A DNA stretch of 64,000 bases from Paraphysomonas bandaiensis (GCA_965644295.1 CBFFRP010000070.1:6570-70569); one strand, 5' to 3'. Positions 1 to 64,000 are shown, counted from the first letter of the stretch. Made by a program: numbers and translations. The notes: generated by a model from the letters alone, not told the origin.

Positions 1-489
1 TCCACTTTGATTTTTACTGTGAGATTTCAGGATGGTGATGTCAGAGAAGTGCCTTATAGCAAGGACCTTTTTGACTCAGTGCCTTACGCGGACTTTTGTT
101 CCAGCAAACGGTACCTCTACCACCTGATTTATCCAGCGGAGGGTGCCAAGAAATATATCTCGGACATCCGACGCCAGTCTATCACTCAGTTCAAACCCGG
201 TGACCATGCATATGTTGACCTACGCATTTATGGCGACGTATGGTACGACGGACTGCAGTTACCAGACTCCCACTTACTGACCTATGTAGCTCCGATCCAG
301 TTCACACACTGGTATCATCGAAGCTCTAGGAGAGTATTATCCGTCAAGGATCTTCTCACTCTCCGCACTTACCGTTATGACAACTACCTCGTGCATTGTT
401 TCGTTCACCCTGAACTAGACACTAGCACTATGGTACTCGTCGACAAGGACTTGGCTACACGCTACCCTCAAGTCCTTGAGTCCGTTTAG
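1..489 (+). CDS. pol: Pol C-terminus (chromodomain-like module plus extra C-terminal domain), partial
   Basis: Matches the last ~160 aa of the 2667-6632 Pol. Confidence 0.95.
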   Translation, partial: STLIFTVRFQDGDVREVPYSKDLFDSVPYADFCSSKRYLYHLIYPAEGAKKYISDIRRQSITQFKPGDHAYVDLRIYGDVWYDGLQLPDSHLLTYVAPIQFTHWYHRSSRRVLSVKDLLTLRTYRYDNYLVHCFVHPELDTSTMVLVDKDLATRYPQVLESV

Positions 490-641
490 AGCACGGGACC
501 AATCAACTTACACGCGATCTTCCAACTCCAACGCTCCTCTGCTGCACCTTCGTTTTGATGGCTAATTTTTAGTTCCGTTGAAATTTGTGGGCCGCAGAGT
601 GACGCCCGTCTTCATCATTTCGCATAATACTTATATCAAAC

Positions 642-667
642 AAAAAAAAAAAAGGGAGGCGGGGCAA
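642..667 (+). other. Polypurine tract of gypsy copy 1 (copy 2: 6785-6810)
   Basis: A12-GGGAGGCGGGGCAA immediately before the TGTGAC LTR start. Confidence 0.85.
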
Positions 668-2027
668 TGTGACCACGTGGCATTTCACATGCCTCAGTCA
701 CGTGTCTATAGTAAGTGCAAAACTACTAACTACGGGATGAAGACAGAGACGATAGAAGTATCAGAAACATATCATTATTACGCTACAGATTACTGAAGAA
801 CTAGCACTAGGACTGGAGGTACAATTTCCCATAATCTGCCAACAGCTCTTCGCCGGCCGCAACTGCCCGAGTGGTCTGCACCCAGACCACGTCCAAGCCG
901 GACTCATCTACTACAAATTCGCAGTTGAAGCGCCAGCCAGCAGCATGGTCAGAAGGATACACCGTGTTTATATACCTACCATGATTATGAGGCACCCGGG
1001 CCAAATAAGCTTGGGACCCCAGCGGCCAAAGGTAACCTATGTCCCGAGTGTCCCGCTCCGCATCTATATAGAAGTCCTTAGCCATCTCAAGTATGTATGC
1101 TCCCCAGCTGGGACGGGAGGTATACACTTCACCGCTGTAGAGGCAGAAACGCAGTCCTAGCTCCAAATCCTGTAAGGAGAATAAACCTTGCTGTTCAGGC
1201 TTATCGCCCTGCGGGTTGGCAATGTTTAGGCCAGACCGGACTTCCACATAGGGATTCACTGTCCCACACCTCTGGTAGAAGTCCAACACGCACTGGCAGA
1301 CTTCACCTCTTGCATCATACGATGACGAGTGCAAGTAAGGAACAACTTTGCACAGTTGCCTATGTGCATCAAGTTGTCCCTCGGGGCATCGAACGGAGCG
1401 TTCCCACATACGCCTAGCAGCAGCCCTTTCACGGTAGGCATACCGATACCGATTGGACCTACGTAATAGAGAGCCCCGTCCCCTACGATTGCGAGGTTTA
1501 GGCTTAGTGGAGACCGCTGCTGGATCTGTAGTGGCAGACATTGTTTATGCAGCAATGGATATGATGTATGTATCTGATGTGGACATTGGTTCTTAGTCTG
1601 AGATAGTAGATGTAGGAAAAGCATCATACGGTATGCTGCACACTCACATACATGTTGGTCCATTGTAATACAGTAGCAGTACTCTGAATACGCAGTATTC
1701 AACGGCTAATTTACAAACTGGCGAGTGTGGTGTGTGGTGTCATCGCGAGTGTGGTGTGTTGTGCTTGTTCTATGTTGCATTGCTTTACAGCTCAGTGTTT
1801 TGTTAAGTGTTGTTCTGTTTGTACACTAGTGTTCTGACTTCACTGGAGGTGGGGTTTGCGCGGTGATTCTTGGAGGGAGTCACTAGTACAAGCTTGCAAC
1901 GCTTGACATACTGTTTAGAGTAATAATCATCCTGTTCTCCTGCAATCAGACGTACATATAGCTCTGGTTAACTCATTGTGTTTGTTTCTGCTGCACAGCC
2001 TTGGTTATCAAACCTGGCTGTGTCATA
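668..2027 (+). repeat. Gypsy LTR, 1360 bp (TGTGAC...GTCATA)
   Basis: Starts with TG after the PPT. Identity with 6811-8170 ends at GTCATA(C). Imperfect terminal inverted repeat TGTGAC/GTCATA. Confidence 0.9.
807..1541 (-). CDS. SET-domain protein (putative lysine methyltransferase), 244 aa, antisense inside the LTR
   Basis: SET motifs in order: QQGLFS (GxGxF), LYSGE (YxG), YIDA, GRYINT...FNC (RFINHxCxPN-like), GEELLADYG (GEELxxDY). Basic N-terminus KPKPRNRRGR. No post-SET cysteines. Confidence 0.85.
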   Translation of the reverse strand: MSATTDPAAVSTKPKPRNRRGRGSLLRRSNRYRYAYRERAAARRMWERSVRCPEGQLDAHRQLCKVVPYLHSSSYDARGEVCQCVLDFYQRCGTVNPYVEVRSGLNIANPQGDKPEQQGLFSLQDLELGLRFCLYSGEVYTSRPSWGAYILEMAKDFYIDAERDTRDIGYLWPLGSQAYLARVPHNHGRYINTVYPSDHAAGWRFNCEFVVDESGLDVVWVQTTRAVAAGEELLADYGKLYLQS

Positions 2028-2651
2028 CTGTTAGACCATTACCAGATCACGATTGCTTATAAACAGTTGCCCTTCAAAGCAACCGTGCAACATCAGGCGA
2101 AGTATGAGGAATACATGAAGCGCAAGCGTGAAATGTTTTCTAGACCTAAGCCTGGAGTGGCAAAGAATTCCACTAGCACCCACTCTTCTACCAGGTTATT
2201 TAACATGGAAGAGGAACAGGCTTCTTTTTCTTCAAATGAATTTTCTCATGATGAAGAAGATTTATGGGATGCCTATGGGGATACATGGAAAAGCAACAAC
2301 CACAGTACCGATGTTCCTACTGGCGGCAAACCTAATGGCGAGCCAGCGACCGAAACTTCTGAAGAGAAAGATACATCCGACTCAGAAGGAGCTTTGCAAG
2401 CTATGGATGGCCAGAATCCATCTCATAAACCCAAACAAGAGAAGTATGGGTGCATGAGAAAAATCATGTATGGCAAGTGCGACAAGAGTGATTGTCGTTA
2501 TAGCCATAATCCTAGAGCTCTCGCCAATACCGCTTCGGAATTGGCTGAGAAATCCCAAGCTTATTTGAAGACCACTTCTTCAACTTCGGGGTCTCAGGAT
2601 AAACCTCCTGCTATTTTAAGGAGAGATCGCTTCGGCGACTCTCGTCCTTGA
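2028..2651 (+). CDS. gag: Gag C-terminal part with CCCH-type zinc finger (5'-truncated at the LTR junction)
   Basis: Open frame upstream of pol; CMRKIMYGKCDKSDCRYSH (C-x8-C-x4-C-x3-H). Confidence 0.7.
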   Translation: MLDHYQITIAYKQLPFKATVQHQAKYEEYMKRKREMFSRPKPGVAKNSTSTHSSTRLFNMEEEQASFSSNEFSHDEEDLWDAYGDTWKSNNHSTDVPTGGKPNGEPATETSEEKDTSDSEGALQAMDGQNPSHKPKQEKYGCMRKIMYGKCDKSDCRYSHNPRALANTASELAEKSQAYLKTTSSTSGSQDKPPAILRRDRFGDSRP

Positions 2652-2666
2652 GATAAGGAGGTTAAC

Positions 2667-5600
2667 ATGATTGAGGACCTAGAAGAACATGTGATCAGTG
2701 TTTGTGATGGGAATGATGATTGTGATTATCTCCCAGAGGCTAAAACATTGAATACTACTTCTTCAAAGGTCCATTTCAAGGATGGAGCTAAGCTGTATGC
2801 TTCATATCCTTCAGCCAAGAAATTTTCATCAGCACATACTGTAGGTAGAGTAATTATAGACAAGAAGTTCGGAGTGGAAGAATTAGTGAAAGTTTTATGT
2901 GACACAGGAGCCCTATCCGCTAACTACGTAGCACGTGATCTTGTGGATAGATTGCGTACCAAGCTAGAACCTAGCAGGTTCTACAAGGTCAAACACCGTG
3001 TGGTTTTGGCAGACAGTAGAACCGTAAAGGATCTTGACGAAGGGGTTCGATTGAACTTAGTGTTTACCGATCCCAAGAGTCACACTTACCAGTACACTGG
3101 TGAGTTCATCGTGATCGACATGTCATCTAATGACATTATTTTGGGACTACCAGCCCTCACTGGGAAGCTATACCCTTTCATGTGTGCTGTCATGGAGCAG
3201 GCCCATGAGAATCATCTCGAAGATTCGGCTCAAGGGAACCATAATTTGAGTGCCCTACAAAATGAGGACATGGAATCCAGAGAGGAACACCGACGTCCCT
3301 GGAGTAAAGCGAATGATGCTATCGCTCCAGAAGATAACGAGACTGAGTTACCCGTTCAATTCAAAGATGCTTTGACATTCCTCGGAAAGTCTAGAGAGGA
3401 AGCTCTTAACGACTACTATGAACAAATAGAAACTCACGTCAGTCAGGAGATGAAACAAGAGACCAACATTATGGATCTCTTATCTTCCAAAGCTGAGAAG
3501 GTATTCGTGCCTGATGAGTGGACAGGAGTCCGAGGTGTTGACCCTTTGACTCTTAAGTGGAAAGAAACTTTACCTGAAAGAATGAAACCCAGAGCCAGGC
3601 CGATCAACCCTAAGCTCTGGGAAGCATCCGAAAAGGAGTTCAGGAGACTATGTGGTTATTTTTACCAGAAGAGCAGATCTCCTTGGGCTTCATGCTTGGT
3701 GGTTGCTCCCAAGGCTACTCCACCTTATATCCGATTCTGCGGGGATTATGTTAACATCAACAAGCACATGCAAGTGGGTAATTATACAATTCCCAATGTC
3801 AAGCATGAATTGGACAAGATCATCAATTTCCCATTGTATATGGACATCGACTTGACCAACGCTTTCCATCAGATACCTCTAGCGGAAGAAACATCAGAGA
3901 GGCTTTCTATCCAGACGCCATGGGGCCAATATGCGCCAAAGTTCATGCCAGAAGGTATTGCGCCGGCTACTGGAATTCTGCAAGAGGTAGTCAGGGAAAT
4001 ATTTGAAGATTTTTCTGACTGGGCCATTGTAATATTTGACAACATGTTGATATTGGCCAACGACCCTCAAGATGCGTATCAGAAATTTGAGAAAGTGATT
4101 GACAGATGCATCGAGAGGAATCTCAAACTGAAAATGCCAAAGAGTTGGCTTGGATTTAGAAAAGTAGACTTCTTCGGATACGTATGCAGACACAAATCCT
4201 ATGAAGTCAATCCTGAGAAGAAGGAAGCCCTAGGCAAAATCCCAATGCCTACCAACACCAAACAAGCGAGGTCTCTGCTTGGCAAGGGCGTGTTCTTTTC
4301 CAGTTTTACCCCTAGATATTCAGACTTGGTTGCTCATCTCACAGATTTGACCAAATCGAAATTCAATTGGGACAAGACTACGTGGCGGCACGATTATGAG
4401 GCTGAATATCGTCGCTTCATAAAAGGCCTGCAAGATTCCTGCGAATTGTTCTACCCAGACTACAATTTGGAGTGGACACTGCGTACTGACGCTAGTGAGC
4501 TAGGAATCGGCTCGGTGCTTCTGCAGAAAAAGATTCTCGCAGATGGAACAGAGCAGTTGCAACCCATTGCCTTCCTGTCAAAGAAGTTTTCAGCTCAGGC
4601 TCAGAAATGGGCTACGATAGAGCAAGAAGCTTATGGTATTTACTACAGTGTCAAGCACTTAGCGTACTATTTGATTGGGAAGCAGTTCACTATAGAGACT
4701 GACCACAATAATCTCTTGTGGATGGAGTCGTCTGAAGTACCTAAGATCACAAGATGGAGAATTTTCTTGCAATCTTTCAACTTCAGCATTAAACACATAT
4801 CGGGTGCCAAGAATTGGTTAGCCGATTGGTTATCTCGGGAGCATCAAGTTGCGGCGTTGTCCGGTATATTCTTAGATGAAGACTATGCCGATGCCTACTT
4901 CCTTGGAGAGGACTGCACTGAGGATGAATTTTTTAACTTCTTGGGCAATTTTATGAACCCAGAAGACAGGGAAGTATCTCCTCATGCGCAAAGTTCAGTC
5001 ACTCCCGAGGATGCCTTGCAACAAGTACATAATGCCCGAGTTGGACATCTCGGTGGGCGAGCCACTTGGATTCGACTTAATAAGCAATTCCCCGGCCATG
5101 GAATTCCTTACAAAGTAGTCGAAGACTTCATTGCGAAGTGTCCAAACTGTGTTAAGACTAGATTGGCGATGAAAGAAGCGCTGATCCCTATAGTCCGAAA
5201 CCTTAAGCCTCCGAGCGCTCGGAGTGCTATTGGTATTGATGCGGTAGAAATCACACCCCATGGTGCTGATGGATACACGCACATTAATGTCGTAGTCAAC
5301 CTGTTCACCAAGTTAGTTTATCTTGAGCCAGTCAAAGGAGTGACTGCCCTCAACTTGGCAAACACGGTATGGAAGTATTGGAGTTACTACGGACACACTG
5401 ATCTTATCATCTCAGATCAGGGTCCTGACCTAACTTCCGATCTTTTCAAACAACTGACTGAATATATGGGCGTCCGACACACCTTCAGCATAGCCAACAG
5501 GCATGCTAATGGTTGTGAACGCATCATCGGTGAGGTGGTCCGACATTTGCGTGCCCTAGTATATGAAAACAGCAAGCGTGTAGAACGAAAGGATGTTTTT

Positions 5601-6632
5601 GAGGATCCCAGCTGGATACCCAGCGCTCAATACATTCTGAATTCAGAAGTCTCATCCGAGACGGGGTACTCACCCTTTGAGCTCACTTTTGGCTCTAATG
5701 ATCTGGAATATTTAACTATGAATATACAGACTTTGCCTGAGCGTGCACACGCCAGACTGACTGCTCTTAATGAACAGTTAGAAGGCCTACGGGCGGCTTC
5801 CAAAACTTACCAGCAGCAGTTAGCGAGTGAACGTGCTGGGGAGGGAGTTCACCCGGACAAGCAGAACCGATATCAACCGGGCGACTTCATTTTATTTGAC
5901 AAAGGCGCCAAGGTTCATCCCAAGATGTCACATCGATACATGGGACCTTTTGTTGTTAAGACCCAGTACAAAAATGACATTGATTGTCAGCACCTTGCTA
6001 CAGGGCAAGTGGTACGTGTTTCAGTGACAGACGTCAAACTGTTTCCAGGTGATAGAGAAACTGCGTACAGCATGGCTCTACGAGACCAGGATCAGCATGT
6101 CATTGACAAGATTCTCTACTATCGGGGTGACAGAGAGTCACGCTCCACTTTGATTTTTACTGTGAGATTTCAGGATGGTGATGTCAGAGAAGTGCCTTAT
6201 AGCAAGGACCTTTTTGACTCAGTGCCTTACGCGGACTTTTGTTCCAGCAAACGGTACCTCTACCACCTGATTTATCCAGCGGAGGGTGCCAAGAAATATA
6301 TCTCGGACATCCGACGCCAGTCTATCACTCAGTTCAAACCCGGTGACCATGCATATGTTGACCTACGCATTTATGGCGACGTATGGTACGACGGACTGCA
6401 GTTACCAGACTCCCACTTACTGACCTATGTAGCTCCGATCCAGTTCACACACTGGTATCATCGAAGCTCTAGGAGAGTATTATCCGTCAAGGATCTTCTC
6501 ACTCTCCGCACTTACCGTTATGACAACTACCTCGTGCATTGTTTCGTTCACCCTGAACTAGACACTAGCACTATGGTACTAGTCGACAAGGACTTGGCTA
6601 CACGCTACCCTCAAGTCCTTGAGTCCGTTTAG
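2667..6632 (+). CDS. pol: Gypsy Pol: aspartic protease, RT, RNase H, integrase, chromodomain-like module and extra C-terminal domain
   Basis: PR LCDTGA. RT DLTNAFHQI, MPEG, IFDN. RH TDAS/EQE/TDH/LADWLSR. IN HHCC (H..GH..CPNC) plus D,D,E (GIDA, ISDQG, GCER). HVIDKILYYRG...FTVRF. Confidence 0.97.
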   Translation: MIEDLEEHVISVCDGNDDCDYLPEAKTLNTTSSKVHFKDGAKLYASYPSAKKFSSAHTVGRVIIDKKFGVEELVKVLCDTGALSANYVARDLVDRLRTKLEPSRFYKVKHRVVLADSRTVKDLDEGVRLNLVFTDPKSHTYQYTGEFIVIDMSSNDIILGLPALTGKLYPFMCAVMEQAHENHLEDSAQGNHNLSALQNEDMESREEHRRPWSKANDAIAPEDNETELPVQFKDALTFLGKSREEALNDYYEQIETHVSQEMKQETNIMDLLSSKAEKVFVPDEWTGVRGVDPLTLKWKETLPERMKPRARPINPKLWEASEKEFRRLCGYFYQKSRSPWASCLVVAPKATPPYIRFCGDYVNINKHMQVGNYTIPNVKHELDKIINFPLYMDIDLTNAFHQIPLAEETSERLSIQTPWGQYAPKFMPEGIAPATGILQEVVREIFEDFSDWAIVIFDNMLILANDPQDAYQKFEKVIDRCIERNLKLKMPKSWLGFRKVDFFGYVCRHKSYEVNPEKKEALGKIPMPTNTKQARSLLGKGVFFSSFTPRYSDLVAHLTDLTKSKFNWDKTTWRHDYEAEYRRFIKGLQDSCELFYPDYNLEWTLRTDASELGIGSVLLQKKILADGTEQLQPIAFLSKKFSAQAQKWATIEQEAYGIYYSVKHLAYYLIGKQFTIETDHNNLLWMESSEVPKITRWRIFLQSFNFSIKHISGAKNWLADWLSREHQVAALSGIFLDEDYADAYFLGEDCTEDEFFNFLGNFMNPEDREVSPHAQSSVTPEDALQQVHNARVGHLGGRATWIRLNKQFPGHGIPYKVVEDFIAKCPNCVKTRLAMKEALIPIVRNLKPPSARSAIGIDAVEITPHGADGYTHINVVVNLFTKLVYLEPVKGVTALNLANTVWKYWSYYGHTDLIISDQGPDLTSDLFKQLTEYMGVRHTFSIANRHANGCERIIGEVVRHLRALVYENSKRVERKDVFEDPSWIPSAQYILNSEVSSETGYSPFELTFGSNDLEYLTMNIQTLPERAHARLTALNEQLEGLRAASKTYQQQLASERAGEGVHPDKQNRYQPGDFILFDKGAKVHPKMSHRYMGPFVVKTQYKNDIDCQHLATGQVVRVSVTDVKLFPGDRETAYSMALRDQDQHVIDKILYYRGDRESRSTLIFTVRFQDGDVREVPYSKDLFDSVPYADFCSSKRYLYHLIYPAEGAKKYISDIRRQSITQFKPGDHAYVDLRIYGDVWYDGLQLPDSHLLTYVAPIQFTHWYHRSSRRVLSVKDLLTLRTYRYDNYLVHCFVHPELDTSTMVLVDKDLATRYPQVLESV

Positions 6633-6810
6633 AGCACGGGACCAATCAACTTACACGCGATCTTCCAACTCCAACGCTCCTCTGCTGCACCTTCGTTTTG
6701 ATGGCTAATTTTTAGTTCCGTTGAAATTTGTGGGCCGCAGAGTGACGCCCGTCTTCATCATTTCGCATAATACTTATATCAAACAAAAAAAAAAAAGGGA
6801 GGCGGGGCAA

Positions 6811-8170
6811 TGTGACCACGTGGCATTTCACATGCCTCAGTCACGTGTCTATAGTAAGTGCAAAACTACTAACTACGGGATGAAGACAGAGACGATAGAA
6901 GTATCAGAAACATATCATTATTACGCTACAGATTACTGAAGAACTAGCACTAGGACGGGAGGTACAATTTCCCATAATCTGCCAACAGCTCTTCGCCGGC
7001 CGCAACTGCCCGAGTGGTCTGCACCCAGACCACGTCCAAGCCGGACTCATCTACTACAAATTCGCAGTTGAAGCGCCAGCCAGCAGCATGGTCAGAAGGA
7101 TACACCGTGTTTATATACCTACCATGATTATGAGGCACCCGGGCCAAATAAGCTTGGGACCCCAGCGGCCAAAGGTAACCTATGTCCCGAGTGTCCCGCT
7201 CCGCATCTATATAGAAGTCCTTAGCCATCTCAAGTATGTATGCTCCCCAGCTGGGACGGGAGGTATACACTTCACCGCTGTAGAGGCAGAAACGCAGTCC
7301 TAGCTCCAAATCCTGTAAGGAGAATAAACCTTGCTGTTCAGGCTTATCGCCCTGCGGGTTGGCAATGTTTAGGCCAGACCGGACTTCCACATAGGGATTC
7401 ACTGTCCCACACCTCTGGTAGAAGTCCAACACGCACTGGCAGACTTCACCTCTTGCATCATACGATGACGAGTGCAAGTAAGGAACAACTTTGCACAGTT
7501 GCCTATGTGCATCAAGTTGTCCCTCGGGGCATCGAACGGAGCGTTCCCACATACGCCTAGCAGCAGCCCTTTCACGGTAGGCATACCGATACCGATTGGA
7601 CCTACGTAATAGAGAGCCCCGTCCCCTACGATTGCGAGGTTTAGGCTTAGTGGAGCCCGCTGCTGGATCTGTAGTGGCAGACATTGTTTATGCAGCAATG
7701 GATATGATGTATGTATCTGATGTGGACATTGGTTCTTAGTCTGAGATAGTAGATGTAGGAAAAGCATCATACGGTATGCTGCACACTCACATACATGTTG
7801 GTCCATTGTAATACAGTAGCAGTACTCTGAATACGCAGTATTCAACGGCTAATTTACAAACTGGCGAGTGTGGTGTGTGGTGTCATCGCGAGTGTGGTGT
7901 GTTGTGCTTGTTCTATGTTGCATTGCTTTACAGCTCAGTGTTTTGTTAAGTGTTGTTCTGTTTGTACACTAGTGTTCTGACTTCACTGGAGGTGGGGTTT
8001 GCGCGGTGATTCTTGGAGGGAGTCACTAGTACAAGCTTGCAACGCTTGACATACTGTTTAGAGTAATAATCATCCTGTTCTCCTGCAATCAGACGTACAT
8101 ATAGCTCTGGTTAACTCATTGTGTTTGTTTCTGCTGCACAGCCTTGGTTATCAAACCTGGCTGTGTCATA
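6811..8170 (+). repeat. Gypsy LTR, 1360 bp (3' LTR of copy 2)
   Basis: Two substitutions seen versus 668-2027. Confidence 0.9.
6950..7684 (-). CDS. SET-domain protein, second LTR copy (V10G and Q243P versus first)
   Basis: Same motifs as 807-1541. Confidence 0.85.
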   Translation of the reverse strand: MSATTDPAAGSTKPKPRNRRGRGSLLRRSNRYRYAYRERAAARRMWERSVRCPEGQLDAHRQLCKVVPYLHSSSYDARGEVCQCVLDFYQRCGTVNPYVEVRSGLNIANPQGDKPEQQGLFSLQDLELGLRFCLYSGEVYTSRPSWGAYILEMAKDFYIDAERDTRDIGYLWPLGSQAYLARVPHNHGRYINTVYPSDHAAGWRFNCEFVVDESGLDVVWVQTTRAVAAGEELLADYGKLYLPS

Positions 8171-8438
8171 CAATAGCTGGGAGGCGTCATAGTACAACAC
8201 TCAATTGAGGGGGAGTGTTGAGATCTGAAGATTCTATATACTTGCAATTGAGTGCAGTATTATGTGAGATGCAAGGATCGAAAGATATATATGTAATTAG
8301 TACATTATATTATGTAGTATGAAACTGAAGTAGAAGTGGATGACTATACAGGATACGATCACTGAGTGTGTGGTTTGTACACTATAGTAGTAAATGAATG
8401 GTGTTGAACACATCGAACACAACTTAGGTTCTTTATCA
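8171..8438 (+). mobile_element. Probable 3' end of a third Ty1/copia element (PPT plus ~220-bp 3' LTR 8216-8438) into which the gypsy inserted
   Basis: ATTGAGGGGGAG (like the PPTs of the two full copias) followed directly by TGTTG; candidate end ...TTTATCA. The partner LTR is not in the window. Confidence 0.55.
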
Positions 8439-8532
8439 TGTAATGTTTATAATTTCATCTTATCAGTTGAGAATAGTAAACCTTAGCAAATAATGTCAAC
8501 TTCTGTTACTGTGAGTCACAAACATATAGACA

Positions 8533-8847
8533 GCAGATAACGTTCTTCCCACTCAGAACAATAGTTGTGTGGTACAAGGAAAACTACAATATAAGTATAA
8601 AAGTGTCACTTGTGTAGACTTCTTGGGGCCTTGACGAATAAACAGGCATCCGGGACTGGGCCCACCTGAAGGGCATCCGGGGTATTGGGCTGCTTTTACT
8701 AAAGTCAAGCATCCCGGCTTTTCACCTTAATGACAGAGAGCGAAATTGGTTGCACCTTTTGGCGCTAAAAAGTAGGATATCAGAGTTAAGCACTAGGTAG
8801 TTAAATTGTATTACTAATTTATACACACCAATTGCTAGTAATAAGAC
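8533..8847 (+). repeat. Dispersed non-coding repeat family X (putative non-autonomous DNA transposon)
   Basis: Shares GAATAAACAGGCATCCGGG...GTCAAGCATCC...CACCTTAA...GATATCAGAGTT blocks with ~20960-22010 and 59760-60446; right-end block also at 53958-54090 (reverse). Confidence 0.7.
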
Positions 8848-9692
8848 ATGCACACGTGTTGAGTAGTGTTATAAGAAGTTTTTAGCACTATTACCTACCC
8901 TGCCTATATATTACCTGTGCACATATAAACAAGGTAGTTAAGACAAATCAATGTCAGTCATGGCAAGGCTCAAACACCCATAGTCGCGTCAGAAGAGTTT
9001 AGGCGCATTATTAGGATGCATGAACTTCACAATATATATGCAGTATAGATAGCGCAATGTTGAGTTATGTTGTATAATATTTTACATATATTTACAATTG
9101 AAGTGAGATGATAGTAGTTTGAAATAGGTAAAACCAACCCGCAGCAGAAAAACGTTAATATATTTAAAAAGGAAGTAAATTCAGTTACTGACGAATGTCT
9201 ATACAAGATATTTATAGGTATGAGGTTAACTGTTGATATGATAAATAGAGACGTTACATCATATAATATGATCTGAATCGTTTGTATTAATAACTATAAA
9301 CGAAGAATATCTATTAGTAAAACTAAGCAAGTTTAAGGATTATGTGTAGAGCAGGGTTAACATCTGTGTACTATTCAATTCTAACAGGCTATACCAATTC
9401 GCAACTTAGCAACACTTTTAAATTAATTATAAATCGCAAAGTCAACCACATTTTAGAATCCATACCCAATCATTACCCAAATTAATTGGTTTATGCCCTA
9501 TGTTTGGACGGAAAGTGCTTTTAACAATATAAAAGCTAAGGTCGTTTTAGTATTATAGCTGCGTTTCTAGTCTATAAATATCTCTGGTATTTCTATACCT
9601 TCTGCTCCAGCAATACACCTAATTTTCTCGCCGCATACATGTATCTGTAGTCACTAAACATTCCTTTTCAGTTTTTGGCCTGCAGTAACTAC

Positions 9693-10117
9693 CAGGGATA
9701 GGGAACAATATATTGCAATACTATTGTTAGATAGCGTTCCATCAATAGTATTGATGGATTTTTTAAACCGGCCCTACAATACTATTTCAATATATTTCAA
9801 TATATTGTACAATGTATTGCAATACAATATATTATTAGGATTCAGCTTAATACATGATTGTATCTGTGAGTTATAATGTTCAATGAAATATACCATGAAC
9901 TGAATTAGAGAGAGTATCTGTCGAAGATACGTGATCGTCATCATAACGTCGTCATTATCAGTTACACTTCTAACTATTCCGTTGTGCATGATAGTACGTT
10001 CTATATTGTTATTCATAATTTTCACTCTATCGTGTTCATTACTTACACTCTAATAATCACAACATTGTTTTACTATTATAAAGATCAATTCTTTATTTAT
10101 ATTGTTCCCTATCCCTG
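9693..10117. mobile_element. hAT-like MITE copy 1 (CAGGG...CCCTG), interrupted by a solo LTR
   Basis: TIR CAGGGATAGGGAACAATA / TATTGTTCCCTATCCCTG; internal sequence shared with 10159-10282. Confidence 0.7.
9833..10097 (+). repeat. Solo LTR of the Copia-A family
   Basis: Near-identical to 32144-32408 except the last ~25 bp; TATAT duplication on both sides. Confidence 0.9.
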
Positions 10118-10158
10118 GTACATCAGTTATCTGACAAGCTTGCTCACAGTCTATTTAG

Positions 10159-10282
10159 CAGGGAAAAGGGGGAAATATATTGCAATACTATTGTTAGATA
10201 GCGTTCCTTCAATAGTATTGATGGGGTTTTTAAACCGGTCCTACAATGCTATTGCAATACAATTTATTGTTCCCTATCCCTG
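10159..10282. mobile_element. hAT-like MITE copy 2 (~124 bp); a degenerate third copy follows at ~10301-10410
   Basis: CAGGG...CCCTG termini flanked by CTATTTAG / CTATCTAG (8-bp TSD, 7/8 match). Confidence 0.7.
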
Positions 10283-11407
10283 CTATCTAGTATCTGAAAC
10301 CAGGGGTTCAATAACTATATATAGCAAAACTATTGAGAGATAGTGTTCCAACAATGTTTTAGTTTTATAGCGTTCCGTCAATACTACTGATGAAGGTTTT
10401 AGAACCGGATCAATCATTGATCAGTAAAAGTAAACACATAAGTAGATTCCAGTTTTAGTACTAGTCATTGAGTTCACATTATAAAAAGAACACTTTGTTG
10501 GCTACTTCTTAGCTAATTACAATTTTCCTCATACATATCCTCTGAGCCATCATCGGTGACGTCAGCATTTATAGCGCAAAGTAAATGTTGTGCCGATTCA
10601 CCTGCTAAATTTAACGTTGTGTTTTCAAGTGTTTCAATATTCTGTGCATATCAACTTGTCCACAGTATCGTTGAAAGTTGTGTCACTTATGATGAATCAA
10701 CAAAGTGGTACTGTATGTGCTTGAATTTCAGCTTAGTGTTTGAAACAAAACAAAAACTTCTTCAATCTGCCGTTCTTCCACCTTCAAAAACTGAGACTGT
10801 GGAGCTCTTCATCAAAACCTACCCAGCCTCGTCACAGTTGAGCTCAAAGTACACACTAATCATGACGAGAATCGCATCCACTTTGACTGCAGGGCACTAC
10901 AAGAATACAGAAGCAGTCGCTATCAAGAACCACGACATAGCCGGAATACAAATAGAGGTGTGACGGTGACTACAGCGAGGGAGCAGCAGAGGAAGCCTCG
11001 AATAAAAGAAAACTGGAGCTGAACTCATACGTAGCAGCTATGAGCCAGAGGAGTAAGAAGCTACATGCGTTTGTTCGTCACTCACGCTAACAGACATACA
11101 TGTTCGTTAATGGGTTCCGGCCTGTCTGCTCGACACACCAGAGCAGAGCGGCGGAACCTGCCTGCAGATATCTTCCACTCATCGGTAGTCATCATCTTAT
11201 TTTTCGGAAATAAATTGAAGTAAAAATCATCTAAATTACTGCAATACAACTACGGCTGAAATACAGATAATTGTTGTCTCAATTATTTGAGGCATCTTGG
11301 AACAAAAATATACAAAGGATGCCGATACGTACTGCTGTACTCTGCTGTATACCGTATACGCAACTTCTGGTATTGTATGTATACTGTTGTATACACTGTT
11401 ATCTGTA

Positions 11408-14129
11408 AAATATCCCACTTTTACGAATATTTGGATCACCGTATAACGGACTTGCCGAACAATAAATGTTCGGAAAATCGGTTTATCTCCACCGTATAAT
11501 TATGATATCTAGAATATCTCGATTTTACGAACACATTATTGTTCGGCATTTTTTTACCGTTTGGCCACTATCGCCATTCAAACCATACAACACCAATGCC
11601 CATAAACTGCAAGAACAAAGAACTTAGAACAAATAAAGCACTTAAAACAAACCAAGCACAATGGATATTATTAGAGAGCAAAGTGAGTTCAGAGATGAGA
11701 TTGCACAGCAAACCAAGCAGATGCGGTTAACGGATAGCACCCGCAGGCAATATGCAGACAGGGTCAGGGCCTTTGCACATTGGCTTGATGAGCATTACCC
11801 CGCCTGCGTGGAAAGAGACAACGGTGACAAGCTCACACCAATACTACCGATACCTGACGTAGTCATGGAAAAGTACATGGCTCATGTGCTTCTTAAAATA
11901 GACAGCCGCACTGGTCTGTACTATGACCCTCCACAATATTACTCGTTTGCACACGTTAATGGACATCGAAGTGCTCTTAAGAATATGTACACGGAAAAGC
12001 GAATGAACCCTTCACCGGAAATAGAGAGTATGTTTAAGGAAACTCTCGAGGGATTCAAGAGGAAGGTTGCTGACCTTAAGCAGCGTGGCTTATTACCTTC
12101 ACGAGAAGGCAAGGCTGCAATGACCATGAAAGGGTACATATTTCTTGCAGAGAAAGCAGCTAAACAGGACCATGACTTTGGACTGTATACATTTTGCTTG
12201 TCCTATTTATTGCTATGCTGGAATTTGATAGCAAGATCTGTAACAGTTGCACATATAATGTACGATCATATATCTTGGGAGGAGGATGCACTGACCATTA
12301 ATATTGGCAAACAGAAGAATGATCAAGAGGGAAGCAATGGATTTCCGCGTCATATATATGCAAACCCAAAAAACCCTATAATATGTCCTATTTTGGCATT
12401 ATCAGTATGGGTGTTTACTCAAGGCTATCATCGTGAAGGCTCTGATAGGCGCCTCTTCGGGAACCCAAGAAGTTCTCAAGATCGATTTGAGAAATGGCTC
12501 TCTAAAGTACTTAAAACATTTGCTGATGCTATTATATCTCTGGGTATAATGATTGCAGAAATAGGAACACACTCATTCAGAAAAGGTGTTGCAACGGCAT
12601 TAGCTAATTGCCCTGGTGGACCCAGTGCCATAAATATATGGTTGCGAGCTGGATGGAGTTTAGGACCCGTTCAGAGTCGATACATATTTGAAGGAGCAGG
12701 TGGAGATCAATTTGTTGGCAGGGCAGCTACAGGTATATCAAGCAGTGATCCCGACTTTGCTATTCTTCCACCTCATTTCGATGACACTAATGGCCCGGTT
12801 CTATCCGTTGAAGAATGGGAAGACATACTGCCTGGCTTCACATCATTCTATCCTGAGAATTTTAGAGTGGCTTTGCCTTATCTTCTTGCTTCGCTGGCAT
12901 ATCATCATGACTGGCTATTAGACACTCTTTCACCAAATCATCCTCTGTTTCTTCAAAGAGTTTGGACAAGTGGTATACTACAACGTCTACGACCGAAAGT
13001 ATTAACTGGTGTGTTTCGAAATGATGTGTCAAGAATGAATGCTACTGGTGTTCCACCCAATGTGATTCTAGCTAATCGTATGTCGTCGCTGGAAGCAAAT
13101 GTCGGGAACTTATCTAGAGGTATGCGAGAAATGCATACGACATTACCGGAAGCATTGTGTACGAGAATGCTTGATAAGTTTACAGTTAATGGTGCGGTGC
13201 CAATAACTAGTACCGACATCGATAGTCTACGCGAAACACTTTTAGAAGAAATCAGAACAAGATGTACTCCACATAATGTGGAGCAAATTTCTACACAAGA
13301 AGAGCAATCCACATCACAAGAGAAGCCTGGATTTTACACATGGGGAGGGCGCCATCATTTGTTTCCAGAGGGCTTTCGTTTTCCAAAAGGTAACATAAAA
13401 ATGCTGTGGGATCTGTGGTGGGGGGGAGAACCTCAGAGACATATATTACCCTACAGAAAAATCAAAGGCTTCGATTTATCCCGAACTGACCGGGTAAACT
13501 GGAGTAAATGTACCTGCATCATGAACGCACTAGTCTCCAAGGGCATAGAGATGAACGAGATCGGAGCAGTAGAGGATATTAGTAGCCTACTACCACGACA
13601 AAGAGATGCGTTATTCAGCAAAGTGTTTATACCTTTCTGTATGAACATATTCGCGGTTGCTAATCCCGTTCTTCTCGATGATATAGGCATCGGAAAAATG
13701 TCATATACGACATTCTACGATTACATGAAGGGTCGCAAGAGGAATAAACGTAGACGGAATGAAATGGAGCAAACGGAAGAAGATAATTGACTGGTACATG
13801 TCTATGTTTGTGTCGTATATACGTGAGGGGGTCTGTGAGACTATTAACAGTCACCTTCACGTATATACATGAACAGACATCGCATTAATGGAGGGGTTGA
13901 TGAGAATATGACGCTCAAGTAGATAGCTATCGGCTTCTGGTGTAGATATCATCTTGTTTCATGGCACTACTGACAGTTTAAAGTAACATGTAAAGTTGAA
14001 CGTTAGATGACATACACATACAACACCATTCTACAACAGTACTCTACCACAATTATACAACAGTATACAGCAGTAATACTACATAATACCGTTCTGTTCG
14101 TATACTGTTCGTAAAAGCGGACCTTCTAT
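11408..14129 (+). mobile_element. Crypton (tyrosine-recombinase DNA transposon), unit 1, 2722 bp
   Basis: Single intronless YR ORF, no long TIRs. Short AAATATC/AAGTATC direct repeat at the ends. Repeated at 14130-16851. Confidence 0.9.
11661..13790 (+). CDS. Crypton tyrosine recombinase with probable GCR1_C-like C-terminal DNA-binding domain, 709 aa
   Basis: Catalytic R(LIARS)-K(KQKND)-HxxR(GTHSFRKG)-W(RAGW)-Y(QSRY). GDQFVGR motif. C-terminal FPEGFRFP...LWDLWWGG. Confidence 0.9.
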   Translation: MDIIREQSEFRDEIAQQTKQMRLTDSTRRQYADRVRAFAHWLDEHYPACVERDNGDKLTPILPIPDVVMEKYMAHVLLKIDSRTGLYYDPPQYYSFAHVNGHRSALKNMYTEKRMNPSPEIESMFKETLEGFKRKVADLKQRGLLPSREGKAAMTMKGYIFLAEKAAKQDHDFGLYTFCLSYLLLCWNLIARSVTVAHIMYDHISWEEDALTINIGKQKNDQEGSNGFPRHIYANPKNPIICPILALSVWVFTQGYHREGSDRRLFGNPRSSQDRFEKWLSKVLKTFADAIISLGIMIAEIGTHSFRKGVATALANCPGGPSAINIWLRAGWSLGPVQSRYIFEGAGGDQFVGRAATGISSSDPDFAILPPHFDDTNGPVLSVEEWEDILPGFTSFYPENFRVALPYLLASLAYHHDWLLDTLSPNHPLFLQRVWTSGILQRLRPKVLTGVFRNDVSRMNATGVPPNVILANRMSSLEANVGNLSRGMREMHTTLPEALCTRMLDKFTVNGAVPITSTDIDSLRETLLEEIRTRCTPHNVEQISTQEEQSTSQEKPGFYTWGGRHHLFPEGFRFPKGNIKMLWDLWWGGEPQRHILPYRKIKGFDLSRTDRVNWSKCTCIMNALVSKGIEMNEIGAVEDISSLLPRQRDALFSKVFIPFCMNIFAVANPVLLDDIGIGKMSYTTFYDYMKGRKRNKRRRNEMEQTEEDN

Positions 14130-16858
14130 AAATATCCCACTTTTACGAATATTTGGATCACCGTATAACGGACTTGCCGAACAATAAATGTTCGGAAAAT
14201 CGGTTTATCTCCACCGTATAATTATGATATCTAGAATATCTCGATTTTACGAACACATTATTGTTCGGCATTTTTTTACCGTTTGGCCACTATCGCCATT
14301 CAAACCATACAACACCAATGCCCATAAACTGCAAGAACAAAGAACTTAGAACAAATAAAGCACTTAAAACAAACCAAGCACAATGGATATTATTAGAGAG
14401 CAAAGTGAGTTCAGAGATGAGATTGCACAGCAAACCAAGCAGATGCGGTTAACGGATAGCACCCGCAGGCAATATGCAGACAGGGTCAGGGCCTTTGCAC
14501 ATTGGCTTGATGAGCATTACCCCGCCTGCGTGGAAAGAGACAACGGTGACAAGCTCACACCAATACTACCGATACCTGACGTAGTCATGGAAAAGTACAT
14601 GGCTCATGTGCTTCTTAAAATAGACAGCCGCACTGGTCTGTACTATGACCCTCCACAATATTACTCGTTTGCACACGTTAATGGACATCGAAGTGCTCTT
14701 AAGAATATGTACACGGAAAAGCGAATGAACCCTTCACCGGAAATAGAGAGTATGTTTAAGGAAACTCTCGAGGGATTCAAGAGGAAGGTTGCTGACCTTA
14801 AGCAGCGTGGCTTATTACCTTCACGAGAAGGCAAGGCTGCAATGACCATGAAAGGGTACATATTTCTTGCAGAGAAAGCAGCTAAACAGGACCATGACTT
14901 TGGACTGTATACATTTTGCTTGTCCTATTTATTGCTATGCTGGAATTTGATAGCAAGATCTGTAACAGTTGCACATATAATGTACGATCATATATCTTGG
15001 GAGGAGGATGCACTGACCATTAATATTGGCAAACAGAAGAATGATCAAGAGGGAAGCAATGGATTTCCGCGTCATATATATGCAAACCCAAAAAACCCTA
15101 TAATATGTCCTATTTTGGCATTATCAGTATGGGTGTTTACTCAAGGCTATCATCGTGAAGGCTCTGATAGGCGCCTCTTCGGGAACCCAAGAAGTTCTCA
15201 AGATCGATTTGAGAAATGGCTCTCTAAAGTACTTAAAACATTTGCTGATGCTATTATATCTCTGGGTATAATGATTGCAGAAATAGGAACACACTCATTC
15301 AGAAAAGGTGTTGCAACGGCATTAGCTAATTGCCCTGGTGGACCCAGTGCCATAAATATATGGTTGCGAGCTGGATGGAGTTTAGGACCCGTTCAGAGTC
15401 GATACATATTTGAAGGAGCAGGTGGAGATCAATTTGTTGGCAGGGCAGCTACAGGTATATCAAGCAGTGATCCCGACTTTGCTATTCTTCCACCTCATTT
15501 CGATGACACTAATGGCCCGGTTCTATCCGTTGAAGAATGGGAAGACATACTGCCTGGCTTCACATCATTCTATCCTGAGAATTTTAGAGTGGCTTTGCCT
15601 TATCTTCTTGCTTCGCTGGCATATCATCATGACTGGCTATTAGACACTCTTTCACCAAATCATCCTCTGTTTCTTCAAAGAGTTTGGACAAGTGGTATAC
15701 TACAACGTCTACGACCGAAAGTATTAACTGGTGTGTTTCGAAATGATGTGTCAAGAATGAATGCTACTGGTGTTCCACCCAATGTGATTCTAGCTAATCG
15801 TATGTCGTCGCTGGAAGCAAATGTCGGGAACTTATCTAGAGGTATGCGAGAAATGCATACGACATTACCGGAAGCATTGTGTACGAGAATGCTTGATAAG
15901 TTTACAGTTAATGGTGCGGTGCCAATAACTAGTACCGACATCGATAGTCTACGCGAAACACTTTTAGAAGAAATCAGAACAAGATGTACTCCACATAATG
16001 TGGAGCAAATTTCTACACAAGAAGAGCAATCCACATCACAAGAGAAGCCTGGATTTTACACATGGGGAGGGCGCCATCATTTGTTTCCAGAGGGCTTTCG
16101 TTTTCCAAAAGGTAACATAAAAATGCTGTGGGATCTGTGGTGGGGGGGAGAACCTCAGAGACATATATTACCCTACAGAAAAATCAAAGGCTTCGATTTA
16201 TCCCGAACTGACCGGGTAAACTGGAGTAAATGTACCTGCATCATGAACGCACTAGTCTCCAAGGGCATAGAGATGAACGAGATCGGAGCAGTAGAGGATA
16301 TTAGTAGCCTACTACCACGACAAAGAGATGCGTTATTCAGCAAAGTGTTTATACCTTTCTGTATGAACATATTCGCGGTTGCTAATCCCGTTCTTCTCGA
16401 TGATATAGGCATCGGAAAAATGTCATATACGACATTCTACGATTACATGAAGGGTCGCAAGAGGAATAAACGTAGACGGAATGAAATGGAGCAAACGGAA
16501 GAAGATAATTGACTGGTACATGTCTATGTTTGTGTCGTATATACGTGAGGGGGTCTGTGAGACTATTAACAGTCACCTTCACGTATATACATGAACAGAC
16601 ATCGCATTAATGGAGGGGTTGATGAGAATATGACGCTCAAGTAGATAGCTATCGGCTTCTGGTGTAGATATCATCTTGTTTCATGGCACTACTGACAGTT
16701 TAAAGTAACATGTAAAGTTGAACGTTAGATGACATACACATACAACACCATTCTACAACAGTACTCTACCACAATTATACAACAGTATACAGCAGTAATA
16801 CTACATAATACCGTTCTGTTCGTATACTGTTCGTAAAAGCGGACCTTCTATAAGTATC
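14130..16858 (+). mobile_element. Crypton, unit 2 (tandem copy)
   Basis: Offset 2722 from unit 1; identical protein. Confidence 0.9.
14383..16512 (+). CDS. Crypton tyrosine recombinase, copy 2
   Basis: Identical 709-aa translation. Confidence 0.9.
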   Translation: MDIIREQSEFRDEIAQQTKQMRLTDSTRRQYADRVRAFAHWLDEHYPACVERDNGDKLTPILPIPDVVMEKYMAHVLLKIDSRTGLYYDPPQYYSFAHVNGHRSALKNMYTEKRMNPSPEIESMFKETLEGFKRKVADLKQRGLLPSREGKAAMTMKGYIFLAEKAAKQDHDFGLYTFCLSYLLLCWNLIARSVTVAHIMYDHISWEEDALTINIGKQKNDQEGSNGFPRHIYANPKNPIICPILALSVWVFTQGYHREGSDRRLFGNPRSSQDRFEKWLSKVLKTFADAIISLGIMIAEIGTHSFRKGVATALANCPGGPSAINIWLRAGWSLGPVQSRYIFEGAGGDQFVGRAATGISSSDPDFAILPPHFDDTNGPVLSVEEWEDILPGFTSFYPENFRVALPYLLASLAYHHDWLLDTLSPNHPLFLQRVWTSGILQRLRPKVLTGVFRNDVSRMNATGVPPNVILANRMSSLEANVGNLSRGMREMHTTLPEALCTRMLDKFTVNGAVPITSTDIDSLRETLLEEIRTRCTPHNVEQISTQEEQSTSQEKPGFYTWGGRHHLFPEGFRFPKGNIKMLWDLWWGGEPQRHILPYRKIKGFDLSRTDRVNWSKCTCIMNALVSKGIEMNEIGAVEDISSLLPRQRDALFSKVFIPFCMNIFAVANPVLLDDIGIGKMSYTTFYDYMKGRKRNKRRRNEMEQTEEDN

Positions 16859-17031
16859 TATCTACAGGAGTCTATACCGGTAGACTGCTGTATGCTGTAT
16901 ACCTACACAAGCAGCAAGTCGAGTGCGCTGCGGCAGTGTTCTGATAGGCTACGAGTACATACATACCCACATAGAGCAAGTGCACCCACCTCATACATAA
17001 AATCTCATAGATCTACACGTGACCGGCGCCC

Positions 17032-19812
17032 ATGTCCATACTCCTTCTACTGCTATCTGTCACATCATTCATCTCCGTCTGCTCTGTCTCCGATGATCTC
17101 TTCTATCAGGATATCTCTCACAGGTCTGTGTATGCAGAGGGTCATACAGCCAACTGGGAACAGCTCCCCTTCACAGGCATCAATAAAGGGAACTCCCTGT
17201 TCTTGAGGGGCATCAGCTGCTTCTTATCTGTCTCTGATGGGGTCCTGTATTCGTCCTCTGTGAACCCCACTCAGAATAAGATCAAACTAGAGAGCCCCTT
17301 TAAAGCATGGAGGAGTGCCTACACTCTTAACGGGGACGCTCTTGCCCTCGCTGTTAATCCCAATAATGAGAATTCCTTCTATGTCGTCACTGCAGATAAT
17401 ATTGAAGAGGTGCATCTGATCAATTCTACAGCTGATAATTCATGCGGAGCTGTGGAGTCTGTCGATTCGTTGCTGCCGAATGCATCGCCCTGGGGGATTG
17501 TAAATGCAGTTACAGCTTCAAAGCTATCCATATGGGTTGCATCCTCAGACAGAGGCCTGATTCAGGTATGAGCCTTTTTGTTTTATCGACGACACCACAC
17601 TTGCGTATGGACTGTTATGTTGTTTTGAAATCTGTGGCACGATTAACAGATTGAGGATGTAGGTGGACTTGGAGTCTGGTGAAACTTCCGTTGTTCCCGT
17701 TGATGACGCTGATGTGCGATCCTTGTATTGGGTTCAACCTTGGCAGCAGTTGTTCGTTGGTACACCCACTGCTCTATATACGCTGACCTACTCCCAGACA
17801 ACCATCGCGTCGACAGACCACGAGTGGGTCGGTGCTATTATTGACACCGTACCACTGGATATGGCTTACGAAGAAGTGTATGACTCTCTATGGATAGCAA
17901 ACAGAGAAAGTGTTCACCGGCTTACGAGGTCAGGTATGCTGTGGAGATATGGGCAGCGACAAGGAGCTCCTACGGGTAATATCACCTCCGTAACTTGCAC
18001 GACCGGGATGGTATATGTTGGTACACTCTATGGTGTAGCAAGAGTGGCTGGTAATGCTGATCCCACTCAGATCGATCAGCTCATGACTCATGCAACTACT
18101 AGTACTACTGATCCGTGGAAGTGGTCTTACTACGAAGGCCATAGATACTTACCCCATGACCACACAATTGCCGTCGTGGGGGGGCGTGTGTCAAGCTCGG
18201 CTGTGGTACTGGCAGTATGTGAGACTGGACTTGCTCTTCTGGAAAGTGCTTTGTGGACGTTAAAAGAGAAGTCACTGTCAATGGGGACCTTTCAAAACCC
18301 TCGCCACAATCGACATGGGCTCACTACTGGTGTGAATCTCAACGAATATGGTGATTTGAATACTTATGTTCAACACTGTGACGACAACGATGGACTATGG
18401 ACCAGTATGCATGCCATGGGTGAGATTTACCGGTACATGGTAACTGGTGAATTGGAAGCAAAGCAACTAGCGTGGACTGCTTTTGAGGCACTTGAATTGC
18501 TGAACATTCTACCAGGTGATGTAAACATTAAGTACAGTGTCAACCCTTTTTTTCCCCTCACCTGGCACGAGTAATGGTATTGATATAGGAGCTTATCCCA
18601 GATTTCCAGCCAGATCATTTTGTCTTTTGAATGAATCTGAAACTCTGAGTGGCTGTAGTGGTGACGTATGGGTACAATCTGATGTAAATCCTAACTATAT
18701 GTGGAAATCCACCACAAGTTCTGATGAAATTGATGGACATCTTGCCGTTCTTCCAATGATGTACGATCATATCGCATCCACAGATGAAGAGAAAGCTAGA
18801 GTATACGCTTTAATTGAAGGTAGAGTATAACATATTGCACATGACATGATACACTATAGTGTAGATATACAACTTGTTCCATGCTGGTACATTGTGTTGT
18901 GGTGTAATATATATCTCAGGAATTACAGGGGGTATCGTTGCGAATGACCTCTATCTTATTGACCCCTCCACCGGTGAGCCAACACACTGGGGCTTTTGGA
19001 ACCCAGAACTGGTTAATGATGACCCAGAACACTACTCCGAACGGGGAACTAATTCTCTTGGAATTCTAGCATACTTGGCCTCGGCCTACAGTGTCACTCA
19101 CAACGAACTCTACGTGAAAGTGTTTTGGGACTTGGGAATTAACCAAGGATATATCAAGAACTGTATGAATGCGAAAATTGACTGTCCAATGGAAGATAAC
19201 CATAGCGATAACGAGCTGCTGTTTCAAGCGTACCACATTCTCTTCTATGCCCTTCAGAGACTTCCATTGGATGACCCCGAGGTATCCCATATTCGTGAGG
19301 AGGTTTCTCGTATGGTGAACGCATTGGTTCCTTCAATTGATCGTATGTGGCACATAGTGCAAGGCGAGCGCAGTCCTTTGTGGCTTGGAATATATGCAGG
19401 TATTACAAAGTGGCGATTTGTGAGTTTTATATGTATTGTGCATGGCGCTTCACATTCTGTTATAGTTCGTGAGTAAATGGTTCTGTATTTAGGTACCTGC
19501 CAGCGCCCAGTGAGCGAGAAAGATATATCTGATGCTGTTTGGACATTGCGTCGGTGGGCCATTGATATGATAGTATGGCCAATCAAAAATTCTAATCGAT
19601 GGGACATTACGGAGAGCCCATTCTTTCCACGGGACTCCTCCACAAATCATTTGATGCGCCAAATCATTCCCCCCGCAGAGAGAGTGACCACAAAGTGGAA
19701 CGCGGACCCGTTTATATTTGATGCCGGCAGTGGATACAGTGAAGAGGCTCCATATGTATGGAGGCTGCCGTACTATCTGATGTTGTATAACAATCTCATT
19801 ACTGATGAGTAA
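17032..19812 (+). CDS. Secreted protein: beta-propeller-like N-half and helical-barrel-like C-half; 5 exons (17032-17565, 17663-18515, 18589-18819, 18920-19399, 19493-19812)
   Basis: Signal peptide MSILLLLLSV. GT-AG introns join the ORF pieces in frame. Motifs DNDGLWTSM, TSSDEIDGH, PTHWGFWNPE, RGTNSLGILAYL, NHSDNELLF. Confidence 0.8.
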
Positions 19813-20665
19813 ATATGCTCAAGAGAGCGCTTTATGAATTTGAATTTGTATTTTTGTATCGTGAGCTCGGCCCTATATTGTGAGTAACCAATGTACACGC
19901 CATACTGGTCGCAACCGATCAACTTCTAGTAGTCTCCATTGTTGCGGAAAATTGCTTCACTCTTATCAGTAATAACACATTTATTGATTTGTACATGCTT
20001 GTTTATCCAAGCGATTATATATTGCAGCTTTAGATGTGTACATGAGTGGTCTACTGAGCCATTATGATATAAGGATAAAGAGAAGATGACGTTGGTAGTA
20101 GTATGTGATAAGTGGTAGTTAGTAGCTAGAATTCCTAGTTAGGAATAATGAAATAAGTACTAAGGTCAGAAATTGGGTAACACACACAATATCTTTGATT
20201 TTTATGATGGGTTTGTGGTATGTGGCAGGAATGTTCCATAACCGCATGGAACGGATTGATGTTGCTTCTTCATCACAGTGTGAACAATTTGTGGTGTTGA
20301 GTTAAGTCTTGAAATTCACAGTTGGTCGGTATTACAGAAAAATAACTATTAGAATATAGTTAAAATGAGAATGAATGAGAGTGTGCTGCAGGCTTCCGTA
20401 ACAATGAATTGGTTACAGGTGTCCAACAACAATAAGTGCTATTATTTACAAAGCATCCAGTTATTGGCATTTTGCAGTGAATTCCCTACAATTCTATTTC
20501 TGGATTTTAGAATAGCTTTCTAAAATATAAACTCATCCCACCAAAGATTTGCCCGCAGGAACATTAATATTTCAAGGTGTTACTAAAATCTTAGCTCTCT
20601 GCTAAACTAAACTACTCTTACAAACATTGGTAGTACTATGTAATTCAAACACTTCAGTATTGAAA

Positions 20666-22010
20666 GTCTTATTATTAGCAATAGGTGTAAAAACTCAGCA
20701 CCAGCTCGGCGACGTACAACCAAACCGGGCGTTCATATTATCGTAGAATACATGCGTATTTTGTATGTGATAGTATTAGTAAGGTATATATTATATATGA
20801 TAATAATATAAACCTTTATGGAAAATTTGGCTATTCGTGGCTATGTAGCTGTTTCTAGTGTCAGAAATTTTCTAAAACTACGTTACGTATGAGACAATAG
20901 GTAATAGTAGGCATAGCGGATATGGATATACGTTTTATAGACCCTCAACAAAGTTCTGGAGGATAAGTTCCGGGAAACTAACGTGAGCCGCATATATATA
21001 GTCTGATAACGTTCTGTCCACTCATAGCCTAATAATGCTTGTGTGGTACAAGAGGGACACCAATAAAAGTGTAAGTGTCGCTTGTGTAGACGACTTTGGG
21101 CCTCTTGACGAATAAACAGGTATCCGGGAATGGGCTCACCTCAAGATGCAGACGCATATATAGCTATCTTCACCACTACTTACAGTCGTAGTATTAGTAT
21201 CTATGCTCGGAGACGACGCGGCAACGGGCACATTACTAGTAGGTGGAGGATCATATAAGCAGGTGGACGATCATCATTTTTTCTCATCAAAAGATCACGA
21301 AGTTCTGCTAGTCCGGACATCATTTCCTGACGAAGTTCAGCAGCAGTGGGAGGTATCAGATCTGCTTTCTGCTGGGATTTGACGACCTCGCCATCACCTT
21401 TATGAACAGTACTACTTATTCTGCTCGTGCGCTTTCGTGGTACCTCTTCCTCCGAGTCGTCGTTGGATATATGTCGCCACGAATGTCGACGACATTCTTC
21501 TTCCTTTTGCACTTTCCTACACCATTACACACAGCAGTTAGTACACAGTGTATAGTAACAACGCACAACAATAATCAGAACAATACCGCATATATATACG
21601 AACTACGATCCCGTCATCATCTTTATGAACAGTATTACTTACCCTGCTCGTGCACTTTCATGGTATCTCTTCCTCCGGGTCGTTGGGTATGTCATCTGAG
21701 AGTGGGGTATCGTACAAAGAATAGCTTTATAATATTATGCTTGACGGAATAGCTTGAACTGTATAATATGTGTGTGTAGTCGGTGACTTTTATTGCTGTA
21801 AAACTGAAGTAAAATATATGCAAGAAAGTAGTAAAAAATATTATAAACAATATTCCTCACATATCTTCATAGCTAGTTATTGTGCATATTTATACCCTTT
21901 TCCGACCATCAGCAAATATTTCACCAGGTTTTGGTACTACCTCGACTTAAGGGCATCTGGGGCATTGGGCTGCCTCTACTGAAGTCAAGCATCCCGGCGG
22001 TTCACATTCA
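20666..22010 (+). repeat. Repeat family X copy, split by an ~800-bp insert (~21145-21940) that has an internal ~80-bp direct duplication
   Basis: Family blocks at 20960-21145 resume at 21945-22010; duplication ~21394-21474 / ~21616-21693. Confidence 0.55.
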
Positions 22011-22821
22011 CTACTGATTATAGATATATACTATACTTTAAGTGTGCTACAGCTTTTAGGTCTCCAGTGTTATTACCCCGTTATTGAGTTACTTATATTG
22101 CCCTAATTTGGCTGTGCACATAGAATAAGAAGATAAGGATATTTGTGTTTAAGTCGCGTCAAATAAAAATCTCAGTGATTTTAACTGTACAGAGAACAAG
22201 GACGCAGACGATTGTGTTGTTCTTAGCTTCTTGATAAAATAGTAAGAAAGAAAAGGAGTACTCTATTCTTTGCGTCATTGTGTAGTGTACAATCGTATAT
22301 CGTATCTATGCTTGTCTTCCACTTCAACATTTTCAATATAGAAGAAACATAACGTGCTTTGCATTTTCTTTGTCCTATATTCACGGTTAGTGTGTGGCTA
22401 TTTCTTTGTTGATGATTGTTATGAACAAAAGCTGTTCTCAAATAAATTAAATTATGGTTAATTTCCGCTAACAAGAGAAGCAGAGCCTTTACTAGAATTA
22501 TACTATTTCAAATGACAATATTTTAATATTGTAAGTTCTATCACAACCTTGAGAGCTACTACTTCGTTAAGTACTAGTTCATTGATAGCTATATAAAATT
22601 TAAAACTAAATATTCAAGAGGAAATACGAGGTTAAATACAATATATCCACATCGATACGCGTTCGAGACGTAATCAGGCAGAAGTCTTAAATTCACTTGT
22701 TGAGCTAAAGCTGACTTCTTCACAGGGCTCCAATACGGAATACGTATGGTTACGTCCGGCTGGACTTTCCATATTATCACTCCCTTGAACGGTATCGTCA
22801 CTCTCTGCAAGTGCAAACATA

Positions 22822-25205
22822 TCAAATGTTGGATACCAAGAACCATTTTTCTTTACCTTCAGATGTCTCAGTAGTTTGTGTGAGGGCAAGAAGGAAATCT
22901 ACACATAGAGGTAAGGAAAAATCGAGAAATACAGAGAGCTGCTTTCACCTTCATATGACACCACACCACTATCATTTTTATCGAAGACAGATATTGCTTT
23001 CTCTATTTGCCGAGCAGTATAGGGATCTAGCTCTAGAATGCAAGTGCGTTATTGATGTGACGCTAACAAAAATTGTATACAAAACTGGATGTAGATATAG
23101 AGTCGCAGCATACCTGCAAATTTCTCTTTACTATTCCTTTTTTTCTTCTGCGGAATTACACTCCACGTTTTCGAAGATATGGGAAGGAACGGTATTCGGC
23201 GGCGCACTTTTATATCATTATTAGAGTGTTGGCTGTCTCCACTCAGACTGAACGAACACGCAGCTACCGCAGCTCTGCTGATGGAAAACCGTCTTTTAGG
23301 CAGCGTGTCAACTTTGCCACTCTGCTTGCTACAAAACCATAAGAGGTGTTAGCAGAATACATAGAATGGTAGTGCTACTGCAATGGTATAGTTCTAAGTG
23401 CAACGTAGTCAAAGAAATTTCGCACCTCGCTTCTTTATTGTGTGCTGTTCTTGGGGGACTTTCATCAGAGGATACCCATGGGCGTTCTGCGTGACGCTTG
23501 GTGGCAGACGTTACACTTAACACTCGCTGCATATCAGCAAACGAAATATAACCTGGCTCGAGAACAAAACGTATTAGGGTCACAAAAAAAACAAATATCA
23601 CTTACCTTTTTCGTCCTTGTCAAGCATATAGAATGCCGTATTAAGAGACTCAATGTCGAAGTCCTTAGGATTGAGAGTAGCAGCCAGAAACTCAGTAAAG
23701 GAGATCTGGTTGTCCCCATTTACATCAACAGCTTCAAATATTTTATCTATATCATCAGGCTGCAGTGACTGAGTGTTGTCGGGGTCTAGAATATTACAGG
23801 ATTTCATGGCCGCTCGAAATTCATCTCGCGATAAAACTCCGTCTTTGTCTAAGTCAAACGACTGAAAGAAAGCTCTTCTATCAGCAGTCTTCGCATGAGG
23901 CATGTTGTAGGCCACGGCCATCATGCTCGTTTGCTGTAGCACGTTGGATTCAGTTTGTCGCTTCAGACTATTAAATGTAGCCGCGGCCATGTGTATGTCG
24001 CTAACACTAACATCTGATGTTACGGAACTCACTGAGAGTCTGCGTGCTGGACTTGACATTGGTTCTTCGCTGCTGTATTCAGGTACATCTGGAAGGTCAA
24101 GCCAAGGATGCTTCAACGCCTCTGCTGCTGAGCATCGCAGACGGTAGTCATGGACAAGCAAATGTCGTGTGAATGACATGGCCTCCTTAGAGAGAATAGA
24201 CCAGTCAGATTTCCTGTAACAGCACCGTCCCATAAGTATACTAGCTGCTACTGAACCCTTGTTTTTACCCTTCAGAGTAAGGGCTTCAAAGGGCTTCTTA
24301 CCACTTAATAAAGTAAAAGTAACAACTCCAACAGACCATACGTCGCATCTTTCATCGTACTCCTCCCTGATTACTTCAGGAGCTGATGTATATAGCGTTC
24401 CACATCGGGTCTTTAAAGGTGTGGCACCAATATAACGGGTCCCTAATCCGAAGTCGATAAGCTTTATCTGTGCGTCCCAACCAGTGTGCTCAAACATAAT
24501 GTTGGCAAGCTTGATATCTCTATGGCATATTCCTCGCCCATGCATATGATTTACAGCAGACAGGAGTTGGCGTATAACGCGCTTTCCTGCAGCTTCACCA
24601 ACACCAATAGGAGCTGTGGACTGTACTCTATTTAACCAAGTCACTAGAGTGCCACCAGTACAGAGTTCCATTACAAATCCAACCTGAGCATGAAGACATT
24701 CAGTGCTACACCAATCGAGTATGATATCCAGAAAAAATTTCTCACCTCATTCTTAGAGTCGTATACAGCATATAATCTGATTATGTTAGGGTGGTCAATA
24801 TCTTTCAATAACTTATACTCCCTCTCCAGTCTGTGTCTTCTATCTCCCTGAGTGCGGCACAATTTGATGGCATACTGAGCCCTTGTTGCCTTGTGAGAGC
24901 CAACCATAACCACACCGAATGAACCCTTGCCTACATCACCAATGAACACAGATCAACAGAACAGAGTTGAGCATACCAAGAGAGAATCTGTCAGCGATGA
25001 GGTAGGTCTCGTCTATTGGGGTGTTGTAAGTCATCACAAAGTTACCAGTTAACGTGTCTCTGTGATCCTTCTTCCACTGCACGCGATTCTCAATCATCTT
25101 TCTTGTCTCTATAGTCTTCTTCACTTTCTTGTATACGCCGCATACGATTAACACTCCGCAGAGAGTTCCACACACAGAGATCAGGATTATAACAGCTTCA
25201 TTCAT
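22822..25205 (-). CDS. Calcium-dependent protein kinase (CDPK) with N-terminal hydrophobic anchor; multi-exon, 3' exon structure approximate
   Basis: GKGSFG, YAIK, HRDIKLAN, DFG, APE, DVWSVG. EF hands DLDKDGVLSRDE, DVNGDNQISFTE, DKDEKGYISFAD, DKNDSGVVSYED. Confidence 0.88.
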
Positions 25206-25875
25206 GTGACTATGCGGCCTGAGAGAGAATGAAGCTGTTAGAATGCCTATTCACTCCACTCACAGACGTATTCCTTTCTTGTTGAAGGAATAGTGATTGA
25301 TATATGCGAGTTGTTGTTGTTGTTGTGTTGATGATGCGGATCAGACTGAGACTTCCATACATATGATTCTGATTCGGGGGATGTATGTGTGTACGTATCT
25401 GTGCCCCTCTACACAGAGAATGCCTCTGATTTCATTGGAGCTCCTCTCACCAAAATTTGGTGGTCACTTATTGCTATGAATTCCATCATTTGGAAGGTGT
25501 CAGCTGATTGGTGGATAACATAATTGCATAGATCTGATTGGTGAGAAGTGGACTTCCCTCTCATAGCAATGGTCTACACTGACTCCAGTTGTCCAGTATT
25601 CTATGTATTCAGCTGTAGTTTACGTACTTTTCTTCTATAAGTACCGTATACTGGTATACATACTGTATTCTGCGGATAATTCCAACGGGTTTCTTCGGAT
25701 TATCATAACGGTTTCTAGTGCAGTGAGGAACATACACACACACATACACACATACACACACACACACATACACACATACATCAACAGCCAGCTTGTGACT
25801 TGGGTCACACAGCAAATTCTCAATCTTAATACTGTCAGACTCACTTGAGAGTAACATAAGCAGTTGTATCTGAGC

Positions 25876-26625
25876 ATGTCTCATCATCGCAAACGATCTC
25901 ACAGAAGCCGTGTGTCAAGACATCAGAATAGTTCCGATTCGCCTGTACAGAACATACAGAACAATGGCCGACAGCACAGTCACTCTCGTGCCCCACAGCA
26001 ATTAGCAACTGTACAGCCTAAATCAGAACTAGAGTTCAATAGAAGTAGACGGAAGTTATGTCCGGGTGGCCGTGATCCGGTTCCTAAACTCTCTCTTGAT
26101 GGTATTCAGAAGAATGAGTCATACAGTTCCCCCCCGTTACTAAAACGAGATAGAGATTGTTCAGGCAGGGACCAGTTCCTTCATGGGGGTGACAGTAAAA
26201 CAAATTCAAGATTGCCTGGAATTGCGACACAAGATTATAACAAGAGTTCACTGTCTGATAAGGGTCGTCAGAGGCTAGGCCGAGGCCAGCTAAGCAACCT
26301 CGACACAAAGCAGGAAGTTGTAGACTTGTCCCGAGATCTCCCTCCGAAACGTATCAACCAGTTACAGCCTCTGTCATCAAAAGTTTCAATGGGGGCAGTT
26401 GGACCAGATTATGCCAGTGCGGCCCTGGAAGCTATGAGTCGTGTCGAACGTATGCAGAGTAAAGCTCAACGACTTCCATCTCTCTCTATGTCTAGTGGTG
26501 GAGCTGATGCTAGCAGTAGTATATCGAAGGGGGTTCATAAGACAGGCATTAGCGATTTTAACAGTGGAAGGATATCGTCGATGAATCGCAGATTAGCCCC
26601 TGTGTCTTCCACACGACCATGGTAG
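25876..26625 (+). CDS. Hypothetical Ser/Arg-rich disordered protein (~249 aa)
   Basis: Long ATG-initiated ORF divergent from the CDPK; no recognisable domain. Confidence 0.55.
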   Translation: MSHHRKRSHRSRVSRHQNSSDSPVQNIQNNGRQHSHSRAPQQLATVQPKSELEFNRSRRKLCPGGRDPVPKLSLDGIQKNESYSSPPLLKRDRDCSGRDQFLHGGDSKTNSRLPGIATQDYNKSSLSDKGRQRLGRGQLSNLDTKQEVVDLSRDLPPKRINQLQPLSSKVSMGAVGPDYASAALEAMSRVERMQSKAQRLPSLSMSSGGADASSSISKGVHKTGISDFNSGRISSMNRRLAPVSSTRPW

Positions 26626-28747
26626 TATGGGGTACCTAGTTCACGGTACCACCCCAGCCGCGGCTGCCATCAGCATGACAGTGCATGAAGCCCTCTATAT
26701 ATTATTACTGTAAACTGTTATATATTACTAGCGCATTTGTATAATATTTATGTTGGTTGCTTATTATATATGTAGTGCGAAAATGAATCTTTTCTGGTGC
26801 AGACTGTCAGGACGGCTATCGTTCCTTTTGTTTCACTGATATTTTATAATAAACAGCTCTGTTTCCACATACTGTGTACACTGTACAGCCTGTGTGTGAG
26901 TTTGGATGAGTAAACGCCGTCATGACTGATATGGTCACACCATTCTAATATGAGAGTGGTTTGATTTCTGGTGACTTGAGATCTGAGGGATGGACGCTCA
27001 GAATCACATCACGACCTTTTGAATACGAAAACAGCTTCTAACACGAAAAGTTGTTTTAGGTTTTAGCTTGAACTTGTATATATAAGGTCTAATTACCTCA
27101 GCTATATACTTATCTTGAAAATATAAAGTCGGAGTACACTAAGTTGAGTTGTTTCATTATAGCCACAGTTTTAGCTTTTAGCATATTCTTCGTTTAATAT
27201 ATAGCCTCTCAGCAACATTGTTTATCGTTCATTGAAAATTAGTTAGTTGTATTTAACTACTCAACATCTTAGACAGACACGAATACTGTAGTAACTCTAT
27301 TTTCTATTTCATTTTATCTCGCATATTATGTAGTTATGTAGCATGTAGCCTTTCATTAAGGCTATAATTACAGTACTTCAAGACAGTTTCTATTTACTAT
27401 TTACTACTGGTCATTACCAAGTATTTCAAAATAATTCAACACGTTTTCTAAATTATTCTCCCAATTCCCACTAGCATCAACTCAGGGGTACGCAATTGTC
27501 TAAAACCTAATAAATGGAAAAAATCTGGGGGAAGTACGACTCCAAAGCTTTAGTTTTCCTCAACATAATATCTCGAATCAGTTAATGTGCTTGATAGAGC
27601 ATTAGTAAATTATAACATTTAATTTATTCAACATGCTTCTTTGAATTATACAAAGTTAAGTAGTACGACCTTTCGTATGAAGATGTCCAAACTATAGCCC
27701 GAAAAAATGGATTACCTAGTAAATTGTACCCTCTTCTAATCAGCTTTAGTTTTTTAGTTGCTTTCTCCTAGGGACTCTTTATACTGGCTTAATATCTATT
27801 ATGCATCGAGTTGGTTGTTATTCTGTTGTCTAGCAAGTCGTACACAGAGAAATTACAAGCATGCATTGGTTTATTACACATGGTGGTATAGAGCTCAATG
27901 ATTTAATGAATAAATCTTTCGCTTTGTACCAACCAAGGCAAGTTGCAAATTTTATGAAGAGATAATTCAGTTTAAGACAGTGTCCTTTTGGCTACTGGAA
28001 ATTGTCAGTTTCTGCTGATAAACCTCCTTCTTATAGACGCCCAGTGGAATGCGGAGGCTTTCGCAACACGTAATTACACACTTATACTTAATTTCCCATA
28101 ACCTGACTATGACCACTTGCAACAGCCGATCCCCCTCTCTCTGTTATCTCATCCTCGTCGTGTAGGCACTAGCCTTCCTGTCCCTTCACATGCACAGATG
28201 AGCACTCCTCTTATACGCATATACGATTCTCCTCATCTCAATCCACATCCGAATAGCCACATATACCATATCGCAATGAACTTGTATAGTGTGAAGACGG
28301 GCATATCCAGAAGGAAGATACCTGGCTGGACAACTCTGGCCATGAACACGTTTGCATGCATGTATACATATATATACCGCAACGTGCATACGGTTCGTAA
28401 CAGTGTACAAAAAAGATACGAACCAAAAAAACATGTACTGAAAAGAGATCATGTCTGTTGAAGATATGCCCCCTTGAAATATTCTGATTTCAAGTTGTGA
28501 ATGTTGACTCCCGCCTACAGCAGTATGTGTGTGTATGTGCCGTATATCTAGAGCACAGCCCAGTCCCTCGGCCTCCATCGTCATATGGATCCAACTAACA
28601 GGCGATAACACCCCCATACCAGTCGAGGTGAAGAGTAACCATATCACCGTCCTATTGAACTCCCCTCTCTTCCAGTCACTGCAACCACTGCACTGTCAGT
28701 AGTGGTGTCTATTATTAACACATACATACATATCTCCGTAAGACACT

Positions 28748-31705
28748 ATGAGGCCCTCCATCACATGCGTATTAGTTAGTTTAGCGATAGGATTCGTAGC
28801 ATCAGAGGTGACGATCGCCCCTCAGGTTCAGACTATATACGACAGAGCCCCTAAACTCCGTATAAAGGGAGTGGGGTTTGATGCGGATGAACACGACATA
28901 TCTATAGAGATATCTGCTACAGGAGAGGACCCTCTAAGGATGGACAAGGACTTTATATTATCCAAATCAGATGATGGGATCATATTGAAACTATTGACAT
29001 CTAGAAAGTAAGTGAAGAGAGCGTATGACTCATATGTTGTGATTGTTTGTTATCAGATGGGTGGATCTCGCCACTCGAAACCCCCCAGTGGGATTAATCC
29101 TCTCTTCAGTCAAATTCAAGAGTAGCGGAGATCGTAATCTTCTCCCTAGTCCTATGATTGTAGCCAATGTGCTTGCTACTCCCTCGATAAAGGAGAACAC
29201 AGAAGTTATATATAAAACCGCCACTAATGAGCTGGAGATTGAAGGCTCTGGCTTTACAGGTGCAAAGAAGATCGATCTCTACTTTGATCCCCCACTTTTC
29301 AAGGAAATTGCCTATGAAGTAGTTTCGCCATTTCCTCTATCAGGCAACTCTGTTACTCTTAGACTGAGACATAATTACGAATGGGCTGAGAACCCTGGTA
29401 AACTCAGCGTGATCGGAGTTGACACAGGTGGGGGACCTGTGAAACTTAACGGTGAAGTAGGCGTGGTAGTAGCAACTGTGGAAGATAACCTTGACGCTCA
29501 CTTTGTAAAAGTTGAAGATACCGAGAGTGAACAAGTTATATATCATGACGACCCGTCAGTTAAAATCAAGGGCTCTGGTTTCAACCCCGACGAGACCACT
29601 CTTCGTTTCAATAATGGTCTTCTTGGGAAAGGTGTTAACTACACCATCACCAGCCTCTCTGAGAATTCGATGACCCTTAGATTGACTCCTGGATCATTAT
29701 GGCGTAAGAATGTGGAGAACTTACCTGGATATCTAACCTTACTAGCGGTTAATGCTGGCGAGGGTTTCGTGGCTGTGGGCCCAACAAACGCAGGCAAGGG
29801 TCGCGACGTCGCGAGGGTCTTCGAGCGCCCGAATGTCTTTTCTTCATTCACCAAAATTTACCGCACGCATTCCCATGAGTTGCATATTCGTGGCGTGGGG
29901 TTCCCAATCGTCATGTCTACACCACAGCTGAAGTTCAACCCTCCTTTAACTGAAGGACGCGATTACACCATCCGCGTTGTAGACCGGACTAACATAGAGG
30001 TGAACCTTAAGGATGGGAGAGAATGGGCGTCGGGCCCTTGTGAGCTTCTGGTGACGGACATAAACACGAGAGGTGATGAAGCAGGGTGGGTGAAACTCCC
30101 TGGAGAGGGTGTGCACGTCGCACAGGTGGTGGATGATGTAGACAGTGAGTACACCGGTGGTGTGGAAGTTTACCCTATGACACAAAGAGTCTATCAATCG
30201 GTTTTGCACAGCAAAATTGATGTAACTGGTACAGGATTCACCAATGGTATTTCCTTTATGTTTTCTCCTTCTTTGGCAGAGGGTGTAGACTATACCACTA
30301 CATATGTAAGCAGAAACAAAGTTCAACTGAACCTCAAGTCGGGTAAAAAATGGGCCCAGGAGCCGAATATGCTTGTAGTTAAGGCAGTTAAAGTGGACGG
30401 AAAGGACTATCCTCTTGCTAATGGTGATGGTATCCGTATTGCCACCATTTTGGAGGATCCTGTTGTAGAGAGTGGTGATGACAATATCCATGAGACTCAA
30501 AGCAAAGTGGTGGTCATAAGTGGACGAGGATTCACCAATGTAGCTGATGTGAAGGTTGTACTACGTCCTACCGTCCCCGGTGCATACAAAGTACTCTCTG
30601 TATCAGACGATACCATCCGTCTCCAGCTGAAACCAGACTATGACTGGCTTCCTTCTTTCCTGACACTTGCAGACTCGGATAAGAAATATCCTCTGCAGGT
30701 GTCTTCTGTCGACACTGGAGCTGGGGATATTGTCTTTGACTCCCCGATTACTATAGGCAATATTGTGAAAGACAGAGAGGGTGTTGTGTGTGACGATTCT
30801 TGTGAGTTTGCTTTTGACGGTGTATGTGATGATGGCACGGAGGATGAGATGTACTATAACTACTATGATGGATTCGGCTACTACATGGACGATGATTTCG
30901 GTGGCTACTATGGATACGGACAGTACGCTGATGGTGAGGCATATGACGATGAGGTGGTATATTGGTACGACGATTACTATATGGAAGACGATCAAATGAT
31001 GGTCTCCGCATGCCTTAAGGGCACTGATTGTACGGATTGTGGAGGTGTTGATGCTATTGTGGATTACTCGAACATCGACTCTTCGGACACCAACGCAGTG
31101 GTGTGCACCAACACTTGCCCCTATGCGAGAGACGGACAATGCGATGATCCCAGGGGAGCCAACTATTGTATTCTAGGGACTGATTGCCAGGTTAGAATAT
31201 ACATTTCTTATATATTGTCATTGCTGTAGAAAAGTGTGAATCGAGTGTTTTCTGGTTCTGATTCCTAAATATTCAGGACTGTGGACGTGTCGGAGCGGAC
31301 AATTTCACCATTGTTGATGATGATGGCTGGTGGGAAGATGATGATGACTACTGGACTTTCAATGACGGGGTGTTTCTAGGTACTTAATGAGCCATGTATC
31401 TCTCTGTTGTGTTTACTGTTGTAACAGACCAGGCAAAGGGTCTTGAGGCCAACCGCCCTCGTGTGAAAGTAGTTCACACCGAGTCCGCTGGAGCTGCGGC
31501 GGTATTTTTGACCATGCTTGAGGGCATGGTGTATACTATCGGTGCAATATTCGCTGCCGCTGCTCTGTATGTGCTCAGTCGATGGTACAAAGGCCAGAGC
31601 ATCCCGTTCATGCAGGTCTTCAATCCTGAGTCATCCGCTGTTGCAGACTTGGAGATGCAGCCCGCTCGCCGCATGCCAATTACTCCCGACGTCATTCGCA
31701 CTTAA
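28748..31705 (+). CDS. Type I membrane protein: signal peptide, ~6 Ig/IPT-like repeats, two Cys-rich (CxxxC..DGxCDD) modules with a Tyr/Asp-rich insert, TM helix; exons ~28748-29007, 29057-31190, 31278-31379, 31428-31705
   Basis: Repeated (I/V)xGxGF...L.L...W motif. CDDSCEFAFDGVCDDG and CTNTCPYARDGQCDD. TM MVYTIGAIFAAAALYVL. Canonical introns. Confidence 0.82.
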
Positions 31706-32143
31706 CTCATGAATAACATAAAGTAAGTGTAGCATACGAGTAAATGATAAGCTAGAAAGCACGTCTTCATAAGTATGTAAAGAACATCTGTAGTACAGCG
31801 AGTTTCATTTGCTTGATTCTTGAGAAACTTAATTTTAAATTGTCAATTTCACAAAATCATAGTGCAGAAATGTTTTTATCCCCATTTTGTCTCAAAAAAA
31901 GCTTTTTTTGACCTGATTTGGGCTCAACAGGGCGTTCATATCAGCACCAGGCAAATATAGATGTACAACCTGTGCCTGAATAAACTTGATATGACTCGAA
32001 TGAAGTAATTACTGTAAATATAATTTATTTCTACTACATATAGCCACATCCACGGCAGTTCTACGATCCAAATGCGCGACACCTGATTGCAAGCTACTCG
32101 TCCTCAACACACAAATACTCCCGACCCTACTATTATACAAGGC

Positions 32144-32408
32144 TATTAGGATTCAGCTTAATACATGATTGTATCTGTGAGTTATAATGTTCAATGAAAT
32201 ATACCATGAACTGAATTAGAGAGAGTATCTGTCTAAGATACGTGATCGTCATCATAACGTCGTCATTATCAGTTACACTTCTAACTATTCCGTTGTTGTG
32301 CATGATAGTACGTTCTATATTGTTATTCATAATCTTTACTCTATCGTGTTCATTTCTTACACTCTAATAATCACAACATTGTTTTACTAATAAGCTTAAA
32401 TCTTATTT
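32144..32408 (+). repeat. Copia-A 5' LTR (265 bp)
   Basis: Differs from the 3' LTR by a 3-bp indel and one substitution seen. Confidence 0.92.
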
Positions 32409-32418
32409 TGGTAGCGAG

Positions 32419-35400
32419 ATGTCAGTTAAAGTTACAAGTTACGACTCAACCGACTCGGATTCAACAACCGAAAAACAGAAAGACTCAATGCCAAAGTTCG
32501 ACGCGAAGAACTTCTTCTGCCGTGCATGGTTTTACAGAAAGCCCAAGATCGTTTATACCCTACAAAACGATCATCCAACTGAACCTGAAGAAGGAGAGAT
32601 TTCAGATGACGAAGATTATCAATATCGACTCGACCAGTATCACGAAACGAAACGATATTATGATGAAGGTAATAACTACCTATGGTCTGTCATTTCGAGC
32701 GCTGTCATTGGTCAGGATGAAGAGGCCGAAGGGATTTTGGAAAACGTCCCCGATGGAGACGGAAAAACCGCCTGGACCGATCTGCTAGCCCACTTCAAAG
32801 AAGAAACGACTAACGATGTAATCACCGATCTGATTGGCCAATTTCAGAGCCTAAAAATCAAAAAAGGTCAGTCAATAATCAATTTTCTTGACGCTATCGA
32901 AAAGCTCAAAAACAAGCTTATCAATTATGGTCATCGGATCAACGACCAAGACTTAATATCCCGAATACGACAGGGAATTGTTTCAGAAGATAACATGGTT
33001 TACCGAGAATTGGCAATTAATCTGCAGCTACATCCAATTGATGATTATAAAGTATTGATTCGCAGACTTCGCGGGTTAGGAAGCTCATCTGTTGGAACGC
33101 TCCTATCATCCAACAATGAAGACACAAAAACTGACAGTAGTCACCTCGCAGCATCAAAAACCCCATTTTCCCGCAGCAAAGTCAATTTTAAGCGAAAAAG
33201 GGGGACATCTTCCAAATATCGCTCCAATAAACAGAAACATGATAAGAGAACCGATAAAGACATTAAGTGTTTCAGATGCGGAGGAAAGGGGCACATTGCA
33301 TCGGAATGCAAGCACTCCTGGGAGAAGATTCAAGAGATGAAAAGCTCCTCCGACAACAAGTCATCAACAAGAGGAAAACCGAAATTCAAGAGAGTGAAAT
33401 TCCAGACTCAAAGTAACGAATATTTCCACGACCACTCTGATCAACTTGCAAATTATGAAGACAGTGGTCCATCGTCAGATTATCAAAAAGGACGAGACTA
33501 CGGAGGAGTTGCTTACACACCGAGCGATGAATCACACTTCGTTAGTGATCAAAAGGCAGGAATGGGATCTCTTGACTCGGGGTGCACAGTATCAATTACA
33601 TCAGAAGCAAGCTACCTTACGGACTACACTGATTGCCTCACCGAGATTCAAACAGCCAAATCAGGGTCTACAATGATATCCTCAGGTCATGGAAGACTTG
33701 GAATCATCCCCAACAAGTGCAAACACGTGGACCAAGCGTCTAGGACCCTCATTTCTATTAGCCAACTGGATGACCTCGGACATGAAATCATATTCAGAAA
33801 CCAGTCAGTGGAAATATTTAAAGACGGCATATTGCTATCGAAAGGCCAGCGCGTTGGAGGACTATACGAAATTCCACTATCAGACCTCGGTATTCCCACT
33901 GATGAATCTCACCTCGCATCAACTGCCTCAGGTCAACCTGCACTGTTAGCACATAAGAGACTAGCACATGCATCACTTGGACTCATACAGAAGGCAATAA
34001 AATCACGTCTAATAACTGGTGTCAAGATGACAAAGGAGGAGATGAGTGTTGCCTCTCTACCTGGCGGTTTATGCGATGGATGTGCGACTGGGAAATCACA
34101 TAGACGCAAGCACAGGAATGCCACCCGCCAAATGTTGTTGAAAAGAATGAGAAGGGCAAAGGAGCTGGGGGAGCTCATAGTAGCCGATTTCTCAGGACCA
34201 CATACACCCGATGCAATTATTACCGGAAATCGATATGTACTTGGGATCGCTGATGTAGCATCAAGGTACCAGTGGGACTCCTACGTAACAACGAGAGATG
34301 AAAATTTCGTTATCCAATCCATTCAGAAAGTCGTCACGTATCTACACGCAGTAGGGGTAAACAACTACAACATTACCACGCCGATGGAGGGAAGGAACTA
34401 GTCTCACGAAAAGTATTGGAATATCTCCAATACATTGGAGCAACATGGACTTTTAACGCTCCATATACGCCCGAGGACAACCCATTTCAAGAGCGACCAT
34501 GGAGAACCATCAAAGAACGAGCACTTAGTAGCTTGATGGATTCAGGTCTTCCAACGAATTTCTGGGAACAAGCCATGAAGACATCCACACACATGAAGAA
34601 CAGAGGCTACCTTCTTGCAAAACTGCTAAAGGATTCATGTCCCCACTCCAATTCATCGAAAACGAAATACCAGACTTGAGTTATGCCAGAATATGGGGAT
34701 GTAAATGCTTTGTGAATATCGATTCCAGTCTCCGAAAGAACAACTGGGACAGACATATAGCTGGCCTGGGTATTTTATGGGCTATCGAGAGGATGGTCCT
34801 GGATATATAGTCTTTGTTCCCGCATTAAGAGATTTTGTTATATCAGGACATGTATTTTTCAACGAATGCGTTCCACCAGCGGATAAGAGATATTTTAAAG
34901 AGATAAATGAGATCTTCAGAGAGAATGAGACCTCCAGGACAGTAGAAAGTTTCAAATATCTCATAGGTCTAGCTCATGTAGATCCAGACGATGGATTAAC
35001 ATATGTAACGACTCAAATAAAGCTCAGAAAAGGATTAATCGCAGCATATCGTGGTCTAGTGGACGACAGCGGTGACACTACACGAATCATCCAGCTCGAC
35101 GACCCCATTCATGCTGCAGACGTCGAAAAGTACACTGAAGAATACATAGAACTCAAAGCAATTGGTCTCAAATGTAATACGTCTCGATCGAAAACCCCAA
35201 TACATAAATCCAGCAAATCAGATCGAGACCCCGATACAGTTAATGGATCTCCAGCGCCAGCCGCTACTTCCAGGGGGAGTGGCGTGAATCTACGACATCA
35301 TGATGCCGTGCAGGAGAGAATCAGCAGCCATCGGGATGAACCTACCCACTCCGATGCAAAGATAGCGAAGACTCGCCCTTCGAAACAATTCAATGGGAAT

Positions 35401-38400
35401 CTAGTGCCGAATCCGGCACCACACGGTCAAGTGGATCGTGTGCGTCAGCGTGTGGCCAAACGCTGTAACAAGCCTGTTGATTCATCGGGAGATTCGGAAA
35501 ATCAGGTTACACCTGAAGGGCCAAGTAAGGTCCGTGCTACAGCAAAACAACAATTTTTAGCTGCTGGTAGAAAGAGTGTTCTCCGAAGCAGGAGAATGGC
35601 CAGGAAACGGGTAATTGTAAATATACACAAACTAGGTGATGGTGTATATACATGTGATGTAAATGCTAAACATGTAGTAAATCATATGGCACATGACACA
35701 CAATGTATATCAAAATTACATATACAAACAATATTGATATTGTTATGCATGCTATCAGTAATTGCGATGACATTGACGAGCTAACCGATACACCAAAGAG
35801 TGTTCAAGATGCTATTTCAGGTAAATATAAACAGCAGTGGATCGATGCTATCAATAGAGAAATATCCACCCTTCAGAGGAAAGGGTGCTGGAGATACACT
35901 GCGTTACCACCTGGAGCAAGAGCCATAAAGGGGAAACTCATATTCAAAATAAAAAGAAAACAGAATGATATCAAATTCAAGGCTCGACTAGTCGCACAGG
36001 GTTTTACTCAAATCCAAGGCATCGATTACAATGATACATACAGCCCCGTCGCAAAGGCTACATCACTACGTACAATTATTGCCCTTTCGACTATTATGAA
36101 ACTCAAATTGCACCAAATCGATTTCACAACTGCGTACATCAATGCTGACCTCGAAGAGGACATATACATGTATCCCCCTCCTGGCATGGACGTCCCTGAC
36201 GGAAAAGTCCTCAAACTGATGAAAAGCATCTATGGTCTAAAGCAAGCAGGTCTTAACTGGTATAAGTGCTGTACAAATTTTATGCTAGATATGGGTTTCA
36301 CCAGACTAATATCTGACCCGTGTATATTCAAAAAGCAGATTAATGGCAGGATTATGCTAATAGCCATGTATGTGGATGATATTATTATAGCATCTACATC
36401 CGACACTGATATCCAACAATTCAAAGACCATTTATCCAAAAAGTTCGAAATTACGGATCTCGGACTCCTAGATTATTACTTGGGCATCTCCATTCATCAA
36501 GATTTTGACAAAAATATCACGACTCTCAGTCAGGAGCAGTACGTCAGAAAGCTACTGGACAAATTCAACATGTCCAACAGTAAACCCATGTCAACACCTA
36601 TGTTACTGTCTTTCAACTATGATTTACATGAATACAATCATCTTTCAGAGTCAAATCAAAGTTATGTTCAGAATTTCCCCTACAAGGAGCTCATAGGTTC
36701 CCTAATGTATCTAGCTGTATGCACTCGACCGGATATCGCCTATGCAGTCAATACTCTTGCCAGATTTTCTGATATGCCTAATCTAACTACCTGTAAATTA
36801 CCAGAGAGAGGCAACAAAGACGAAGAGGGTAATGAGATGGGAAGCATCCTGCACCAGTTTAATTGCAATGAGGACTCCTTCACAGTTAACATTGGTGGTT
36901 ACAACCAAACATACTGCCGCAAGAAGTTCATTTCAGATGGTGGTTCTTCTGTAAAGTGTTTCTTGGATTTGGAAATGCTATCGATGATCCCTTTATTGTT
37001 CAATTACTATGTACTTTCAGCTGTACTTGGCAAAGACGGTTCATATGTTAACTATTCTCGCTGTTGGGTGAGTAAAAACTCTGATGGAAAACAATACGTT
37101 GTTCTCTGTTATCTTCGGACCAAATGTAACAAATGGCGCTGTGACAGTGTTCTGTATGATCCCACTGAAAGTGGAAAAATTTTTCTGCTTACAGGTTTAT
37201 CAAAAATGAAGCAGTACACTTTCCTTCCCGAAGTATCTCTCGACCATGACTGGGCGAAGTCAATTTTGGAAACCTATCTCCGCGACCCAAAGAACAAACT
37301 TGCATGGGACCCACAAGGAGATGTTCCGAACAAGGATGAGACGGGAAACTGGATTCTTGATGGCTGGGATCCTGTAGAAGAAGGGTTGAAAGCAGCATTT
37401 GATCTCAGCAGCAAGAAGAGGCTTAGAAAGCGAAAGGCCTCTGTTCGATTTGCGGATGAAAATTTCAGTTCTGGCACTGGCAAGAAACCGAGAAAAAAAG
37501 CAAACAAACCAAGTCAGCGTGCTGTTGCGGTACGTATATACAACTGAATTAATTTTGTTATAACTGACCATAAAATATCTTGTGTAATACAGAAGAAGGC
37601 TGTTAGTGCAGTTGCTGCAACGGAAAATGATGAGAGAGATCGTGGCGAAGATGATCCTGTTATTATTGTCAAGCCAGCAGAGCCAAAGCGTCAACATCAA
37701 GCAAGAAACACTCTTCCAAAGAAACCAGATATTCAAGAAGAATTGGAGGCCCAGAAACGGCGAACTGCTGAATTGGAGCAGTTGCTGATGAGTAAGACTC
37801 AGCCGACGAAAGCTTCTGCCCCTGCTGCTGTTGTGGGTGATAACTCTTTGTCTACGCAGACTACTGAAGTTCATCAGCGGACACCCTCTGCTGTAGGTCA
37901 CAGTTACGAAATGACTCAACCGCCAATTTCTCTTCATGCGATGAATGCGATTAGATATGTTGAAAATGTAAAATTTGCAGATGCATTGCGCATGGCAGAT
38001 CAGAATGCCTACTTGCAGCGGGAAAATATTATTTTGAGACAGTCAATGTTTGGTAGTGGCAATCAGTAAGTAGTAGTAGTGATGTAACGATTTCGTAGTG
38101 ACATAATCTTATTATAATATAATAAATGTTTAGAATTAGTCCAATTATCGTGTTATTTGCTAGTATACCAGACTTTCTCAAATATACCCTATATATATAG
38201 TACACATCACCTGGTCAAAGTACTTGACCAGGTTTTTACCTACCATCGACTTAATGCTGCGTTACATACATGTTCTTAGGTATCTCAAAGGCACTGCTAA
38301 GCAAGGATTGATATATTCTGGATCCCACATAACATTGTCAGGATACTGCGATAGCGATTGGGCACGGTGTCACCTCACTCGACGGTCCACTACAGCCTTT

Positions 38401-38790
38401 ACATTCTTCATAGGTAATTGTCTTATATCATGGCAATCTCGATTACAGACAACTGTGGCATTGCCATCTACTGAAGCTGAGTATATGGCTCTATCGTCAG
38501 CAGCTCAGGAAGCATTATGGCTACGCTCCTTATTATCATAAATTGGTTTCAAACTTCCATTCTCAACAACTATTTGGTGCGATAATAAAGGGGCAGTCCA
38601 ATTACGTTACAATCCTACTCATCATCGTCGTACGAAACATATTGCGATACGGTATCATTTCATTCGAGAAAATATTGCCGAAAACCAATTGACTGTTGAC
38701 CATATTCCCACCACGTCAATGTTAGCCGATCTTCTCACGAAACCACTAGAGGAGCAACTAATTTTCTTCAATTGCGAACTACATTGATGG
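32419..38790 (+). pseudogene. Copia-A gag-pol, broken by several frameshifts, a stop (38539) and a 1.45-kb insertion
   Basis: CFRCGGKGHIASEC knuckle, LDSGCT protease, HKRLAH..CDGC, YHADG integrase, KARLVAQG/YVDD RT, YCDSDW/EAEY RNase H, spread over different frames. Confidence 0.9.
36797..38251 (+). other. Unclassified 1455-bp insertion in Copia-A RT carrying a 5'-truncated spliced gene (exons 36797-37529, 37593-38069) and a 3' hairpin
   Basis: RT breaks at TTC and resumes as NAALH-VLRYLKGT. TAA on both sides. GT-AG intron 37530-37592 rejoins in frame. Hairpin at 38209-38233. Confidence 0.75.
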
Positions 38791-39100
38791 GGGGAGCTGG
38801 GTTCGACATCCCATCCAGCAGCAACAGGAAGCGATCAACAACCTCAGAGACACCTAAATCACAATTAACAAGCCACAAGCGACCTAGGTGGCTAGTTTGA
38901 GTTACACGGAGTTTTTACCATTTTTTTTTACTTTTATTCAATACATGATGCTGGACTAGAAGGATGGTCTCACAATATGGCATCTCTGCAGTTCGCTTAT
39001 TATTGACTAGTGACTGCTACTCTGGTTTTTACTCTCAGTGTGCATAAGTTCATATTCTCTCTATTATCTACGGTTCACTGATTATTTCATTGAGGGGGCG

Positions 39101-39362
39101 TATTAGGATTCAGCTTAATACATGATTGTATCTGTGAGCTATAATGTTCAATGAAATATACCATGAACTGAATTAGAGAGAGTATCTGTCTAAGATACGT
39201 GATCGTCATCATAACGTCGTCATTATCAGTTACACTTCTAACTATTCCGTTGTGCATGATAGTACGTTCTATATTGTTATTCATAATCTTTACTCTATCG
39301 TGTTCATTTCTTACACTCTAATAATCACAACATTGTTTTACTAATAAGCTTAAATCTTATTT
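39101..39362 (+). repeat. Copia-A 3' LTR (262 bp)
   Basis: Follows the PPT; followed by the AAGGC TSD. Confidence 0.92.
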
Positions 39363-41826
39363 AAGGCCACCAAAGCATCCTGGACATATGCTAAATACAT
39401 CGCTATATATAGACAAACTACTCGCGCAGGCCGCTAGGAAAATACTCCGTCTCCCCCATGGATATCCCACGGATCTTATCTACCTTCCCCCGAAATACAA
39501 AGGGCTTGGACTGCGCAAATTTTCAACCCATGCCCAGACTCAGAAATGGCATACACTTTATACAAATGCCTCGCCACCACAGCTCGTAAACAGCGCCAAT
39601 AAAATGGAAGCGCTCGCACCCCGAACGTAGAACACATGATCAAAGCAACTGGACCTACACTGACCACGGCATTTATATAGCTGACGCCGCCGCCAGCGGC
39701 GATTGGAAGACACTAGACAGAGTGCTCGGAGCCTCCAACTACAGTGTTGTCACAACTGACGCTACGCACATACTGGATGAATTCTTAACCACGGGTCAAT
39801 GGCACTGGCGAAGATACGATACACATCTCCTCACAGACCCGGTCCCATGCTAGGAGACGTCACAGATCTCCACCACCAGTGGGACCTCCATCAATACACC
39901 CTCCGACGAGATAGCATGTATGCTGCACAAACGCAGCGAGACCCGCAGTATTGGACACGCAGCGGAACAAGGCTCTCACACAAGCTCCATCCCCTCCGTA
40001 CCCATAACTTCTCCAAACACTACATACATCACCCTCGAAGAGCGTATACGCGAGACGGCATACGTATGGGACAAATCCTTCGCAATGGGAAGAAACCGAG
40101 CCAAAGGAAAATCTGGACATGATCGCACAACGGCTTTCACATGCACAGATTGTGCACACCCCACAGACAACATGGCGCACATGCTTCTCACCTGCACTCA
40201 CCCTCACATCATTCATATACGTGAAGATGTCCACCAAGCATACCACAATAAGCTTGACAAACTTCGCACACGCACGCTCCTCCATCCCTCTGGTTTTACA
40301 CCGCCATAACCAAACTAGCCAAAGCCGCATGGAACCCAACCACCCCCCAGGTTGAGCGCTACTGGACCGGCCACATTACTGCCACACAATTGGCCGACGC
40401 ATTCGGACGCCACATATCCAGCTCACTGCTCGAACATCAGTTCCACACCCTCGAAAAATCCATCGCCTCTATCCTACTCCCCCTATATGATGGAGGGCTC
40501 CGCATGCTTCGCAAAAGAGAATTCAGACACCACAACGCAGACACGGCACCGGCGACATCGGTTACGACACATTCACAGCAACGCCAGTCCCAGGATACTT
40601 ACCCGACACCAAAAATACTCCAGCTACTCCAGGCGACATCCACCCCAAGAACTACACTCTCTGCAAGAGTCCAGACCCGGCAGAGGCAAGCGCAACCACT
40701 CCGGAAACAACTCCTCCTTACTTGTGGCCGAAACCAAACCTCAACAACCAGCACCATCTCCACCACCGACTTACACTCTCATATACATCTCGCCTCATCC
40801 ACCCCTCACATAATCCATGGCACAGGCCCGCCAGACACATTGCCCAAAGGTAGACCCCCCGACTAACCTCAATACAAGGGACGGTTGCACCATGGTGCTC
40901 GCAGCGATGCACAAGCAGTCCCGAGACGGTTGCCCGCCACTAGTAGTATATAGCAAATCTAGTTATTACTGTAGTTAGTCTATAGATATAAACTAGTTTC
41001 TGTACACAACCGTTCTCATGTAATAATCAGACTTTCCTATATAAACTTGTCATGACTCGAATGAAGTAATTACTGTAAATATAATTTATTTCTACATATA
41101 AAGTATAGAGTATAATTACATATAGAGTATAATATATATATATATTAACTGCACATATCCGCATATTTAGACTTCAACAGAGAACTCAAAAATTAATGGT
41201 AATACCCGATAGACTGATATACCACCACAACCTCAATAGTAGAGTCATATACATCCTTCAAGAAGATCTTTCAACTGTACCAATGAGGTAAATTTGAGCT
41301 GTATCTTGCAACTCCCCCTTTTATTCTTCCTCCATAGAAACAATAAATATGAATAACTATATCTGCAGTATAGCACTACAGGTATAGTTTATATACCTCA
41401 TACCTGTGCTAAAGTGCGCAATGATATATATTTTGACATTGGTAGACCGAGACATTTCTTAGTAGTAGCATCATTTTTCTACTACCAATGATTTAATTCT
41501 CTTCTTATTGAAGAGTTTAGAACTTGAGATTAAATATTTTCGTCAACTTGCACCTAATTCTTCACGATTCTATATACCCAGCATCTTTTCGCTGAAAAAT
41601 AATTTAATTACAAGTCTGCCCACCTACTCACAAATATAATGACGTAAAATATCACTACGAAATCTACACTACCATTAACTGCATACCCATTATATTTAAT
41701 TCAGTCATATTCATTCTTACACGGCGTTAAAATATTGCGCATCGCTTCGTTTCAGTATTCAATACCTAGATGTTAATACGATCGGGTGGGTGGTGGTGGG
41801 CAGTGTGCAGCACTCTGGGCAGCGCC

Positions 41827-43108
41827 TTAATGCGCTTCCGTAACAGCAGCGGCAACATAGCTTACAGAGGAATCTCTCATTGAGGTTGCTGCTGAGGATT
41901 GGGAGTATTTTAATCCTCTATGTTAACGGATAAGATAAACATAAGTGGAAGTAATTTCGCGTTTTACCTCGTCTGAAATGACGTGTCGGACTGCTGAATG
42001 AGATCCAACATCAGCTTAATAGCATCTCTTCCGCATATAGTGTTCTTGGTGTTGTTGATGTAATCAACAAACCCCTTGACATCATGAGCTTCAATCAAAG
42101 CAACAGCGGACTTATCTAGCCACTCAATATATTCGTGAATGCGACCCTATAGACAAAGTATAACTATGTACATGCGGTAAATAATTTCCAACAAACCTTC
42201 TCGGGGTCATAGGGCTGGTAGTTAAATCTATGACCCCAGTGGCAAAAATCACTGCGAGCAGATTAAAGATAATCAACGCATAGTTTATTTCTATAGTGTA
42301 TCACGAAACATACCTGGATATGACGAATAGGTTGGTGGGGTCTTTGAAATATGGCATGAAGATCTGGGCGTAATCATGAGGACTTCTAGATATTAGACTA
42401 CCTAATCATCTTTCATCGTGAGACACATAGTCGATATAAACAAACAAGACATATCGTACAGGTATTGATCGGTACGACTGTAATCCCCTCCCTCCTCCCA
42501 AATATTTGGGCAATGTAAGGAAGCTGCATTTCCAGGCTATGCTCCTCTTCATCGTCACGTTTACTCATTACATCGAAAGCACCCGTACGAAGAAGGTCAC
42601 TATAGCCCGCATGACTTTCAGAAGAACAAATCAGATCAAACGCACCTCCTTACAGCCTCGTCCACTGTTAAGTTACCAACAGGGGTCTCCAGCACACTCG
42701 CTCCAGATATACAGAGGCGTTTAAGATAAACGTGATGAGAGGGACCAAAGATAAACACTCGACTATAAGGAAATGTCAACTATCACAACTACAGAAGACG
42801 ATCAGTCTGTCCTCTGCTGCCATGTACATGTATGTGTATATGTATGTGTGTGTGTATATGTATGTATGTGTGTGTATACTGTACCTGTATTTCTCCGGAT
42901 CGATCTGCTTATACGCATATGCGGCCGTCTCTCCTGCATAACTATACCCTGCATGAGGAACGACAAGTGCCTTAAGCCTCCCCCCCGTGTCTCTCTCTCC
43001 CGCCATCGTCAGCCAATTAGAGAGCTGAGAGCTCAGAGCTGTCTGTCGACCCTCATACCAGGAACCCGCATGAGAGGCCTCACGAGTATAGGGACGATGT
43101 GAGCGCAT
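41827..43108 (-). CDS. MEMO1: MEMO1 / AmmeMemoRadiSam protein B homologue, multi-exon
   Basis: REASHAGSWY, VPHAGYSYAG, EEHSLEMQLP, DFCHWG, NTICGR, DSSVSY motifs. Confidence 0.92.
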
Positions 43109-43370
43109 GTCTAATATGTCTTATAGTTATATGGGTAGATTATTCACTAGTTAATTATGCTGTAGTGTGTATATAGAGAGACAGAGGGGTCTTCATGTTC
43201 CGTTGAAAATTTTGTCCTAGAATAAAAGGGATTTTTTTAGTTTGTTGATAGTTGACACACATACCAGATAGAGGTTCAACAAAATCGTCCACTATAATAG
43301 GACAAAATTACAATTTTTTTGTAAGAAATTTCTGTCAGGATCAGAGAATAATATACATACAAATACTCTG

Positions 43371-43537
43371 CATACATACATACATACATACATACATACA
43401 TACATACATACATACATACATACATACATACATACATACATACATACATACATACATACATACATACATACATACATACATACATACATACATACATACA
43501 TACATACATACATACATACATACATACATACATACAT

Positions 43538-43570
<33 letters not shown>

Positions 43571-43717
43571 TACACACATACATACATACATACATACATA
43601 CATACATACATACATACATACATACATACATACATACATACATACATACATACATACATACATACATACATACATACATACATACATACATACATACATA
43701 CATACATACATACATAC
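43371..43717. repeat. (CATA)n microsatellite, ~345 bp, with one (CA)n interruption
   Basis: Directly visible. Confidence 0.99.
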
Positions 43718-43827
43718 ACACTCTCTCTATATATATGTATAGTACACATCCATTAACTCATAGTCTTAACTCCCAATCCATGCAACCCTCCATCCACTCT
43801 TAATCCCTTACACTCCTCTTCCACACC

Positions 43828-46800
43828 ATGGATCTCTTCGAAGAATGGCGCATGGATGAGTCCGAATCAGTTGCAGTCTCCGCCCCCGTTCATCAGGTGA
43901 CCCCTCAAGATATTTTTATGTTCCTACAGTGTATACACGCATATCTCCACAGCTCATATATACACCCTCCTCCTCCTCCTCCTCCTCATCTCTCTCAGCA
44001 GGAACAAGAGCAGGAGCAGGATATATTCTCTATCCGTCACTTAGACTGGAGTGTGAAGGCTCCCTCCAAGGCGAAGAAACACACTCGCACCATAACTAAA
44101 GTGAGGCTCGTCTATAGGCTCGTGCTGTCTAGATGTATATAGCAGCATGCTTGTATGTATGCTGACATGATATGTAACGATATGGCCATGTGGTGATGTG
44201 GTTACATGAGCAGGTCGCGGTGAACAACAACGTGTTTGTGCTGGGAACCTCGGATGGTGTTATTCTTCGGTGGAATATCGAGGCAGGAGGAGACGCTGAA
44301 GAAATAGAATTATCCAAGAAAGTGGAAGTAAGGCTCCCTCATCGTATACATAGTGTCTAAGCGCTATATATAGGACAATATTCACGATATATTTATTGAC
44401 TGCACTGCACACCATGTGATCGTATCTCTCAAGAACGGAGATGCATATTACCTCCACAGTAGAAGTAGTAAGGCGAGAAAGCTTTCTAAACTCAATGGCT
44501 CTGTGGAATGTGTTGCCTTCGATAGAACTCGAGTAAGCACCAATACTTCCTTTATATATTTTATTTCATCGCCACCTCCAGGCAACAGAGGCAAGCACGA
44601 AAAGCTTGTTGGTGGGCACGTCAACTGGTCGAGTATATGAATTGGTTATCGAAAGCTCTGGCAAAGAGAGAGTCTGTCAGCTCGTTCACCAGCTTGAAAA
44701 TCCCCACCCTATTGCATCTATATACTTTGAAAGTTATGCTATACACAGTACAGCACAGCCTCCCGGCTCGACAGGGGCACAAGAAGATGGTTAGACTACA
44801 AATGGAAAATCACTGACATCTCTAATACCTTGTTGTCCATTTTAGAGGGAGGAAATAGAATCTTTGTGATTCTCTCCACTTCGTCGCCGACGAGACTGTA
44901 CCACTTTATAGGGGGCCCTTCTTTTCAACAGCTTTTTCAAGACTATAAAACCACAGGTAGAACCCCTATTTATGTTTATCTTAGCGTTTGTGCGAAGTTG
45001 TTGATATAGATTGTAGGGTCATCCAGCTTTACAGAGCTTCCAGGAACCATCGATTGTGCTTCCCTTCATTGTTACAGTAAACGCCATCCAGAGTTGGTAC
45101 AGGCGTATGCATTGGTAACGCAAATGGGCCTCTATCATGGATCTATTTTGCTGTCTACGTCAGCCCCCCAGACCAGGTGAGTAGCATCACAACTATTAGT
45201 TGTGTACTGAAATGCAGCGTATACTATGTCGTTGCTGAACTTTTGCTACAGTGCGGACAATGTTCTCATGGAAGCTGGTTTGATGCCTTACATTCCTCCT
45301 CAAGGCGTATCTAGTCGTATGTTGCCAACGTCAGTTGTGGTCACTGAGTTTCATTTTCTCTTACTTTACCCACATGCCATGGTGTGCCTCAGCAGAATCA
45401 CAGGTAGGTGTAAAATGCATGAAGCTAATTGTGGAGTAGAATACGCCATATGTATATGTGTTTGCAGTTGTTTTGAAGTAGCGTGTTTTGCTCCTATAGT
45501 TTCTTCTCGTCCTTGGCGATTATTTAACAACGTCGTTATTCCATTCAGGGGAGGTGCAGCAGGAGGACAATCTCCTTTTGGTGCTTTCCAGTGGTGTTGG
45601 TCTGGGTGAGGATAGTGGGGAGCCCGTTTCTCTCATAAAAGACCCCGTGAAGAATGCGCTCTGGCTGGTGACAACCACGTCTATATTTCAGGTATGAACT
45701 TATCTTGAGGTTGTTGTGCTTTCTGGCAATTGTTTAGCTTCTTGCGGGTTTTGCCGTACCATATTTCCAGTTATTGACCGTGATATAGATAACTACAAAA
45801 TCTGAGAACAGAAACGTGTGGTCGATGTACCTAGCTAAAGCGGTACAGGGTGGTGACCCTCGATTATTTGACACTGCTCATCAGTTCTGTAGGAAAGAGG
45901 TAACGATTCCTATCCCTAATATATACTTATACCCATTGTTCTGCCTTGTCGTTTTGTAATATTGGAATGTATAGGAGCAACGACGAAGTGTTCATAGGGC
46001 ACAAGCAGCGTACTATCTTAGCAAGGGAAATCCAGAGAGAGCGGCCACCCACTTTGCCGTAACAGGAATACCATTCGAAGAGGTGCCATGATCCACATGC
46101 GCATACATTCAAACTGTTCGCTTATACCACTTAAATGTTATCTCATTGTGTTTGGATTCATGCAGGTCGTCCTTCTTCTACTCTCGTCAAAAGGCACAGC
46201 GTCAGCTCCAGTAATGCCCCACCTCTCAATTGACCAATCGCCATCCAGTTTTTCACTTTTGCTGGATATTGGGGAAATCGAAGTGTCTGATAGTACGGCC
46301 GTGTCTCTTCGAGTATATCTTCAGGAGAAACTCCGTATGCTACCTGCGGGCTCTAAAAGTCAACGTACAATGATTGCCACGTGGTTATGTGAAGTCTATT
46401 TACACACCCTAGCTGTTGATCGTGATCGTGAGGGAGGGGTCGCTGGAGAGTCGAAAACAGGTCGTATGTTCAAAGACTTTCTACGGAACAACAGGTGATA
46501 TCATTTTCGTGTATTGCATGCACCACACATACTATACATACTTGTAGTGGAGTATTTCGTATGTTAATCGCTTCCGCCAACCTGTAAATATTTGACTTTT
46601 TCAAAACATAGAGGTACTCTCGACACTGCGACCACTATCTCCCTTTTGGTATCCCGTGGACGCGATTTTCGGCCACTGCTACTGTTTTATTGCCGAATAG
46701 TTGGTGATTATGAGCGAGTGTTGAGTCACTACGTTAGCGAAGGACTATACGCGGATGCAGTTTCAGTACTACAAGACTCTCCGATTGAAAAGGTAAATTT

Positions 46801-48360
46801 GCACTCTCATTGTAAGTTCTGCATGACATACATTTTGTAGGTGGAAGGTTTACTGTATAAAAAAGCACCCGTCCTTATGGAACATCATCCTGAGCTGACT
46901 GCCCGCCTTCTGTTATCGAAGCCATATCTCAGGCCGACTAGCCTACTTCCTGCGTTATTCAGGTATTCGGAAGTGCTGGATCGGCAGTACGCTCGTCTTG
47001 AGAGCAGACGCAAGGCCATGTCCCATCTTGACCAGAAAAGCTTCGTGAGTCCTCTTGGGGAGCCGAGAACCAGCAATGAAGAACCAATTATGCAAGTTGC
47101 TGATGCTGAAGAGGAAATTGTTTTGCTGGATGAGGACAGCGATGGGAACAAAAAGAATTTTGCAATATGGTACCTTGAAGAGACATTAAAGGCTGCTGCT
47201 GCGGATGGGGGAATATATATTGAACCTCCAGTGTATCACGCACTGATATGGTTTCTCGCCAAATATGACGATGACTCAGAAGAGGGCCTTTTGAATGTGA
47301 TATGCCCATTGGTAGATGGTACGTATGGCGATGAAGGAGTCATAATGGACAAAGATGGAATGGACTTAGCATTGGCTTTGAGAGTCTGCCGTCGATATAG
47401 CAGGACACGAGCGTGTGTATATCTCTATGTGTTGCTTGGAGCGATGGAGAAAGCAGTAGCTTTGGCTCTCGATGTTGATGTAGATCTCGCGAAATCAATC
47501 GCAGCGCGCCCTGTGGAGTATGGCATCGCCAAAAAGCTTTGGCTGGAGATTGTGCAACATATCATAGCAGTATGTCCAGATAACGATATGGGCAGAGTGT
47601 TGGGTGTTCTCAAAGAGAGCGGAGGTGTTTTGAGAATTGAGGTGAATAGCTTCGGCAACCAAATTTTGAGTGCCTAACATGGTTGTCGTGCAGGATATCT
47701 TGGAACACCTTCCGGACTTTACTGAGATAGATCAGTTCAAGGATGAAATTTATGGAACACTTGAAGATTATGCGGGACGAGTGGAGGCAATGAGAGAAGA
47801 AATGGAAGAATTGTCGTCAGCAGCCGAAATGATAGAGACGGTGTGTTGTGTTTGTATTTTATACTACGCTTTTCACAAAGTTTGTTTTGTAGGAGCTTAC
47901 CTCTGTCACTACTCGAGGATATGGTGTCAGGGCTGGTCAGGTGTGCGAAATATGTGAGGATCCTATTCTAGGTCGACAGAGGCAATTTTACCTTTTTCCC
48001 TGTGGCCATGGGTTCCATGAAGACTGCCTGCTGAAGAAGTCACCCGAGTATTTAGACAGTGATACTGATGTAAGGATCCAGTAAATTCGTGCCACCGCCT
48101 AGTATAGCGAATATCTAATTTGTATTGTTTTTTCGCAGGTGAAACTAGCTTTATCCCTGGAAGAGCAAATTAAAGGTGTGGCTGCTCGAGCTAAGGATAA
48201 CGACAAACGGTCTCTAGCCCAACTAGAGCAGTTACAAGCCGAATTGGATGGCCTTATCGCAGCTGACTGTCCACTGTGCGGAGATAGCATGATTCGGTCT
48301 GTGGGGAGGTCCTTAATCTCATCCGGTGATGCACTGGAAGCGAAGTCCTGGGAACTGTGA
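43828..48360 (+). CDS. VPS18: Vacuolar protein sorting 18 (Pep3; HOPS/CORVET subunit), multi-exon
   Basis: TEFHFLLLY, ENRNVWSMYL, FEEVVLLL, MIATWLCEVYL, LRIEDILEHLPDFTEIDQFKDEI; C-terminal RING CEIC...FPCGHGFHEDC...CPLCG. Confidence 0.92.
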
Positions 48361-49508
48361 GTATCTCTTATAAGCATGAAAACCGTGACATATTTGGACT
48401 GACTACGATGTGGAAGAGAATGCTAGTATGTGCTTTGTTGTTTCTGCCTATTCAGCTGTCGTGATTCCAATGCTTAGATGTATTAAGTGTTGAGTAGTGA
48501 CTGCATTAAAAAATATGTCACATTTACGTTCGTTAGTTTGGGTGACCCTTTTCGTTAGTTTTTATGATTTCTATTAGAAGTAAGCTACGTGTAGGCAGAA
48601 TGTATTGTCAATCCCTCTACCTATCACCCAGCAATACGTGGCGGTCGTACGCAAAACGTATATTAATCGGTATATTAAGCCGAAGAAAACAATACGTATG
48701 TAGTATATAGCTGCTATCATAAATAACTAAAGGAGTGCTGACTATATATGCTGACGGTTGCACACGAACTGGTGATAATGATTGAAAACTGTCCGCGGCG
48801 GATCTAACAAAGAATATAATGACCATGGTGTGTAAATGGCTTGTATGGTGAATGGTGAACGCATATAACTTGTTACAGGTAAAATAGTCACAAGTAGCTA
48901 TATATTATACATTTGCTGCCAACGTAGATTGCTCAACTGTTATTTCATCTCAGATACGACGATATATTAATTCGATCCTTTTACTTCCGGGTAAGTGAGG
49001 ATTTGTTTCCAACTTAAATCTTCATGGCCGTCCTTTCGAAACAGTGTTATGAGTAATAGCAGTAAAACCATGAACAATATATAACCGGTCTAAAATTATG
49101 AAGAGGTCGAGAGAGATCTCCTCCCCACTTTTTGTATTAAATTGCAGGTTTTGAAATAAGTTATCATTATAGTTATCACTAATATTAGAAATACTGCATA
49201 CAATAAAACGAAACAGTACCAGCATGAACCTACATCACGCCCAAACATGGTTACATTAACCTACTAAGACAGATAGCTACTACCAACTACTGCATTAACA
49301 CATTCGCAACACAAGAACCTCACAGCAGATAACCTCACCACACTACCTGTGACGTATATATGCGCGTGACTTGTCTCACACATATTAATTGTATGAAACA
49401 AACGATGTCATGCTTATATACACACAGGAATAGACTGATAGTTCATTCTCACGTTTACCAGGGTGGATGGAGTTGTATTTGCGTTATTGAAGAGAGTAGA
49501 TGTTGAAG

Positions 49509-52156
49509 TTACATAAGAATAGTCTGTTTCTCGCAGGCTTCACCGTAAAATCCAGTAAAACACCGACATATGCCGCTTTTGTAATCGCATATTCCGCGGC
49601 CGGAACAGTCTCTGCCTTGTTCATTGCCATAACCTTGCAGTGGGTCCGCCATAGATGGGCATTCCTACAGTCGCATAAGGGTGGACAACTCAATCGACAG
49701 ATTCATACCTGTTCACTACAGTCAGGTCCCCTCCAACCATAGTCACACAGACACCCCCATATCTTATACGCATCCCATGGGGTGTCATACACACGCCCTG
49801 CCCTTGCTGCTAAGTACTTCTCGGGTAAGCACTCACCTCTGTCGTTGCAGTCCTAGAAAAAACCATAAGCAAAAACGCTTTTATTTCCAAGTGAAAACAA
49901 CACAAGAAGTAGACTAACACACGGGTTACTTATACTAAGCATTACATGACCATGCTAGACAATCTGGCCTGTAGCTAGATATAGTGCAACATACATTTGG
50001 ACATTCACTTCGTTGACATGACAGTCCGCTGTAGCCTTCGAAACAGTGGCACTCGCTGCAAAGCAATATCATTATATCTATTTGAAGCACAGAAATAAAG
50101 CACATACCCAGTCGTCCTGTCGCAGATTCCTTTGTTTGAGCACTCCACCCACGGCCGTGCATCATTGGAACCCACAACTTTTTCCGCTACCCAGGCAAAG
50201 TTTCTAATCACAATCAATTACGATCAATACATTAATAACAGGAAAATGGTCATATCATCACAAACTGATAAAAAGATGTATTCTTATGTTCGAAAATGCA
50301 GAGGATAACGTAGCAAAAACCTACTTTGGGCAGGTATGTAACGAACAATCTGCCCCGGTCCACTCATCCTCTCCGTCCAAACCAGGGTTACACTTACACC
50401 TATACGCATCATTTAGTAAACACAGGTGTGCATATTTCAGTACGATACGCATAACAACAACCACAACAAACACGTAGAATGTTTCTCAGTTACCTGTCAC
50501 TAAGTCCACTACATTCCCCATGGCCACTACAAAGGTTTTCGCACATGCCGGCTCTTCTCCACCTTTACACAACGTATAACACATGATACATTGCACTTAC
50601 GAACGCACCACAGCACACACAAATATGAATACAAGCAGATAATACTTATAATATATACGTTCTCCACAACAGAACAGGTCCCATAGTTACCTTCGACGGT
50701 GGGTCCACACAGTATGATGGTAATCCTCTGGTAGGTACGACGGTGCCGACGAAGGAATTGACGTAGGCTGCCCAGTCGGCTGACCAGTCGGTTGCCCAGT
50801 AGGTTGCCCAGTAGGTTGACCGGTGGGTTGCCCAGTAGGCTGACCAGTGGGCTGTCCAGTCGGCTGCCCAGTGGGCTGCCCAGTGGGCTGACTTGTAGGC
50901 TGACCAGTAGGTTGACCAGTTGGCTGCCCAGTCGGCTGACCAGTTGGAATGCACGTCGGTTGGCCAGTGGGTTGGCCGGTGGGTTGCCCAGTCGGCTGAC
51001 CAGTTGGAATACATGTCGGCTGCCCAGTGGGCTGCCCAGTGGGCTGACCTGTAGGCTGACCAGTGGGTTGACCAGTTGGCTGCCCAGTCGGCTGACCAGT
51101 TGGTATGCACGTGGGTTGGCCAGTGGGTTGGCCGGTGGGTTGCCCAGTCGGCTGACCAGTTGGAATGCATGTCGGTTGACCAGTGGGCTGTCCAGTGGGC
51201 TGACCTGTAGGCTGACCAGTTGGAATACCTGTCGGTTGACCTGTGGGTTGACCTGTGGGCTGACCAGTTGGCTGTCCGGTAGGTTGACCTGTTGGCTGTC
51301 CAGTGGGCTGTCCTGTAGGCTGACCAGTAGGTTGCCCAGTGGGCTGTCCAGTAGGTTGCCCGGTGGGTTGCCCGGTGGGTTGGCCTGTGGGCTGTCCAGT
51401 CGGCTGCCCTGTAGGTTGCCCTGTAGGTTGACCTGTGGGTTGCCCAGTAGGTTGGCCAGTAGGCGACGTGGGCACACTGGTTGGTTGGCCAGTGGGTTGA
51501 CCCGTAGGTTGACCCGTTGGCTGTCCTGTTGGTTGCCCAGTAGGAGAGGTCGGAACACTAGTTGGTTGTCCAGTAGGTTGCCCAGTGGGTTGACCTGTGG
51601 GCTGCCCAGTTGGCTGTCCGGTCGGTTGACCAGTTGGCTGTCCAGTAGGTTGCCCGGTGGGCTGTCCGGTGGGTTGACCCGTAGGCTGTCCAGTAGGCTG
51701 ACCTGTGGGCTGTCCGGTGGGCTGTCCTGTTGGTTGTCCAGTAGGAGAGGTCGGAACACTAGTTGGTTGTCCTGTAGGTTGCCCAGTGGGTTGGCCAGTG
51801 GGCTGTCCTGTTGGTTGCCCAGTAGGAGAGGTCGGAACACTAGTTGGTTGCCCTGTAGGTTGCCCGGTGGGTTGGCCAGTGGGCTGTCCTGTTGGTTGCC
51901 CAGTAGGAGAGGTCGGAACACTAGTTGGTTGTCCAGTAGGTTGTCCGGTGGGTTGCCCAGTAGGCTGTCCAGTTGGCTGCCCAGTAGGCTGTCCAGTTGG
52001 CTGCCCAGTCGGCTGACCAGTTGGCTGTCCAGTAGGTTGCCCGGTGGGCTGTCCGGTGGGTTGACCACTAGGTACACTTGTGGGAGCATTTGTAGAAGTG
52101 GAAATCATCACTACACATGCCAGAAGAAGTACGAATAATTTAAAATGCTTAACCAT
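49509..52156 (-). CDS. Secreted Sig/Ocm (mastigoneme-type) EGF-like repeat protein with a long N-terminal (PTGQ)n stalk; multi-exon
   Basis: Signal peptide [17 protein letters not shown]-like exons [54 protein letters not shown]...EKQT. Confidence 0.8.
50765..52066 (-). repeat. Coding 12-bp minisatellite (PTGQ) with PTSVPTS and PTCI spacers
   Basis: About 100 units with synonymous codon variation. Confidence 0.97.
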
Positions 52157-54430
52157 TTTAGATATTACAGAGACGTAAAAAGAAATAAACAAATAAATAA
52201 AAAGGAGAATCTAATGACAGTTTCGCTCCTGCAATGTGCGAAAAGCACTAAACTATTAAGTATCAATGCTCTTCATGCACTGTATTACTTTCAGAGTGTT
52301 ATATATATCACATGGATCTCTTCCAAACCAATTGCAGTGCAACATAATCGTGTGTGTGTTGAGTGGGATGCATCTAGATGTGTATGCAGCAGCACTCTGC
52401 ACTCTGCTCTGTATATACATACACACACATTTCCGTTGAAAGGCGTTTCACATCTTACATATAGCATAATACAGTAGACTACAGCGAATACAGTATGTAT
52501 TTTAGCAATTGTATAGTTGTATATACACATATACAAGCCTGTAGTTTAATCATATTGCTAAACTTATGCGTATATATACTGAGAATACACAGTAGGGAGA
52601 GTACAGTTGAGAGGATATCATGAACTTATATACAGCGTATATCGTAACTCAGTATGACGTATACCGTACACCGCTGCTCTCTATAAGACTACAGTACATA
52701 GAGAAAATAAGAGATTAAAATCCCATATTTTTATATCTATTTAAGGGAAATTTAGTATAAAAAAACGATGATTTTTCGATGAAATATGCACAACCACCCC
52801 CAGTATGCATCTCTGTAGAGCTTCAGTCATATACACACATGAGCAAGATACACTCATCGTCTTAGCTAATGAGACCCACTTGACTCTCCCTGGTTATGAA
52901 TACCTCTGTTCGAGGAGTTGAGATGAGTCATAACACACGATGAGCATCATGTGACACCCTCTCGTAGACACTGTATGCATATGTATGCATATGCTCATGT
53001 GTGTATATGTATGTATGTATAGCTGGAGTTGTCGTGTCTCACTGCACTCTCATTGTTTCTGTTACTTCCTCACTACATAAAGTGAAACAATTCCTCTGAT
53101 GCCCCCTCCCTCCCTCCCTCTCTATACATGGATACACACACACTGCAGTGAGACTTAAGAGACACACGCCACTAAACCAACAGAGAAGTGAAACCGTTAC
53201 ATCGTGCATATATATATATATATGTGTGGTCGCTTATACAGTAGTGAGAATACAGTCGATGTTGAAGTAATTCATGAATCATGTTACTGTATACGTTCTA
53301 ATGTATACAACCCTGACGACACGTGTGTGTTGTCTAATGTACACACGACCACTAGTCTTTCGTTAGTATCCAGTATTCAGGAATAGTGCTCTATATAAAC
53401 TTATTTGAGTTCCATTCATGTTCATGGTGTGGCAATTCGTACTTACTTACATACCATAGTAGTAGAAGTGGTACTACAGACTTCATTCGCTTGTGCTTTT
53501 ACGTTGAAAATTGAAAATATGTTATATCTAAGACTTGACTTTCGTGGCTAGTAGGTATTAACTAAGTCACGACTATGCAACCATATGCTGTATAGCAGAG
53601 CCTGCCTGGTAACCATTATTGGCCCATTAATGGTAGTCCAGTTCCCCGAAATTATATTGGCTATTAATACCTACGTAGATAATACCGCTCATAATAGATA
53701 GTGTGGTGCTTCATTAATTACTAATTTAGTTAAATAACAGCAGTCTACACTCTTAACTACTCATCATAATTCTTTTCAACCTCGCTTTATATCTTGCTTT
53801 AGGCGATCATTGCACAACGAACAAATATGATACACAGGATTCTCCAATTCACTCGGAAGAGGACTCTGAAAATTACACTGCAGTCAACTTTATTTGTCAC
53901 CATGCCACCACCATCGTTGCGTAATGTCTAGTACATTATAATTATTTTGTAGTGAATGTCTTCTTATTAGCAATAGGCGTTTAAGAGTCAGAACTAATTT
54001 AACTAACTAGTTTAACTAACTTGTTTAACTCTGAAATCCTACTATTTAACGCTGCGAGAGCTGCTTGTCCGTCACCAAGGTGCCGCCACTGTGGCTCAAA
54101 TTATTTTGAACCGTTGTTTAGCGTCTTTCAAACTTGGGAAAAAGAGTGTATTCTATTAGAATATGGATCTTATTCTAGTATATTCAGTATGTCACTTCAA
54201 GACAATGTACGAGAATACAGTGAAATATAGTGATGTACAAATGCTGTGATGATATTGAGAAACTGAAATAGTTTGATCGTTCAAGATATGTTCAGTAACG
54301 AGAGGTTCGCATATGTAGGATATTATGCAGGGATTATAATGAGTTAGTGTTGGTTATCACAACTTCGTGTAAACGATATTAATAAATCTATCTAGTCTTA
54401 CGACAAATTCTCTCTGTGATCTAGTGTAAA

Positions 54431-57076
54431 ATGAGCGTTTCTCAACATGGTAGCGAGCGAGGAGGAGAGAAGGAGGATAGAGGAGTAGTGCCACAGTTTA
54501 ATGAGAGCAATGTTGAACAATGGATTGAGGACTTCGAAACATTCCTCATGAGGAAAGAGCAAAGTGAAGTAGCGGTGGAGCCACCACCGAAGGAAAGCGA
54601 CTTTGGGGAACAGCCACTCACGTTAATGGAGGAGAAGTCTTACAGACAGGCTGTGAAGAAGTACTGGAAGGCGAATGCCATAGCGTATTCGTACTGCAGA
54701 GAGGCAGTGCAAACATCTTCGAAGGCGCTTCAGAAATTCCATCTTCTACATAAAGGGTTCAAGGCTGATGGAAAAGGAAGCAACAGGTTTAAGGCGCATA
54801 TTATGATTGATGAGTTGAAGAAGTGCTTTGCTGGAGGGAAGCAAAACAAGATCAGTGAGCTGTTGACTCAGTATGGATCTTTCCGTATGCGTCCGGAGGA
54901 GACTGCGAAGGACTATATAATACGGTTTGAAATACTGCTGAAAGAGCTACAGGAGCAGCAGCAGGACATATCGGAGCTCTCAAAAATAACACGGTTACGA
55001 GAAGGTCTGTTGAATGAAGAATATGCTCCTCTGAATGTTGCTTTGTATTTGATGCCTGATGATGTTGATTATGCAACATTATCAAGGAAGATAGAACGGT
55101 ATGATGATACCATTCCTGGAAGGATTGCGTTAGAGCGGAAACGCAAGAAGGTGGAGGAGCTGAATTTCATTGAAAAGAGCAAACGGTCTCGAACGGAACG
55201 GGATAAGCGTAAGAAGGGCAACTGTAGATATTGCAGGAAAGAAGGAATTCCTCATAGCCATTCAACTGAACAGTGCAGGAGGAAGCAGAGGAAGAAGGAT
55301 GGAGAGATATCAGGGCAGCGTCCTGGAAGTGCGGAGTACACGGGATGCAGAAATTGCAAGTCTCTGGAACATCTTGCTGCTGATTGTCCAACGACGAAGA
55401 AAAAGCATTCTAGAAGAGGAGAGAAAGGGAAGAATCATGGTAGGAAGCCGGACAAACGGTTGCTGACAGTAGAGAATATACGGCGTGGAGAACCAGCAGA
55501 TTTCTCTGATGAAGATGAAGCTAATATGATCGAGGATGTTATGAAATTGTCATGCAATATACATGAAACGAATATATGTAGTGTAAATGATGACATGCAT
55601 TATACATATATTGACACCTGCTGTTCATCATCAATGTTCTTGATGAATGATGTGACCATGCTTGACACTCATATGAATACATCAAAGGTGATAAACGGCT
55701 CTAAGAAGGGATCAGAGATTCATATCACAAGTGTGGGTTCCCGTGGAGCATGGAGAGACATTGAAATTTCAGATCAGATCAATCGATGCCTGTGCTCCGG
55801 ACGTAAGCTGAACGAAATGGGATATAGACTCACGGTTTGGTATGGCATCCAAATATATGATTGTAATACGGGTGAGCTAGTACTGGAGGTACCCATGAAG
55901 AATGGCATGACAGCAGTTCCAACTCAGCAGCTGTTGGAGCTTCCAGATGTGTCTACACCGAGTAATTGTGAAGTAAATCTTAGCGATAGGACTGGTGAGG
56001 ACGAGCTGGAGTTGCTGCATCGGAGAGCGGGTCACTTCAACAAACATGCTTCAGTGGAGGCACATAAGAGGATGCTCATCATGGGTACAGGGTTGAAACG
56101 AAAACACCTCACAGCCAAGGTACACAAAAATCAGTGTTTGTGTGATGTGTGTGCCAGGTCTAAGATAACCCGAGTCAGCTTCCGAACGAAGGACGAGAAT
56201 TCCGTTAGACCGAATTTTTCAGCAGATATCGCAGTGTACTTAAATTGTCCTGCTAGAGGAGGTGAGAGGTATGTGTTAAAGATAACGCATCATGCCAGCA
56301 AAATGTTCTGGGCGACGGGTTTAGTCCACAGAACTGGGGAAGCGGTCTTAGAAGTCTTCAAAGAGCTATTTAGAGGAGATGTTAAAAGGTACAAGCTCAA
56401 GATGGAGCACTATCATGCAGATGGTGCAAGAGAATTAATCAGTGAAGAGCTGCGTCAGTATCTTAGGACACAGGAGTGCTATCAACATACGTGGAGCTCA
56501 ACAGACTCTCCAGAAATGAATGCCATAGAGGAGAGGAAGTTCAGAACTGCTGGAGAGATGACTCTTGCAATGCTAATCCAATCTGGACTGCCACCGCAAT
56601 TTTGGCTGGATGCATACATGGCAGCCAGATATATTTTGATTCGATTGCCAACGAAAACAGATAAAGGGTATATGTCTCCTATAGAGTTTCTAACGGGCGA
56701 GCCTCCAAATTTGAGATATCTTAGGGTATGGGGGTGTCGAACTTATGTTCTTTCACCGAAGGCGGATCGACGAAAGGATTGGGAGGATAAGGCTCTAGTT
56801 GGATATTTAATGGGTTACTCTGATGAGAAGGTAGGATACCATGTATATCTTCCTGAATCAAACAAGGTGGTGACTACAGTCCATATATTGACTGATGAGT
56901 CAACGCCATCACGATCAGAGAAGTATTTTGCAGAGATTGATGCTCTTCGAGTGCGGGAGGCCGCTAGACCCAAGCTTGCATCCGACTATGCCAGCTTAGA
57001 AGGAACGTATCATATTGATGATGAGGACGGACTTCTGTATAAGACAACAAGAGTTGTAGAACGTAAGGGGGTGTGA
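54431..57076 (+). CDS. Copia-B gag-protease-integrase (ATG inside the 5' LTR), ends at a frameshift
   Basis: CRYC..H...C and CRNCKSLEHLAADC knuckles; IDTCCS; HRRAGH..CDVC; YHADG; AIEER. Confidence 0.88.
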   Translation: MSVSQHGSERGGEKEDRGVVPQFNESNVEQWIEDFETFLMRKEQSEVAVEPPPKESDFGEQPLTLMEEKSYRQAVKKYWKANAIAYSYCREAVQTSSKALQKFHLLHKGFKADGKGSNRFKAHIMIDELKKCFAGGKQNKISELLTQYGSFRMRPEETAKDYIIRFEILLKELQEQQQDISELSKITRLREGLLNEEYAPLNVALYLMPDDVDYATLSRKIERYDDTIPGRIALERKRKKVEELNFIEKSKRSRTERDKRKKGNCRYCRKEGIPHSHSTEQCRRKQRKKDGEISGQRPGSAEYTGCRNCKSLEHLAADCPTTKKKHSRRGEKGKNHGRKPDKRLLTVENIRRGEPADFSDEDEANMIEDVMKLSCNIHETNICSVNDDMHYTYIDTCCSSSMFLMNDVTMLDTHMNTSKVINGSKKGSEIHITSVGSRGAWRDIEISDQINRCLCSGRKLNEMGYRLTVWYGIQIYDCNTGELVLEVPMKNGMTAVPTQQLLELPDVSTPSNCEVNLSDRTGEDELELLHRRAGHFNKHASVEAHKRMLIMGTGLKRKHLTAKVHKNQCLCDVCARSKITRVSFRTKDENSVRPNFSADIAVYLNCPARGGERYVLKITHHASKMFWATGLVHRTGEAVLEVFKELFRGDVKRYKLKMEHYHADGARELISEELRQYLRTQECYQHTWSSTDSPEMNAIEERKFRTAGEMTLAMLIQSGLPPQFWLDAYMAARYILIRLPTKTDKGYMSPIEFLTGEPPNLRYLRVWGCRTYVLSPKADRRKDWEDKALVGYLMGYSDEKVGYHVYLPESNKVVTTVHILTDESTPSRSEKYFAEIDALRVREAARPKLASDYASLEGTYHIDDEDGLLYKTTRVVERKGV

Positions 57077-59190
57077 TTGTAGCATACCGTTCACTTGTTA
57101 CTGCAGGTCGCGAGCATATAGAGCACCGGGTGCCTATACACGTCGAAGACGTGGTGCGTATGACTGCAGAAACCCCCGGGAATACCGGGTACATAGGAAA
57201 GGGGGACGCCCTGAGTACTACGCCAGCCAGGGAGCTGGACCAGGGAAGACCTGGAGGGTTCCAGGAGAGTCCTGACCCAACCTGTCAACAGACAGTCGTG
57301 AGGTTGCAGACCTCGACAGACCATGGGTCTGGGGATGCGAGCGGGGCTCCTCCCACACCGCAAGATTTGCGGGCTCAGGATGAGCAAGGTATGGGTTCGT
57401 ATATAACTACTAGACGACCTATTGAACTAGATGGTGATGGTCGTGTACGGCGGAAACGGCTACAGCGTAGGTTGGCGAACGCATCGGTGTTAGGAGAAAT
57501 AAATATGGTTGAGGTGCCAGATGCATGCACTGTTAACTTTAAACATGCAGAGTTTCAACACGATGATTTTAAGACACCAGACTCCTATGCTGAAGCAGAG
57601 AGATCTCCACAGTACATGAAGTGGAGAGAAGCTCGGAAGGTGGAGAAGACCTCACTACTGAAGAGACGTGTCTTAAAGATTGTGCGGACTCCACGAGGAG
57701 TGAAGTTGGTGCGAGCAAAGTATGTTCACACGGTGAAGAGAGACCTTCTGGGGAACGTAGTCAAGTATAAGGCGCGGCTGGTTGCATTAGGGAATCTACA
57801 AGAAAAAACGGAGGAGGAGCAGTCCACGTTTGCTCCAGTGGTCAAAGGAATAACCATTCGACTGGTCCTCGCGATTGCGTTTATGTTCCATATGCATGTA
57901 CATCAGTTGGATGTATCATCAGCGTTTTGTTATGCCGATCTTGAAGAGGATGTGTATATGGCACCTCCACCTGATGAAGAGTTGCCAGCGGGGTGGTGTT
58001 TTCAATTGATCAAGGCCTTATATGGTTTGCGGTCATCACCGAGGCAGTGGAACAAGCATATTGACAAGTTTATCAAATCGTTACATTTTACTGCTTGCAT
58101 TTTAGATACATGCTTGTATATGCGATGGAGTAATGGTCAATTGCACTTATTGCTGATATATGTTGATGATATTATCATTGCATCTGCTGATCTCACCTAC
58201 TTAGAAAGTGTTAAACGTAGGTTCTGCGAAACGTTTGAAATGCACGATCTGGGTGTGTGCAAACGGTTTCTGAATATCAGAATCACGAGAGGAGAGGACT
58301 GGTACATGTTAGATCAATCGGAATATGCCAAGAATATTGTAAAGAAATTCGATTCGTTTATGGGGAAGAGCAGTAAGAATAAGGAGACTCCACTACCTAC
58401 CAATGTTCAGGATTTGTTGGCAGAGCAACGTGAGCTGACGGAGGAGCAGAAGCAGTGGGTCGAATCATTTCCGTATAGAGGAATTATTGGAGCGGTGTTG
58501 CATTTGGCGATTCACACTAGACCTGATCTGGCTTACGCTGTGGGGTTATTGGCTCGATTTAGTACTTCTCCAACATATGCGACTTGCAGATTAGCTATTC
58601 ATTTGTTGAAATATTTACGTGGTACAGTTGATAAGGGAATCAGATTCAGTGGGAGTGAGTTTGATTTACATGTATTCAGTGATTCAGACTGGGCTGGTGA
58701 TAGGATGACTAGGCGGTCCACAACGGGATACATCGTGCTTTTATGTGCGGGCGCTTTGGCCTGGCAGTCCAAGCTTCAGACCACAGTTGCGACTTCGAGC
58801 ATGGAATCTGAGTATATGGCGGAGTATGCGGCTTTGCAAGAACTGGTGTGGCTTCGGGGGGTGTTCAAGGAGCTCGGACTCTTGGTAGCGAAGCCGACTC
58901 CATTCTTTATGGATAGTAAGAGTGCAAAGGATCTTTCAGAGAATCCAGTGTATCATAAGAGGTCGAAGCATATTGACATCAAGTATCACTGGATAAGAGA
59001 ACATGTTAATGGCAAATTTCCTACAGCAAAATTGATTCATGTATCTACGGATGATATGGCGGCCGATATTTTTACAAAGGCGTTGTCCACGAAGATCTTC
59101 AGCCGTCATGAGAAAACGATTACCGGGGTTAAGAGGAGTGTGTCTAACAGTGTGGAGGAGCAGCAGAAGAAACGACCCCGAAGAGGTTAA
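57073..59190 (+). CDS. Copia-B RT-RNase H (continuation after the frameshift at ~57071)
   Basis: YKARLVALG, QLDVSSAF, LYGL, YVDD, FSDSDW, ESEY, ADIFTK. Confidence 0.9.
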   Translation: MIVAYRSLVTAGREHIEHRVPIHVEDVVRMTAETPGNTGYIGKGDALSTTPARELDQGRPGGFQESPDPTCQQTVVRLQTSTDHGSGDASGAPPTPQDLRAQDEQGMGSYITTRRPIELDGDGRVRRKRLQRRLANASVLGEINMVEVPDACTVNFKHAEFQHDDFKTPDSYAEAERSPQYMKWREARKVEKTSLLKRRVLKIVRTPRGVKLVRAKYVHTVKRDLLGNVVKYKARLVALGNLQEKTEEEQSTFAPVVKGITIRLVLAIAFMFHMHVHQLDVSSAFCYADLEEDVYMAPPPDEELPAGWCFQLIKALYGLRSSPRQWNKHIDKFIKSLHFTACILDTCLYMRWSNGQLHLLLIYVDDIIIASADLTYLESVKRRFCETFEMHDLGVCKRFLNIRITRGEDWYMLDQSEYAKNIVKKFDSFMGKSSKNKETPLPTNVQDLLAEQRELTEEQKQWVESFPYRGIIGAVLHLAIHTRPDLAYAVGLLARFSTSPTYATCRLAIHLLKYLRGTVDKGIRFSGSEFDLHVFSDSDWAGDRMTRRSTTGYIVLLCAGALAWQSKLQTTVATSSMESEYMAEYAALQELVWLRGVFKELGLLVAKPTPFFMDSKSAKDLSENPVYHKRSKHIDIKYHWIREHVNGKFPTAKLIHVSTDDMAADIFTKALSTKIFSRHEKTITGVKRSVSNSVEEQQKKRPRRG

Positions 59191-59759
59191 AGGTGTGTTT
59201 TAGTGGGTGAAAATCCCACATAACTGTATATCTAGTTGACTGCTAGATATATATGTATCTTTAAAAGATTTCACATCTGTTTTTACCTATGGGACTAGAT
59301 AGTCATAGCATTATCAGATTATTGTGATCACTGTTGTTTTATCTCACTGCATTCTACATTGAGTGGGAGTATTAGAATATGGATCTTATTCTAGTATATT
59401 CAGTATGTCACTTCAAGACAATGTACGAGAATACAGTGAAATATAGTGATGTACAAATGCTGTGATGATATTGAGAAACTGAAATAGTTTGATCGTTCAA
59501 GATATGTTCAGTAACGAGAGGTTCGCATATGTAGGATATTATGCAGGGATTATAATGAGTTAGTGTTGGTTATCACAACTTCGTGTAAACGATATTAATA
59601 AATCTATCTAGTCTTACGACAAATTCTCTCTGTGATCTAGTGTAAAATGAGCGTTTCTCAACATATTCTTATGAATGTTTTCTAGTTGAATATGCTTTTT
59701 TCACACTCAATAAAGTCGAACTTGCACATTTTCATGGTGTTCTGGGGGATAAGTACCAA

Positions 59760-60446
59760 AGATGTTTCTCCGGGAAACTAAAATGAGTCGCATATATAGT
59801 CAGTAGATAATTTTCTGCCTACTCATAGCCAAGTACTTGTGTAGACGTCGTTGGGTTTGAAGAATAAACAGGCATCCGGGGTATTGGGCTGTCGGCTGAA
59901 GTCAAGCATCCGGGAATGGGCCCACCTAAGGGTATCCGGGGTATTGAGCTGCCTGCTGAAGTCAAGCATCCGGGCTGTTTCACCTTAAGGACTCAAAACC
60001 CTGAAGTCAGCATATGTCAGGTATATCAACATTCTGCTTGCTCACTGCGTTTTCTATGAGTGATAGAGCAACAGTGGTTGCACCTCGGTGCTTGTGGTGA
60101 TGCACAAGCAGCTTTTGTAACGCAAAATAGTGGGATATCAGAGTTTAGCTCTAGATAGGTAAACTTAAACTAAATATATATTCAGCAGATTAAATTTAGC
60201 ATTGCAATTTAACTAACTAGTGCTTAACTCTGGTACCCTACTATTTAACGCTGCGAAAGCTGCTTGTGCATCACCGCAAGGACCAAGGTGCAACTACTTT
60301 CACTCTCTACCCTTAAGGTGAACAGCCCGGATGCTTGACTTCAGCAGGCAGCCCAATACCCCGAATGTCTGTTCATGCGTCAAGAGCCAAAGACGTCTAT
60401 ACAGGTGACTTATTAATGTCCCTCTTGTACCACACAAGCATTAGGC
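59760..60446. repeat. Two copies of repeat family X in tail-to-tail inverted arrangement
   Basis: 59937-59990 is the near-exact reverse complement of 60311-60362; 60076-60153 mirrors 60214-60297. Confidence 0.8.
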
Positions 60447-62219
60447 ATTAGTCTATGATGCTGACTAAAATATATCTACTGTACATGATCTTTTCTATAT
60501 AAGGTCGTATGAGAAATATTGGTAGTTGAGATAACATGAATTCGGCGTATGACAATGAATGAGAAGTGATATCCATTATAATTTATAATATAAGCATTGT
60601 ACATTAATTTTTGTTATTTAAGTCAATATCACCTAATAATGATACTCTATTCGTGTAGCGCATAAGTATAAATATGAGTATAAGGTATGAGTATAAAGAA
60701 AGAAAATAGAGAGTGGTCAGAAACAGAAACAAGAGGGGTGAGGTCAACCAATCAATATTTTAGCTATGCTATACGGCAGGGCCTGGTTACCGTTAATGGT
60801 AATGTCATTCAAATAGAAAATAGTATAGGAACCGATTCCTCAGAAAGATGGATTGAACTATTCAAAATGTTATTCAAGGTAGCCTAAATGACAACTGTTC
60901 GCTTGTGCTCAAACACTAGCTGGAAAAATTCATTCTAAAGATATGTCAACTCGAACTGGTTAAGAGTGAAAAGATTCTTTAAATATGCAACACAAGTGCT
61001 ATTCGAAGCAATAATAAGCACATTACACGCACAAGACATCCTGCGTGATCATTTCATTTTTCACATAAACAAGGCTACAGCACAGTGCGATTGCGTTGAG
61101 TGCAGAGCTATAGATATGTGATTTTACGACTGAAAAGAACCATACTCTTTACTATCGAATCCTCCTCTTCTTCCGGCAGCAATCGTTCTGGATTGTGTGT
61201 GTTCGTAGTACACCCAGTAACCAACGGAAATAACGAGTGACACTATATATAACACAGCTACAAAGAAAAAAACATGTTAGCATAACTTGAAAATTCCATA
61301 GTGGTATGAAACACTCTCAGAATAACATCATCTATCTCGTTATATATAAACAGGAAGCATGTGTGTGACATACCGCCAATATAGCAGTTCTCTGAGCCCT
61401 TATCCGCATCATCTACACCTTGAATATACACTCCCTGTGAATCCAGTAGAATCCCAATGATGAACTATCATGCAATGTATTAGACTTGTATTGCATATTG
61501 CTGTGTGTGTTACCAGAAATATGATGCCAGATATCGAGTAGAAGGTGCAACACTTTGCAACTGTTATATAGCCTGTTATGCATGAAACAGAGGAGATGAT
61601 CACTTACATGTAATCGCACTGCAACACATTATAATATGAGAGATATACAATGAAGAAGTATGGTATGGTTTAATGTATGCAATATGAGGGAGGGTGATGC
61701 TGAGTCTGAGGAGATACTCGATGCAATGATACCATACACACATACACATACATACACACACACATACACACACACATAATCTCTGCAGTAGCCATATGGA
61801 AGGCTTTTATCCAGGTTTTGTACCATATCGATGACTACAAAAGCGGGATTTTTATAATTTTATATCTAAATATTTTAGATTTCCTAATATTTCAGTGCTT
61901 TCTAACAGAGCTGTATTCTATTGTATATATGTATACTGGGAAGTGAGGAAAGAACACAGAGAAGGTCGAATTAGTTGGTATCTTGAAAAGACACTTTCAG
62001 TTCCTTCGAGCAGTTATATTTCTGTTAGATTCTAGATTTGTGTGTGTATGTGTGTATAGTCGAGACTACAGCAGCAGTCGTCTGTGTATATATATGTACG
62101 TGCCTTATATATGGAACTATGCGTTACTCTACATGCCTGTAATGCACCGCTATGCTCATCTATATATACACATACATTAACACACTCACAGCAATCAAAC
62201 TAAACATAAAGAAATAAAA

Positions 62220-63752
62220 ATGAATGCTGTACATAGTACCCCATCAACTAAACCCAATCGTCCTCATACAGCAGGTTCATCACGTAATAAATCCCCTCGT
62301 ATAAAAAGATCTTCATCACCAACAGGAAGTGAACGATCAGATCATAGTATGAACTCATATACAAGTGCCATGTTGGAATTAAAAAATAATCGTAAAAGAG
62401 CTGAAGGCGACATGCAACTTCTGGCTAATCGCATCGCACTACTACGAGCAGAAGAACAAAAAGCGTTAAATAAAGTCAAAGAAACAAAAACCAGAGCCAA
62501 AGAAATACTGACGTATGTATACACACACTCACACCATCCCTATACACAGATATGTATATATAGTTCCTCTCCGTTCATATATCTCTTATATTACAGATTA
62601 AAAAAACGAAATGAAGATATGTTAAACGAGAAATTAGCTCATAATTTAGAGAGAGATGGAAATTAAAGCTGTTCGTGATAAAAGTTTGAGAGCCAAAAAG
62701 AATCATGAAGACAAGATATCACGCACAAGAAAGGCGGTTGAACAGAGCCGAAGACAGCAGGTATAATGTGTATTCATGAGACAAACTCTTGTACTTATCA
62801 CTGTGAATGTACCTCCAGGCCATAGAGACGATGAACATGGGCAAGAAGGTAGTAGATGAAGCGGCCAATACCCGGCTACTAATAGAGGAACAAAACCGCA
62901 AAAGAGCACAGATAGTTAGACAGAGGTGCCATCACGATACGATAGTATATTGTAGTGTTTAGTAGCATGGTTTGGAAGAATATAACTCCATGTATAACCA
63001 AATGTCGCGTTGTATTTGAAACATTCCGTTGGGTAGTGAGTATGTGCGATGCTGTAGTATGTGCCATCAGGTGTTACGAAGCAAAATTGGTTCGATCTTG
63101 TTATTCTATGCATATCTAGGTGATATTAACACATTGATATGCTGTGTAGGAAGGAAGAGGCTTTGAGAAGGCGTGAAGCGGAGCGGCAAAGAAAAGAACG
63201 TGAAGCCAGAGAACTGTACTTGAAAAAGCAGGAAGAGGAAAACAAGCGAATGGCTGAGGCTGAAAAGGTTCGGCGTTCGTGGTGCCTGTTACTGCTCGGT
63301 CTATATTGTAGAAGGACAATCTACATATAATATATTAACTTTATGGTGCATGTTGCGTCCGTGCGTATTATATCATCAGCTTTTAGCATAGTTGTTGTTG
63401 TATATATATGTTTTTGTGTGTTCACTAATTCATTGCAATACAGGCTATTCGTAAAATGGAAAATGAAGAGCGGGAGTTAATCGAGAGACTTAAAAAGACA
63501 CAGGAGATGCAACAAAAGGTATGTAACGGTTGTTGTCGTAGGTGTAACACTTTGATGATTGCGTATCTCATGCCCTATGTAATGATGTACCGATTCTTGT
63601 GATATGTAAATGTCTGCGATTATATGAATGGAATATGCTAAACTAAGGGTACCTGTTTGTCATTCTTAGTGCACCTGTATGTCTGATGTGGTATGTCGTT
63701 AATATGAAAACTGTAGGCGTACAATGAGCTTCAGGAGAGCCTTGAACTCTAA
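62220..63752 (+). CDS. Conserved-type protist coiled-coil protein, multi-exon
   Basis: RKRAEGDMQLLANRIALLRAEEQKA; E/K/R-rich exons; ends KMENEERELIERLKKTQEMQQKAYNELQESLEL*. Confidence 0.7.
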
Positions 63753-64000
63753 GTTATGCGTTTTCATCAACTCTGCTGACATGAATGCTGACGATTGTCA
63801 TTGATGTTGAGTGTACTGAGTAAATGTATCTTGTGTAATTGAAACCGCGTAGTTTGGTGTGTAGTGTTACGGAGCCGTTGTATTGAAGAGGAAATGGTTG
63901 AGGAAATGGTTTTTGAGTCTTTAATAGGTAGGAATTGATTTGTGTTACGGGAGTAGTTATATTATATTATAATCGTAATTTTGTATTCTTGGAATTTCTT

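Follow-up and report, generated by a model that had tools for sequence, protein, structure and literature searches.

SET-domain genes travel in several kinds of mobile element. According to the accounts consulted, they are carried by the DNA transposons HarbingerS and MuDR of Phytophthora (cited in PMC12730594), by proto-Helentron-Pi (PMC4067079) and by the Plavaka element PAG2 of Bostrychia (10.1101/2025.02.11.637652). Dualen-1_GCr, a LINE of the cryptophyte Geminigera, is described as encoding a SET domain together with a cysteine peptidase of family C48 (PMC5029228). SET-carrying mobile elements are thus known, but no test of the function of such a gene was found described. LTR retrotransposons are reported to carry other additions: plant elements often have extra antisense open reading frames (ORFs; PMC7264820), and elements of orchids contain an m6A demethylase (PMC9289625). 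In chromoviruses, a chromodomain follows the integrase core. The group II chromodomains of plants, as presented in PMC3350952, have lost the first and usually the third residue of the aromatic cage and have no known ligand. It has been proposed that they steer integration by a chromatin feature.

Here, we describe a Ty3/gypsy element with an antisense SET gene inside its LTR. The window analyzed is a 64,000-nucleotide stretch of DNA from Paraphysomonas bandaiensis (GCA_965644295.1 CBFFRP010000070.1:6570-70569), and all positions are counted from its first nucleotide. The window is rich in other mobile elements. An initial annotation, made from the sequence of the window, had proposed that the SET protein and a chromodomain-like module of the integrase form a pair, the one depositing a chromatin mark that the other recognizes.

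Architecture and Genomic Context of the Element

The element has the organization of a Ty3/gypsy LTR retrotransposon, with gag followed by a pol gene in the order protease, reverse transcriptase (RT), RNase H and integrase, then a polypurine tract (PPT) and an LTR. The Pol frame (2652-6632, plus strand) is intact, comprises 1326 codons and encodes an RT that reads FDN where YxDD is expected. A purine tract followed by TGTGAC is found at both 668 and 6811, and the repeat terminates in GTCATA at 2027 and 8170, giving LTR termini of the form TG...TA. In L002 and L003, two related loci from metagenomes, the LTR start after the purine tract and the LTR end are as in the window element and lie in a similar context. 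Because these ends are shared, the LTR is taken to be 1360 bp long, which places the SET ORF inside it. The PPT (6785-6807, plus strand) occupies the same position in L001-L004, the 3' LTR spans 6811-8170 (plus strand), and the SET ORF (6950-7684, minus strand) encodes 244 amino acids. The initial annotation was correct in placing the gene within the LTR and in describing Pol and SET as convergent, with stop codons 317 bp apart (Pol ends at 6632; SET runs from 7684 to 6950). A location between pol and the LTR was ruled out, as in the window and in L001-L003 the gene lies downstream of both the PPT and the LTR start. Inspection of L002 by eye revealed no tRNA primer site.

Two near-identical copies adjoin one another at this locus. 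Bases 1-2028 are the same as 6144-8171 apart from three mismatches. The upstream copy, copy B, is cut by the window edge and is represented by the 3' end of pol (1-489, plus strand), an LTR running from TGTGAC to GTCATA (668-2027, plus strand, 1360 bp) and an intact SET ORF (807-1541, minus strand) that differs from the second copy by two amino acids. The LTR of copy B runs directly into mid-gag of copy A, the two copies being 99.85% identical. The gag of copy A is broken at this junction (2028): the leader and about two thirds of the gene are missing, and a 3' remnant with a CCCH finger is left (2028-2651, plus strand; zf-CCCH_12, E=0.003). This remnant comprises ~207 codons, as compared with 634 residues in L002, of which residues 571-629 match 2451-2627. 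The unit measures 6143 bp, whereas several full-length Pol cluster members are on contigs of ~7.9-8.2 kb. Most simply, copy B would have inserted into the gag of copy A; a tandem arrangement with a deletion is the alternative. Within the 85%-identical Pol cluster, P0236 carries taxon number 36769, the genus Paraphysomonas, and a chrysophyte host is likely.

On the other side of copy A, the flank (8171 to approximately 8440, plus strand) consists, by eye, of a short stretch followed by a purine tract of copia type and the probable beginning of an LTR, within about 45 bp of the right LTR. This flank resembles the PPT/LTR junction of a copia element at about 59350-59370, and copy A therefore appears to be inserted in such an element. 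The nested, self-adjacent arrangement had been put forward as fitting self-made landing sites. That argument is weakened, since L078, a locus without a SET gene, also repeats itself in tandem, at 8285 bp (possibly an assembly artifact), and copy A abuts a copia-type end. Nesting fits a preference for repeat-rich DNA equally well.

The Antisense ORF Encodes a Minimal SET Protein

The product of the LTR ORF is likely a lysine methyltransferase. The window protein matches the Pfam SET profile with E=4e-4 and 21.1 bits, slightly below the 22.4 cut-off, which is passed by seven relatives: P0005-P0008 (43-66% identical) and L001-L003. The Pfam matches of the relatives and the presence of motifs I-IV, which read QQGLF, YSG, RYINT...NC and ELLADYG, place the protein in the SET-domain superfamily. 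When a profile of 12 rows was compared with solved structures, KMT5A and PRDM9 were matched at E 7e-6 and a bacterial SET protein at E about 1e-5; this profile takes in unconfirmed divergent rows, and a profile of six rows gave E 0.0015-0.004. Since KMT5A, PRDM9 and the bacterial protein tie at E about 1e-5, the methylated residue is not predictable from these matches. A structure model built from six rows was poor (pLDDT 40.8).

The protein represents a minimal form of the fold, with neither pre-SET nor post-SET zinc modules and without the post-SET cysteines. Its N terminus is basic, with 15 lysines or arginines among 38 residues. No DNA-binding domain that could confine it to its own copies was found. 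The canonical motifs of active histone lysine methyltransferases, seen in KMT5A, are RFxNH and GxG. Both are absent from the window SET, which has RYINT and QQG instead and retains the tyrosines and the asparagine. In seven of the eight aligned members, the motif II tyrosine, the motif III asparagine and the DY of motif IV are conserved; the motif III histidine is replaced by threonine or serine in all eight, and the first glycine of motif I is variable. Both key tyrosines are gone in L005, where a frame of 247 codons is still open.

The SET cluster of the window has 76 members, and among the 15 listed, nine are full length and two diverge past residue 145. P0007 (52% identical) is a complete ORF on a 915-nt contig of a transcriptome assembly. 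A chance antisense frame was ruled out by the conservation of the frame in relatives. As to origin, the viral contigs searched yielded no relative, whether the query was the integrase tail or the close SET alignment. With the wider SET alignment, short, weak matches were obtained at eight bacterial and three viral loci, with E-values that are relative to the candidates only, and for this reason no donor is assigned.

The SET Gene Occupies an Exchangeable Slot

Relatives of the element were collected by a metagenome scan with the integrase tail, which gave 161 confirmed matches; the best 80 of these correspond to 78 loci. The window and L001-L005 form a subclade of six rows with SH-aLRT support of 100 in a quick tree that carried long-branch warnings. 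Among these best 80 of 161 matches, an antisense SET gene is found downstream of pol in L001, L002, L003 and L005, four of the five other subclade loci, and with the window included, slot and strand are identical in five of six rows. In the remaining member, L004, no SET gene is present within the 1020 bp of flank, whereas the others have theirs within 150-320 bp. The recurrence of the same antisense gene in four of five loci identifies it as inherited cargo. The frame is maintained at 35-48% identity, and the L001/L002 pair shows dN/dS of about 0.3 with dS near saturation. Distances for SET and for the integrase tail rank alike in the four carriers, L001 and L002 being closest in both. This similar ranking, seen at the level of sequence distances, fits shared descent; co-evolution predicts the same, and four carriers are too few to show it.

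Beyond the subclade, the contents of the slot vary. Twenty-six loci were inspected, and in 23 the sequence between the pol stop and the next long plus-strand ORF (gag) was available in full. One of these holds a SET gene, two hold a Cys/His protein, and 20, among them four near-identical pairs, have no antisense ORF longer than 122 codons; in these absence calls, a SET gene that is highly diverged, interrupted by introns or broken may have been missed. The chromo-like module is present in all 23. It is also found in all 78 loci, in part by selection, as the query contained the module. Elsewhere, the slot is occupied by SET-like ORFs at six loci and by the Cys/His protein family at four loci of one subclade. 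The Cys/His protein has Cys...His...DP motifs and by eye the look of a papain-type peptidase, with no significant match in PDB or Pfam.

By eye, SET-like motifs can be made out in the six ORFs of this kind (L034/L069, L037/L067 and L074/L075), none of which has a Pfam match. Those of L034, L037/L067 and L075 were not recovered in a leave-one-out profile search (best E 2.9-4 among 11,981 frames), and HHalign gave probabilities of 42, 0.8 and 0.2, against 0.1 and 0.2 for controls. On these grounds, all six are counted as SET-like and unconfirmed. The L034/L069 pair has a dN/dS of 0.08 across 170 codons. Cargo is lacking in L055, the sister of SET-like L037, and in L051/L052, which are near SET-like L034. 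From this distribution across loci, the LTR slot is read as exchangeable, with cargo gained and lost while the integrase module is retained.

The Integrase Tail Contains a Chromodomain-like Module with an Incomplete Cage

The C-terminal tail of the integrase comprises three domains, which are conserved in 45 full-length relatives and 883 cluster representatives (E<=0.001). An AlphaFold2 model of the tail, built from 98 rows, has a mean pLDDT of 94.8, with values of 95-98 over residues 81-140. The first domain (5859-6050, plus strand) is an SH3 domain of the GPY/F type, with SH3_Tf2-1 matched in 49 of 98 members; residues 1-65 of the model resemble the SH3 domain of the foamy-virus integrase CTD (Z 7.6, rmsd 3.0, 62 aligned residues). 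The second is the chromodomain-like module (6093-6270, plus strand), in which QHVIDK begins at 6093, FTVRF at 6156 and VPYSKDL at 6192, all in the Pol frame. The third is a beta-rich domain at the Pol C terminus (6312-6629, plus strand), recognized by its conservation and by the four to five strands modeled there. It had no match in the profile search of PDB sequences and none in Pfam or the ESM Atlas. Aromatic residues W25, Y39 and Y45 of this domain are kept in at least 90% of 56 rows. The initial annotation included neither this domain nor the truncation of gag at 2028.

The second domain had been described as fitting the chromodomain pattern. In the model, three strands and then helices are seen over residues 79-140, the layout given for chromodomains in PMC3350952. 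Sequence profiles lend it little: Pfam Chromo was matched by one of 56 members (E=0.061), as compared with 14 for DUF7141 and 11 for the Tudor model. The nearest named cluster for the module in the ESM Atlas is Chromo at 0.82, which serves as a lead only, and the best match in the profile search of PDB sequences, the Tudor domain of KDM4A, was not significant (E=0.21). When the three-domain model was used in fold searches, the lists were filled by SH3 matches and contained no classical chromodomain for residues 79-140. The top Foldseek matches of this model were the SETDB1 Tudor and L3MBTL MBT domains, at a TM-score of about 0.2 and rmsd of 16-22. By model and sequence, the module is a probable degenerate chromodomain.

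The suggestion that the aromatic-cage positions are altered is confirmed. The register was taken from an alignment of the chromo-box motif presented in PMC3350952, not from structural superposition, and was applied to a redundant set of 275 sequences (79 loci rows, 45 near proteins and 151 representative matches). At the equivalents of Y24, W45 and Y48, the window reads His, Phe and Gly, and the group I (HP1-like) cage is therefore absent. Among the 275 sequences, the first column is Tyr in 103, Phe in 86 and His in 74; the second is Phe in 225 and Tyr in 47, with Trp not among the residues listed; and the third is Gly in 229. Three aromatics are present in one sequence, two in 186 and one in 87. 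With respect to the group II pattern, in which the TWE motif is retained, the window lacks the first and third cage aromatics, and 189 of the 275 keep Tyr or Phe at the first. All six rows of the SET subclade have His, then Phe or Tyr, then Gly. The Trp of the TWE-like motif is present in 183 of 275 sequences; Glu or Asp replaces it in all six subclade rows (Glu in the window). With its His-Phe/Tyr-Gly cage and the loss of the TWE-like Trp, the module of the elements with a confirmed SET gene is the least canonical.

Possible Roles of the SET Protein

The reading that we favor, at roughly even chances of being right as a whole, is that the antisense SET gene of the LTR is exchangeable cargo encoding a likely nuclear lysine methyltransferase that favors the chromatin of the element, and that the cage-poor integrase module found throughout the clade is likely independent of it. 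Observed directly are the anatomy of the element, a SET gene whose place and reading frame are conserved within the subclade, an aromatic cage that is not complete, and a module that SET-less elements have too. The gene would be transcribed leftwards from the LTR, and the protein would enter the nucleus by means of its basic N terminus. There, it would methylate a histone lysine and in this way keep LTRs open to transcription or displace silencing marks of the host. Because the gene lies in the LTR, each element has two copies, and the gene would persist in solo LTRs. In line with the proposal for plant group II chromodomains, the integrase tail, with its SH3 domain, chromo-like module and third domain, would direct insertion by means of a feature that the host makes in repeat-rich chromatin.

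Methylation of a non-histone protein, such as Gag, integrase or a host silencing factor, is unlikely. It would suit a SET protein that lacks the zinc modules, and the papain-like look of the second cargo suggests by eye a slot for protein-modifying enzymes generally. However, Gag and Pol work without SET in most complete relatives, and the basic N terminus would fit a nuclear or nucleosome-binding protein.

Somewhat less probable is a SET protein that writes a repressive mark, by which it would limit the element itself or silence competing elements or host genes. The model for such a writer is vSET of chloroviruses. Size and motif layout are those of small viral and bacterial SET proteins, to which the weak bacterial and viral matches also point, and an antisense gene in the LTR could suit feedback control. 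Against this reading, the searches yielded no close viral or bacterial donor.

The pairing of reader and writer is given equally slim prospects, in a non-canonical form in which SET would deposit a low-methylation mark at or near family copies and the His/Phe pocket or the third domain would read it, creating self-made landing sites. A probable chromodomain and a conserved SET gene do occur together in one element, as first proposed, and the subclade with SET has a distinct module with His at the first cage position in six of six rows. The aromatics retained in the third domain, the Foldseek matches to tandem methyl-lysine readers (although at the low TM-score and high rmsd given above) and the LTR of copy B abutting the mid-gag of a near-identical copy speak for it as well. 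It is the pairing that fares poorly. The expected co-occurrence fails, an outcome that the initial annotation had named as refuting its proposal, as 20 of the 23 relatives read through keep the module with no antisense ORF above the length threshold, and SET-less elements retain the third domain also. Histidine at the first position occurs outside the subclade (within the 74 of 275 overall) and in L004, where the flank holds no SET gene; the SET protein of L005 lacks both tyrosines; copy A abuts a copia-type end and SET-less L078 is likewise tandem; and a single nesting event is no test of clustering. A cage-poor module that SET-less relatives keep makes separate chromatin tools more likely than a matched pair. 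An extended version of the pairing is equally improbable: a protist Ty3/gypsy subclade would write its own landing mark at family copies and solo LTRs, a remodeled tail (His/Phe chromo pocket or third domain) would read the mark so that copies nest, and the wider clade would swap chromatin effectors, SET proteins and a peptidase-like protein, in the LTR slot.

The least credible reading is a SET fold with little or no catalytic activity that serves as a binder or decoy: the family-wide changes of the motif III His and motif I Gly and the open L005 frame without both tyrosines speak for it, but the tyrosines and asparagine are kept in seven of eight aligned members, and the best solved matches include PRDM9, which is active although it lacks the motif III His.

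The clade provides a natural comparison, with close relatives that carry SET, other cargo or none and have one integrase tail in common. The small size of the protein and the ease of expressing it make the role of a transposon-borne histone methyltransferase, whether anti-silencing, self-limiting or targeting, directly testable. Solo LTRs would also spread a gene carried in the LTR.

Comparison with Known Systems

SET cargo is known for DNA transposons and one LINE. No LTR retrotransposon with a SET gene was found in the literature covered, which did not extend to Repbase Reports, subscription journals and preprint supplements, where a prior annotation may exist; nor was a paper found that joins Paraphysomonas and an LTR retrotransposon. 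As described in the sources cited for them, HarbingerS, MuDR, proto-Helentron-Pi and Plavaka PAG2 are similar in having SET as accessory cargo of putative function. They are DNA transposons, whereas here the carrier is an LTR retrotransposon with the gene antisense within the LTR. Dualen-1_GCr is likewise a retrotransposon with SET and a peptidase, echoing the two cargo types seen here. It differs in being a non-LTR element whose SET domain is fused into a polyprotein of 5287 residues, and the domain list in PMC5029228 includes no integrase or chromodomain.

Among LTR elements, the DAM-LTRs/EpiLTRs also combine a chromodomain with an epigenetic writer (10.64898/2026.05.21.726589). In these elements, the writers are DNA methyltransferases in pol, and the term SET is absent from the main text of that report. 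Grande, RIRE2, Retand and Boty have a conserved antisense ORF that converges on pol, similar to the arrangement in this element (PMC7264820). According to that account, their ORFs are located in the stretch from pol to the 3' LTR and are not known to have a function, whereas the ORF in this element lies in the LTR and has a recognizable enzyme fold. Similar to the chromoviruses treated in PMC3350952 (MAGGY of group I and plant elements of group II), the element has a chromodomain-like module after the integrase SH3/GPY-F domain and has lost cage aromatics as in group II, a likeness drawn from the integrase tail. The main differences from chromoviruses, as characterized in that source, are Phe or Tyr in place of W45, the loss of TWE in the subclade, the third domain, the FDN of the RT and the SET gene in the LTR.

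Conserved features of the Pol polyprotein

At the reverse transcriptase active site of the Ty3/gypsy element, the YxDD motif is replaced by [FY]DN, both in the window (positions 4032-4043) and in every long Pol relative with a match to the survey pattern, five long Pol proteins being without such a match. [FY]DN at this site is a clade-wide trait. The third, unclassified domain at the Pol C terminus, which follows the SH3 and chromodomain-like modules and is located at 6312-6629, is also kept throughout the clade and is a candidate chromatin reader.

Gag-position and antisense cargo ORFs

Among the metagenome loci matched by the integrase tail, L052 carries a 900-codon ORF at the gag position (3148-5847, plus strand), with a weak match to ADP-ribosyltransferase (ART; E=0.03). 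SET-like motifs are tentatively recognized by eye in three highly divergent families of antisense ORFs located 3' of pol, in L034, L069, L037, L067, L074, and L075; the family in L037 and L067 has additional relatives, P0291-P0294. L042 (6825-7973), L054 (5292-6212), L056 (3818-4480), and L076 (6272-7462) encode on the minus strand a second family of antisense cargo, in which Cys, His, and DP motifs are conserved. By eye, its sequence looks like that of a papain-type peptidase or deubiquitinase; Pfam and PDB searches for this family gave no support.

LTR termini and neighboring repeats

The LTRs of the window element (668-2027), L002, and L003 have TG...TA termini instead of TG...CA. By eye, the sequence downstream of the LTR in L002 shows no tRNA primer site. 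Elsewhere, the window contains two copia elements, at 32371-37547 and 54154-59664, the latter with identical 295-bp LTRs, and a dispersed, MITE-like repeat family with inverted arms (8523-8820, 20991-22017, and 59856-60383). A 2722-bp unit is duplicated in tandem at 11408-16858 with 99.96% identity. The 714-codon ORF within this unit has no Pfam match; motifs such as HSFRKG hint at a tyrosine recombinase of a Crypton-like element.
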